A DNA stretch of 55,630 nt, the filler included, from Jimgerdemannia flammicorona (taxonomy: Eukaryota): NCBI GenBank assembly GCA_003990765.1. It is 2 parts of 2 records of this genome, joined end to end, with 100 filler letters (N's around TTAATTAATTAA, not from the genome) between each part and the next. Parts side by side here need not be neighbours in the genome. Positions count along the whole stretch, not along the records: positions 1 to 27,768 come from RBNJ01000604.1; 1 more part is not named here. The stretch is one strand, 5' to 3'. Positions 1 to 55,630 of the stretch are shown here, in pieces. Within the stretch, counting starts at the first letter, position 1; the number at the start of each line of letters is the position of its first letter. A model generated the notes under the pieces. That model was not told the origin of the DNA, did no database searches, and worked only from the letters and a program-made list of their open reading frames with translations. Both the position numbers and the translations under genes were made by a program.

Positions 1-306
1 GAGAAATATTAAAAGAATAATTATAATAAGTTTTAAATATATATCTCAATTTATTGTCTATCTATTAAATAAAGAATATTTATAAATAATTTGGTTCCAA
101 AACTGAACCAATAAATTTTTTTTTTTAGATTTTTTTTTAAAGATAAAATAAAGATTTAAAAACAATAAATTTAATATTTTTAAATATCTCTAATATAAAA
201 CTATAATATATTATAATATAAAATATATTTATTTAGAGTATTTTTATTTAAATAATTAAAATATAAAATTTAATAAAACATTGGTTCAGTTTTGGAACAT
301 ACTGTA
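1..306. mobile_element. Decayed AT-rich end of a putative Tc1/mariner-type DNA transposon or MITE
   Basis: A 19-bp inverted repeat pairs GTTCCAAAACTGAACCAAT (94-112) with ATTGGTTCAGTTTTGGAAC (280-298). The outer copy ends ...ATACTG|TA (304/305-306), i.e. a CAGT-type terminus with a TA flank. The left end is probably outside the window. Confidence 0.4.
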
Positions 307-1189
307 GAGAGTCAGCTAACCTTAGGTGTCAAGTGCTCAGTGTAGGTTACCTGCAGGTCCTCAGTACCTATGGTGGGGCTCTCTGGCTTTGGCGAGCTTC
401 CCGGCGAGCACAGTTCTGGTGTAGGTGACTGCTTTTCAGGTGTTGTCGGGATGGGAGAGGAGATGGCCATCACAGATAAGAGGAAGGGCAATAATGGTGA
501 ACCAGTAGGGTACTAGGCTGGGGGCAGTCATTAGGACTGGGGCAGGTGCTGCTTCGGTGGGGTCTTTTGATTGGTGTGGTGCAGTTAGGTAGTAGGTGTC
601 ACTCTTGGCTTCTTTTGGCGATTTGGCAGGTTGGGCCCCAGTCATCAGGGGGGGTCAGGGGGCCTGAGGCTACCCATTTCAAGCATCTTGGCTATACTCA
701 ACTAGAACTAGGAGCTGATACAGCAATGTGATTGAGGCTCGCAGGCTTGAGTAGTGGGGTATTGGGGGTCTCCTCCTACCTCAAGTCCTTTACTCACCTT
801 AACTGGGAGAACCAGATCCTACCCACCATGTTGTGCTTTGATGAGGGTTTTTTCTTTGCCTTCATTCTCTTTGGGGTGGTAGAGGCTATTCTATTCAGCT
901 CAGGTATGGCCTTGTACATATGTTGGGTTCTTGGGCATGTGCTTTCAGTCATTGGCATATGGCAGGGTTTCCCCTGATAGTAGGGAGAGCATGGTATACA
1001 GAATGAGGTGCAGGCCAATATAGGCCCTACTGTGCCTAGCATGGTCAAGCTGCTGGACAATAGCTAGTCTAGGTTAATGAGAGAGCAGTGCTTGGTGGGT
1101 GGTGGGGGAGAGTTTTGGCCTATATAGTCTATGTTCTCTTCTAATAAAAATCCATGGAACATTGAGTCTGTTAAAAAAAAAAAAAAATG

Positions 1190-1630
1190 CCAGCATCGGC
1201 ATTTGATGTAACACTGAATAATGCCAGTACTGGTATTCTGATATAACACCAAATTATACCAGCATCCTGAATCTGTACAACCATCAGTACCGACCCTGGA
1301 ACTTAGCAGTTTTTTCTGACCTGGTATTTTATTTTAGTTATTGGAATTTATATTTAGCTTTATATCTTAGCAACCATTGAATTATATTTTGTATAAATAC
1401 CCCTCTTATTTCCTCTGAAATAAAGTTAGTCAACTCAGTGCAATATACATACTTCCTTGCAAGCAATCTAAGAGATAACAAGACAGTTAAAGATAAGAAG
1501 TTTGAGGACTATAAGACCTTGGGAAGGCACTCCAATAAGAACTTGCTTATAACAAACTTGAGTTAGTCTAAGAGATACACCTTAAAGAGAATCTGGCATA
1601 TTTGAAGGACTCAGTGACCACTATGTCACA
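1190..1630 (+). mobile_element. Partial LTR related to the Ty3/gypsy LTR at 47143-47841
   Basis: 1321-1612 aligns co-linearly with about 47543-47832 (GTTATTGGAATTTATATTTAGCTTTATA, GTATAAATA, AAGCAATCTAAGAGATAA, AAGAAGTTTGAGGACTATAAGA, TTTGAAGGACTC). It ends in ...TCACA at 1630. Confidence 0.8.
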
Positions 1631-2611
1631 ATATATTAGCCATATACAAGCCTATATGCATTTTTGCACAAAGGTACACCAATAAACCCAGTACTATCAA
1701 CAAAATGTATCTAACAGCATCTGAAGGGTGAATATTATCAGTAATCATTCACATGAAATACCTCTCACTTTAGTTCATATATTTGAATAAAAATAGTGAC
1801 TAGAGTACAAACCTTTAAGACAGGCCCTAGAATAGCAGCAAGAGGTACTTTAATAGTGATAGTCTTATATATAAAAAACAGCCTCACTCAGGACCGAGAT
1901 CAGGCAGCTCGCCAATGTAACAGATTTATTAACTACATGGGTGCGCATTTACATCCAAGTTGACATGTTCCGCGGGACGCGAGCCAAGCGATAATTTATG
2001 GAAATGGACTAAAAAATTTCGGTGATGTTATATTGTGTTCAGCTAGCTTATTATTGCAGCTCGGTTGCGGTAACAATTTGCAAGAACATGACATTTTCAG
2101 ATAAAAAAGTGGAATTTATACAGACTAGATAGCCAAATGACAAATTCTTGGCAAGGAGTCCACTGACATTGTTGGAGAAGCTCTGAGTCCGTAAAACAAA
2201 AAAAAAAAAATTGATGGAGAAAATCATCGGCGTGGGCATTCCTGAGTGAGAAAACATTTTGGCAGGTATTAATGTTTGGAGGGACCTGTGAATATGGCGT
2301 CCCTCTTAGTAGTGATGATACATATAGTGACTTTAGTTGGGCATGGACTTGGGTATATACTAAATCCATTGAATCGTAATTAAATTTTGTCTCCGACATT
2401 TTTATGGACAGCTGTTTGATGGGTATTTATCAATTTGGATATAATATATATCGCTTTAGACCTCTGCTATAATGTTTTTTATTTTTTTATTTTTATTTTT
2501 ATTTATCTATGTTGATGGGTTTCCAATCTAGTTTCCAATTTTTTTGCTTGCTTTTAAACTTTTTCAATTTGGTTGAGAACGGCTGACACGACCCGAACAA
2601 CTATGTCCCAT

Positions 2612-2860
2612 TCACACAGCCCCTCCTGAGTCGTAGTTCCAGGGGACGGAGATCCGTGCCATCGACCTCATGTACTCGGGGGTTCCGACAGAAAGCTCCA
2701 CAAACCCTGCTGATATCCGAGACAGCAACGTGCGAGCCGACCTTTGACTGATCCTGACGTCCCTTCTATGTATACCCGGACGGGTGCCCCATTTGGTGTA
2801 TAGTATTTTTGCATGCGCAGAAAAGGTTATGTAATGTGCAAAGCTGTCGACTACCTCCAT
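2612..2860 (-). pseudogene. Possible protein-kinase gene fragment
   Basis: IHRRDV and VGTPEYM resemble the kinase catalytic-loop (HRD) and activation/P+1 (GTPxYMAPE) motifs in the right order. DFG and APE are missing. Confidence 0.3.
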
Positions 2861-4039
2861 AGGACACTTCAGGCGATGCGGACATAAAGGATGAGTAGGC
2901 TAAAACCACTGTTGGATTTCATGTCCATGTTTAGCGTTTGGTCGTTTGATTACGGCTTTGTTTGGGTTGGTATATACCAGTGACCTGCGACTTGGTTGAC
3001 TTCACTCAGGTGTCGGTGCCACTAGTCTCAAATTCTTCGACGAGCTGATAAGGCGGGGCTTGTAGTATCCAAATGGGCTGAATTGTATTGTGGCTGTCGA
3101 CTTTTTCGGGGGGTTTTTTAATTCTCATCCTTTTGATTTTTCTTTGCGGGTATTGAAGTCGAGCCACGATCGGGGCGACTGTATATACGAATCCCGCTGA
3201 CTTTTTTTTTTTTTTTCTTTCCTACATAGTAATTAACTAGACGAACGCCAGGATTTAGTTTACTGATTGAGTAGATATCGAAAGAACAAGCCTACGACAA
3301 ACCAAAGCCAGTTCCATCATTATAACTAACACAACAGTTTCCGAAGGATGAAATAAGAATACCCCTACTTCGCAACCAGCAGCAGGCACGGAATTCCCGA
3401 GTCACATGCACGTCTTCAGCCTCAAAGTCAAACACCAAGACCGAGTCCTTCGAGTCCCCCGCTACTCAGTCTTGGAATAGCCATTGCTCGCACCGTCATT
3501 TGACAACCACTCTCAAGCGCACCGTAAGCAAGATCATTGAGCAGGCCAATATCTGTTCCGAGGAAGCGAGGATACGTATGTCCTGAACTATAACGATGCG
3601 TCCTCTCTCATGTTTCCCTCCCAGTCCTCGCCATTCAACGTTGTGCCTGCAAATGGCGAGCCGGAGCATATTGGGATGCTCAAGAAGGGTCGCTAACGGT
3701 GTAAGTGGAGTCGTTATTTATTTATTATTATTTTTATTATTTTGGGGCAGTAGGAGGCGGGCTATCGGATTGGAACAAAAAGGAAAAAAGAAAGTAGAGG
3801 TGGATGGAGCCGGCTCGGCTTCTCGCATACCTCACAAACCCACATTAACACCCTCACCATCTACATGACCGTAGGCCTACGAAAAATCTGACCGGATCCG
3901 TCTCGACCAAAGCCGTCCTCCGAATTGCATTTGTCATCAGCAAACATCTGCGGTCGGCTCTGACACGAACGGACGGGTGGCGAGGCTCGGCGCGCATGGT
4001 GAAGATAGGTAGGAGGAGACGCAATCGTGTGTGTGGACG

Positions 4040-4366
4040 GGAGAGAGTTATTGGCGGGGAGGAAGTTATAGGCAGGGAGATGCTGGCGGGGAGGGAGTTG
4101 TGGGCAGCGAGGGAGTTGTAGGCGGCGAGGGAGTTGTGGCGGCGAGGGAGTTGTGGGCGGCGAGGGAGTTGTAGGCGGCGAGGGAGTTGTGGCGGTGAGG
4201 GAGGTGTAGGCGGCGAGGGAGTTGTAGGCGGCGAAGGAGTTATGGGCAGCGAGGGAGTTGTGGGCGACGAGGGAGTTGTGGGCGGTGGGCGGCGAGGGAG
4301 TTGTGGGCGGTGAGGGAGTTGTGGGCGGCGAGGGAGTTGTGGGGGGTGAAGGAGTTGTGGGCGGGG
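4040..4366. repeat. 18-bp G-rich tandem repeat (unit approx. GGCGGCGAGGGAGTTGTG), about 18 degenerate copies
   Basis: Directly visible; it generates the PPTTPS/GGEGVV periodic ORFs in the ORF track. Confidence 0.95.
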
Positions 4367-4391
4367 ACAGAAATGTCACACATTCACGTCC

Positions 4392-7300
4392 TTACCGTTG
4401 CCACAAGCAACAAGATTCAAGGACGCAACATTTTTTGTAAGCAACATTGAATTCACAGATGGGTATAGTGCAACGTATATACGTCTGCTTGATTTTGGCC
4501 TTTATCCAATCCTTCTGGGTTTTTGATAACCTTGTTCCTTTTATCAGTTCGACTTGTTTTGACACCTTCTTCATAACTTCCTTCATGGCGAACATGCTTG
4601 CGCTTTCTTCGTTTTCGCCATTGCTCATGAAGAGTGTTTTGTTCTTCTGCCAGATTTTGCCGAGTTCTAAGTAGCACTTGATCGCGCTGACGCTTGTTTC
4701 GTCCGCCCTTTTCTCCAAGTTCAGGGCTTTTATGACTAGGTATGCCTCTTGCTCTGCAAATTCCGCGTCCGCCAGATCTCTCGTTGTGATTTCCACCCAT
4801 CCGGCCGCGTGCCATACCCTTATGTTCTCGAAGCAGCTCAGGACTCTTGTCGCGCTTGTCCCAAGTTTTTCCTTGCTCATCAGTAGCTCTTGAACTGTTG
4901 GCATTTCTTCTGGTACGGTTATTTCTGGGGCTCGTACCGTTTCCTCCTCCTGTAGTGGTTCTGGCTGTAGCTCTTGTTCCACTTGTCTGTCGATTTCTGC
5001 TTCGCTTATAATACTGATTTCCTCTGGTGTTTCCGTTGCGCTTTCATCGGCCTCGCTTTCTGCTGCGATTTGGATCGGGCTTCGCAGGTTTCTTGAGATT
5101 CTCCTGGCTCGTTCTCTTCTGGCTCCTACTGCCCTTCGAATTGCTCGTAGTTCCGTTACTTGGTTTTGCAGATTTTGCGCCAGTTCTGCATCTTCTTGTG
5201 CTTCTTGTTCCAGGCGGTTGTAGCTGTTTTGGATCATTACTGCATCCCATTCCAATGCTTTGATCCGGTCTTCCATGTAGGCTAGCGTCGCCTCCTTTGG
5301 TATCTCCATTATTGGCTCGTAGCAGTAGAGACATATTCCTCCAATTGTCTCTTCAATCGGTAGCCTGATGCCGTTGACTTCGGGTTCTTCCCCGATCTTG
5401 CGTCTTTTGTGGTTGGCGTACACCATGCCCAGGCACTTTGTGTGAATGCTCTTGTCACAGTGTGGGCAGAAGAAGAGTGCTTCTTCCGGCTGCTTCTCCT
5501 CTAGGCAGGCTACGCAATTTTCAGCGGTTGCTTGGCTTCTGCTGCGCTTGGCGGTTACTACCATTTCAACAGATCCTTCTTGCTCGTTGCGGAAGTATAG
5601 GGACTTGTCCCCTCGGATTACCATGATCTCCTTGGGTCGTAGGTTTTCCATTACTGCTTTGGCTCCATATACCAGTTGCTTGGGCAAGGTGTCCGGGAGC
5701 CTGGTTTCTTCTTGCAGTAGTGGTACTCCTTCGTTGACTACTACTCGTGGCTGTTGTAGGGTCTTCCGTACTGCGCTTGTTGCTTTGTGTTCCATCGTGT
5801 GACTGCGTGTGGAGAAGTCGTGGTGTATGTTGATGTTTCCGAAGCGAGCTGTCAGCATATTTATATTTGTCGTGGTTGTCCACGTGTTGGTCTGCTGATC
5901 TTTCTTCCACATCTGTCCTTGTATTTCATCGATTTCTTTAAGCAGGTCCGTGACACTGCCGATCGATTCTTCTTTTGGGAGTTCTCCGACTTCTTTTTCG
6001 ATGTCTTCGATTTCCTGCATTGCAATTTCGTACGTTGTCTTCTTTGTTTTTGCGCCTTCTCTGGCTGCCTTGAAGAACGTATTCCACCATACTTCGGTCT
6101 CTACTTGGTCTACTGCTCCTGTCCAAGGTTTCTCTTGCTGGTGGTTTTCTTTATCGCTATCCGATTCTTCGGTATGTACTTGTCCGTTGAATCTTCTTTG
6201 CACTCCTTCTCTTCCATACGCGTTTTCCGTCATGAAGCTTTCTGGTTTGTCCGGCGTCCAGGTTGGATCTTCCTCCTGTTGGGGGTACCAAGCTGGTTCA
6301 TTGCTGGACTGGTTTGGGATCGTTGTTTCCCATTTGTACACGTCTGCCTGCCAGTCTTGCAGCTTGTTCTTGCCGTTTCTCTTTGGTTCCCAGACTGGTC
6401 TTTGCTCTTGCCAGCTGTTGACGGTTTCTTCTTTCCTTGCTTCCCAGGCTGCCCATTCCTTGGGTTCTCCTTGGTAGCTTGGCTTGCTTCCGTATGGTCT
6501 CCGTTGTTTTGGCCTTTCCGCTAAATCATATCCTCTCTCGCGAATCCGGATTTGCTGTTTGTGTTCGCTTCCTATCTGCAGGAATTCTTTGGCGACTCCT
6601 TGCTCCTTGCTGAGCTGGTCCCGGTATTGTTCGAACTTTGAATCCTTCCTTCCCCAGTGGGTGTTGAAGTGGTGGGCTTCTTTCGGATTCGGTCCTGGAA
6701 GGCTCTTGATTAGTTCTTCTGAGCGGATTCTTCTCCACTCTTTGTGAGCTTCTAGGGCTTCATGTTCCTCCCATCGTTCCTGGATTCTTCTTTTTGCTTC
6801 CATGACTTCTTCCGGCATTGGCGGGTCATAGGCTTGGTCCTCCGGGTCCGAGTCGTAGTTGTTTTCTGGCCAGAGTAGTTCTTGTTCTTGGTTATCTATT
6901 TGTATGGCTTCGATACTGATTTCTTGCTCCAGCTCATTGTCCTTTATATCCTTTGGGAAAGGGTCGGGTCTCCCCCCCAGGGCAATAGCTCCAGCGCGTG
7001 ACAGGTAATCTGAAAAGCCGTTCTCAGAACCCTTGATCCATTTGAAAGATACATTAAGGCCTTGTAAGAAGAATATCATTCTTCTTTCAGCTCCGGTAGG
7101 GGGCTCCGTAGATGCCTTGCTTAGGTATGTATCCGGGTTTGTCACCTTTGTCAGTGCTTGGTTGTCAGTATAGATGATAACCTCCTGGTTTGTCATCCAT
7201 GGGTTGGTCACCAGGGCGTAGTAGACGGCGTATAGCTCCGCCTTTTGCTGATTGAACAACTCCGGCTGTTCCTTTGCCTTTTTGAACTGGACTAATTTCG

Positions 7301-8543
7301 GAAGGTTTCGGCTTCCCAGGCCCAGCAATCTTGGTGGTACTGTTGCTTGGTAGATTATCCAGCCGACTCCGTATGGTGATGCGTCCGTGTTTACCCTGAT
7401 TGGTTCCTTTGGGGCTTGCAGTTCCAATGTGGCATGGTTCACCAGTGCTTGTTTGATTCGTTCGAAAGCGACTGATTGCTCGTTTTTCCAAAGCTCTTCC
7501 AGCTTTCCTTTTTTGTTTACGACGTTGTTCTTGCATTCCATGAGGGGCGCTATGGTCTTCGTATAGTTCGGGATATAGTGAGCGAAGTATCCGAACTTTC
7601 CGATGATGGCCTGCAAGTCTTCCACTTTTGCTGGTTTCGGGAGTCCTAGGAGTGATTTAACCCTTCCTGGGTCGATATGAATCCCCTTCGTTGTTACTCT
7701 TGATCCCAGCAGCGAGACTTCTTGTTGTCTTAGGGCCATCTTCTTAGGCGCTAACTTGATGCAATGCCTTCGGCATACCTTGAGGAATTCTTCCAACGAG
7801 TGATCATGCTGTTGAACTGTTTTTCCTCCTCCTGCCGTATCGTCGATGTATGGTGGTGCAATAAACTTCTTTTGCACCAGTGGTTCAAACGCGTATTTCA
7901 TGAAGCCTTGCCATGCTCTTGGTGCGTTGTGGATTCCAAACAGCATCCTCGAGGGTCGAAGGTATCTTCCATTGAATGTTCTTACTACCAGGAGGTTTGC
8001 ATGGTGTTTTTCTACTGCAATATGGTGGTAGGCCTTTGTTACATCTGCCTGCCAAATGAATCCTCCTTGGGTTATTTCCAACAGTGTCTTTTGGACTTCC
8101 TGGCTTGTTGGCATTTCAAATGGTATTAGCTCCGTGCTCTGATTGTACCCTCGGTAGTCAATCACCCATCGTGGTTTGGCTTCCTTCTCCTGCGTTTCTC
8201 CGGTTGTTAGCTCGTCGTGCCCACTGAATACCAGGAATTCTTGCGCGGCCGCGAATGGTTGTTGCACTTCTTCGAACCATCCGGCCTTGATCATTTCATC
8301 GTGCTCCTTGATTCTTGCTTCATAATGTTCCTGGTGCTGAGGATTTCTTTGCGGAAGCCTTCCTGGGCAATGGTACGGCTTTCCTCCAATCTTCAGTCTT
8401 GCTATGTACGGTGGTGATGTGGTGATGATTTGAATGTCATTGATAGTGTTGGCGAAGACATCCTTGTATTTGCATAGTAGTCTTTCTAGTTGTTTGTCCG
8501 GTGGTTTTCTTGCGAACTTGGTCAGGAACTCCGTGTCGGTCAT
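4392..8543 (-). CDS. pol: Pol-like polyprotein: reverse transcriptase, RNase H, long acidic/coiled region, C4HC3 PHD/RINGv finger; last 29 codons are read-through into flanking DNA
   Basis: RT motifs: RWVIDYRGYN, ADVTKAYHHI, MLFGIHNAP, YIDD (7839-7850), LLG. RNase H motifs: VNTDASPYGVG, KAELYAV, YTDNQAL, SDYLSR. Finger: CVAC..CPHC..HTKC..CLYC (5322-5516). No DDE integrase core was recognised. Confidence 0.92.
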   Translation of the reverse strand: MTDTEFLTKFARKPPDKQLERLLCKYKDVFANTINDIQIITTSPPYIARLKIGGKPYHCPGRLPQRNPQHQEHYEARIKEHDEMIKAGWFEEVQQPFAAAQEFLVFSGHDELTTGETQEKEAKPRWVIDYRGYNQSTELIPFEMPTSQEVQKTLLEITQGGFIWQADVTKAYHHIAVEKHHANLLVVRTFNGRYLRPSRMLFGIHNAPRAWQGFMKYAFEPLVQKKFIAPPYIDDTAGGGKTVQQHDHSLEEFLKVCRRHCIKLAPKKMALRQQEVSLLGSRVTTKGIHIDPGRVKSLLGLPKPAKVEDLQAIIGKFGYFAHYIPNYTKTIAPLMECKNNVVNKKGKLEELWKNEQSVAFERIKQALVNHATLELQAPKEPIRVNTDASPYGVGWIIYQATVPPRLLGLGSRNLPKLVQFKKAKEQPELFNQQKAELYAVYYALVTNPWMTNQEVIIYTDNQALTKVTNPDTYLSKASTEPPTGAERRMIFFLQGLNVSFKWIKGSENGFSDYLSRAGAIALGGRPDPFPKDIKDNELEQEISIEAIQIDNQEQELLWPENNYDSDPEDQAYDPPMPEEVMEAKRRIQERWEEHEALEAHKEWRRIRSEELIKSLPGPNPKEAHHFNTHWGRKDSKFEQYRDQLSKEQGVAKEFLQIGSEHKQQIRIRERGYDLAERPKQRRPYGSKPSYQGEPKEWAAWEARKEETVNSWQEQRPVWEPKRNGKNKLQDWQADVYKWETTIPNQSSNEPAWYPQQEEDPTWTPDKPESFMTENAYGREGVQRRFNGQVHTEESDSDKENHQQEKPWTGAVDQVETEVWWNTFFKAAREGAKTKKTTYEIAMQEIEDIEKEVGELPKEESIGSVTDLLKEIDEIQGQMWKKDQQTNTWTTTTNINMLTARFGNINIHHDFSTRSHTMEHKATSAVRKTLQQPRVVVNEGVPLLQEETRLPDTLPKQLVYGAKAVMENLRPKEIMVIRGDKSLYFRNEQEGSVEMVVTAKRSRSQATAENCVACLEEKQPEEALFFCPHCDKSIHTKCLGMVYANHKRRKIGEEPEVNGIRLPIEETIGGICLYCYEPIMEIPKEATLAYMEDRIKALEWDAVMIQNSYNRLEQEAQEDAELAQNLQNQVTELRAIRRAVGARRERARRISRNLRSPIQIAAESEADESATETPEEISIISEAEIDRQVEQELQPEPLQEEETVRAPEITVPEEMPTVQELLMSKEKLGTSATRVLSCFENIRVWHAAGWVEITTRDLADAEFAEQEAYLVIKALNLEKRADETSVSAIKCYLELGKIWQKNKTLFMSNGENEESASMFAMKEVMKKVSKQVELIKGTRLSKTQKDWIKAKIKQTYIRCTIPICEFNVAYKKCCVLESCCLWQR

Positions 8544-8563
8544 TTGTTCGCACGATGACCGAC

Positions 8564-11500
8564 TTATTGAAAACTCGGCTTAAAGGTGAGGTGCCTTTGC
8601 AGGCCGGGTTCTCGTTCTGGTATTTCTTCCCAGTTTCGTCGGTATTGTTCCTTATCCTTTTCGACTACTGTCTCCTTAGTCGGGTATTCTGTTCGCAGCG
8701 TCCCTTCTCTTTCTTGAGCGACGTATTCTCCGGTTTCTTCAACTTCTACCTTGGACTTGCTTTGCCGATGCCATGGTCTGGCTTCTGGTGCTCGGAACTT
8801 GATTCCGGTTCGTCCATTCGTAGGAGAGATGATTTCTAGGTGATTCTCCACGAAATCTATTCCTCCGACTACTATCATCGTCATCTTATTGCTTCGATCT
8901 ATTTCGCCATTGTTTAGTCGAAGCTTCCATCCTTCAATTCCTTTCAAGGCCACTTTCTTCCAGCTTGCTCCTGCTAGCGCCGAACCCACTGTAGTTCTGC
9001 TGGCTGCTAGGTTGATTGTTATCAGGCAATTCTGCCCTGTCCCATCGGCCTTGCGGATTCTTCCGTCCCAGTATAACCCATCCTTGTCCGGGTTACTGTG
9101 CGCTAGGGCCACTTGGTTCCATGGGTTCCCTTGTCTTAGCGCTTGGTTTCTGGGCGTCGCCGGCAGCGGTGGTGCGGCTTGCTGGTAGCTGGCTGGTAGT
9201 TGTGTTTGCCTTGTCTGAGTCTTCCTGCGGGTGGTCACCGGCTGAAGACTCGAGTCCTCTTCCAACGGTTGGACATTTACTGGGATGTTCCAACATCCTT
9301 TGTCCTCATCGCGTTCCCAATATTCACCTATTGGTGTGAGCGATAGTTGGTTCCCTAAGTCCTGGCTTATGTTCTCCGCCTTGGGCTTGGGAGAGGTCCT
9401 GGTCGTTTTCCTGTTCGTGTTCTTCCCTTGGTATTCTTGAATATTTGCGCGGCTTTCTGCGAAGCTAGCCGGGATTTCTACTCCTTTTCGTAGGATCTTC
9501 TTCTCGCTGTATAGGATGTCCCATCCATTTTCTTGTAGGAACTTATTTCCGAGTAGGAAGGATGCGCTTCCTGCTCCTTTTAGGACAGTTAGGTTTATCT
9601 GGTAGTTTTGTTCTCCTACCTTAAACTTGACCTGGTGTATTCTTCCGAGTACCCCAATGGGGGTTCCTCCAGCTCCTAGGAACCTACGATATTCCGGCTG
9701 TAGTTGATCTCGAAGTTGCAGCCTTTCGAGGATTTCTTCGCTGATTACGTTTTCGTCCGCTGCTGTATCGACCTTGGCCTTGAACGTTTCTTGATTGCGC
9801 TTTAGGGTCACCCATATTTGTCCTATAGGGCCTGTTGCGGTGCGCTTTCCCAGTAGCTCGACTTCTGGGGCTTGTTCGATTACTTCGATTTCTTGGTCAG
9901 ACTGATATTCCCAGTCTTCCTCACTTGATGGTTCGTCGTGCAGTTCTTGAATTTCTTCGCCAAGTCGTTCTTCCTCTCCTTCGCTGTCTACTTCGATTTC
10001 ATATGTCTTTCTTCCGACGCGCTTAGTTCTTCCAGTCTTGAAGAACCTTCTTTTCTTCCTGAATTCCACCTTTCTTGTTCCTTTTCGGTGGAATGGCTTA
10101 TCTTCTTGAGGGTCATCGATGTCCATTGGTCTTCGACCTCCTCGATCCCTTCTGAATGCTTCGACGGGCATTTCTTGCTGTATTTCCTCGGCCGCTGGTC
10201 CACTTCTTGGATATCTGGTTCTTGACCAATATCCTTTGTTGTAGTTGGTCTTGATAGTCCCTTCTTGTACGGCTGCCACGAATTTTCCTTTGAATATGTT
10301 AAGACAGACGTCCAGTACTTGTTGCGCCGTGGTTGCTGGTGTTGCTGTTAACATTTGGTTCTGCCTGTAGTGGTACGGCAGCCATTCGGGCATCTTTCCT
10401 AGGATGAATTTCTCTTGTGTTGTGAAGGTGTCATCCGTTAGGCTGGCTATCCTCATTCTAAGCTCCAACTGCGTATTGAAGTGCTGCATGTCGTGGATAC
10501 TTTGCGCATTTGACCTTGGGAAGTTGTACAACTCTTCCCTGATGATGGTCACTTGCTCCGCTCCGAAGAATTTTTCATGGATTAATAGTCTTAATCCTTT
10601 TCGTTCTCCTTGCTGGTCCGTGTAGCTCATCCAGCTCAGCGGTTTGCTGTGGTCCGTCATTGGTTTGCTAAGGACATCGTTTATCAACCATTCCTGTGCA
10701 AGCTCCTGGAATCTTGATCCGACTGCGGCTACCAGTCTGTAGCTGTAGGATTTGACGGGTTCGTTCGGGTTCTTCGGGTCTGCCCAGTAGTTTACTAGAT
10801 ACCCTGCTGCTACATAGGCCAAGTCTACTTGTCCTATGAATGCGGGTACTTCCATCGGGTTACCGGTGAATGGTTTGATGTTATCAAAAATCTTGATACT
10901 CCCTGGGAGTGTAAGATTTACTGGTCCTTCGGCTTCCACTGGTTCTTCTGGTGGTGGTGGATTATGCGGTGGATGTTCTGGATTTGTGTCGTGGTCATCT
11001 TGATTCTCGTAGTATTGGAGAATTGCTGCTCCAAAGATTTTTAAATCTTCATCGGAGAGGTTTCCCCAGCTACTCTTGACGACGTATTTCCTCATTGCTG
11101 ACTGAAGAAATATCACGAATTTTGGTGCATCGTGTTTGTAATCGTTGTACAGTCTGTCTGGCCAAGACACCGAGATCGGTGTTGGTCTTGACTGCCTTGG
11201 TCGGTTGATTCCATATGTTACGTCGTATAGACTCCATCCGTATTCCATTGCCCATTGACTTCCGATTAGTCCTCCTGTCTTCCAATCGTTTGGTAATCCT
11301 GGGACTCCTCCGATTCCTTGCTGTCCTTGGTATGCCATCATTGTGCGAAGGATTAGGTCTAGGAACCTAAGGTAGATGTCATCTCTTGGGTAATTTGTTC
11401 CTCCGTTCGGATCTTCTGTTGAATCCGAAAGTACCCAGCAATCTCCTGCTAGGTGAAATGCCTCTGCCTCGGTGGGCATGTCTGGAAGTTCCCAAGCCCA

Positions 11501-12919
11501 TCCGGCTTGTCTTCTTGGTGTCGGCATTTTCGGAATGTTTCTTCCGTTATTGTTTGGCAGCCTTGGTGGTTCTCCTCCGGCGCCTGCCATTCTTCTCCTA
11601 TCGCTGGCCTGAGCTGGTCTTGTCAATCTTGCTAGGGCTCGGTCCAGCTCGCTTTGCGTATCCTTTGTGCCTTCCACATTCCTTAGTAGCTCGAAGTTTT
11701 TGTTTTCTCTTCGTGCTCTTTCTCTGCTTGCAGCTATTTGTTGTGCTGCGTTTTCATCCAATCTTTGTCGGACTCTTCCTGCCGGGAGCGCGTTTCGGCT
11801 TGCTTCTGGTGTTACTTGCAGGAATGGGTTTGGCTGTTCTCGCACCGTTCGGATAACTGTAGGCTGTCCCATGATTTGGGCCCATGGTTGCTGTCTTTGA
11901 TCGTTTATCCGTTGTATCGTTTGTGCGATTACTCCAGGATTTGCGCTTCTCCTTTGTCCGACTCTTGCTGTTGCCGCTATCAATTCATCTGTTGTTGTGA
12001 TCTTCGTAGGTTTGGCTGTTGATCCTGAACCTTGGGGTCCCTTCGGCTGTTCGAGGTCGAAATATTCCTTTGGGATCGATTCTGCTCCAAACCATTCTCC
12101 ATTTTTCTTCTTGATGAATGCTGTCATCCTTTTCGTATTATTGATTTTGTCTTCCGGCCACTCGAATTTCTTCAGTATGTAGTCGAAGAAATTGTTCTGT
12201 ACTGAGGTTACTGAGATCCCTCCGTACTGTGATATTTCCAATGCGATGTTTAGGTCCGTATCTCGGAAATGTCCTCCTAGGTGGTTGGCCACAAATATCA
12301 TGAAGTCGTGTCTGACCGGCTTCCTTTTGAGTACTTGTCTGCACTTCAGATATCCTTCTTCCAGGAAATTTGCGATTTGTGCTGACAGTTCCTTGTATTT
12401 TTCTCCGTTTCCGTAGTTCTTTTTCCAGAAGGAGTACCAACGAGATCTTCCTTCTTGTGTACGAGTTTCCATGGTTCGTTCACTTGTTGCCAGTTCTCCG
12501 TCTGATTCATGGGTCGGGACTGGTTCTCCATGGATGGTTTCGTTCATTTCTTCAAGTCTTGCGCGGATCAGCGCTGGGTCTTCCAGTTTTGGTTCTTCTG
12601 GAATTTCGATTGGTCCTGAAGGCCAGAAGTCTTCGGCTTCTTCTTCTTCTAGGACTTCGATTCTTGGTCTGGCTGAAGTTCGGGTAGTCATCGAGGGTGA
12701 CCTCCTTGAGTCGCTTGATCGCTGAGAGTGTTCACGGGCACTCCTCCGACTGCGGCGGCTTCGTACTTCTTCTTCCAGCTCTTGTATGCGTGCTTGTTGT
12801 TGGCGAACGATTTGTTCCATTCGCTGGTCTGTGTTCGGTGCCAGCTGTGTGCTTGCCGATACCGTGTTGTTACTCTCATCATTGAGAATGCGGTAGATGA
12901 CTCTTCCGTGTTGGGACAT
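8564..12919 (-). CDS. gag: Gag-protease polyprotein (1451 aa)
   Basis: N-terminal coiled coil; retrotransposon capsid-like segment IKPFTGNPMEVPAFI; basic patch RKKRRFFKTGRTKR; retropepsin AKVDTAADENVIS...FLLGNKFL (catalytic Asp codon at 9769-9767). No CCHC knuckle is visible. Confidence 0.85.
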   Translation of the reverse strand: MSQHGRVIYRILNDESNNTVSASTQLAPNTDQRMEQIVRQQQARIQELEEEVRSRRSRRSAREHSQRSSDSRRSPSMTTRTSARPRIEVLEEEEAEDFWPSGPIEIPEEPKLEDPALIRARLEEMNETIHGEPVPTHESDGELATSERTMETRTQEGRSRWYSFWKKNYGNGEKYKELSAQIANFLEEGYLKCRQVLKRKPVRHDFMIFVANHLGGHFRDTDLNIALEISQYGGISVTSVQNNFFDYILKKFEWPEDKINNTKRMTAFIKKKNGEWFGAESIPKEYFDLEQPKGPQGSGSTAKPTKITTTDELIAATARVGQRRSANPGVIAQTIQRINDQRQQPWAQIMGQPTVIRTVREQPNPFLQVTPEASRNALPAGRVRQRLDENAAQQIAASRERARRENKNFELLRNVEGTKDTQSELDRALARLTRPAQASDRRRMAGAGGEPPRLPNNNGRNIPKMPTPRRQAGWAWELPDMPTEAEAFHLAGDCWVLSDSTEDPNGGTNYPRDDIYLRFLDLILRTMMAYQGQQGIGGVPGLPNDWKTGGLIGSQWAMEYGWSLYDVTYGINRPRQSRPTPISVSWPDRLYNDYKHDAPKFVIFLQSAMRKYVVKSSWGNLSDEDLKIFGAAILQYYENQDDHDTNPEHPPHNPPPPEEPVEAEGPVNLTLPGSIKIFDNIKPFTGNPMEVPAFIGQVDLAYVAAGYLVNYWADPKNPNEPVKSYSYRLVAAVGSRFQELAQEWLINDVLSKPMTDHSKPLSWMSYTDQQGERKGLRLLIHEKFFGAEQVTIIREELYNFPRSNAQSIHDMQHFNTQLELRMRIASLTDDTFTTQEKFILGKMPEWLPYHYRQNQMLTATPATTAQQVLDVCLNIFKGKFVAAVQEGTIKTNYNKGYWSRTRYPRSGPAAEEIQQEMPVEAFRRDRGGRRPMDIDDPQEDKPFHRKGTRKVEFRKKRRFFKTGRTKRVGRKTYEIEVDSEGEEERLGEEIQELHDEPSSEEDWEYQSDQEIEVIEQAPEVELLGKRTATGPIGQIWVTLKRNQETFKAKVDTAADENVISEEILERLQLRDQLQPEYRRFLGAGGTPIGVLGRIHQVKFKVGEQNYQINLTVLKGAGSASFLLGNKFLQENGWDILYSEKKILRKGVEIPASFAESRANIQEYQGKNTNRKTTRTSPKPKAENISQDLGNQLSLTPIGEYWERDEDKGCWNIPVNVQPLEEDSSLQPVTTRRKTQTRQTQLPASYQQAAPPLPATPRNQALRQGNPWNQVALAHSNPDKDGLYWDGRIRKADGTGQNCLITINLAASRTTVGSALAGASWKKVALKGIEGWKLRLNNGEIDRSNKMTMIVVGGIDFVENHLEIISPTNGRTGIKFRAPEARPWHRQSKSKVEVEETGEYVAQEREGTLRTEYPTKETVVEKDKEQYRRNWEEIPEREPGLQRHLTFKPSFQ

Positions 12920-12963
12920 GTCGTTGGCTTCGTTTGATGAAGTTGTGAGTTCTTGAGTGTTGT

Positions 12964-13261
12964 TGTTAACCGTTAAACCTTTGATCCTCCGGACCGATTC
13001 AATTCAGTATCTCGCGGCTAGGCCAGGGGTAAGTCTTATGCGTCCACTGAAAATTGACTCTTGAAGTCTCGAGGCTAAGCTTTAAGTACACCGTAAAATA
13101 GGGCTTCGGAGAAGGTTCCCGTATTTTTTCAGTGTAAGCGTAAAAGCTATTGTGGGGTTTATTGGGTTTGTAAAAGGGTGAGGAATTCGAGTTCCAATAC
13201 ACCTGGTATTTATACATTTGTTAGACCTCTTGGTCCTTACTATTTGCAAGCGGTGTTAACA
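12964..13261 (-). promoter_or_regulatory. Single LTR-like promoter/polyadenylation region of the retroelement
   Basis: Minus strand reads: purine-rich tract (about 13312-13265), TGTTAACA (13261-13254), TATAAAT (13214-13208), AATAAA (13163-13158), GTTAACA (12970-12964), then the gag ATG at 12919. Only one copy is present. Confidence 0.55.
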
Positions 13262-13329
13262 AATTTCGCCTATTCCTCCTCTGCTTGTGACTTTCTTTTC
13301 ATCCTAATCCCCAGCGAAAAGCGAGTCAC

Positions 13330-13590
13330 TTATACCGATTCCCCACTTCCCCAGACGCTCGATCCCCAATCATTTGGGTCATCTGAGGGTACCTGTAGGA
13401 CTTGTTGCTGCTCTTCTTCTGACGGCATTCCGCCTGTTCCGTTGATCATGAGATTCCAATATAGCTCTTGCTGACTAATTAGCTTCCTCAGCGTTTCGAT
13501 CTCATGCGCTGCAACCCTTGTTATCATACTTGCCGATAAGCCTTTCACCTGGCTTATGAAGTCTTCGCCCATTCCTTCTAGCAGTCGGTA
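13330..13590 (-). CDS. Displaced C-terminal 86 codons of the Pol polyprotein (YRLLEGMGEDFISQV...GSGESV*)
   Basis: The open frame begins at the right junction repeat and has the same composition as the element. It continues ...KAKIKQT in frame if the circle junction is GTACGT. Confidence 0.7.
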   Translation of the reverse strand, partial: YRLLEGMGEDFISQVKGLSASMITRVAAHEIETLRKLISQQELYWNLMINGTGGMPSEEEQQQVLQVPSDDPNDWGSSVWGSGESV

Positions 13591-15048
13591 TATACGTATC
13601 GGGTGGTCGCAGGGTGGGAAAGTACGGCCATAGCCGTGCTGCTGCAGAAAGGTGCGAGGTAAAAAATTCTCACATTTGGGAGTTTGTGAAGGCGGTTAGG
13701 TAACTTAGTAAATACAATGGATGAAAGCGGGAAAATCAAAACACTATATATATATATTTTTTTAACATAAATATTTTTAATAAATCAATGCGATACTTTG
13801 TTTCTATCATTCACGGCCAGCACCCGCGCATGGACATGCATCGGCACTCGTATATAGAACACCTTATTCATGTTTGGCCTTCGAGCTACAGCATTAAGTT
13901 CAACACAGGAAAACCCGGTGCGAAGGATGGGTTCAAAAGAGACGGGCAGAGTTCGGGTTGGGAAGTGCGGCGATTGTCCTATATTCGTGTACACTGTTAT
14001 AGGTATATATATATTCTTTTCACAATTGCTGATTTATTTCCACGACGTTTACATCTCAACGGTCAAGCAAAATTTCCATTCATGGACGTTTTTAACGTTC
14101 AACACTGTGTTATTGGGAATATCGCAAATGCGCGCAGAACTCTGTTGTTTAGATGGCTTCCATCTACATTTCTGACTAGTCGTTGTACTTTAGGCTGTGA
14201 AGCCGTTAACAAAAGAATCGCTTTGTCAAAGTGTGGGCGATATCGTAGGAAACGGTTTCTTGGGATCTTTGACATGGTTTGTGCTTTGCAAGATACATAC
14301 GCTCAAGTGAGAATGACACATTTCAAGCGGAACTTGTTCCGTCTGGGTTTCGAACGAAAGATTGGACAATCCGCGGCCAAAACTCGTGAAATGGAAGTCC
14401 TGAAATTACTTGTCATTCCAAAGCTTTAAAAATATATGGTCTGATTCAAAACGGCAATTAGTGCCCACACTTAGCTTTTTGAGTGTGCCGTAAATTTAAC
14501 GACATAATTAAAATGTACTGGTAAGGGTCGTTAACGAAAATAATTATGTGTCATCCAACTTGACTTTCCTTGTGAATCAGATAATTTATTTTTGTTCACA
14601 GAAACTTGCTTAGTTAGATATATATACATTTAAGCTTAATCTTTTTTGAAAATAGCTCTAATACACAATGAACCATTAAGAGGCAAATTGCAGCGAGTGA
14701 AATTTTGTAACGAGCCTCTATAGCTATAATGCTGGTTGAGTGGAAATTACATTTCTGATCTTAGCGTGGCGCGAATTCCCCACATGGCTTAAGACCATGA
14801 TAGCCTATGCCTCAAATAGTATATACTATTCAGGGTTATTCATATAACTCTATCTTATATGGGGCGTGCTGCAACAAAACCAGACAAAGTGAACTTCTGA
14901 CGTTACTCGGGTGCTAGGCTTAAAGATTTTTCTTTCGCTCACCCCTTCCCGCAACCTTTCAATTATTCAATACCCATCATACATGATAATCACAACAAGC
15001 AAGCTGAAATATAACCCAAAATTCTTTCTTTATTATTATCTCTTGCTG

Positions 15049-15081
<33 letters not shown>

Positions 15082-15117
15082 TAAAACTTCTTTAAATAAC
15101 ATAGTTTTAAAAAAATC

Positions 15118-16757
15118 ATGACCAAAAAAGAATGTTTTAATTGTAAAAATACCAAAGAAGGATTAACTATCAACTGATAAGATCAAGAAGAAAAAGAAAG
15201 AATTGAGTTTTGTTGTTGAGGATGTGCTTAAACTCTCCTGCAACAAGAGTTAGATAACAACACCAATAAAGATTGAGAAAGAAATAAAATAAAGCTCTTC
15301 TGTGAAGCCCTGGAAAAATGTAAAAAAAGGGAGAGTTTTGATTGACCTTTTTGGTATAGAAATATAAGGCAATATGGTAGTGGCAGATGAGATAGAGTTA
15401 CTACAAATTGTCCCCAATGTTGAATCATATTAGATTGAGACGTTACTGCTTATGAAGATAGTCAAGAATATAAATGTTTTCAGTGCCATAATTGTCAAAA
15501 GCAAATTGAAAAGAATCAACAAGATCAGCACTTCATCTGAAATTTAGATAACTCTCCAAATTATAAGTGCCAGAAGAGTGAAGATAGAGATGAGAAAGTT
15601 TGCCATATGTGTGATAACATAGAAGTGCATAAAAAGGGCATGTATAAGTGTTGAGTTTCTGATTTTGGAGGGAGTGTTTTTTCTGGTTCAATTTTAAGAC
15701 CAAATACTAAAGCTCATATATCATTATGCACCAAATGTCATGCTAAAAACTTGCAAAGATCAAATTGAAAAAATAGATAAAGTGTATAAACCAGCAGATT
15801 ATCGAATTAGTATCTCAGTTGGAAAACTAGGTGGTGAGAATTCACCCCACTTCTATATGTGAATAGTTCCAAAATATAAAGAGAACTGAGGCACCATAGG
15901 ATCAAGTAGTAGTTACCATCCAGCCATCCCTGAACAAATAGAAATATCCAAAGAAGCCTTTCAACTCAATACTGACAATATCATTGCAAAGAGGGACAAA
16001 ATAATTGCTCACTTATACAATGATAAATACTTGAGATATATGTATCACTATCTCTACTAAAAAGCATCTTCCTAATGATATCAAATCAATAGATTCTGAA
16101 ATTTGATCTGAAATAGGCAAAATTTTGCAAGAGTTAATGGCAAAATTTGAAGACAAATTAGAATACTATGATTTTACCATAAGATGCCAACTAGGAGAAA
16201 AGGCTGAATGAATGTGAAAAAAAGAAAAATGAGGAGAAAATGTTCCCAATCATGATAAAGTTTATAGCAAATCAGAATTTACTATTAATCTAGTTTCCAA
16301 ATTTAAACTACAAAAATGATGAAGACAATATAGACCAATTAAAAACAACTAATTTGATGGCATGATGGAAAATGAAAGAATAGCAGAAAAAATAAGAGAT
16401 CCTGAAACTTATTATGCTATCTGAAAAGGAGATAAAGATTATTTAAAACAAAAAGAAGAAGCCTGGAAGTTGTGAAAGGAAAAGAACTCCCAGACAGAGA
16501 AAGAGAGAGAAAGAGAAGCTTCTAAATTAATAATCTGAAAAGAAATCAAAGATTTAGAAAGGATTACTAATCAAACTGAAGAGTAAGAAAAACAACTACA
16601 AAGTAAAAGAGCAGAATTAGCTAGACTAGAAGTCCAAATAGCTAGTGAAAAACAATTTAATTAAACTTCTTGAATTGGATTAGGAATAACTTTCACTATT
16701 ATTGTTGGAATATCTATTTACTTATTAGTTAAAGGGAAAGTTAGAGAAGAGAAATAA
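15118..16757 (+). pseudogene. Mollicutes-like (genetic code 4) gene remnant: Cys-rich N-terminus, HIT-like domain(s), coiled coil, C-terminal TM anchor
   Basis: ATG at 15118. About 20 in-frame TGA at Trp-like positions versus 2 TGG, no in-frame TAG, a few TAA and about 3 frameshifts. HIT-like YKPADYRISISVGKLGGENSPHFYMxIVPKY; ends WIGLGITFTIIVGISIYLLVKGKVREEK*. AT-rich and intronless. Confidence 0.75.
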
Positions 16758-16766
16758 AGTTAATTA

Positions 16767-18520
16767 TTACTCAATGACATTTAATACTGGCTTGGGACAA
16801 GTAATATCTTTAAATTCATCTCGAACAAAGGGACAAATATTATGATAGAAGTACTTCTGGCATTTCAATTCCATAGGAACAGGCTTAAGCACTGGAAATG
16901 ACAAAGCTTTGATTTTTTCTATAGGTCGAGAAATTGCAGATTTAGTCTTCAATAACTTGAATTCCTGGAAAGGACCATTTGCAATTGCTTGGGCTTTGAT
17001 TATCCCAGGATTAGCACTGGTGAAAAGAAAGTACTGAAACTTTTATAGGCCAGGTAATTTTTTAAAGTAAGTTTCTAGGCCACTTATAATATCATAATAT
17101 TAAAAACCTTTATCACTACTATAACATCAAGCTTTGTTTAATCCAATAATGCTAGATCTTTTTACTATGTTAATGATGTGATCTACACAATCTACTATGG
17201 TTTTATGATAAAGCCTTTTGATCAGTCTAAAACTACCATCACATTTGAATTTAGTATAACCCAGAACCATGAAGTTCAATTCAATACTTTTGTAATAACT
17301 ACAAATCACCAAATACAAGTAAAATCAAAGAGTGGTATTGTTTTTATTTTGTCTACCCACATTGTCACAAGTGATTTTTAAGTGCTTTTCACCTTTATTC
17401 AACTGCTTAATCTCATCAAAGACCAGACTAAGTATATCATTTGGATCTTTCCCAAGGAGTTCATTCTCATCTAGCACATAATTAATTTGCTCATAGACTG
17501 CTTCATCTTGGATACCAAATAAGTGCACTTTGCAAGCACTAAGATAATACACCTTGCCAATCTGTTGATCTGAATGAGGTACATGGACATTTTGAGCTCA
17601 ATCATAACTATAATGGGCCACCATATCAATGCTGCAGTATGGTGCTTTGTCTTTCAGTACAGAATAATTTTGGTTGATAAGTTTTCTTTGCTCTTCTGCC
17701 AACTTGGTATTTTTGTTATAATAATTTCTCTCTAGTTTGGCTTTGGCCAGATGCTCTTTATATTTTTTTAATAAATCTTGAGCCTCTTCCTCTTTATGAG
17801 CTTTAAACTGTAAGTTATTTTGCAAATGCTGGCAAGTATTGCATAAATCAGTCCTCAGACTCATGATGTGAATATACAGAGTTAACTGGTGCTATAATTT
17901 GCAGAATGCATCATACTTGAGATTATGCAATTTATTATTATCCTTCAGACCAGCTAAAAAATCCTGGTGAACAGACCTGTAGCTCATTTCTGCCAGTAGA
18001 AAGATAATTGATAGAGTGACTCGATTAATATTTCTTACTGAGCTAGGTAAGCCATGAACTTTGGTATAATTTAGTAAAATATTCTTGACAGTAGTAGCAA
18101 CATCAATATTGATAACCATCCTGGATTTTCACCATGGCATTCTTTTTACATTACCATGGATCTACAGTAGAAGACCATTCTTTAACAAATGATTTCAAAT
18201 GTTTTCAAAATAATTATGGCCAATGCCAAGCATATTGAGGTAAGTTTTTTGGCAAATTGGAGTGCTACGATTTCAGCAGTAGACAGTTCTCTTATTGATA
18301 CGAGCTTTCTTTTTAAGACGACAGCTAGTATTGGTCACTCCTCCATCTATAGTCTTGAGTTGGGCCATTAAAAAGATGTCTTGTTTGGGTTTTGTTAGTG
18401 CTTGAAAATCTTCCTGCAGTTTAGCAAATTCTTCCTTAGGTAACTTAGGTGAGCAACTGCAACCACATCCTACTCCCAGGAAATAGAGAGCTTTTTTGTA
18501 TTCATTCATAATTATGTCAT
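16767..18520 (-). pseudogene. Degraded DDD-type transposase (Sola-like)
   Basis: Co-linear fragments carry TDLCNTCQ, HYSYD*AQNV, YYLSACKVHLFGI, CDNVGRQNKN (cf. DNCxGQNKN) and FMVLGYTKFKCDGSF (cf. GHTxxxCDxxF), with many stops. Confidence 0.75.
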
Positions 18521-18718
18521 CTACCATATATATATATTTTATATATATTACACACAGTTTGTCTGGTTTTGTTAAATTTCTTTTCAGCATATATTAAAAT
18601 ATATAGGAATACCCCTATATATATGCCCATACAATCTTTTCTAACACTTTCATTTTTTCCTCGATTTTTTGGAAGTTTCTGGTAATTCTCATTTCTTAGA
18701 ATTTAATTCCTGCTGACT

Positions 18719-18958
18719 TCATCCAGAATTATCTTCATAAGATGGATTTATGCTTCTATTAGAATTGACATCTAATTGTTGGTAAATTTCATAGGTGATT
18801 CTCTCTTTATCTAAATACTCTTTGACAATTTTGGTATCTGTTATTTTGAAGACATAAGGAGCAATTTTTTCACCTTGTTCTCTTTTCAAGATGCTTCTGA
18901 TGGTACTGTAATCTTTAGGTTCCATAGTGGACTTGATGTAAATTAGTTTCATATTCAT
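18719..18958 (-). CDS. Small hypothetical ORF upstream of the transposase remnant
   Basis: Protein-like composition (MEPKDYSTIRSILKREQGEKIAPYVFKITD...), same strand and same AT-rich block as the transposase. No function recognised. Confidence 0.3.
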   Translation of the reverse strand: MNMKLIYIKSTMEPKDYSTIRSILKREQGEKIAPYVFKITDTKIVKEYLDKERITYEIYQQLDVNSNRSINPSYEDNSG

Positions 18959-20029
18959 AATTTTTTATACAGTGATAGTCCTATATATTCGATGCGGGAG
19001 GTCATATACCACATTTTTGAATGATTGCATCATAGCCATTATCTTACGTGACCTCTTTTTGTGCAACTCTTGTCCATGCGCTCCAAAATCCGTGCCTCTC
19101 CTTCCTATATTTCTATCGATCTGTTTGCTTTGAAATCTCTCCTGAAGTCTCTGTTTTATTTTATTTTTTACAGTTAAGAAACCTTCAGCAGAACCAGATG
19201 TAAAAGTTCTTGACTGGTGGCATTATCCGAATCTGTCTTGAATGGCTCGCCAATTATTATCTGGGTTAGACCCAATAACCCGACCCTCTGCTGAGCGACA
19301 TTTATGTAACAATGGACAAGTTGCACAATGTCAACATAATGCATTCAGACCGATTCAGACAAAGGGCACTCCATTTTTTTCTTCCATTGAGAGTACGCAT
19401 TGTGTGGGCCAATTTTTTTTTGGGGGGGGTGTGTGTATGGCAATGTTTAGAAAACTAACACATAAAACAAATGTCTTGAACAACAATGAAACTTTTAATA
19501 ACCAATAGGTTTTGTATTCTGGCTCGTTATATTTATCTTCCATTGGCAGTGTGCAAACAAGTTCTCGTCATAGAGTATTTCTTTCCTTGGCTTGTGTGAG
19601 TCATGTGGGAATCCGGTTCCCGAATTGTACTGATCCGATAAAGTCTAATTTGCATAGTCTAACTTCCTTTTGAAGTGCCCAGTGAAGCAGCTTCCTAATA
19701 ACGAGTTTGTTCCAGTGGACAGTAAGGTAAGAAACATAGTAGTAAAGTTATTCGTCACTCTCAAGGACTTTGCCTTCCTCGAGTCCTTTCAAATCTCAAA
19801 CTTTAACAAGATTTATTTTCTCTCAGATTCAGTATCAGTGATATGCGAATATGGTCTCTTGCGCTGATTGTGGTTACTCTGAACTGGCCTGTCACCCCCC
19901 CTTTATATTATAGGAATTTTTCATTGTCCTGTCTATCCTTCTCTGTCCTACTCTCTTTCTCCTGCTCGGATTCTTTGGTGGATAGCCTTCACAATTCTAG
20001 CCATTTCCACACTGCCTGAGGACAATTAC

Positions 20030-23000
20030 CAGTTTACAAGCCATAACTTACAGCAAGAGAGTTCCATCTACTTGTAAGTAAATAACATCTCTATACCCTG
20101 AAGTATTTTCTCTGCTTCTCTCGGAGTTGCCGGATTCGATCAGTAGTAATAGCATCCAGTTCTGTAATGCTCAGGAGATTATTACCGAGCTTGATTTCAT
20201 ACCACTCACCATTGGCCTTGCATGCGCCTATCAATAACATGCAGACCTCCTTCTATTACTATCTGAGAATGTTCAAGATGTATATCACTTTGCTAATGTA
20301 TGCTCTATTGGTACTTCAAAATCATCCTTTCAAAATATAGATCATCTTCTATGGAACCTCAGCAACAGTCAACCACCCCTGCCATAATTGGGGCTCCTTC
20401 AGTCTCAGCTCAGCCTATTGCTGTGCTGAGCAAGGAAGAATGAAAGAGGGTACCAAACAGTGAGGAGTTTCTGTCTACGGCTAGACAGATATCAATGTGC
20501 TAATGACTTTGAATATAAGTTTTCGTCATGTTATCAAGCAATTAACTCTTGCTCTGTACCTTTGATAGCATGCAAAACATCTGAAAAGGCTCCATCCTGA
20601 AGATGAATCAAACTTGCCAACACTCAACCAAACTCCATCGGTTCTGACATGGGGAGTTCTAGATTTTTGTGAAGAGGGTGGCCCAAGCCTTACCTTTTCA
20701 CAAGCTTCTGATGGTGAATTCGTGGCAAGGGTGAATGAAGCATTCGGTTCAGCCTCTGACAAACTTTTTGCCAAGGAAAACCTTTGATGAGCAACAAGAT
20801 GGCTGCATTTCCGAGGCCTGGTTGTGTCTGAACTCACCTCAGGAAGCAAGCCTACCATGGCACAGCAAATCGTGCGATATCTCAAAAATGAAGCACCTCA
20901 TGGATTTCGTCTCTGCCTGCCTGATGGGAACACTGTCATTCTGAAGGGGTTACTTCTGCTCATCACCATCACTCATCTTTATGCAATCAGGGTCATCATT
21001 TTCTCCATGTGGAGAAAGCCAATCGAAATTGTACTAGCTACAGATGGGGGGTGCTATACAGTTGCATCTTTGAGACATCAAGATTCAATACTATCAGTTG
21101 AGGAATGGTACCCACTTGAACTGGCCAAAAATTGGATCAAGCGAATAGCTACAGCACATGTGACCTCCACCCCACCAATGGTCTCTCTAGCTGCAGTCAA
21201 AAGACCTCAAAGAGCAGCTCTTAAGTGGAAGGCATCTGTAAATTATGCATTTATTAGTGATGACACACTAAAATATTTGCTGCATATAGTAATATAAGTA
21301 TAAATCATTGTTCTTTCATTTCATTTTCAGATGGTTTACTTACTGCTTATTTTTTTCACTTTACAGGAAAGAGCACCTCCAACATGACTATGAGAAGGAA
21401 GTAAAGAAGAATCTCATGCAGAAAAAACTGGATGATTTCAAGAAAAAAAATATTAACCAGACTTCGCCACCCCAAGGCTATGTCAAAAGTGTACTCAAGA
21501 GACTCAGCAAGACAATAGATACAAGCAACATGAATGGACTTGGTTTATCTATGTGTCTCAGGAGAATTAAAGATCCCAGCACAGTGCAAATATGAAAGAA
21601 AGTAGTGGAAGAATATCTGACAGCCATTTCAATAAATCCCACAACTACTTCCAACATCAGTACTTCTTCAGCTGCTACTCCTTTACAGAATTCTGGTTCT
21701 AGGACGGTCTCAACAGAACATGATGAAGAAGACATGGGTGATGACTACCATATTTTTATGACTACTCTACAGCAGATTGTTCAAGACAAGCACAGCCTGG
21801 CCGATATAGAACAGCAATTAGTTTCTGAACAAAAGGTCAACCATCAAGTATTCGAAGCTTTCTGCAATATTATTCAAGAGGCCACAGATATGGTAAGATT
21901 ATTGTTGCTTTAGAATATTATGGTGTTTATTATTATACTAACTTTACCAAATATCAGGTTATTTCAGGAAAAGTATATTTCCTCATGAGTAATCCAGATG
22001 CTGGATATCTAGATTTGGTGAAGGTTTTCCCTCAAGACTATGATTTCAGAGAGCACAATTCCTTAGTCAACATAGCCTCAATTCCAGAGAACGTATCGGC
22101 CTTGATTGAGGCCGGGTTCTTCTCTTTTGTTCACTTTGAAAACCTATTCTATGGTTGCATTGGAAACACAGTGCAAACAGAGTCTGAGTAAGTAGAAAAT
22201 TATTACGTAAATTTCTATGATTTGTAATGTGTGGACACTATAATTATTACAGTTTATGGTATTAATCTTATTTTTATTTTCCTTAGGCTTTTTGCACAGA
22301 TCAGAAAGGAGATTAATTCAAAAAAAGCAGAGTCTTTGATGATTGATGGTGTGATAAGTCATCACGCAATCCACCAAGCATCGTTGAAGGAGGTATATAT
22401 ATCCATCACAAACATATGGATGGGTGATATTTACAGCCAGAGTTTGTGCAATGCTATCCAAATTCTCCTTCACATTCACCTCACTCCAGCCAGAATGACA
22501 TGGTATCAAGCCACCTGACTGCGGAAGGCCAAGAAAAAGCAGACAGAAAAGAAGCAACAGGGTCTAGACTGACATTTCAGAAATCCAAAGCACCAGATAT
22601 CATGCCTTATGGGCAAACTTGAGATGGCCATTATTAACAACTGACCAGCATCTGTGGTGCAAAAGATTGGAGAAAAGTTGCAACAATTATTGCAGCTACC
22701 TGCCAGGAACATATGACATGGAGGTGAGAGGAGTGATCAGGACATGGCTGTCAACACAGTATCTTCAGATGCTGAGGACACAGAGGAGGAAGAGGAGAAA
22801 GAGAAGGAAGAGGAGGAAGAGGAAGAGGATCAAGATCAGAAATTATCTGTGAAAACCATCTGGGCTCTCCTGTCCATTATGAGGATGCTTACTGAGTCAG
22901 GAAAGATTCAGCAAGTTGTTACAAGTGATGACATCCAACATGCTGCATTCAAGGAAACAATATTTACAGAGAAGGAAAAGATGGTAGCAGCAATAATTGT

Positions 23001-24931
23001 TAATTTTCTTTGGCCATTTATCTAGCAATGCATGGATGATAATCAATTCCCAGAACCTAATGTTCTGATACATGCACCATTAGCAGTATTAGCCAACATT
23101 ATTGCAACTATCACTGGCTTTCCCTTTCTCATTCAAAAAGTGTTGATCAACTCACAGCAAGGCTCTTGTGCATTATACCTCACTGCTGCCAGTGTATATG
23201 ATACATTTCATAAACAGTTGGATATTCCGGTTGATGATACGAACTGGATCACCAACTCCTATCAGGTGGGAAAAACCAAAACTGCCACTTTCAGAGCTTT
23301 TTTTAATACGAATTGGATAGAATCACTTATGGACTCATATAGACTTCATTTTGCCTAGAGGCTGACTTTTGTCAATAAGTGGACTGTACATTTATTAGGA
23401 AAGGCAAAACCTGGCAAAACCTTTCTCAAATCAAATTATGAGGCAAGGAAGAAAGGCAAGATTAATGTTACCAAGTCCATGCCAACCACAGAAATGCTGA
23501 CTTTGGACCATTTGAAAATGGAAGCATTGGCCAAAACCCAGGTATCACAAGTCAAACACTTGACCAGCACACTGAGGTCTTTGCATAAAGAGATTTCACA
23601 ATTGGAGTTGAATCAGATGGACATTGGCTAGAAGATCAGAAAGTCACCATGGGATCTGGGTTCTGACAGCTACTATGAGCTGAAGGAAATTAGGTGGAAT
23701 ATAGTGGTCAAATGGCTTGAAGCCATCAAATTAGAGAAGACACTTGCAAGGGCCAGAAGTTCATTGTACTCCCTAAATAAGGCTTTGCGAACAAAACTCG
23801 CTGCCAGTGCCATGACCACTACTTACACCACTTCTGAAAACAAAATTAAAGAGGACAATATAGAATTTGTAAGCATTTATTATGATTCCCTGTTTTTATT
23901 TTATTTTATTTTTGATTCTTATTGTTCATTCTTCTCTAATATAGATGGATCTACTTCCTGCAATCATTAGGCATTATTCATCAAGGAGAAAAATTGTCTT
24001 TGCTAGAACTGATTCAGGGACTGTTGTTACCTCTATGATGATACCAAGAACTCTAGACGAAATCTTTAGTGACATCAACTGCTTTCAAGCTATTTCAACC
24101 GAGGGTGTCTCTAATATAGAGGCCATGCCATATTCATTCAGCATCGAATGGCTTCCTAAGCCCAACAAAATCACTGTCAATCTGATCAACAATGTCACCT
24201 TCCTCAAGAACCACCAAAAGAAGTACCAACAATGGCAAAAGAGTAATGTAGACGGAGTGACCCAGCAAAAAAAGTTGGCCAAGAAAAGTTGGGAGAGAGA
24301 GATTAAGACTAAGCGAGCATATGGCAAGCTCACTGCTCAAGAACAGAGATGCATTCATGCTCATGTGCCACCTTACCAGCAGGTGCTGAAGACATTTGAA
24401 TCAGAGTACCCAGACACTGCTGCAGCGATGTCTCAGCTTCCCTCCAGCAAGCAGACACCAGCAGTGATTCACTGTATCAGGCATTGGCAGGGGATCAACA
24501 GTACTATCAAGGGACATTGTTGAAGAGGAATGAAGAAAATTCAGGAGCAACACCGCATCTATGGATATGTTGGTATCACAAATGAGTACAACACCTCCAA
24601 AACATGCCTGTTCTGTTTCTCAAGAGTTGTTCTCCACCGGACTTGTCAGACTATTGATGGAAGGAAGCAAGTTGTCTGCTTGAATGGTGTCATTGAATAC
24701 ATTCACCCCCAGTACCCAGCAAGGAGGATCAACCATACTACCAGAGAAAGAGATGCAAATGCAGCTGCAAACATTGCTCTGTCTGAAGCATCAGTCATTC
24801 TAGCTGCTGACTGTCAACCTCTTCCTCCATTTCGCCATGATGCCAATCACACAAGGTACAATCTTGCAAATGAACTCCTTTCAGTCGTGACACCAGAATT
24901 GGTTCCCCGCGACTCTATTCGAGATGAATGA
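20030..24931 (+). pseudogene. Large multi-exon Fanzor (eukaryotic TnpB-like RuvC nuclease) pseudogene; 5' boundary approximate
   Basis: C-terminal RuvC-I IVFARTDSG (D at 24011), IKGHC*RG, RuvC-II TNEYNTSKTCLFC (E at 24584), RuvC-III RERDANAAANI (D at 24752). Upstream in-frame coding blocks are separated by GT..AG introns (e.g. 21892-21958, 22188-22287, 23868-23944). Stops are of the CGA>TGA and CAG/TGG>TAG type. Confidence 0.8.
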
Positions 24932-25390
24932 ATATGGTGAGGAAGGAGTTTTTTTTATTTTTTTTATTTTCCTGACTGTTTTATTCCACATGCTCACTTT
25001 GTCTGGTTTTGTTGCAGGATGCTCCATATAAGTGCTTCTCATCTGTCTTCTTATATCTCATAATTGAACCTCTGGTCATATTTGCAATATTGTCTCATTG
25101 AATTGAATCATAGACTCTGCTATGGTAATAGTGAAACTGTTGTTGTGAACACAATAATAAAATATCATTACTTTGTTGCTCATGCCCATTTGTTGTAGTA
25201 TGTCCTACAATTAGTTTCTGGTAAGTGGAGTAGAGCTCTATACTTTGCAAGTGATAGATCAAAATAAGAGTGTATCACTATTAATCGGACCCAGCTGATA
25301 ATCTGATCTATAATTTCCCATCAAGAGTCAAAGGTCTTGGTCATTTAGATATAAATAAACAATATCAAATCCATTGCCACCAGTTTATTT

Positions 25391-26260
25391 GTGATACTCT
25401 CCAACAAATCCATCCTCCTGTTTTACTTCCTGTCTCTCGTCATTTCCATGGGCATAACCACCCAAATGAGTTTGAAGAACCAGCTGGGAAACTTCGGCTT
25501 CGTATACAATTATACCCTCTCAAACACCACCTTCGGCCCAAATGATATACTAGTGATCACTTACTCGATGGCTCCCACATTAAATAGTATGGGTTGTAAG
25601 TGCTTGGCCCATATTCTCTGTCCAGCAGACGCTCCATGTCGTCGCTGATACTATCTATTATTTGACCCATAGCGGAATATGTCACACTCTGGCTCTACCC
25701 CTGCCCTAGCAACCTCGCGAGGTTCAGTTACGATCGGAAACAAGTTGCTGGCATGGGTGGGAGCCGGTCCCCTAATGAATCCGAATTAGGAAATATTAGC
25801 TGCACTCCGTTGATATGTGGTGTTTACTTTTGGAAATGGAAAAGTACCCATCTGCTATGGGCGTAAACTCTTCTTTCAGGAATATATGATGTAATTACGT
25901 AGCGGATGTGTAATCACTCATATGTGTTTGCTTGACTCTTCTCATCACGCTTCGTATCCTTACATCGTCACTCCGTCCACTTCACCTCACAGCTGGAGAT
26001 CAGCATTGTCGACACTATTATTGTAAGCCAGAATGGCAACATGACAGTCATGCTGACCATAAAGATTGCTAAAAATACGACCATCACGATTGTGAACCCA
26101 GTGTTAGGAGTTCCCAACTCAACAATAACAGACACTGTCACGGAGCCAGCAACACCAACCCAAACCAGGAACGACGTGACATGAGACGACCGACAGCGGG
26201 TGTGATCGGTATGGTCGCTGCGTTGTGGACTGGCATTGGGATGCTAACGCGGTTTAGTAA
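25391..26260 (+). pseudogene. Putative small secreted/GPI-anchored Thr-rich protein gene, probably degraded
   Basis: Hydrophobic signal-like start (ILLFYFLSLVISMG, GTG start), GTAAGT..CATAG intron at about 25596-25671, Thr/Pro-rich segment with NxT sequons (NMT, NTT, NST), and hydrophobic tail GVIGMVAALWTGIGML. Frames do not join cleanly. Confidence 0.4.
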
Positions 26261-27099
26261 TAACGTTTAACAAAACAGTGGGCCATGGATACTCCCGCGG
26301 CCAATAGAGGAATTGCAAAAAAGCATTCCAAAATTACATGAAATTTATTGTATTAAAACCTTACCATTGATTACTGGTAGGGATATGAAGGAAGGAGCAT
26401 GGGGTGAAGATAAAATTATTCATGGAGCATTGTCACTCACGCATCGAAAACATCGGCAGATACATAAAAATATCGACGTTCGTGTTATCATTTTCTGTAG
26501 TTACTTCAACGCAAAGGTCCCAAAAAACGAGGTATAATGAGAAAATATTTTCCTGCCATTAACGGTTTGTTCAAGAGCTGCTGCTTGAGATGCTCCAGCG
26601 CCTCCCAAATGCCTATTCCGGACAGGGCGCAGTCGACTGGAACTGTATGTTATCTATGCGTCGGACAGGGCTTATGAGAGCGTGAACTGATTACCGAAAT
26701 GATTGCTGAGGTGAAAACTGTGTATGACCAGGTCGTGAAAGCCGTTGGCAGAAACCCCAGCCTAGCAAAATGAAGGAGCGAATAATTCTCGAAGTCAAAT
26801 AGAGGTAATAGAAGGTATGGCAGTTGCGGAAGTTGACAACTATCTGGAGACAAGTGACGTGATAGTTATATTATGGCCTTGGAGGGGATTGTTTATTGAG
26901 GGCCAACATATTAACTGAATTTCATTAGATATTGTCAATTACAATTAGGATGCTCACCAGCAAAGTGTTGGCAAACTGAATTAAATAAGACAAAGTGACA
27001 AAAGCCAAAGATCTGGCACAGGTCATGGGAAGTCATTGATGCATTCTTCAATGTGAGCAAATAGTGGGATTCAATTTAGCGGCAATTTTCTTTTTTTTA

Positions 27100-27640
27100 A
27101 GTATATTTCTAAGGGTAAGCAAAGACTTCCCATCACTTCGTACATTGATCCATCTGCTTTTGAATCAAACGTTCCGATTCGATTGTTGCAAACGTAGATA
27201 ACGAATCCTGCCACATGTCGCCGAGATATGAAATGTTTTAACCTACTCAAGCGAGGGGTCAAAGTCGAGCTTTCTTAACTATATCACACTTGGAACATTG
27301 AGTTGCTTTGCATCGGAAAATGTTGGTCCAATCATCCTGGCACCGAGCGACTCGTCATGGAGCTGAACAATTTTCTATAAGTTCATTGCTCAAAAACATT
27401 TAAGGGTAAGAAAGAAAAGACTTCCCATCACTTCACACTTCACTTTCGAATCAAACGTCCCGATTCAATTATTGCAACTTTGGTCGGAATAAGTAAAATA
27501 TTCGACCACATGTCGCCGAGATATAACGCGATTCGAATCGATGCGAGAACTTTATGACCTACTCAGATAGTGATCGAAGCTAAATTTTCTTAATGATATC
27601 ACACTTAGAATATATTTTTTTTGCATCGGAAAATGTTGCC
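27100..27640. repeat. Diverged tandem duplication, unit about 290-310 bp
   Basis: AAGGGTAAG..AAAGACTTCCCATCACTTC, GAATCAAACGT, CCACATGTCGCCGAGATAT, TATCACACTT and TTGCATCGGAAAATGTTG each occur twice in the same order. Confidence 0.85.
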
Positions 27641-27768
27641 CAATTATTCTGCGTTCCACCCTTATCGTCATATAGAATTATGTCGTCACTGGCAAGCCAC
27701 AAAAAAAAAAAATTTCTATTGCCATGCCGTGTCCATATTTCCGCCCAAACTTCTTTTATCAACCCCCC

Positions 27769-27868
27769 NNNNNNNNNNNNNNNNNNNNNNNNNNNNNNNN
27801 NNNNNNNNNNNNTTAATTAATTAANNNNNNNNNNNNNNNNNNNNNNNNNNNNNNNNNNNNNNNNNNNN
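27769..27868. other. Artificial contig/scaffold linker (44 N + TTAATTAATTAA + 44 N)
   Basis: Symmetric 100-bp spacer containing stop codons in all six frames. Confidence 0.97.
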
Positions 27869-28507
27869 AAAAAAAAAAAAACCCCAATACGCTCCTCTAA
27901 AGTTTCATCTCAACATCCTATGCACGATTCTACTTCGAAAACTTGCTGGCCTTTCCCGCTCCCTTGCCTTGGCCTCTAAGGGTGCTCCGACGAACAGATG
28001 CACACATCCGGCCTCGAACTACTCGGGCGAGGGTGGCTGCTCCTTGTCCGGCAGCTTGCCCTCGACAATGATCAGGGTGGATTGCGGTTGCTGTGTGAAG
28101 TTGAATAAGGGGCGTGGGGGACGTTTGATGTGTTTCATTTTCGTTAATTTCTCCGAACCCTAAACGTCTATTCTGTCATCCTCGTTTTAAACCCGCCGCC
28201 AACATTATCATTACATATTCCTCTTCCCGTCACTCTCTCCTTATCCTTCCTCATTTCCTTCATGCTTTTTCATTCTCTTTTTTCCTCTCAGTCATGGATC
28301 CGACCCACCCTCATCACATCCGGTGACTCCGCGTCCGGTGTCCCCTCCCCCTCTTCGTTATCATCACAGATAACCTCCAAGTCTAGCAGCTTGCGCTTCT
28401 CGGTATACCGAGGTGATGCGTTGCAGAAACTGAATTCGGCGACTGCGACCCAGCTCCTTTCTGCTCATTCCCCGATCCAGCCTCCTTCTCCTTCTACGAT
28501 CGGGTGT

Positions 28508-28546
28508 CCTCCTCCTCCTCCTCCTCCTCCTCCTCCTCCTCCTCCT
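28508..28546. repeat. (CCT)n microsatellite
   Basis: About 13 CCT units, directly visible. Confidence 0.95.
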
Positions 28547-28654
28547 CTGTCGGGGTGGATCACTTCGACCCTCCCTGCACCTCATCAGCCCCAACCCCCC
28601 CCCCCGCACCCGGATCTGCATGATGCATCTGCTTCCTCCACTTACTTACTTACT

Positions 28655-29760
28655 TAGCAATTCGAACTGGTCGTCCGCACCGAATACAAGCAGTTATCGA
28701 CAAACCGTTGCTCATCATCCTCTGCCCCGTGGGCATAGCCTGCAAGATGGCTGAGAGGATCTTGAAAAAGCGGACGACCATGGCCCTGGCATTACGGCAG
28801 CTGATGAGTTGGTAGCCGGTGGCCTTAGACACGTCATACGTGATTTTGTCACGGTACATGTCCACGATGGAGACCTGCGAGGCAATCGTACCAAAACCGG
28901 CGCTGTTACCAGATTTGAGCGTTGGGTCCACCGAAGTGTGATGGCCGTCCATGTAGAGCTTGAAGAACTGGACAGAAGAAGAGGATTGGGGTTGAGAACC
29001 AAAACCGGGTATTTTATTTCTCCCTAAATAAACACCTTTAACTGACCGAAGAATAATAGCTTCATTTAAACCCTACAAATGGCTGCCTGCTCGGCCTCAG
29101 AACCTTCGAATCCCAAGCGTACAACTTCGACGAGCTGCTTGATGAGGTTGTCGACCGACCGGACCATCATCCTCTTCACCGCCTCCACGATCCGGACCCG
29201 TTTCCGACAGCCAGTTCGGTGAAATTGTCGAAGGCCTAGTCACGGTGATCCTTAAGCTCCTCGACGGCCTCAGTGGAGACGTCGTGGCCCGGCTCCTCAG
29301 GCTGGATGGCACGGTACCTCCACTAAGATACTGCCAAAGAATATCGAGGTGGCTCGATACAGGAGACGGTGCCACTGAGGGAGTGGAACTGGTTGCCCGT
29401 GAATTGGGCTGTCGGGATATCCTGGTAGAATAATGGGAGGTAAATTCTAAATGTATATAGTATAGAGGTTCACAATCTAAAACCACCTACTAATCGCACA
29501 AAAACAGAGATGAACCTAAGTGTGCTCGAGCTCTCGACCTGTAACGTGGCATGTAGTGTTCGGGCTATGATATAGCATGTTGTCTAGAAGAGCCTTATAG
29601 GCATAGAGGTCAAGGTAGACGCGGTTCTGAGCTGTGGGATAATGACGATTTCGGCAATAAGCACCATTTCTGGGACGTATTTGGTCAGAAGGCCTGGAAG
29701 CATGGCATTGCGGGAAGCGTCTCCTCGATCTGCATGTATATCCGAGGAGGAGGAAGGAGG
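28655..29760 (-). CDS. Possible exons of an unidentified spliced host gene
   Basis: CpG-rich, coding-like sequence. A pyrimidine-rich ..CTGTCCAG acceptor near 28968 and GTAAGT donors near 28654 bracket the open frame FFKLYMDGHH...PVRIA. No domain recognised. Confidence 0.25.
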
Positions 29761-29788
29761 AGCAGGAGGTGAATATCGAACCCGTTAA

Positions 29789-29884
29789 AGCCACAAACCC
29801 GCATCACAAACCCACGCGAGCCACAAACCCACGCGAGCCACAAACCCACGTGAGCCACAAACCCACGCGAGCCACAAACCCACA
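29789..29884. repeat. 17-bp tandem repeat (GAGCCACAAACCCACGC), 5-6 copies
   Basis: Directly visible. Confidence 0.92.
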
Positions 29885-31789
29885 TTCACACCAACCCCGG
29901 TCTGCAACCCACACGACCCGCAAACCAACGCACCTTCTTCAATAAGACTAGTGTTGATAGAATACCTCTTGCACGACAGCAACAATCAGCCTAGGATAAG
30001 TCGATGGCAATAGCAACCGGTAAGCGCATTACGAAAACGCAATGGCTGCTGACAAACGTCCCCTGATAACGACCCTGATAACGACGGAGAAAGACCGCCT
30101 GAGAGAAGCAAGAATAACGAAAGCCAGCACCGCCGTATTACAGAGACCGCCCGTATTGAAGAGGCTGAGTAGTGTACACCCAATGGAAGATCACGAATGG
30201 CACTTTGACAATAACGGTCCTTGAACAACACACGTGTTTGACGCGTCCGATTTATTATTTATAAATAAATAAATACATAAAATATATATAAACGCCACCA
30301 AATTGAGATTCGCCCTTGCTCAAGGGGCTCATCAGTTGGCTTTAAAGCTGCCAAGACCGGTGGAACTCACGGGCTGGTGGGAGAAGTCAGAACCTGTTGC
30401 AGATGACGTGGATACAAAAGCAAATTACAAAGGAAAACAGAATATTTGTGTGCCGTATGCCGTTTTACGTCGGGCACAACAGACCGACCAAGCCCCATAC
30501 CTTGGGTTGGCGTGCCTGTTATTTCTCTTCGGAGCCGCCTGGATATAGTATCTTTCAAGGCGCCACCGTGCTTTAAATCCCGGTGAAAGGATGTCACCAC
30601 AACTCGTGGCAGGGTGCAAAGGAAAATGCGGAAGACCGGGGAAATAGTCACAATAATGAGGCAGAAAAGAGGGGGCAAAAAAAGCAAGGAGGGGGGGTTT
30701 GGACAGGAATTGGATATACCACAATACTGATGAAAGATGGGTTCTGGAGTTCCAAAATTCTCCACACTTGTCTCCCTTTTTTTTACTCCTCTCTAAATAA
30801 TCACACTCTTCACTGATATACTCTTTTTGATATAATTCCAGAGATGCACAAGATTCTGTACCCCTACCAGAACTTTAAAAGTACTGTTGAAGAGCAAACT
30901 GTATATGAGTACAACACAGCCTATATAGTAATAGCGACTATGATCTGGGATTCTTTGAGCAGATTAGCAGAGTGTATGGCAGGCCAGCTTAGTGATGATC
31001 TCAGTACAGCTATATATATATTTTTAGCACAATTTAGCATACTGTATGAGGTGAGGAGCTTCACTTTTTTTGAGTGCTGCAGCCTGGGGGGTTTCTGCAG
31101 TCTGGGGGGTTTCTGCCCCCCCATATGCAAAAAGGACTAATCAGATGCTATCTGTTTTAACAGGTTTCTAAGCCAGAGCTCCCAGGGCTGGACCAAGGGC
31201 AGACATCCATCAGCACAGCCTAGCAGTATGAGGTTCTGAGCCAAGGATTCACCCAACTGTATACTTGTATCACATTAGGATATGTCAGGTACAATGTTTC
31301 TCTGCCCATACATATAGACAACAATGTCACTCTGATAATATTCTATATCCCAGAAATAAAGGGCCCAACCTAGGAGGATAGTAGCAGAGTCTGATATGAC
31401 CTTATCTATGGTTTCGAGATCTCATTTGTAGCCAACACAGCTGTCCTATTCTAACCACACAACCACTATGGCACCATCACCTTTAAGGAGAGCTCAGACA
31501 CAATAGTCATTACATTCACAACAGATGACAGGCTCATCAAGGCCTGGGACTGGCAGGTGGAGCAGTTTTTGTAAGAGTTAGACAATCTTTTGTGAGAGTT
31601 CAGTAGTTATTTTGTACAGGTTGGGCTGGCAGCCAGGCACCTCTTCTGTAGCACTAGTTTAGCCATTATGCTAGACCCTACTGGTCCCTTGGCCCTGCTC
31701 TATAATGCTGCCAGTGCAGTACTGTATTATAGGCCCAGAGTGTCTATGGGACCTGAACCAGTGATGGGGCCCAAATCTATAGTAGACTT

Positions 31790-31892
31790 CAACTACCAGA
31801 AGTACCCTCTGACTGTCAGAAATGTCCTCTAACTGCCAGAAGTACCCTCTGACTGCCAGAAGCACCCTCCAACTATCAGAAGTACTCTCTGA
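31790..31892. repeat. About 20-bp tandem repeat (ACTGCCAGAAGTACCCTCT), 5 copies
   Basis: Directly visible, degenerate. Confidence 0.8.
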
Positions 31893-31913
31893 CCCAGACT
31901 CAGACTCCTTGGT

Positions 31914-32510
31914 GGCTTGGGGCTGCCCCTATACTACTGGCAGAGGGCTGCAAATTTTGTGTACTCTCTTTGCCAACCCTGCTGACCTCTGACCCAGATA
32001 CAGGCTGCTGGAGGGAGCTCCATACTGCTGGCATTGTAAATTTTGCATGCTCCCTCCACCTATTCTACTCATCCCAGACACTTGTGGCTTGGGGCTACCC
32101 CTTGCTGCCAGCAAAGAGCTGCAAATTTTGTATACTCCCTCCACTGATCCTATGTCCACTGACTCTGCCAACCAATCCTGCCCACTGACCCAAGTACTGA
32201 TAGCTTGGGGCTGCTCCTTGCTGCTGGTGGAGGGCTGCAAATTTTGTACACTCCCTCTACCTACTCTCCCCCTCTGCCAACCTCTCCATCCTGGACACTT
32301 GTGGCTTGGAGCTGTTCCTTGCTACTGATAAAGAGCAACAAATTTTGTATGCTCTCTCTACTGACCCCATGCCCACTGACCTGCCTACCAACCTGAGCAC
32401 TAATAGCTTGGGGCTGCCCCTTGCTGCTGGTGGAGGGCTGCAAATTTTGTGTGCTCTCTCTGTCACTGCTGCCAACCCTGCTGACCACTGCCTCACTTGG
32501 GCTGCAATCT
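31914..32510. repeat. Array of about 6 units of 85-115 bp with conserved core GCTTGGGGCTGCCCCTTGCTGCTGGTGGAGGGCTGCAAATTTTGT
   Basis: Cores start near 31915, 32005, 32087, 32203, 32303 and 32406. The intervening sequences are related to each other. Confidence 0.85.
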
Positions 32511-32701
32511 CTAGACTGAGTCCTCAGGTTTTTTTTCCTTTTATTTTTAAAAGGTATTAAATATTCTATAAGGCCAACCAACTTATCTATGAACCCCCAG
32601 GACCTGCCAAATTTTAGCAGCCCAAGCCCCACTAAGACTTCAGACACATATATACTTAGATTATCTCAGCATTCAGTGCACACCTCTTTGGGGCAATAAG
32701 G

Positions 32702-32703
<2 letters not shown>

Positions 32704-32783
<80 letters not shown>

Positions 32784-35700
32784 GTCACTTGGACTCTGCC
32801 ATTTATTATCAGTCTATTAATAAGTTTACAGTAACTCCTCCCACTATCCGATCCCCTAGAGGAGCCTTTTCTCATATTATCATGAATAAAGACCACCTTC
32901 TCACTCACTACTCCCACCCTTCTCCCACTCTGCCTACAGATCTTCTCTACTAAGTGATACCTTCAACCACCCTGCAGCCCCCAACCAAGCCACCAGCCTG
33001 TCAAGGTGTCTTCCATAAGGCTATACCAATATACCAACCAGTCCCCCAAGCTCAGTCTCCTCCTATCTTCAAAAACAAATAGCCAGTGACTGACCAGCCC
33101 CACCCAAATTGCCAAAACCCAGCCTAAGGTAAGCCACTCCTTTCCCACCCCCCCTACCAGTCTATCTCTCAAATCCTCCCATCAACCTCATGTACCAACT
33201 CCCCTACACACTACCCCCAAATGATCCCCAATAGTCTGCCAAAAGTCACTAAGCACCTCATACTCTCCTAGCCAATATTCAGACTTCTGTACATATTATT
33301 CTTCCTGCCCTATATTGTAGTACTCACAGTTGAAGCAACCCACCTCGATAAGGTGATCCAAGCAGAAGTTGAGCATTACATTCCTCCTCAGCATATGCCA
33401 CCAGACCACCCAGTACTTTGGTGGCATCCATCTCCTCACCTTGGCACTCCAGGCCCACATGCTATACCAGTTCCACTCTTCTCCAATACCCACTCCCTGC
33501 TATCCACTATGCCACAGATCCTGGCCTTATTCTCTTTAGCAATCTATCCCATCACTAATATTGAACTCAATTAAGGGAATATCTCCCAGCAACACTCAGT
33601 CCCATCTCTACATCACTGGGTCCCAAGTCATCTCTCCTTCATTACTCTGCCAACAAATTCCAATATGGTGCACCCCCTCTGCTACTCCCCACCAGAAGCC
33701 TTTGTATTGCAATTGTGCAGTATTCTGAAGCCCAACCAATGATTGGAGATCTCCTGTCAAGCCTCTTGGTAAGGACCTCTTCTCTCAGACCTTCTGCAAT
33801 AGGGGGACCCAACCACCTCCTCTCAACTCCACTGCTCTCTTTAACCACCATGCTCTCAAGCAGTATAGTCTCTTCAGAAAGTCAACCAGCCCAAGCCCTC
33901 CTCTTGTCACTGGTAAGGATAAGACCTCTCAACTGATCTGACTCCTTCTTCTAGCCCAGATCTACCCCTTAGCCAGCTTCATCAATCACTTCACTACCCA
34001 GGCTAAGAAGTCCAGATGATAAGCCAGATATCACAACTTCGGCAGCCAATAGATGTTCAAAATCAAGACATACCCTGCTAGAGATAAGTGGCGACCCCCT
34101 CAGCTCTGCAGGGCCTCCCCCCAGATTCTAACCCTCTGCTCCCACCAAAGTCTAGATAGTACTGACCCATATACTGACAAATAAATACCCAAGTACTGTA
34201 CTACCTTGTCAGTAGGGATGATTGTTCTGATAACATCTCCTCCTACCAGGCTATTGCCCAATACCATTGTTTCATACTTAAGCCAATTGAGTTTAGCCCC
34301 AGAGTTCTCCTCATACCACTCCACCATCTTCTTGAGCTCCTCAACATCAGCAATAGACTCCAGGCTGACCACCATATCATCTGCAAAGACCCCAACTTTC
34401 CACCCAATTCCAAAGACAGAGAGCCCTACTATCTTCTGTCTAATTCTGTCCATTAGGGGCTCCAGAAAGAGCATATAGAATGGGAGACAGTGGGTCCCCC
34501 TGGGGTATACCCCTACCCAGGGGAAATGATACCCCTCTATGTTCATTACATATGAGCACAGCCTTACTCTCTTCCAGTAGGCTGATCATTGCTGACCAGA
34601 ACTGGTGTAGTACCCCAGTCCTATCTAATACTTTTGCCAGCCAGACTCACCACACTCAGTCATAAGCCTTCTTCTGGTCTAAAAAGACCAGTTGCCCATC
34701 CAGTCCACAAGCTTGTGCCCCTTCAATAACTCTATGTACCCAGGTTGTGCTATCCCTAATGAGTCAACCTCCTATAAAGCCCCTCTGCTCAACACTCAAG
34801 ACTTGCTGGGCCACCTTCTGTAGCTTCATAACTACTACCTTAGTCACCAACTTTCTGTCTATGTCCAGCAGCATAATTGGCTACCAGTTCTTCCAGTTCT
34901 CTTGCCTTCCTTTGTTCTTGTAAAGCAATATCACCAGCCCTAGATTCTGCTCTCCCACCCATCTCTCTATCTGTAATATGTATAAAGTTACACAATGCTG
35001 TCATCTCACTCAGTACTTCTGGGACTCCCACCATCTTCTTCCAGAAGTCCCAGGGCAGACCATCCTCCCCAGGTGCCATATCTGGGGTTGTCATAGCAAG
35101 AATCTGGTGGATCTCTTCCTCTTGTACTGGCAACACCAAGTCACCCAGCTCATCTATTTGTGGAGGGGACCAATCCTCCAATACCCAGTCAATGGTAGCA
35201 GCATCTGTCCCACCCTTCTTCTCACTCCACAATCCACTCTATCACTCCTTTAATGAACCAAGAATATCTTGTATACTATGCACCAGTATATCATCAGAGT
35301 CAAGCACTCCTTCCCACCTTTGCTGTACCCTTCTCACCTGAAGAGCCCTCATGAGATACTTAGAGGGCCTCTTCCCTTTCTCCAAACCCTACCAATGAAG
35401 CTGTGCTGCTAAGCTCTGCACCCTTGTCTCCTCCTCATCCTGCAGCACCTGTTGTAATTCTCCAACCTCCATTTTTACCCTCATTAATCTCCAATCCTCT
35501 CCCCCCTCTACCATTGCTAGCTCTGTCCAATCCTTCAAGAGTCTAGTCAGTCTAACAGAAGCCCATCTCACCCATCACCTCCTCTGCTTCCCAGCTTCTC
35601 TGCCAGTAGACCCTGGTCATCTCTTTCATCCTCATCTACCAAATACCAACTGGGGTACCTTCCTGTCTCCAGCTCTCTACTCTCAGTTGAATGTCCTCAG

Positions 35701-38610
35701 CCCACTCACTCATCCCACTGGATCCTATCATTTAACAAAGAGGAATTGAGATGCTAATGTCCAGACCCATCCCCACTCCCCCCAAAATGCCCCTGCCCTA
35801 ACAGCCCCCAATGATCTAACTAAGAATACCATTCCACCTCCAGCAACTTCTAAACATCTAAGCCCCAGCAGCTGGCTGTCAATATCCAGTCAATTCTCAT
35901 CCCCAGGTCCTCTTTCTAGTATGTGTATACCCTCCTATCCCACCAATACTCCCTACCAGTATCTACCAGAGCACTTAGCCTTTCTACATTCTCCCATACT
36001 ACCAGCCCTCCACTCCTACTCTCAGCTCCCTATCTGCCATCTATTCTATTCATCAGTATATCCTGGACCATATTGAAGTCTCCACTAAGTATATCCACCC
36101 CAGCCTCCACAAGGACCCCACTCTCCTAGAGACCCTTCACCGAATCCACATACTCACTCTATACAGTAGAGCAGTAACAAGAGCCCACTATGACTAGCTC
36201 TCAATCTGTATGTATCCACTCTCTCTAGACCAATCTATCCCCCTAGCTCCTCATATTCTATATCTCCCCTCTGCCTTTCTAGACCAGAATCCCAACCTTG
36301 CCCTTCCAAACTACCTCATCTCTCCATTCCTTCATCCATTCCAGCCTATCCAAATCATCCTCACACCTGATATCCTGTAAGAGGAAGAGATCAGCCTCCA
36401 ATCTCTTCAGCTAAGTAAAAATGTTCCTATGCCAAGAAGCACCCCATAACCCATTTATGTTTAAAGAGAAAATGTTGGTTATACTATTCATAATGAAATA
36501 CAGTGAGTTATCTAGTCTATCTCTACTGCTCCATATTCATCTCTTTCTGCACTATATCCAGATTATGTTTCATAGTCACTACCTCCTCTTCAGCTCTCTG
36601 AGCCTTCAATCCAGCCAATAGCTCATTTATCTCCCCATCTGTCTTCTCCTCAAACTCCTCTTGGTACTCCAGACAGGCCTTCTGCCAGAGCTGCAATCTA
36701 TACTGCTTGGTCTAGTAGTATTTAGCTCTCTCACCAGCAACACCTACTAGCTCTGCCTCCTGCTCCTTATCCACCTCATACTCTTCCTCCTCTAGATACA
36801 CTGTAAGGATTTCTGCCTTCAATGCCAACTCCACTCCATCTCCCTGCAGGATCCACATCCAATGCTTATCACTCATTACTCTCAAGTCCACCTCTCCCAA
36901 CTTCTCAGCCACCAGGTTATTCATTATCCTATATATCCAAAGTAGGTTCCCCATCTCCTTCCCCCCAGAAGTTACTAGTCTCCCTCCATTTAATATCATA
37001 ATATCAGCCCTGGCACTTGCAGACTCATCCCATACCTCTGGGACATCCACCAGTTCTTCCTCTCTAACCACCACTACTTGTCCCCCATTTGCTACCTTAG
37101 GAACTCCAAATTATACTCACTGGGCTCCCCACATTGATACATCCTCTACCACTCTGCTTTGGGAAGTTGGACCTCACCTGATAAGAGGAGTAGGGGTAGG
37201 CAAACCCTCCCAGGCCTCCTCCCAGACCTCAAACATACCACCAGTATATGAGTCATTGCCAGTCACTTTCCTGTCCTCTCCTGTCTCCTTTCCTGCCCTC
37301 CCACCACTCTTGCTGGCCCAGACACTTGCTTTGGCACCCCCCATCTCCACTATTCCACCTGTCTCCTTCTGTAGTCTATCTTCCAGCTTAGCCAGTAGCT
37401 CCTTCTGATGCTTATATCTCTGAGCTCTTTTCCACTGCCCCTTGTCCACTCAAATCTACTTCCCATCCACTACCTCTAAGTATGTCAACTCCACAAAAGC
37501 CTTCCAAGCCTTCACCCACTGTTCTACCACACTACTCAGCTCTTCCAGTACTTCCAACAAGTCCTCTTCCTCCTCCTCACTCCCCTTCACCCTTGTCATC
37601 TTGCACAAAATTGCCCCCCAGACCATCACCAAAGGCCAGTCCCTTGCCTTCCTGGTAGCTTCCTTCTCTACTAGCCAAATCTATATGTCAACATTCCCAG
37701 TCCTGAGTGAGGTCCCCTCCCAGACTCTGAATCTGATATCCACCACCTTGCCATACTCCACCATGACCTCCTTGACTCTCCTTCTCATCTCTACCACCAT
37801 CACCATAGGCACTCCTTTTACCAGCAGTTGTACTACTCTGGGATTCCATCTCAGGCAATGTGCTATAGGGATACATACCTCCCTAATTAGTCAAACCAAT
37901 CTTCAGTATCTCTTCTAAAGGCTCAGCCTTCTCAAAGCCCACCTCCACTCCCTCCAATCCCTTTAGAAACTTTATTAATGCTGCTTTAGCCACCTGCTTA
38001 GTAATAAACCCCAGTACCATTTTCACTATCACTACTAGGCTCTGGAAGTACAGTATAACCATGAATACCAAGATCAATTTTTTGAGTAATGGGGCCACTG
38101 TCAGGCCCATCACACTATCTGTCAAATCCCCCAGCCCTCCAAGCCCCTGCGGCTCAGCCATGCCATCAGCAGTTATATCTGGATTTTTTTCCAGATTGGC
38201 AGTCCTGTTGCCATCAGTCATCATGCTTACTCCAGCCACTATACCCTCAGCTCCACTGCCCCCACTACCAAGGACTACTCCCCCATGAACAGCTGCCTTC
38301 TCCATCTCCTTGCCTTTCCTCAGCCATTTCTCCAGTCCAGATGCCTGTCATCTCCCCTTCACTGTCTCCATAAAGCTTGCCCTCCCAGATCCTTGTCCTC
38401 CACTACTACCTCCTCCCCTTCTATGTCCTCTTGCCAGCAGTCCCCTCATACCCCCCCCCCAGGCCAGGACCTCTCCCCACATACTGCTGGTTGAATGTGC
38501 TAGGGCCACTCTGCCCAGTACATACCTCAGGTTGCCTGTCAGTCACCATATTGTTAGTCTCTTTTCTCCAAAAACGATGTTATAAGTGCTTTCCAAAGAT
38601 TGTATAACCC
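32704..38610 (-). mobile_element. Near full-length degraded non-LTR retrotransposon (L1/Tx1-like LINE): ORF1, APE endonuclease-RT, poly(A) tail
   Basis: 77-nt poly(T) at 32704-32780. RT remnants LDQKKAYD, GVxxGDPLSP and VFADD (about 34380-34690); APE remnants NIFSLNINGL and LSGDFN (about 36070-36480). Homologous to 49750-55630 in inverted orientation. Confidence 0.9.
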
Positions 38611-38799
38611 AAATGGTACTGGAGAAAGGATGTGAGGCAACTAGGTCTACCCCACCTGAGAACACTTACTCGACAGGAGTGCTGGAGGCAGGAATTACCA
38701 GATAGTCCCAAGCCATACTACATAGGCTGAAGAAGTCCATTTGATACAGCTGTACACTCCAGTGGATAGAGTGGTGGTTAGATTGGTGAGTTAAATTGG

Positions 38800-39619
38800 C
38801 CCAATGCCCATCTGACAACCCACCTTCCATCAGTTGAGCACCTCTGTACTCTTCAGCAGGATTATGTGATCACTGGTGAGGTAAATAGTAAGTTTGTCTA
38901 TTGATAGCAGCTCTTCTACTGATGGCTCCCTCTTCCTCTTTCTGCTGAAGTAAATGTAGAATAGGAGGGATCTCTTAGCATATTCATCTGGACTTCAGTC
39001 AGAACCTTGTGGTAGTGTATAGTTTTTCTGATACACTTCAATTATAGCCTGCTTGGTTCTCTCAATGAAGTACTGCTCCCAGCCCTGATCTTTATAATAT
39101 GTATTATAGCTTTAAGTATAGATCCAGCACTGTTTAGAGAAAAGAGAGTGAGTTTTTGCAGGAGTTTCTCTGTTTTAGAAGGGGCAATGGCCACATGCTG
39201 ACATACCTGTACTAATTGAGTATATGGTGGTATTTGTTTTGGAGTAGTATTTTTTGAGCTTACTTAGTGCAACCTCCATAATATCTCTCTGATCCAGGCT
39301 TAACTATAAATCACTGCAATCCTCCAGCCTATCCTTGAGCTTGTCCTCTAGCCAGTCAATCAGAAGGTTGTATACTAGTATTGCAGAGCTTATTGTTGTG
39401 ATTGTTTGTTTGACTATATCCTTTATACAATCATCAAAATACTGGCAATTATATGTGGTGAGGTATTGCATTGTGTAGAGGTAGACAAAATGAGTGTGGA
39501 GCCAGAGCAATCACCACTTACTTTCAAAACTCTGACAATATTCCTAAGTATGTCTTACTCACTTTCACCTAGAGCCTTGTCCCATATTTCCTTATTGGCA
39601 GCCACCATTAAATCTATTG

Positions 39620-39658
<39 letters not shown>

Positions 39659-41588
39659 TCTTCAATTATCCAAAACAAGTTGCTTTAGCTGACTAAAGAA
39701 AAAAGAACATATACCACAGCAAACTCCAGCACATACTAGATTATTGCAAATATTGAGTTCCAACATATACAGATGTCTAATATAAGCTCTTTCGGGGCTA
39801 AACTGATTGCTCTATACTACACAATAAATTTATCTCATCATTGTGGAGATGATCAGATCAATATAACCAGTTTGTGCAGCTTGGAAATTATACTCAGAGC
39901 CCCTCCTCTCTTGGATGTTTTGTCTATATGTGTAAGATAGTCCTGAATAGCAAGGCTCAGTACATGGGCCTGGTATTATATATAGTAGCTTTCTGCACTA
40001 AAGGCCACATTTTTCTATTTGAGGCTAACCACTAAAACTTGAAAAAATGTTGAGTTATTTGTGGTATTATCCATCATAATGGCCAAAATCTGTATTTGAA
40101 ATATTCAATTGGTGAATTTATATAAAAATAAATAACCAATAAAATCTGTTTTGTTTAAAGACTTCTCTCAAAATGCCAACCTGACAGCAAGCCCCTCTTT
40201 TTTATCTTGGTTATGATCCCAAGCTTCTAGATATGACTAATAAAAGCATCTGCAATGTTGTCTCCAGAATGAGGGCCAGCAAGTTTGATGAAGTCAAGAG
40301 TGAGATATTTAAGCTGCCAATTGAGATCAATTTAATAACTAGTAATGCCCAGAAATTAAATTGCATTGGGAGATGTCCATGTGTTGATCATAAACAAAAT
40401 TTTTCCTGCTGAATTCTGCTTATTGAATGTAAGGTTAAATTGGTGAGCTCTTTATAAATATATATATATAATTCAGCTTACAAAGGTCATGATACTGCTC
40501 TTATTTTACCTGAAGTATCTAACAGAGATTGTCATGCTCCTTCTTATAGGCCTCCAGGACATCTTTGCAAATAGTATCAGCACTTGATAAATATAAATCA
40601 TGCTTGAGAAGACCAAAGATACTATGCAATTGATCACTCTTGATAGTTGTGAATGGCTGGTCTGTGCATACAATCTAGCAAATGAGCCAATTTCGAAATT
40701 CTACCAAAGAGTATAGCTAAATATTTTTGATTAAACAGGGTTGTTGGTATAGAAATAGTCAGGCAATCAGATAAACATACTCATCACAGCTTGGATGTCG
40801 ATTTTATTTATCTCTATGTTCTTTTTGATTTTGTCAGAGTGCTTGTCTTTTATGTGTTGATATATGTTCAAAGTCATACCACTAAGTATTTTGAACTTCT
40901 GGCTGGTACAGTTTATGGGGGTGGATGAAACAGTATCATGTGTATATCAAACAAAAGTATCAGTTATATCAATAGGTGTGTCTTAATTTTTTACCTATAA
41001 TAATTACAAACAATATCATCTCCTATCTTAGTACAATATTGTCAGATTTTGGAGCAAGAATTGTATAGAAGGTGTGGAACTATTAGGGATATTTGACTTA
41101 AAGCATCATTGGTACTGTAAACTGTTGAAGACTGATCTGTCAATATGTGTTTGTGTATACATGTGTGTGTGTTTGTATGTGTGTTTATGTGTATATATTA
41201 TATGTATATGTAAATGCATCTGACATATGAGTTATGTGGAGAATTCAGATTGGAGGATTTGGATTAGAGGATTTGGTTGAAGGATTCAGATGAGGATTCA
41301 GATTGAAGAATTTGAATTGGAGGATTTGAATTAGAGGATTCAGATTGAGTAATTCAGATTGAGTGATTCAGATTGAGTGATTCAGATTGAATGATTCAGA
41401 TTAAGTGATTCAGATGGAGTGGTTCAGATGGAGTAATTTAGATAGGTAATTTGAATTGGGCAATTCAGATGAAGTAATTCAGATTAATCTGAGTTGATTC
41501 AGATGGCTTTGGATTTGAGATTCAGATCAAACTGTTATGTGACAAATTGAATCCAGATTTAATTCAAATTGACTCATTCGGAGCACTA
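38800..41588 (-). mobile_element. Degraded hAT-superfamily DNA transposon (left boundary approximate)
   Basis: Minus-strand translation gives GKILFMINTWTSPN..FLGITS..IDLNWQLKYLTLDFIKLAGPHSGDNIADAF, ILAIMMDNTTNN, AHVLSLAIQ and CWNS, which are hAT transposase blocks. Terminus TAGTGCTCCG.. at 41588 adjoins subterminal repeats. Confidence 0.8.
41235..41575. repeat. Subterminal 14-15-bp repeats (GATTCAGATTGAGT-like) of the hAT element
   Basis: About 20 degenerate copies immediately inside the putative terminus at 41588. Confidence 0.85.
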
Positions 41589-42789
41589 CTGATGATGAAG
41601 AATACTATAAGGAGTCTGAATTCTACCCTATTATTGAAGATACCAGAACCCAGTCTAAGCTCTATGATAAGAAGAGCAACAGTAAGCCAGTTGGAAGACT
41701 AAAGAAGACTCCAGCTATTACTATTCAAAGCAAGACTCAACTCAAGGAGATTGATCAAGATATGGAGTTAGATGAAGCTGCCTGCCAAATTATTGAAGAC
41801 ACTACTCTAGTCTCAGGAGAAAGTGAAAGCAAGAAAGAATAGAAGCTGTACAAGACCAAGATTCAACAGTATGATATCTATAAGGACCTCAAGGAACAGA
41901 AGATCAATGCTACTTTTGGACAACTAGCTAAAGTCTCTACCTTCAGACAGTAGTTGAGAGTAGGGCTTACAACTACTGCCAAGAATCAAAAGTACAAGAT
42001 TGTAGAAGCTCACAATGCATAAGAAGAATCTGAAGACTCAGGCAAAGAATCTGAAGACCAGCATAAGACATCAGCCTATACCCTATATCAGATCGAAGAT
42101 TGTAGCTTTGATGCCATCATTGATACTAATGCTAGAGGATGCCTCATAAGCAAGAAGACAATTGACTGCCTAGGCTGGAACATTGAAGAGTCCACCAAGA
42201 TGGTCTATGTTACAGCAGATGGTATATGAGCTACTCCCCTAGATAAGATCTGAGAAGTCTCCATCAAGATAGAAAGAGCTACCATCCCAGTAGATGTAAT
42301 TGTTACAAGTGCCACTAACTATGATATCCTCATTAGCAACCAATGGCTTCACAAGACCAAGGCTATCATTGATCTTAATGCTCAAAAGATGTAGATCAAC
42401 TATAGAGGAAGAAAGATATAAGTCTCTCAATGTCCACAAAGAAGTACTATTAGATATGAAGAAAAGAGATGAAGAAGATACAGAAGTCTTCATACACTCA
42501 GTGTATAAGAACAAGAGCAAGACACCTAAGCTCACAGATGAGCAGTGGTACAACAAGATCATTGATAGCTATGCCCCTCAAGGAAGATGTCCCTATAGTA
42601 CTAGGATGTACTGCTCTGAACACCTGAATGACTGCTGGTCCTGTATCAGTGAAATCAGGAAAATCCACTAACAAAAGCATGAGTAAGAAGCTTCCGAAGC
42701 AAAAAGAAAAGCTGAAGAAGATGATCAGCCTCCAGAGCTTTAAGCTAACAGTGATGATTAGGAGGAACAAGAACCAGACATCACCCTCA

Positions 42790-43200
42790 AGGTTAAGAAG
42801 TTTCACCCTGAAGCCAAGATTCCAGAATATAAGACTAAAGGAGCTATAGGAATGGACCTTGCCAGCATTCAAGATGCTACCCTCAAACCCCAGACCACCA
42901 CTCTACTTGGTACTGGAATTGGAGTCAAGTTGCCAGAGAACTATACTGGAATCATCAAGACCAGGAGCAGTCTGGCCAAAAGCAAAATCTCAGTTGAAGG
43001 AGGAGTAATTGACCCTGATTATACTGGTAAGATCTTCCTCATAGTCAGGAATCACAATCCCACCACTTCATTCAAAGTCAAGAAGTATGACAGAATTGGC
43101 TAGATACTGATCCATAAAGTCAAAAAGCCTAAGATCACTGAAGTCATTGAACTCATCAAGACTAAGAGAGAAGAACAAGGCTTTAGATCTACTGGAAGAG
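42790..43200 (+). pseudogene. dut: Retroelement-borne dUTPase domain (decayed)
   Basis: KFHPEAKIPEYKT..AIGMDL (motif I, with a frameshift), RSS (II), GGVIDPDYTG (III), DRIG* (IV; Q>stop), REEQGFRSTG (V). Confidence 0.85.
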
Positions 43201-46200
43201 GAGTTTATACTACTACCAAGATTACTGAACTTGAGTACAAGAAAGACAAGAACCAGAATAAGCATACATATACTATTGGAGAAAACTTCTCCCTAGAAGA
43301 ATAACTTCTCAAGATCCTGCACCAGAATAAAGAAGTACTTACTACAGACTTCAGGCACATCCACAATCAAGAACCCAAGTACTACTATGAAGTTGATACT
43401 GGTGATACCAAGCCTATCTACCAGAAAGCCAGACCTATACCACTTGTCTACAGAGAATAGCTGCAAGCAGAACTCAAGGAAATGGAAGAAGCTGGAATCA
43501 TCAAGCAAGCTATTAGCCTCTGGACTTCATCCATTGCCCTAGCTCCAAAGAAAGGAAGCAAGTCTGGAGAGTTTGCTCCAAGACTCTGCATTGATTACAG
43601 GAAGCTCAATGCAATCACCAAAAAGGATAGGCAGCCCTTGCCAAATATTCAAGAAATCCTTACCACTCTTAGAAGTGAAGCCAAATACTATACCACCTTG
43701 GATCTGTTCTCAGGCTTCCATCAGATTGGTCTCACTCAAGATATCAGTGAAAAATCAGCCTTCATCATATCTGATGCTACCTATGTCTACCTGCAAATGC
43801 TATTTGGAATGTGCAATGCCCCAGCAAGTTTTCAGTAAATAATGAACAGAGTCTTCAGTAATGAGATTAGAAAATGGCTTTTTATCTATATTGATAATAT
43901 GATCATCTTCCATAATACTGTATAGAAATATATCAACTATATATAGCTAGCCTTCAAAAAGCTCAAGAAGCATGGCCTCTATATCAAGCTCAAGAAGTAC
44001 AAGTTTGTAGCTCAGGAAATCACCTACCTATGACACCTCATCAATCAGACTGGAATTCATATGAACTTTATGAAGATTGAGACTGTTGTAGCCTACCCAA
44101 GACCCAGAACAACTATAGAAGTCTATGCTTTTCTTAGACTGGCCTCTTACTATAGAAGATTCATTAAAGGATACTTCAATATTGTAGCACCTATCTACAA
44201 GTCACTGAAGAAGGAGACCAAATTCAAATGGACTAAGGAATGCCAAGAAACCTTCAATGAACTCAAGACTAGGTTGACCCAAGCACCCATTCTCAGAAGA
44301 CCAGATTGGAACCTAGAGTTCATCCTATAGACAGATGCAAGTGCTATAGGACTTAGAGCAGTCCTAGCTCAGAAGAAAGATGGACATGAATATATCATCT
44401 CCTATACAAGCTAAGGTATCTACAGAGCAGAACAGAACTACAAATCATACAAGCTTAAATGCTTAGCAATAGTTTAGGCAGTAGACAAGTTCCACTACTA
44501 CCTAGCTGGGAAATACTTTACTATTCAAACAGACTATTCTACTCTTGCCTGGCTATTCCACACTCTGAACCCTAAAGGAATATATGTCAGATGAATCTAC
44601 AGGCTATAAGAGTATAACTGTACTGTCAAGCACTGCTCAAAAAGAACTAATATCACTACTGATATACTCTCAAGAATACCCCAAAATATTCTCATCAAGA
44701 CTATTCAATATAAATAAGGAGCTATACTATGGATTAATCAGCTATCTTGAGCAGTAGAAGATGCCTAACCACCTCAAACCCTAGACTATCACTATCATCA
44801 ACCAGACTTGGAAATAATTTGAACTAGACAACATCACACTCAGAAAAGGAGGAATGCTTGTAATACCTAAATACAAGAAGTATTAAGTAATGAAGAAAGT
44901 ATATGAACAAGGATATCTAGGAGGAACCAATATATATAACAAAGCAAGAAGAACCATGTGGTGGCCTAAGATGGAAGAAGACCTATGCCAATTTGTCAAA
45001 GAGTGTGACAAGTACCAAAAACAGAAACAAGATCAGTAATACCAGATACTTAGGTCATCAAGAATTGAGCCTATCCCCTTCCACTACATTGCAATGGATA
45101 TTATTGGACTGCTACCAGTAATACTATTAGGAAACTACTATATTATAGTTATCATAGACCTCTTTACAAAATGGATAAAAGCAGGAGTATTACAAGAAAC
45201 CAATACTCTCTCTATAGCTGACTTCCTGTACCAAGAAATCATCTGCCACTACAAGACATCAAGGCAAATTACCACAGACTATGGAACAGAATTTGTCAAT
45301 AGATTCCATGAGATAATATATCAGAAATATAAGATTCAGTACATTAAGACCACTGCATACCATCCTCAAGGAAATAGATAGATAGAAAGAACCAATAAGA
45401 CTCTTAAGAACATCCTGGTGAAGATCTCAGACACATATGACAATTGGGATAACTACCTCCTAACTGCTCTCACTGTCCTATAAGATATATGGTCACAGAG
45501 TACACACTTTATCCCAAGAGAACTGCTCTTCAGAGAAGAAGATTCTGATGGAACCTCAGCTACAAATATAGACCTAACATGGAGACAGGTTGACTCAGAA
45601 ATCTAGAGACTACATCAAATCAGAAAGAAGACTGAAGGTTATATCATCAAGTTACAAGCACTGATAAGGAAGAATGTAGAAAAGAATCACAAGACCCTAG
45701 AACTCATTCAAATCAGAGAAAAGGTCCTACTATATCAAAATATGATAGAAACCTCATAGTCATGAAAACTGGAGCTCAAATAGGAAGAACCCTTCTATGT
45801 GCAAGATATCAAGAGAACTACCTTCTGGCTTAGGAAACTCTCAGAGACTATACTGCCTACTATGGTATACAGAAACAGACTCAAGAAGTACCATAAACCT
45901 ATATAAGAGAAATAAAACATAATGACTGCCCATGAGGTTCTAGTCTGTAAATTGTAACAACATGTCCTGTAACTAGCAGGTAATCTGTCTGGACTATTCT
46001 CTAAGAGATACAGTACTAGTAACTACTTATTTGTAAGACTTTCAAAACCAGAGAAGTTTGAATTATCAACTGATTGGTCAAGATCAGAATCAGACTCTTG
46101 CTTTATATGAAGAGAGTGACTCTTCACCATCATATCAAAATATATAGGGAAGATGCTAGCCTATAAATATCACTTTTTGACTCCCTGCTAGAGGTTATGG

Positions 46201-47142
46201 GATCAGCAATTTTTTTAGAACTGGACCAATGAATAAGAATGTTCAAGAAAACCTTATTCAGAAGGAAGATGTAACAGTGACCTCAGAATGATACCATAAG
46301 CACAGGAGACAGCCTTTTCTTGTCATCAGATCAGAGTATAAGAAGATCATATGGTATGACTCACCTAGGCTACAAGATGAGTGATAATGACTAACTATGA
46401 GTCATTGTGACCACTAGATAGATATCTTGAGAAATATAAAAGAAGGATCAAGAAACTGCAGTAGCAATAATCCAAGCAAAGCTCACAGAAATAGTTCTAA
46501 AGACTTACTATAAACAAAATGCCTACCACTCACCAAACCTCAAGATCCAGGAACTACAAAGACCCCTTAGTCCAGGAAAGAATGTTTCAAGACATTAGAA
46601 GAGTATTGGGGACCTGTATAAGAAGAACTCCTAGCCTCAACCTGAGTACTGGTGACCCCTATCATTATATATATCCTCTACTATTGTAAAATGGAAACAA
46701 GAATCACTATTACTACTAAATATCTCTAGATATAGCAAGAGTATAAAATAGGAAACCTGCTCTGCCAAGAGTTCTCTCAGACCAGTCCTCAGGAGATTCA
46801 AGATGCCACCTCCATAGATATATGTATAATAAGGATAGCAAAGAAGATTTATCAGATCTTCTGGCATACACTATAATCAATCTCTAACTTAGAGTATACT
46901 AGGATCTCAGACTTTAAGGAACTGTTAGCTCACTGCACCAATGCACTGGAGGCCATAGTGGCCACAGAGGCTCAGTCCACTATTACCCTCAATAGTGACA
47001 AAGTAGAAGACTTCTAGTATCCCATCCTCCAGGACAACCCAGATCAATTCATGCAGAGATTGATCTCAGCATTTCAAGGCCCCAGTATCTAGGTTAGATC
47101 TTCCCAAAACTCCACATTTGTTTTTTATTTTGTAGAAGAGAA

Positions 47143-47841
47143 TGTTATAGATTGGAGAGCTCCTGCTGCTGCTAAATATGATGATATCATTAGTAATGAT
47201 GTTATTCTGTATAACATATGTGAGATACACAAAGTACGTGAAATGGATGAAACATTTACAGACCTCATCTCCTTTGAAGATATCTTGTCCCTGACCTTTG
47301 GCCTTAATGATAGTGACAAAGATGATTCTGAACTTTCTGCTTTAAGTTCTTAGCAACACTAGATTCTACCAGTATTCTTTTCCTGTGTAACTATTATTCT
47401 TCTGGTATTCTGATCTTATATAACTCAGAATTCTTCTAGTATCCTTTTCCTGTATCACTGAAATTCTACTAGCATTCTGAACTTATACAACTATTTATAC
47501 AGATACTTGAACTTATACTTATAACTATAGTTTTCTGTATTCCAGTATTTTATTTGGTTATTGGAATTTATATTTAGCTTTATAACTTTGTAACTATTGA
47601 ATTATATTTTGTATAAATATCCCTCTTATTTCCTTTGAAATAAAGTCAGTTTCAATTCACTTACTCTCAATTCTATGTAAGCAATCTAAGAGATAATAAG
47701 ACAGTTTAAAGATAAGAAGTTTGAGGACTATAAGATCTTAGAAAGGCACTTCAATAAGAACTTATTTATAACAAACTTGTGGTTAGTCTAAGAGATATAT
47801 CTTGGAGAGAGTCTGATGTATTTGAAGGACTCTATATAACA
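47143..47841 (+). mobile_element. 3' LTR (about 700 bp) of the gypsy element
   Basis: Inverted termini TGTTATA...TATAACA, preceded by the purine tract AGAAGAGAA. Contains TATAAAT and AATAAA; its 3' half matches 1321-1612. Confidence 0.8.
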
Positions 47842-48003
47842 ATAGATATAAGCTCAATCAGACTAAGAGCTATTCTTGTATAAAAGAAAGATAAAGTTAA
47901 ATATATAATTACATATCTCAGCCAAGAAATCTACAGAGAAGAAAGAGAATATAAATTCTACAAACTTAAGTATCTCATAATTATCTAGACTATAGAAAAG
48001 TTC

Positions 48004-48040
<37 letters not shown>

Positions 48041-48160
48041 GTCACTTAGACTCACTTTATTAACTAGTCTATAATAAATATGCAGTTCTCATACCTCACC
48101 AGTAGCCCCACTCAACCCACTCTATTTGTTTTACTACTATCTTATAAGAAGACACTTCAC
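48004..48160 (-). mobile_element. Short 3'-end fragment of a related LINE with a (TAA)n tail
   Basis: (ATT)n run followed by ATAGTCACTTAGACTC...AGTCTAT, matching the sequence next to the poly(T) at 32781. Confidence 0.6.
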
Positions 48161-48299
48161 TATCCTAACTAATTATTTAGTCCTTATCTGATTGTTGACT
48201 ATAAATAAACTTAAAGAGATATTTGCCAGATAGATTATGAAACTATAAGTCTATAATATAACTATCATATATATATTATTGATATTCTAAAGGACTCAC

Positions 48300-48500
48300 A
48301 ATCAGTAAAACCAAAATGAATAAAGAACTCTACTATAGAATTATTATCTATCTGGAATAGTAAAAGATATCTCAATATCTGGAAAAAAGACATAAATAAT
48401 TATTAATAAAATCTAGAAATAATTCAAAACTAACTCAAGAAGTACTATAGTTAACTAATAAAGTACTACTCTGGTCCTTAAGATTATAAGTACTATCTAG
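48300..48500 (+). mobile_element. Highly decayed fragment of a related gypsy pol (pre-integrase region)
   Basis: ATGAATAAAGAACTCTACTATAGAATTATTATCTATCTGGAATAG resembles 44710-44757. Confidence 0.5.
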
Positions 48501-49039
48501 CAAGCTATAGAAAGACAATGACTATAGAAAGATAATAATGTTCTACTGAGTCACTAGCTATAGAGGATTTCTTTAACAGTATTTAAAGTATTGTACAGAT
48601 CTATCTATTATATATTTCACACTTTGGAGTCTATCAGAACTATGCTAAGTTTTAAGAGTACTTTAAGTTAAGATAATTACTAAATAAGAAAAAGAATATA
48701 ACTAAAGAAGAGTAGATTACTGAGTACTAAATATTGTATATCCAAATTATCATCATCAAGTAGATTTACAAACTACAGTAGTAAGCAAAAGAGTAATAAT
48801 ATTTAGCAAACTTTACTTTTTTAAATAATATCTCTATAAATAATTAATATAATAAAATATAACTTATATTTTTTATATTAATATTATTTATTGTCACTCT
48901 TTGGCTTTTCCACTACAAATTTCACTAATTTAATATTTCATATAATCTCCTTTGACCTTATATATAGTAGCAATATGTCTTGGTATATTCTTATATAGGT
49001 TAATATATTTTTTAGTTAATATATCTTTCTATTCCTACT

Positions 49040-49515
49040 GTAATGTAGCAGATGCTTACTCTTGAAAGTACGTCAGATTTCTGTATCTTGAAAACTTGAC
49101 TGTTCTGACTCTCGCAGAGTCTCTTGAAGTTGTAGGGGAGAGTGGGTGAGTTCGAAGTATATCTGCCTGCAGGCTTACTAGTTCCTTTGCTATCTCTTTG
49201 CTTTGAACTATTTCGATCTGAGGTTTATTCACTTGAAGATACTGGGTTATTTATACAAGTTTGCTAGCTATGAGAGGGTGGCTAAGTAATAAATGAGTCA
49301 TTTGGACTTTGTCGAAACATTTGGACAATGTCTAAATACTATACTAAATTGGAACGTTCGATTTGGATAATGTCTAGAAATTTAGATAATGTTTAAGAAT
49401 TTAGACAATGTCGAAATCGAGGACTGCTAACTATAGGGCTATACTACTTTGGGAATGGGTGCGATCAAGTGTCTATTCCCTATTTCCTTCTTCCAAATTT
49501 GGCTGTACCATCACA
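49040..49515 (-). mobile_element. Possible solo LTR
   Basis: TG..CA-type ends, minus-strand TATAAAT (about 49248-49254) followed by AATAAA (about 49224-49229), and internal ATTTGGACAATGTC repeats. No partner copy in the window. Confidence 0.3.
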
Positions 49516-49749
49516 CTACTTAATATATTTTCAAAACTCATATATTTCTTTAGATAATTTATTATATATATTGAGTACTTATTTTAAATATCTCTAAAGA
49601 TATTTAATTAGATTAAGATCAGATAACTGTGCTGGCCAATCTAGCAAATAGATGAAATTGTCTTTGAACCAATTATATACTATCTTTGATATATGCTTTG
49701 AATTATCAGCTACTATTCACATTATACACACTTTTACAATATACTTTCA

Positions 49750-52700
49750 AAGTATTTATTAGAGAAAGGTATTAAGGTCATAGCAACCAATAAGCAAGCC
49801 AATATGCATACTAGGTCAGGTAGATCTGGAGCCTTCAACTGGTAATATATTGGATGAGGGTATGGATTAGAGATGGGATCTTTCAGTAGTCCAAGTGGGC
49901 AGGGCAGCTTGGATAGTGGTAGCAGTACTGGAGGAGGGGCAGAAGGGCAGAGGGGGAGGAACTTTGCTAATATATTGAAGAATGGAGGATGACCTATTGG
50001 AACTTGAGGAGGTTAGGTAGGAGAGAAGAGAAAATAAAGAGAAGGGAAAACAAAGGGAAGGGGAAATAGGAGGTTAAGCATCTCAGCCAGTAGGTGGAAG
50101 GACTGATGTAGTAGTAGCTGGGAGTAGGGGGAGACTACTGATGGTAGTGTGACTGGGGATCTGGAAAAAAATCCAGATATGACTGTTGATGGGAGAGCTG
50201 GGCTAATGGGACTAAAGAGAAAGGGGGACCTGGCTAATAGTGTGATGAGACTAGTAGTGGCACCATTACTCAAGAAATCAATCTCAGAGTTTGCTACAAC
50301 CTTGTACTTCCAGGGCTTAGTAGTAATAGTGTGAATGGTCCTGAGTATTATCTTAAAGCAGGTGGCTAGAGCTGTCTCAGTGAAGTTCCTGAAGGGACTG
50401 AAGGGAGTTGAAGTGGGTTTTGAGGAGATGGGCCCACTAAAGGAAGCATTGAAGACTGGAGTAGCTATAGGAGAGATGGTGGTCTCTATGGTATACTATC
50501 TGAGATAGGACCTCAGAGTGGTTCAGTTACTAGTAAAGGGGGTACTAATAGTGATAATGGTTGAGACTAAGAGGAGGGTTGAGGAGGTGATAGTAGAGTA
50601 TGGTGATGTGGTAGATATTGAATTCCAGATATAGGAGGGGACCACTTTCAGGACTAGAGATATGGATATTAGGATTCAGCTAGTTGGGAGAGAGGCTACT
50701 GAGAAGACAAGTGACTGGCCTTTAGTGATATTGTGGGGGGCCTTTATCTATAAGGTATGTATCAAGAGTAAAGGGAAGTGAGGAGAAGGAGAAGGATCTT
50801 TTGAAAGCATTGGAGAAACTTAGAAGAGTAGTAGAATGTCAGATAAAAGCTTAGAAGACCTATGTGGAGTCAATGCATTCAGAGATAGTGGAGAGAAAGC
50901 ATGTCTGGATAGATAAAAGGTAGTGAGAGAGGGCCCAAGAAAGAAAGCAGCAGAGAGAGCTGTTGATTAGTATAAAGGAAAGTACTGTAAAGGTGGTGAG
51001 TGGAATAGAGGGGCTTGCAGAGATGAAGGTGAGTACTTGGGCCAGTGGTGGAGAGGAGCTGGGGGAGGCAGGTGTTCAGGCAGAGAGGAGAGCTTGGGAT
51101 CAGATACTATATGATGATAGTGTACTAGAGGTCTTTGAGGACAATGAGGATAGAAGGGCACCAGCTGGCCCTGGAAAGATACAAGATAGTGAGGATGTTG
51201 AGATGAGGGATACACATAGGGTCAGGTTTGGAGTCTCTGATGCAGTAATGAAAGGACAGGCAGTAGGACTTCAGGATGATGAGCTGGTGGATATCTCAGA
51301 TGGAGAGTAGGAAGAATCTACCAGTATGGAGATTGATACCTCTATGTTAGGTGTGGGAAGGCCAGACACTCTGGGGGGAAAATATGTTAGAGATCTGTGG
51401 TGGACGTGCTACATTATACATAACTTGGCAGCTGAGAAGTTGGGAGAGATGGCCTTGAGAGTTGTTAGTAAGGAGCATTGGAAAAGGATACTTCAGGGAG
51501 ATGGTGTGGTGGAGGCTCTCAAGGTAGAGGTATTGACAATCTTTATGAGAGAGGAGGGGTATGAGGTAGATGAGGCAAGAGAGAAAGAGTTGGCAGTAGC
51601 TACTGGAGAATAGGCTGCATTCTAGTAGGAGCAGAGGAGAGGACTTCAACTTTGGCAAGAGACATGCCAGGAGTATAGGGATATGATGGAAGAGAAGAAG
51701 AATGTAGAACTGGCCAATCTTCTGACTAGGTTGGAGACTAATAAGCTAGTGAGAGTGGAGTCTACTGCAGAGCAGAGAATAGATCAAGCAAGGGAGGAAA
51801 GGAGAACTGAGTTATAAAGAGATCTTTCTTCTAAACATTATTCTCAATGAATAGTATAACTAACATTTTTTCTCTTAATGTGAATGGGTTATGGGGATCT
51901 GGGCAGTATAAGAACATTTTCACTTAGCTTAAGAGATTAGAGGTTGATCTCTTTCTGTTGCAAGATGTATATTATGAGAATGATATGGATTAAGTAAAGT
52001 AGACTAGAGAATGAGGAGGTGCTGTAGCTTAGATTGGCAAAGTGGCAATTTTGGTACAGAGTGATAAAGGGGATCTAGATGAAATCAGGAGCTGAGGAGA
52101 CTGTTTGATATGGGGGGAATGGTATCAACCTAGGTGGGAGCCAGTGAGAGTTGGTTCTTACTACTGCCCTGCAGCCAGAGGTGAGCAGATTGCATGGATT
52201 AAGATTCTTTTAGAGAAGAGTGCTCTCTTGGAGAATAGGATAGATATTCTGGGTGGTGACTTTAATATAGTACAGAACCCTCAGTTAGATAGAACTGATG
52301 GAGAGAGGAGTGCTGGTGAAAGGAGTGGTGACCTGGACACATGAGAGGAGGTAGAGAATCTTAGCTCCTTAGAGGATATGGGCAGAACATAGTGGGGAGA
52401 AAAAAGGATCTACACACACTGGGTGAATGGCTTAGGTATAAGGATTGACTGAATCCTAACAGCCAAATGCTGGGGTATGGATATTTGGAGGTCTCTGGAG
52501 GTGGAGTAGTGCCTATGGTCAGATCACTGGAGCCTATTAGAGCAGGGGCAGTTTGGGAGGAGTGGAGATAGACCTGGACATTAGTACCTTAACTCCTCCC
52601 TGCTGGCTAAGAAGGTATTATAGAACCTGTGGGTGGAGGGCATCCAGGTGAAGATTGCTAGCTGGATATGGGAGGGCTTGCCAGTAGGGGTTTGGTGGAT

Positions 52701-55630
52701 GAAGTTGAAAGAGACTATGAGGATTTACTGGGGGGGAGCTGGTAGGGATGCTGAGAGGCAGAGAAGGAAAAAGATAAGATGTGCTTTGAATAGATTGGTT
52801 AGACTGCAGATGGAATGAGCAGATTTGATAAAATCTAGAGAGATGGATGATTGGAGGTTGGAGCAAGCTAAGCTGGAGGTGGTGGAGTTACAACAGGTAC
52901 TAAGAGAGGAGGGGGAGATGCATATGAAAGAAATGGCAGCTAGGCTGAGGTGGCAGAGGCTTGAGGAGGGTGAGAGGCCTACTAGGTACTTATCAAGGCT
53001 CCTTTAGGCAAGAAGGGTGTGGTATTGATGGGATAGAGTCCTTGATACAGAGGGGGAAATGGTATATAGTATACAATAGATCTTAGAGTTGCTGAAGGAG
53101 AGGTGGAGGGGTCTGTGGAGCAAGAAGAAAGGGAGTGCTGATGTAGAGGCAATTGAAGACACTCTGAAGAATTAGGAGCTGCTGCAAGTAGAGGGCCTGG
53201 GAGATTTGATCCTACCAGTCCAGAAGGAGGAGATTCAGAGAGTTCTTGTAGCAACTAAGCTTGAAATGGCACCAAGAGAGGATGAATTACCTTGGGACTT
53301 TTGGAAGAAGATGGTAAGAGTCCCTAGAATATTGGGAGAAATGGCAGCCCTATGTGACCTTATTCTTTTGAATAGTGAGTAGGTTGGAGGGCAGAATCTA
53401 GGGCTGGTGGCCCTTTTGTATAAGGACAAGGGAAGGAGAGAGAACTGGAACCCATCCCTTCCTTCCTCTGCTCTTACCCAGTTATGAATCCACCCCACAA
53501 AAATAAAAAAGAGGAGAGAGAACTGGAAGAACTGGAGATCAATCATACTTCTGGATATAGACAGAAAGATGGTTACTAAGATGATCATAGTGAGATTACA
53601 GAAGGTTACCCAACAGATGCTAGGGGAGGAGCAGCAGGACTTTGTTGGAGACAGACTTATCAGAGATGAGATAGCTTAGGTCCATGGTATCAATGAAGAG
53701 ATACAGACTAGTAGATTCGATAGAAGACTGGTCTTTTTGGACCAGGAGAAGGCCTATGACTATATTCAGCAAGTGTGGCTGGGCAAGGTACTGGACAGAA
53801 TTGGTATTCTCTCATAATTTTAAGCTTCTATATTGAATCTGTTAGAGGGTAGTAGAGCAGTACTGATATGTAATAATCACTGAGGTCTGGCATTTTCTTT
53901 GGAGAGAGAAGTTCCTCAGAGAGATCCACTGTCTCCTATTTTATATACTCTTTCATTAGAACCTTTGATAGATAGGATTTGACAGAAGGTGGCAGAGCTC
54001 TCTATCTATAGTATGGTGTGGAAGATGGGGGCCTTTGTAGATAACATAGTGGTTAGACTTAGATCAGTGGCAGATATTGAGGTACTTAAGGAGATGGTGG
54101 AATGGTATGAGGCACACTCTGGAGCAAAACTCAACTAGCATAAGTGTGAGATAATGGTGTTGGGAAATGGGCTAGTAAGAGGAGACATCATTGAAACAAT
54201 TATCTCTACAGAAGAGGCAGTATAGTATCTGGGCATCTTTCTTTCAGTATATGAATCTGTCTCACCACAGGTATGGTGGGAGAAGAGGGTGGCCATCTGG
54301 GGAGAGGCTCTTAGAGGTTGAGGAGGTTGCCACATCTCCCTAGCAGGCTGGGTATCAATTCTGAATGTCTACTGGTTCCCTAAGCTATGGTATATAGCTT
54401 ATCACTTAGAATTTTCAGCTTGGGTAGTGAAGAGATTGATGAAGCTGGCTAGGGATTGGATTTGGGCTGGGAGGTGGTCCCAGATCAGTTGGGATACTCT
54501 TTCAATGCTAGTAGTTCAAGGGGAGCTAGGACTGGTAGATTTTCCTAAGAGATTATACTATCTGAGAGCTTGGTGGCTGAAGTGGACTATTGAACTACAG
54601 AGAGGGGAATGGGTGCTGCTGATGTAGAAGATGTGAGAGATGAGATTCTCCCCAAGAGGGTCCTCAGGGGATTTGCTATCTCTGGTGGATCTGGGTGAAA
54701 GCTGTCAGCTAAGGTATAAAGGCTTCTGGTAGGGGGTGGCAGATAGAGCTCACTGCATAGTCTTATACTGGTATAGCAATGAAGGAGAGATACTGTAGAG
54801 ACCAGCTATGTAGAGATAGGACAGCCTGCTATTGGGGAGTGCTCTACTTATTGAGTTTGATATTAGTGATAGAGTGGAATATCAGCAGAAACTTGGTCAG
54901 AATCTTTGGTCTAGCAGTTAGCAAGCAGTGAGGATTGGCAAGGAGTAGGACTGGACAGAAGTCTGATCATAGAGTGCAGAGATATGGAGGTGGCTTCCTC
55001 CCAAGTTCTGGGAAGTATGGTGGCAGATGTTATAGAGGAATGTCATGTTGAATTTCTGTGCTTAATATCTGATGGATGGTGAACAACTAGAATGTGAGGA
55101 GTGTTACAATGTTGGATAAGTTGGGAGATTTGTAGAGATACCAGAACATTGACTGGGAGAGTATGAGGTTCTGGGGGACTTTTGAATAGTAGTAGGTGAA
55201 TGGTTGGAGGTCAAGAAGAGATCAGATGGGGAGAGAGATCACTGAGAAGATTTGAGAACTAGGTTGATAGGAGGTATAGGCAATGAATGGCTCACTGTAG
55301 GGTGGGTTTTAGCTATATAGGTAGGGCTGGCTGGGCATTGGCTCTTTGTTTTTGAGGAGAGACAATAGTTGAGTTTGTAGGAGAAGTTGTTAAAATGGGA
55401 GAGGTTGATGGGAGATATACTGACAGGATGGTGGGTTGGTTGGAGTCTTCAGAGCAGGCATTATCACTATCTGATAGAAGGAATCTGTAAATAGAGTAGT
55501 GGGTAAGTAGTAATAGTTAATGACCTAGTAGTCTTTATCATAAAGAGGTGGGGGAAGAGAGGCCCCCTAGGGGAATTGGATAGAGGTGGGTTCAATGTAT
55601 TATATATGGGATAGATGGGTATATTAATAA
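49750..55630 (+). mobile_element. Second degraded copy of the L1/Tx1-like LINE family, running to the window end
   Basis: ORF1 homology to 36500-38400 (LEKNPD, APLLKK, NLAAEKLGE); APE NIFSLNVNGL, LGGDFNIV, WSDH; RT LDQEKAYD, VPQRDPLSP, AFVDN. Confidence 0.9.

Follow-up and report, generated by a model that had tools for sequence, protein, structure and literature searches.

An integrase-lacking retroelement in Jimgerdemannia flammicorona with a pol frame that may be complete only in circular or head-to-tail DNA

Results

Organization of the element

The window, by which we mean the whole 55,630-nucleotide stretch of J. flammicorona DNA that was analyzed (filler included), carries on its minus strand a retroelement whose coding strand is A-rich and T-poor. 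Its two long open reading frames, both intact in the inserted copy, contain the following features.

8564..12919, minus strand: ORF1, 1451 aa from Met, gag-like by position only
9533..9808, minus strand: retropepsin-type aspartic protease with a DTA motif, ORF1 residues 1066-1157 (Pfam, 8.3e-10)
8535..8579, minus strand: ORF1/ORF2 overlap, with ORF2 in the -1 frame; candidate frameshift site
4485..8579, minus strand: ORF2, comprising reverse transcriptase (RT), RNase H and a long tail (~840 aa), with no stop codon inside the element
7698..8180, minus strand: RT domain, ORF2 residues 134-294, YIDD intact
7128..7490, minus strand: RNase H domain of the Ty3/caulimovirid type, ORF2 residues 364-484
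5310..5516, minus strand: PHD-like C4HC3 zinc finger, ORF2 residues 1022-1090, with a score under the Pfam cut-off
4494..4952, minus strand: conserved helical C-terminal domain of ORF2, residues 1210-1362, common to the divergent homologue P0005

The Pfam matches to protease, RT and RNase H confirm the PR-RT-RH layout of the original prediction, which had been made from the same DNA. In the case of ORF1, the C-terminal part contains the protease and then about 320 more residues without an assigned function, and outside the protease there was no Pfam match, no CCHC motif in a motif scan, and no movement protein or zinc-knuckle capsid. Comparison with the ESM Atlas placed ORF1 with gag-like clusters at 0.84-0.89 and the ORF2 tail with a RING-type cluster at 0.81, both of which are leads only, and weak in the case of ORF1. 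An AlphaFold model of ORF1 residues 197-1396, built from a single sequence, has a mean pLDDT of 32.7 with the protease itself unfolded, and a model of the ORF2 tail, built from a 4-row alignment, has a mean pLDDT of 42.8; both are too poor for a fold search and are uninformative on hidden catalytic domains. The overlap between the two ORFs has a U-run (AGU UUU CAA UAA) followed by a hairpin with a 9-bp stem that begins 3 nt past the stop codon, with a hairpin z of only -1.4. ORF2, read from 8579 to 4485, continues to ...KIKQT at the left junction, and from there through 29 more codons of flank.

An orphan frame and a single non-coding region

The opposite end of the element contains a short open frame and the only non-coding region.

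13330..13590, minus strand: orphan frame YRLLEG...GESV plus stop, 86 codons, with an internal ATG at 13572
12920..13329, minus strand: sole non-coding region, 410 nt
13305-13291, minus strand: purine tract, directly after the orphan stop
13214-13209, minus strand: TATAAA, within the 410-nt region
13163-13158, minus strand: AATAAA, the sole one in the element, 51 nt after the TATAAA

The orphan lies in an open frame that runs from 13695 to 13330 and reads ...IRI-YRLLEGMGEDF...GESV-stop. Its codon log-likelihood is +7.5, against 24-26 (sd 6.5-9.8) for true-frame 87-codon windows of ORF1 and ORF2, averages of -25 to -42 for off-frame windows, and -75.5 to -6.3 for non-coding and flank windows, which puts it toward the lower limit of the coding values (minima of -2.8 in ORF1 and 9.5 in ORF2). 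By our own arithmetic, an 85-codon open frame has a chance of ~0.015 at the orphan's composition. The orphan frame looks coding, with codon usage like that of the element's ORFs. When it was compared with longer proteins, none of 929 candidates scored, and among the homologues retrieved none spanned KIKQT to YRLLEG.

ORF2 and the orphan join in frame when 0, 3, 6 or 9 nt of the 10-bp repeat that flanks the element (described below) are left between the ends; the simplest model, in which the target duplication is 10 bp and the ends abut directly, therefore keeps the frame as well. Retention of the full 10-mer gives the out-of-frame tail YIPTARR...CSA-stop, as had been predicted, and after a reciprocal (conservative) crossover at the shared 10-mer pol and the orphan would likewise be in different frames. 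The circle originally proposed, joined at GTACGT, is arithmetically correct (9103 bp + 6 nt = 9109; M13-T1366, 1354 aa, plus 86 = 1440 aa) and in frame, but it is only one among several in-frame joins, and it needs a microhomology plus a 4-bp duplication. In a circle with one of the in-frame joins, pol would be continuous across the ends.

The single AATAAA in 9.1 kb compares with 6.4 expected under a Markov model (P of one or fewer = 0.008), and within the ORFs there were 0 against 3.4 expected from codon shuffles (P = 0.036). The predicted single 410-bp non-coding region is present at 13329-12920, and the circularly permuted map that was proposed with it gains support from the in-phase orphan frame and the lone promoter/terminator-like region. 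The circular reading of the map is supported indirectly, and the data appear compatible with a virus-like episome and with a transposable element having a circular intermediate alike.

Insertion boundaries

Both ends of the element are marked by direct and inverted repeats.

4485..13587, minus strand: retroelement body, 9103 bp when all of the 10-mer is counted as target duplication
4475..4484, plus strand: left copy of the 10-bp direct repeat GTATATACGT, inside the perfect palindrome ACGTATATACGT at 4473-4484
13588..13597, plus strand: right copy of the 10-bp direct repeat GTATATACGT
13577..13587, minus strand: 5' terminal 11-mer CGACTGCTAGA (coding strand), inverted-repeat arm
4482..4492, plus strand: second terminal inverted-repeat arm CGTCTGCTTGA (read inward), the first 3 nt of which overlap the 10-mer

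The one 10-mer and the palindromic target that the original prediction placed at the junctions are both there: the two copies of GTATATACGT are identical and are its only occurrences on the plus strand of the window, and a third match, on the minus strand at 4473-4482, is the reflection of the left-site palindrome. The expected number of matches in the window is 0.05, and at least three were found in 0 of 100 shuffles. The element termini form an 11-nt inverted repeat with 9/11 matches (P 6e-5 for one register and 1.7e-4 for three registers). No further copies of either terminus were found elsewhere in the window, and DNA hairpin propensity at the two junctions is no higher than in shuffles. 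A repeat search of positions 3000-15500 found no LTR, ITR or split repeat, in agreement with the predicted lack of paired LTRs; besides an 18-bp minisatellite and poly-T, the repeats there are 27 nt or shorter. The contig is unbroken through both junctions, and the assembly from which it comes is scaffolded and has N gaps. We know of no retroelement integrase that is matched by a 7-10-bp duplication together with CG...CG ends.

Searches for an integrase, a recombinase and a primer site

Neither a DDE integrase (rve) nor a tyrosine recombinase was detected in the element with Pfam, NCBIfam, PHROGs or PDB sequences, whereas the Pfam rve model scores 9e-9 on a decayed Ty3-like neighbor at 45040-45378 in the same window; the absence of both enzymes that the original prediction described holds at the level of these searches. 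An hhalign comparison with 18 Ty3-like Pols matched the protease alone (E 2.4e-4) and no integrase, a scan for the HxxR motif of tyrosine recombinases gave no plausible box, and the 8 antisense or alternative-frame ORFs within the element matched no Pfam family. The window as a whole is rich in decayed Ty3-like elements with integrase. In motif scans, no primer-binding site was recognized in the element, the window having no tRNA gene for comparison; for the tRNA-Met site, two-mismatch matches number 5, against 5.4 expected by chance, and none of them falls in the element.

Related proteins and a shared terminus

The family to which the element belongs was detected only among J. flammicorona proteins, where it has diversified. 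Four more family proteins were found (P0004, P0006, P0029 and P0005), and family copies stand under accessions RUP43714.1, RUP44054.1, RUS33723.1 and RUP47352.1. Three of these four are 92-96% identical in the RT, whereas identity falls to 61-77% across the tail and to 65-79% across ORF1, and such unevenness points to purifying selection, since neutral decay of dead copies would not give such a pattern. The RT of the element is at most 32% identical to anything outside the family, and in an RT tree without caulimovirid or DIRS references the stem branch of the family has a length of 3.4 changes per site. The nearest database proteins outside the family are Ty3-like, 17 of 21 with an rve domain, and among PDB sequences the best match to the RT is Ty3 (65 bits), against 59 bits for CaMV.

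The terminus of P0005 (34% identity), FIKDK-KMP-stop, aligns with the WIKAK-IKQ(T)-junction of the element at the same codon, though P0005 was seen as a protein only and its end may be a natural stop, a gene-model artifact or a contig end. By our own arithmetic, random breaks in 9.1 kb would hit that codon in about 1 in 1000 cases. An exhaustive HMMER search with the last 426 residues of ORF2 returned P0005 as the sole match; it missed the 71%-identical P0004, presumably through cluster representation in the library, and is therefore not a complete census. A scan of IMG/VR with ORF2 gave 2 pattern matches, 0 of them confirmed. A further 14 metagenome loci on long contigs, all matching the ORF2 C terminus only weakly, at 39-44% over 53-73 residues with E of 1e-4 to 1e-3 (candidates only), were judged to be chance coiled-coil matches. 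The DNA-level evidence comprises one copy, and the window copy is apparently a young, single copy of a multi-copy Jimgerdemannia family.

Discussion

A possible circular form opened at a fixed site

The reading that we favor, tentatively and at a little under an even chance, is that the retroelement replicates as a circle or concatemer, has a defined site in pol at which this form is opened, and was inserted by an enzyme that our searches did not detect. The element encodes a gag-like protein with a protease, and a Pol with RT, RNase H, the PHD-like finger and the helical C-terminal domain. Its genetic map would be circular, with one promoter/polyadenylation region and with the last ~86 codons of pol at the opposite end of the integrated copy. 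Given a split pol and a single regulatory region, a complete pol and a terminally redundant RNA could come only from circular or head-to-tail DNA, as in pararetroviruses. The chromosomal copy would be opened at a fixed site within the 3' part of pol, marked by the 11-nt inverted repeats, and the target that it entered would be palindromic and TA-rich, with 7-10 bp duplicated on insertion. The end shared with P0005 and the terminal inverted repeat together suggest that the terminus is fixed and that insertion therefore follows a regular mechanism. The end-specific insertion enzyme might be encoded among the ~1000 ORF1 residues without assignment or in the ~840-residue tail of ORF2, or be supplied in trans. 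The anatomy, the failure to detect an integrase or recombinase, the distribution of the family and the terminal features are observations; the circular form, the continuity of pol across the join, the fixed opening site and the insertion enzyme are what we infer.

Alternative explanations

The original prediction was of accidental integration at an arbitrary breakpoint, in which an episomal pararetrovirus-like circle without insertion machinery was captured once, by microhomology repair, at an arbitrary point of the circle and at a palindromic target. This would fit the permuted map with its single regulatory region, the palindrome, and the failure to find an integrase or recombinase, and caulimovirids are described as endogenizing passively as filler DNA (PMC13308828). 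Nevertheless, we consider it distinctly improbable, because P0005 ends at the junction codon, a roughly one in a thousand coincidence for random breaks, and the ends carry a 9/11 inverted repeat. In addition, the perfect 10-bp flanking repeat exceeds the usual microhomology of repair, the GTACGT circle needs its 4-bp duplication besides, and the family has diversified within the host genome with its RT conserved. A re-integrated one-LTR circle, a unit excised from a tandem array, or an assembly collapse of a two-LTR Ty3-like family that borrows an integrase would make the element a secondary product or an artifact. The non-coding region does have its purine tract, TATAAA and AATAAA in LTR order, decayed integrase-bearing Ty3-like elements are abundant in the window, and the source assembly is scaffolded with N gaps; yet integrase is absent from the entire circle, the putative LTR edges are not TG...CA, and a primer-binding site is unrecognized. 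The contig is also unbroken across both junctions, where a perfect repeat is present and the two flanks meet one and the same coordinate of the element, and the matching end of P0005 and the terminal inverted repeat would be left without explanation, so that an origin of this kind seems to us equally improbable.

The terminal features would also fit an element that is linear throughout, has fixed ends, and is inserted with a 7-10-bp duplication by an unrecognized or trans-supplied enzyme. The 5'-terminal frame would then be a separate small ORF (80 codons from the ATG at 13572) or a relic, and ORF2 would end at the 3' end of the element. The flanking duplication occurs together with terminal inverted repeats, P0005 stops at the terminus, the phase of the orphan relative to ORF2 could be a one-in-three accident, and within the orphan an ATG lies 15 nt from the end. 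However, ORF2 lacks a stop codon of its own, and the promoter for an ORF beginning 15 nt from the end would sit outside the element. The sole AATAAA, moreover, lies right after TATAAA on the 5' side and the 3' end is without one, so that a single linear copy could make neither a terminally redundant nor a properly terminated RNA. We regard the linear element as unlikely.

Comparison with known systems

The element resembles the Caulimoviridae in its PR-RT-RH order without integrase, in a genome of ~9 kb with a map (in the element, the map only) that closes into a circle, in having a single promoter/polyadenylation region, from which a terminally redundant RNA would follow, and in a chromosomal copy whose order is permuted against that of the coding map; similarity to its RT is also about the same for CaMV as for Ty3. 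It differs in having a fungal host, in that no movement protein, zinc-knuckle capsid or tRNA-Met primer site was found, and in a Pol with a ~840-aa tail containing a PHD-like finger, and while caulimovirid insertions are scattered and rearranged, that of the element looks end-specific. With Ty3/gypsy elements (Metaviridae) it shares a gag-like ORF ahead of PR, RT and RNase H, with ORF2 in the -1 frame. Ty3 RT is its best solved-structure match, and the nearest database proteins outside the family are Ty3-like. Ty3-like elements typically have a 4-6 bp target duplication and TG...CA ends, whereas the element has a duplication of 7-10 bp and other ends, no LTR pair, integrase or zinc knuckle, and an RT set apart by its low identity and long stem branch.

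Outside the eukaryotic retroelements, SSV1-type fuselloviruses have their attachment site within one of their own genes, so that integration splits the gene and the circle restores it, and the circles of IS3/IS911 contain abutted inverted repeats around a spacer of a few nucleotides. The element is similar to these in that a gene would be whole only in the circle and the joined ends would form a short inverted repeat around a spacer; it differs in that they are archaeal or bacterial DNA elements with known integrases or transposases, whereas it is a eukaryotic retroelement in which no such enzyme was detected. According to PMC3783388, the defining features of the DIRS/Ngaro elements are a tyrosine recombinase, the lack of a protease, and terminal repeats of the ITR plus ICR or the A-B-A-B kind. 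They are like the element in a Ty3-type-related RT and RNase H, in the absence of a DDE integrase, and in a presumed intermediate of circular DNA, which enters the chromosome by recombination, but the element has a protease and no detected recombinase, and the 11-nt terminal inverted repeat is its only such repeat. DIRS occurs in Mucoromycotina.

Implications for fungal retroelements

By the usual view, the reverse-transcribing elements of fungi comprise integrase-bearing LTR elements, DIRS/Ngaro elements, which carry a tyrosine recombinase, and non-LTR elements. Circular pararetroviruses that lack an integrase are known in plants (Caulimoviridae) and animals (hepadnaviruses). We found no description in the open-access literature and bioRxiv of a fungal element such as this one. 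It is conceivable, though on balance doubtful, that the family represents a new fungal class, which replicates through circular DNA as pararetroviruses do, in which pol is whole only in the circle, and in which entry is at a defined inverted-repeat site within pol by a novel enzyme distinct from DDE integrases and tyrosine recombinases alike; under this reading the PHD-finger tail may harbor the enzyme, as may the large stretch of ORF1 that has no assignment. A fungal lineage that combines protease, RT and RNase H with a single regulatory region and a permuted chromosomal copy, and that is without integrase, would bridge the gap between Ty3-like retrotransposons and pararetroviruses, and it would provide a testable case of the loss of an integrase or of its replacement by another insertion mechanism.

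Structure of the element

Two perfect copies of GTATATACGT, at 4475-4484 and 13588-13597, enclose a 9103-bp block that is read on the minus strand; by chance 0.05 copies of this 10-mer are expected in the window, and 0 of 100 shuffles matched the observed count. The coding strand of the block is 37% A and 15% T, and neither flank resembles it. The coordinates, residues and arithmetic of the original prediction were all correct on recomputation, and the block comprises the following features.

Features of the element
From the first base of the block, stop at 13332-13330, minus strand: orphan frame YRLLEG...GESV, 86 codons
Between the orphan frame and ORF1, minus strand: non-coding stretch, 410 nt
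12919 to 8564, minus strand: ORF1, 1451 aa from its Met
ORF1 residues 1066-1157, minus strand: retropepsin-type protease (Pfam 8.3e-10; DDI1-like PDB matches)
ORF1/ORF2 overlap, minus strand: 16 nt, ORF2 shifted to the -1 frame; U-run and hairpin close by
8579 to 4485, minus strand: ORF2, with RT, RNase H, finger and C-terminal domain
Within ORF2, minus strand: RT (Pfam 1.7e-12)
Within ORF2, minus strand: RNase H (Pfam 7.5e-10)
Within ORF2, minus strand: PHD-like C4HC3 finger (sub-threshold score)
End of ORF2, minus strand: helical C-terminal domain (predicted)

ORF1 from its Met is an existing NCBI protein in which the protease is the sole recognized domain. ORF2 has no stop within the block, and its frame continues 29 codons into the flank. 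In ORF1 plus ORF2 (4485-12919, minus strand) AAAAAA occurs once against 9.4 in codon shuffles, although A makes up 37% of the strand, and AAGAAA is commoner than expected (28 against 17 in codon shuffles); the shortage of AAAAAA may mean that slippery or poly(A)-like runs are avoided.

Search for integrase, recombinase, and repeats

Pfam gave no integrase or recombinase match in ORF1, in ORF2, in their domain-free parts at E up to 1, or in eight internal alternative or antisense ORFs, and none was found by NCBIfam, PHROGs, or PDB sequence comparison. Motif scans of the element proteins revealed neither an HHCC nor a CCHC motif, nor any plausible HxxR...Y box, and against a profile of 18 Ty3-like Pols the ORF2 tail (the region after RNase H) had no match, while ORF1 matched at the protease only (E 2.4e-4). 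Between 3000 and 15500 no repeat exceeds 27 nt besides an 18-bp left-flank minisatellite and poly-T runs, and the window holds no second copy of the element. The original remark that no paired LTRs, DDE integrase, or tyrosine recombinase are visible is upheld, and the Pfam rve model, used as a positive control, recognizes a decayed Ty3-like element at 42.7-45.4 kb of the same window (9e-9). Sequence searches assigned no domain to about 1000 ORF1 residues and 840 ORF2 residues, and the AlphaFold models (mean pLDDT 32.7 for ORF1 and 42.8 for the ORF2 tail) are too poor to judge hidden folds.

The Ty3-like neighbor (42242-45378, plus strand) is otherwise ordinary, with dUTPase (9e-21), RT, RNase H, and rve in broken frames, and its RT is 24% identical to that of the element studied here. 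The minisatellite, G-rich with a unit of about GGCGGCGAGGGAGTTGT in at least 15 copies, occupies 4049-4394, 80 bp from the left junction. GC skew is -0.25 to -0.52 across 32000-39000, which includes an RT fragment at 34103-34585 (minus strand), and opposite, +0.30 to +0.51, across 50000-55000; the two stretches may represent one strand-asymmetric repeat in opposite orientations. At 20791-24928 (plus strand), consecutive open frames separated by single stops match no Pfam family besides a weak, probably spurious Fib_alpha hit, and may be the remains of a long gene or an element of unknown kind. Two gaps of 44 N each, at 27769-27812 and 27825-27868, mark a scaffold joint.

The orphan frame and the single regulatory region

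Using a codon log-likelihood trained on ORF1 and ORF2 and compared over 87-codon windows, the orphan frame scores +7.5, compared with -21 to -62 for the other five frames of its segment and -75.5 to -6.3 for the non-coding region and flanks. True-frame windows average 24.1 in ORF1 (sd 9.8, minimum -2.8) and 25.8 in ORF2 (sd 6.5, minimum 9.5), and off-frame windows have means of -25 to -42 and reach 7.7 at most. The last 56 codons carry the signal (+9.1) and the first 31 are neutral (-1.6 vs -7.7 in the alternative frame); by our arithmetic the chance of an 85-codon open frame at this composition is about 0.015. The orphan frame probably codes for protein, with a score low in the coding range.

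A purine tract (13305-13291) directly follows the orphan stop, and the 410-nt non-coding stretch contains TATAAA at 13214 and, 51 nt downstream at 13163, the only AATAAA on the coding strand, where a first-order Markov model expects 6.4 (P of one or fewer = 0.008); the ORFs contain none against 3.4 in codon shuffles (P = 0.036). These positions give the element the order pol end, purine tract, TATA, poly(A) signal, ORF1, which is the order across an LTR or a pararetrovirus intergenic region, but here it is present only once. The integrated single copy consequently has no terminator after ORF2, and it would be unable to make a terminally redundant RNA, which a circle or head-to-tail array could. 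A motif search found no primer-binding site in the element.

Relatives of the element

Database protein searches returned close relatives that are all J. flammicorona proteins: P0004 has 1181 aa and an overall identity of 84%, P0006 has 773 aa, P0029 (1404 aa) is a gene model in which ORF1 and ORF2 are fused, and P0005 (331 aa) shows 34% identity over ORF2 residues 1210-1362. P0029 aligns with ORF1 at 782-1064 and 1152-1479 and skips 1065-1151, the protease (window 9533-9808), which has either been deleted from this copy or been treated as an intron in the gene model. Beyond the family, identity in the best RT-RNase H matches reaches 32% at most; 21 non-family proteins among 5540 candidates reach E <= 1e-10, and 17 of them carry rve. 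In a tree of 25 RT-RNase H rows, from which P0002, P0003, P0005, and P0028 were left out because they lack RT, the four rows of the family cluster together (100/100), with a stem of 3.4 changes per site, though the placement of the family in this tree, which has no caulimovirid or DIRS references, is unreliable. Identity within the family is 92-96% in RT-RNase H, 61-77% in the tail, and 65-79% in ORF1, an unevenness that points to purifying selection on a replicating lineage, unlike the neutral decay of dead copies.

Ends of the element and how they may be joined

After a single gap, the last approximately 15 residues of P0005 align gapless to the ORF2 end in the window, such that its terminus FIKDK-KMP-stop stands opposite WIKAK-IKQ-(T)-junction and its stop coincides with the first codon of the 10-mer. 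Judged from the protein sequence, P0005 may end in flank, at a contig break on a repeat boundary, or at a natural stop, and in the first two cases a divergent lineage would share the terminus; a random break within 9.1 kb would coincide with it about once in a thousand (our arithmetic). Read inward, the element ends are CGTCTGCTTGA and CGACTGCTAGA, which match at 9 of 11 positions (P 6e-5 for one register and 1.7e-4 for three, estimated with 200,000 pairs picked at random within the element). Short terminal inverted repeats with a flanking duplication would be the mark of an end-specific insertion reaction, and the abutted ends would form a small inverted-repeat site of the type used by recombinases or transposases.

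ORF2 and the orphan frame are in phase when 0, 3, 6, or 9 nt from the 10-mer separate the ends, so that the predicted 6-nt join at GTACGT is in frame but is just one of these; alternatives are a 10-bp target duplication with abutted ends, or a 7-bp duplication, the other 3 nt being part of the element. Retaining the full 10-mer ends pol (frame 0) after 28 other residues, reproducing the different short tail foreseen for that join. A reciprocal crossover at the 10-mer common to both ends, be it through a site-specific recombinase, homology, or break-and-swap at the two palindrome centers, would in every case retain the whole 10-mer in the circle and thus put pol out of phase with the orphan frame.

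Discussion

The element departs from Ty3/gypsy elements in having neither LTRs nor integrase, and from DIRS/Ngaro elements, defined by a recombinase, characteristic repeats, and no protease (PMC3783388), in having a protease and neither of the other two. It also lacks the movement protein, zinc-knuckle capsid, and tRNA-Met site of Caulimoviridae, whose insertion is passive according to a paper in which fungi are not mentioned (PMC13308828), and its own insertion does not look passive. A full-text search of open-access papers and bioRxiv found no described fungal element of the same layout.

Our tentative preference is for a family of retroelements that replicates through a circular or concatemeric form and is opened at a defined site inside pol. 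The original prediction shares the protease-RT-RNase H set, the missing integrase and LTR pair, and the circular map, all of which stand, but has the circle captured by accident at an arbitrary breakpoint, which is probably wrong, being opposed by the P0005 end at the junction codon and by the 9/11 terminal inverted repeat; we consider such capture improbable, and derivation from an ordinary LTR family, as a secondary product or through an assembly artefact, equally so. A linear element with fixed ends, in which the orphan frame is a separate ORF, is unlikely, if somewhat less so. In gene set and map the element is most like a pararetrovirus, and in its chromosomal placement most like an end-specific mobile element.

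What the first reader, a model, noticed from the sequence alone, without database searches (positions are those of the whole stretch)
4482..6990. Integrase position of Pol replaced by a PHD/RINGv finger and a long unknown region
After RNase H there are about 830 aa with no DDE core. EELIKSLPGPNPKEAHHFNTHWGRK (about 6650-6720) resembles the HH half of a gypsy integrase HHCC finger, but no CxxC follows. Next come Trp/Glu/Gln-rich segments, a clear C4HC3 finger (5322-5516), a coiled coil and a helical C-terminal domain. Inference: integrase was lost and replaced by a chromatin-reading or E3-ligase-like module that could tether an episome or counter silencing.
Basis: partly seen in the sequence, partly recalled or inferred. 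Interest (0 to 1): 0.7.

Follow-up and report, generated by a model that had tools for sequence, protein, structure and literature searches.

The report
Integrase-less circular retroelement in a fungus
This is a 9.1-kb retrovirus-like element with no enzyme for inserting itself into chromosomes; its copies in this fungal genome are cut open at different points of a circle, which suggests it multiplies as a free DNA ring, as plant pararetroviruses do, and gets trapped in chromosomes only by accident.

Summary
Observation largely confirmed. After RT-RNase H the Pol frame has no integrase by any sequence test, and it carries a conserved PHD-type finger. The finger is not RINGv, and the 'HH' is not a recognisable integrase relic. 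The larger finding lies outside the given coordinates. The element (about 4476-13597, minus strand) has no LTR pair, and its copies in this genome are circularly permuted. The window copy is cut inside the Pol tail, whose last 85 residues sit at its other end. A second full copy (9138 bp) is cut inside the PHD. Empty sites show no integrase-type duplication. One intergenic leader holds a TATA box, AATAAA about 50 nt downstream and two conserved stem-loops. Copies show strong purifying selection, near-saturated silent sites and no CpG decay. Best reading (0.75): an integrase-less reverse-transcribing element that replicates as a circle and is captured by DNA repair, like plant caulimovirids. 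It is not a caulimovirid: no movement or coat protein match, and the RT is an orphan long branch outside them. No primer site, free circle, RNA or structure could be shown. No relative outside Jimgerdemannia-labelled records and no description in print were found.

The parts
4476..13597 (-). Whole captured copy: one full turn of a circle of about 9.11 kb, opened inside the ORF2 tail; no LTR pair
   Evidence: Same 9-bp word at 4476 and 13589; no long terminal repeats; permuted matches in C3743, C986, C782
8564..13003 (-). ORF1, 1479 codons (first ATG 12919): Gag by position only, plus protease and a further domain
   Evidence: no match to Gag, caulimovirid coat or movement-protein profiles
10244..10936 (-). 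Most conserved pre-protease block of ORF1 (residues 690-920); capsid domain inferred from position, not shown
   Evidence: 84-91% identical among copies, dN/dS 0.05 or less; no family match
9533..9805 (-). Retropepsin-type aspartic protease, DTAA at 9769
   Evidence: Pfam PF13975 E 8e-10; own profile 53 bits
8714..9136 (-). Conserved domain of unknown function at the end of ORF1; possibly an inactive second protease fold
   Evidence: Atlas features 0.94 to protease clusters, sharing 149 of 256 features, fewer than the 170 typical of true family members; not confirmed by HMM or hhalign; dN/dS 0.09
8511..8579 (-). ORF1/ORF2 overlap in the -1 frame with a conserved stem downstream; likely -1 frameshift site (first ORF2 ATG at 8543)
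   Evidence: 3 of 3 variable sites between the ORF1 stop and the ATG are silent in the ORF2 frame; invariant 7-bp stem without covariation
7698..8180 (-). Reverse transcriptase, YIDD at 7850; orphan long branch
   Evidence: PF00078 E 2e-12; best identity to non-family proteins 33%; stem 1.3-1.6 changes per site
6999..7412 (-). RNase H with intact D-E-D-D motifs
   Evidence: PF17917 and PF17919
6030..6932 (-). Trp/Glu/Gln-rich spacer, predicted disordered, at the place where gypsy elements have integrase; holds the HH-x-TH word at 6657-6674
   Evidence: dN/dS 0.11-0.28; no integrase score
5550..6002 (-). Conserved domain of unknown function (residues 860-1010)
   Evidence: 85-87% identical in C3743 and C986, dN/dS 0.06; no solved relative
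5322..5516 (-). Atypical PHD-type C4HC3 finger with a 33-residue insert; no aromatic cage residue and no Trp before the last Cys pair (motifs recalled)
5100..5321 (-). Coiled-coil-like, Arg-rich segment
   Evidence: Sequence pattern; 64-84% identical among copies
4482..4904 (-). First part of the helical C-terminal domain of ORF2, cut by the capture point
   Evidence: Uncut in C986 and C782; dN/dS 0.08-0.37; no solved relative
13330..13587 (-). Last 85 codons and stop of ORF2, at the opposite end of the captured copy
   Evidence: Match the ends of the open frames of C986 and C782
12986..13329 (-). Single intergenic leader: TATA box 13207-13214, AATAAA 13158-13163, stem-loop 1 (about 13078-13148), stem-loop 2 (about 12986-13074)
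4466..4484 (.). Left junction: short filler plus the 9-bp word
   Evidence: Comparison with empty sites C24958 and C27271
13589..14860 (.). Right junction and host repeat; continues the host repeat at about 4031-4465
   Evidence: The two flanks are contiguous in 2 of 2 empty-site contigs, 91-93% identical

Best explanation
A family of integrase-less, LTR-less reverse-transcribing elements with a circular DNA genome of about 9.1 kb that works like a pararetrovirus. Inferred cycle: (1) the circle is transcribed from the single leader. The polyadenylation signal lies about 50 nt past the TATA box, so it would be passed on the first round and used on the second, giving a slightly more-than-full-length RNA with a short terminal repeat. 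(2) ORF1 (Gag-like, protease, unknown domain) is translated, and a -1 frameshift adds RT, RNase H and the tail. (3) RT copies the RNA in a particle, primed in or near leader stem-loop 2 by a primer not identified, and regenerates the circle. (4) Chromosomal copies are dead-end captures at breaks, opened at arbitrary points and joined by end-joining repair with 2-5 bp microhomology or filler. The tail (unknown domain, PHD, coil, helical domain) most likely acts in the nucleus to keep the circle expressed or inherited; the PHD probably reads an unmethylated histone H3 tail (about 0.45). SHOWN: anatomy, no detectable integrase, permutation, empty sites, selection, leader conservation. INFERRED: free circles, transcript ends, frameshift, capsid, priming, tail function.
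For: Permutation. C3743, C986, C782 and C1548 each run ORF2 end > one leader > ORF1 start without a break, as does the window at 13587>13330>13003. Their ends fall at different places: window ORF2 aa 1367; C986 ORF2 aa about 1017-1030; C3743 ORF1 aa 921 and 1116; C782 ORF2 aa 947 and ORF1 aa 1372; C1548 starts at ORF2 aa about 1224. Two full turns agree in length, 9113 and 9138 bp; C986 has a 42-bp terminal overlap inside the PHD. Empty sites: window 2 of 2; C986 11 of the 11 host-repeat loci fetched, of 39 listed, with flanks overlapping by about 2 bp and no 4-6-bp duplication. A leader search gave 6 hits, none a full solo LTR. No integrase. All blocks show dN/dS of 0.02-0.39 where dS could be estimated, with dS from 0.4-0.5 to saturation between copies of one genome: each copy is a different long-replicating lineage, not a burst. 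CpG observed/expected is 0.82-0.98 in six copies or pieces, against 0.07 in an adjacent chromosomal gypsy integrase and 0.0 in the old C2336 piece. Leader: 7 of 42 predicted pairs show two-sided changes among 4 copies, and 0 of 500 shuffles reach that; the basal stem also forms in C1548. Caulimovirids are circular, lack integrase and are thought to be captured by end joining or microhomology (PMC10377300, section 3.1; PMC11363490, passages).
Against: No free circle, RNA or particle was seen. No primer-binding site: best 13 of 18 against 29 distinct tRNA sequences from 31 loci, an incomplete set, and a targeted tRNA pattern found 0. No clear polypurine tract at the leader. Nothing in ORF1 matches a known capsid, and it has no CCHC knuckle. 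Without folds, a novel nuclease or recombinase in the unknown domains is not excluded. The leader structure was derived from the same 4 related sequences, and the window leader alone folds at z -1.7, C1548 at z -0.3. Only two full turns exist; other copies are partial, broken or rearranged, and the assembly is fragmented (35354 contigs). One end of the C3743 copy abuts a gypsy integrase on the opposite strand; it is CpG-decayed and absent from both full turns, so I read it as host DNA. Active transposons can also keep their CpG.
Confidence: 0.75

Rival explanations
1. A chromosomal Ty3/gypsy derivative without integrase that spreads as head-to-tail arrays by recombination into earlier copies, like integrase-independent Tf1; the permuted copies are pieces of such concatemers.
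For: Tf1 without integrase inserts by Rad52 single-strand annealing and mostly forms tandems (PMC11042837, abstract). The RT falls among Ty3/gypsy rows. Short-read assemblies can collapse arrays, and contig C20889 ends inside the element on both sides.
Against: No copy is longer than one turn plus 42 bp (C3743 has an internal exact 204-bp repeat). Both full copies sit alone in unrelated host repeats with clean empty sites. The closest two copies are 93% identical. No CpG decay.
Confidence: 0.1
2. The tail or ORF1 hides a new kind of integrating enzyme (divergent DDE, tyrosine recombinase or nuclease) that inserts the circle with little specificity.
For: Three conserved domains have no assignment: ORF2 860-1010, the helical domain, and ORF1 1290-1430. 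The C986 insertion is nearly clean. Folds could not be computed.
Against: Known integrases and recombinases cut their own element at fixed ends; here every break differs and most destroy a gene. No profile signal. Fungal DIRS/Ngaro elements have a recombinase, terminal repeats and no protease (PMC3783388, passages).
Confidence: 0.07
3. One-LTR circles of an LTR element that borrows integrase in trans, for example from the gypsy group with a separate integrase gene noted earlier in this genome.
For: The leader has the U3-R-U5 order of a single LTR. Earlier notes describe separate integrase genes in this genome (unchecked). One copy abuts a gypsy integrase.
Against: Integrase in trans would leave LTR-bounded copies, duplications and solo LTRs; none among 6 leader hits or 11 loci. 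No integrase ORF inside either full turn (for the window; for C986).
Confidence: 0.05
4. A plant caulimovirid from the host plant, present as contamination or transferred into the fungus.
For: Same genome size class and strategy; a sister relation of the RT to caulimovirids is not rejected (p-AU 0.31).
Against: Flanks are repeats with at least 39 other copies in this genome. No movement-protein or coat match with profiles of 54 and 55 caulimovirid sequences. The RT is outside the caulimovirid clade (100/99); mean identity 23% to caulimovirids against 28% to Ty3/gypsy rows.
Confidence: 0.03

Closest known systems
Caulimoviridae and endogenous caulimovirids (plant pararetroviruses)
   Same: Circular 7.1-9.8-kb genome, protease-RT-RNase H without integrase or LTRs, one long intergenic region, accidental capture in chromosomes (PMC10377300: passages and sections 2.6, 3.1). 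An accessory protein after RNase H recalls CaMV P6 (recalled).
   Different: Fungal host; no movement protein, caulimovirid coat domain or zinc knuckle; no tRNA primer site found; two ORFs joined by a likely frameshift; PHD-bearing Pol tail; RT outside the family.
Metaviridae (Ty3/gypsy LTR retrotransposons)
   Same: Gag-PR-RT-RH order; nearest RTs at up to 33% identity; best solved match is Ty3 RT, 65 bits against 59 for CaMV; probable -1 frameshift.
   Different: No integrase, LTR pair, TG...CA ends or target-site duplication; protease ends ORF1 and is followed by an extra domain; copies are permuted.
DIRS/Ngaro tyrosine-recombinase retrotransposons of fungi
   Same: No DDE integrase; occur in Mucoromycota.
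   Different: They carry a recombinase and inverted or split repeats and lack protease (PMC3783388, passages); here a protease is present and neither recombinase nor repeats were found.
Hepadnaviridae, nackednaviruses and HEART elements
   Same: Reverse-transcribing without integrase (hepadnaviruses: PMC10377300, passages); a structured leader could serve priming, like epsilon (recalled). HEART mobilization is described as unresolved (PMC12440569, parts 1-3 of 5).
   Different: Those are animal lineages with a different RT; the 3-kb genome and lack of protease of hepadnaviruses are recalled. No HEART sequence was available to compare.
Troyka and Kuafuorterviruses (recent new LTR lineages)
   Same: Orphan RT branches near Metaviridae and Caulimoviridae.
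   Different: Both have LTRs and are essentially confined to animals; Troyka has integrase and 3-bp duplications (PMC12440569, parts 1-3; PMC11673190, part 1 of 3).

Membership tests
Caulimoviridae | Protease, RT and RNase H without integrase | tested here: met
Caulimoviridae | Circular genome of 7.1-9.8 kb, no proviral stage | tested here: inconclusive
   Permuted units of 9113 and 9138 bp imply a circle; no free DNA seen
Caulimoviridae | 30K-type movement protein | tested here: not met
   No PF01107; 54-sequence profile gives -4 to -5 bits, below shuffles; fold not tested
Caulimoviridae | Caulimovirid coat domain with CCHC knuckle | tested here: not met
   No PF22909 or PF00098 (both found in true caulimovirids); 55-sequence profile negative
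Caulimoviridae | RT inside the family clade | tested here: not met
   10 caulimovirids form a 100/99 clade without it; a sister position is not rejected, p-AU 0.31
Caulimoviridae | Initiator tRNA-Met primer site (recalled) | tested here: not met
   The host initiator tRNA matches the leaders at 9-10 of 18; by eye 7 of 8 bases after a displaced TGG
Metaviridae (Ty3/gypsy) | DDE integrase after RNase H | tested here: not met
   controls
Metaviridae (Ty3/gypsy) | Two LTRs and a 4-6-bp target-site duplication | tested here: not met
Metaviridae (Ty3/gypsy) | RT within Metaviridae | tested here: inconclusive
   Joins one gypsy row at 94/90 with a long-branch warning, in an unresolved base; the gypsy rows were chosen by likeness to the query
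Metaviridae (Ty3/gypsy) | Retroviral-fold capsid in Gag | tested here: inconclusive
   No sequence match; the Gag profile held only one sequence; folding unavailable
DIRS/Ngaro | Tyrosine recombinase ORF | tested here: not met
   No Pfam hit in the long ORFs or 29 alternative ORFs
DIRS/Ngaro | Inverted or split terminal repeats; no protease | tested here: not met
   No such repeats; protease present
PHD finger | C4HC3 ligands with C-x2-C-x4-H spacing (recalled) | tested here: met
PHD finger | Binding to the histone H3 tail | not testable with these tools
RINGv / RING-H2 E3 ligase | C-x-C-x7-H (RINGv) or C-x-H-x2-H (RING-H2) spacing (recalled) | tested here: not met
   Spacing differs; the His of CPHC is Ala in C782

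The most novel reading that the evidence does not exclude
This is a fossil record of a separate family of fungal pararetrovirus-like viruses: a Ty3/gypsy-related lineage that gave up integrase independently of plant caulimovirids, lives as a nuclear minichromosome, uses a chromatin-reading Pol tail in place of integration, and may prime reverse transcription without a standard tRNA site. Alternatively it is a surviving sister of the caulimovirid ancestor from before the movement protein was gained.
Probability: 0.5. Interest if true: 0.9.

Novelty: new variant of a known kind. Interest (0 to 1): 0.8.

Why it matters
A 2024 mycovirus review states that no pararetrovirus has been reported from fungi (PMC11371549, passage). 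A 2023 review treats caulimovirids as the only Ortervirales without integrase and leaves their origin open, allowing for an unknown Metaviridae-related lineage (PMC10377300, section 2.6). An integrase-less circular relative in an early-diverging, plant-associated fungus would be either a second origin of that lifestyle or a witness to the first. It would also show a chromatin-reader tail standing where integrase normally is. Such elements would be misfiled as broken gypsy copies and missed by LTR finders.

Tried and rejected
Relatives: the tail search found 2 proteins among 6462 candidates, both labelled Jimgerdemannia flammicorona; one ends with the same residues as the C986 frame and is not counted as independent. 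The ORF1 search found only itself among 8000 scored; the C986 tail found 0 among 5280. Viral contigs and metagenome contigs gave none; these scans reach only close relatives. No sequencing run was listed. Atlas on the helical domain gave only leads at 0.90-0.93: a closterovirus coat cluster and unnamed Mucoromycota clusters. PHROGs and NCBIfam gave nothing of note. A second-protease reading of ORF1 1280-1435 rests on the atlas alone. No primer site. The HH word as an integrase relic and RING as E3 were rejected (see observation check). P0003 lacks the first six finger ligands; this may be a gene-model gap, and its DNA could not be seen. Trees: the quick tree gave p-AU 0.67 and the careful tree 0.31 for family plus caulimovirids; 22 of 67 rows were dropped for run time; no Bel/Pao, Copia, DIRS, Troyka or HEART rows were available. 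Literature: 10 searches listed no description; subscription journals and Repbase are not covered, and no supplements were read. Four look-ups of earlier findings by sequence or words showed nothing.
Full report
WHAT IS THERE. The minus strand holds two long frames: ORF1, 8564-13003 (1479 codons), and ORF2, 4392-8579 (1395 codons). ORF1 has a retropepsin at residues 1067-1157. ORF2 has RT, RNase H with intact catalytic motifs, and a sub-threshold PHD match. No LTR pair or terminal inverted repeat surrounds them. The window joins contig C604 (1-27768) to other sequence across an N spacer. The only named relatives carry the label Jimgerdemannia flammicorona, so the host is inferred to be that fungus or a close relative.

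INTEGRASE. Pfam finds none in either long ORF or in 29 alternative-frame ORFs. A profile of 144 gypsy integrases scores nothing above 2 bits in six frames. The tail scores -1.1 bits, matched by 75 of 300 shuffles, and profile-profile comparison is also blank. The same profile finds the ordinary gypsy integrase at window 44857-45540 (E 5e-53) and others on the fetched contigs. The 300 residues after RNase H, including the HH word, are predicted disordered, and no Cys follows for 380 residues. A fold-level test could not be run, so a novel enzyme is not excluded.

THE FINGER AND THE TAIL. The finger has PHD spacing and resembles PHD fingers of PHF10, DPF3 and KAT6A/B most (E 0.002-0.04; RING-H2 fingers at 0.005 and 0.03). 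Those second fingers read the unmethylated H3 tail (recalled). It lacks the aromatic cage of H3K4me3 readers and has an acidic residue two before the first Cys in 3 of 4 copies (motifs recalled). All eight ligands are kept in the window, C986, C3743 and C782, across frameshifts in the last two; the old C2336 piece has decayed. Every tail block is under purifying selection: residues 860-1010 at 0.06, the finger at 0.04, the helical domain at 0.08 against C3743 and C986, and 0.18-0.39 against C782 (dS is near saturation, so ratios are rough).

THE COPIES ARE PERMUTED. Eleven loci were found in G000: C604, C986, C3743, C782, C20889, C1548, C2336, C15988, C3458, C18833 and C10681; these counts are lower bounds. 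In C3743 and C986, sequence matching window 4480 is joined directly to sequence matching about 13570-13590. The open frames of C986 and C782 run through that point and end with the residues found at window 13333-13587. The window copy is thus one turn of a circle, opened inside the helical domain; the last 28 residues of the printed ORF2 are filler and host DNA. C986 is another full turn of 9138 bp, opened inside the PHD with a 42-bp overlap; the window unit is 9113 bp. C3743 ends at ORF1 residues 921 and 1116, C782 at ORF2 947 and ORF1 1372, and C1548 begins at about ORF2 1224. All five long copies with a leader have exactly one, between the end of ORF2 and the start of ORF1.

JUNCTIONS. The window copy interrupts a host repeat whose empty form is seen in 2 of 2 contigs at 91-93% identity. 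Both junctions carry the same 9-bp word, five bases of which are in the empty site, and the left junction has a short filler. The C986 flanks are contiguous, overlapping by about 2 bp, in 11 of the 11 host-repeat loci fetched (39 listed). Neither site shows a 4-6-bp duplication. Against a tidy picture, one end of C3743 abuts a gypsy integrase on the opposite strand. Its CpG ratio is 0.07 against 0.82 in the element and it falls in the middle of the protease on the circular map, so I read it as host DNA.

LEADER. About 340 bp hold TATAAATA, then AATAAA 50-51 nt later in 4 copies (64 nt in C1548), then two stem-loops. Seven of 42 predicted pairs change on both sides among 4 copies, and 0 of 500 shuffles reach that; the structure came from these same sequences, so this is suggestive only. 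The basal stem also forms in C1548. A polyadenylation signal just past the promoter is what a circular template needs to give a terminally redundant RNA (established for caulimovirids and LTRs; recalled). No primer site was found among 29 tRNA sequences, an incomplete set. The ORFs overlap by 16 bp in the -1 frame. All 3 variable sites between the ORF1 stop and the first ORF2 ATG are silent in the ORF2 frame, and an invariant stem follows, which favours frameshifting over reinitiation.

POPULATION PATTERN. Silent divergence between copies runs from about 0.5 to saturation, while RT-RNase H stays 94-97% identical. The low dS of RT-RNase H between the window and C3743 (0.51, against 0.9 or more in most other blocks) suggests recombination. 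Six copies or pieces keep CpG ratios of 0.82-0.98; a neighbouring chromosomal integrase has 0.07 and the old C2336 piece 0.0. The simplest reading is repeated, independent capture of lineages that evolved outside the chromosomes.

RELATIONSHIP. Among 1.84 billion representatives, nothing lies between the family itself (94%) and generic gypsy RTs (33% or less). Of 30 top single-RT hits scanned, 28 carry an integrase domain and the other 2 show none. With 10 caulimovirids, 28 gypsy-like rows and 5 retroviruses, the family has a stem of 1.3 changes per site and lies outside the caulimovirid clade (100/99). It joins one gypsy row at 94/90 with a long-branch warning, and a sister relation to caulimovirids is not rejected (p-AU 0.31). 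Movement-protein and coat profiles from 54 and 55 caulimovirid sequences give no signal. No relative was found in viral or metagenome contigs.

COMPARISON WITH PRINT. Caulimovirids invariably have a movement protein, coat, protease, RT and RNase H, lack integrase, and are thought to be captured by end joining (PMC10377300: passages and sections 2.6, 3.1). Fungal DIRS/Ngaro have a recombinase and no protease (PMC3783388, passages). Troyka has LTRs and integrase (PMC12440569, parts 1-3 of 5). Kuafuorterviruses have LTRs and are animal (PMC11673190, part 1 of 3). A 2024 review reports no fungal pararetrovirus (PMC11371549, passage). Ten searches listed no description; Repbase and subscription journals were not searchable, and the element could be filed there as a gypsy.

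VERDICT. It works like a pararetrovirus (0.75) but is not a member of Caulimoviridae, Metaviridae or DIRS by the features tested. Interest 0.8.

Noticed in passing
window about 43390-45540 (+), second contig: An ordinary decayed Ty3/gypsy element with RT, RNase H and integrase; served as positive control.
   Followed up: partly
window 34103-34585 (-); inverted pairs 33927-34147/54274-54494 and 37896-38052/50303-50459: RT fragment (PF00078) and two oppositely oriented copies of a related, strongly GC-skewed repeat, probably non-LTR elements.
   Followed up: no
window 1328-1612 and 47548-47832: Two copies (84-92%) of an LTR-like repeat on different contigs; a similar end abuts the TATA box of the distant relative in C18833.
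   Followed up: no
window 4074-4364: 18-bp G-rich tandem array, about 16 copies, part of the host repeat and present in the empty-site contigs.
   Followed up: partly
window 4464-4479 and C3743 from 13617: The filler at the window's left junction resembles the first bases of the inverted-repeat element that abuts the C3743 copy, flanked by TA; a DNA-transposon footprint may have supplied the break. Unexplained.
   Followed up: no
L096 (C18833) 175-2300: A far more divergent member: leader with TATA, AATAAA and both stems, then ORF1-like frames with two collinear weak matches (E 0.001, 0.003).
   Followed up: partly
L085 (C1548) 4081-5721: The ORF1 start of a divergent copy runs in frame into a Sel1-repeat sequence, giving a 547-codon chimeric open frame.
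   Followed up: no
window 8714-9136: ORF1 ends in a conserved domain that may be a second protease fold without the catalytic Asp (not confirmed).
   Followed up: partly
C3743 7667-8072; C782 about 9037-9924 (L015 3037-3924): An exact 204-bp tandem duplication in C3743 (real or assembly artefact), and an 890-bp insertion in C782 that matches window 305-1187 at 84%.
   Followed up: no
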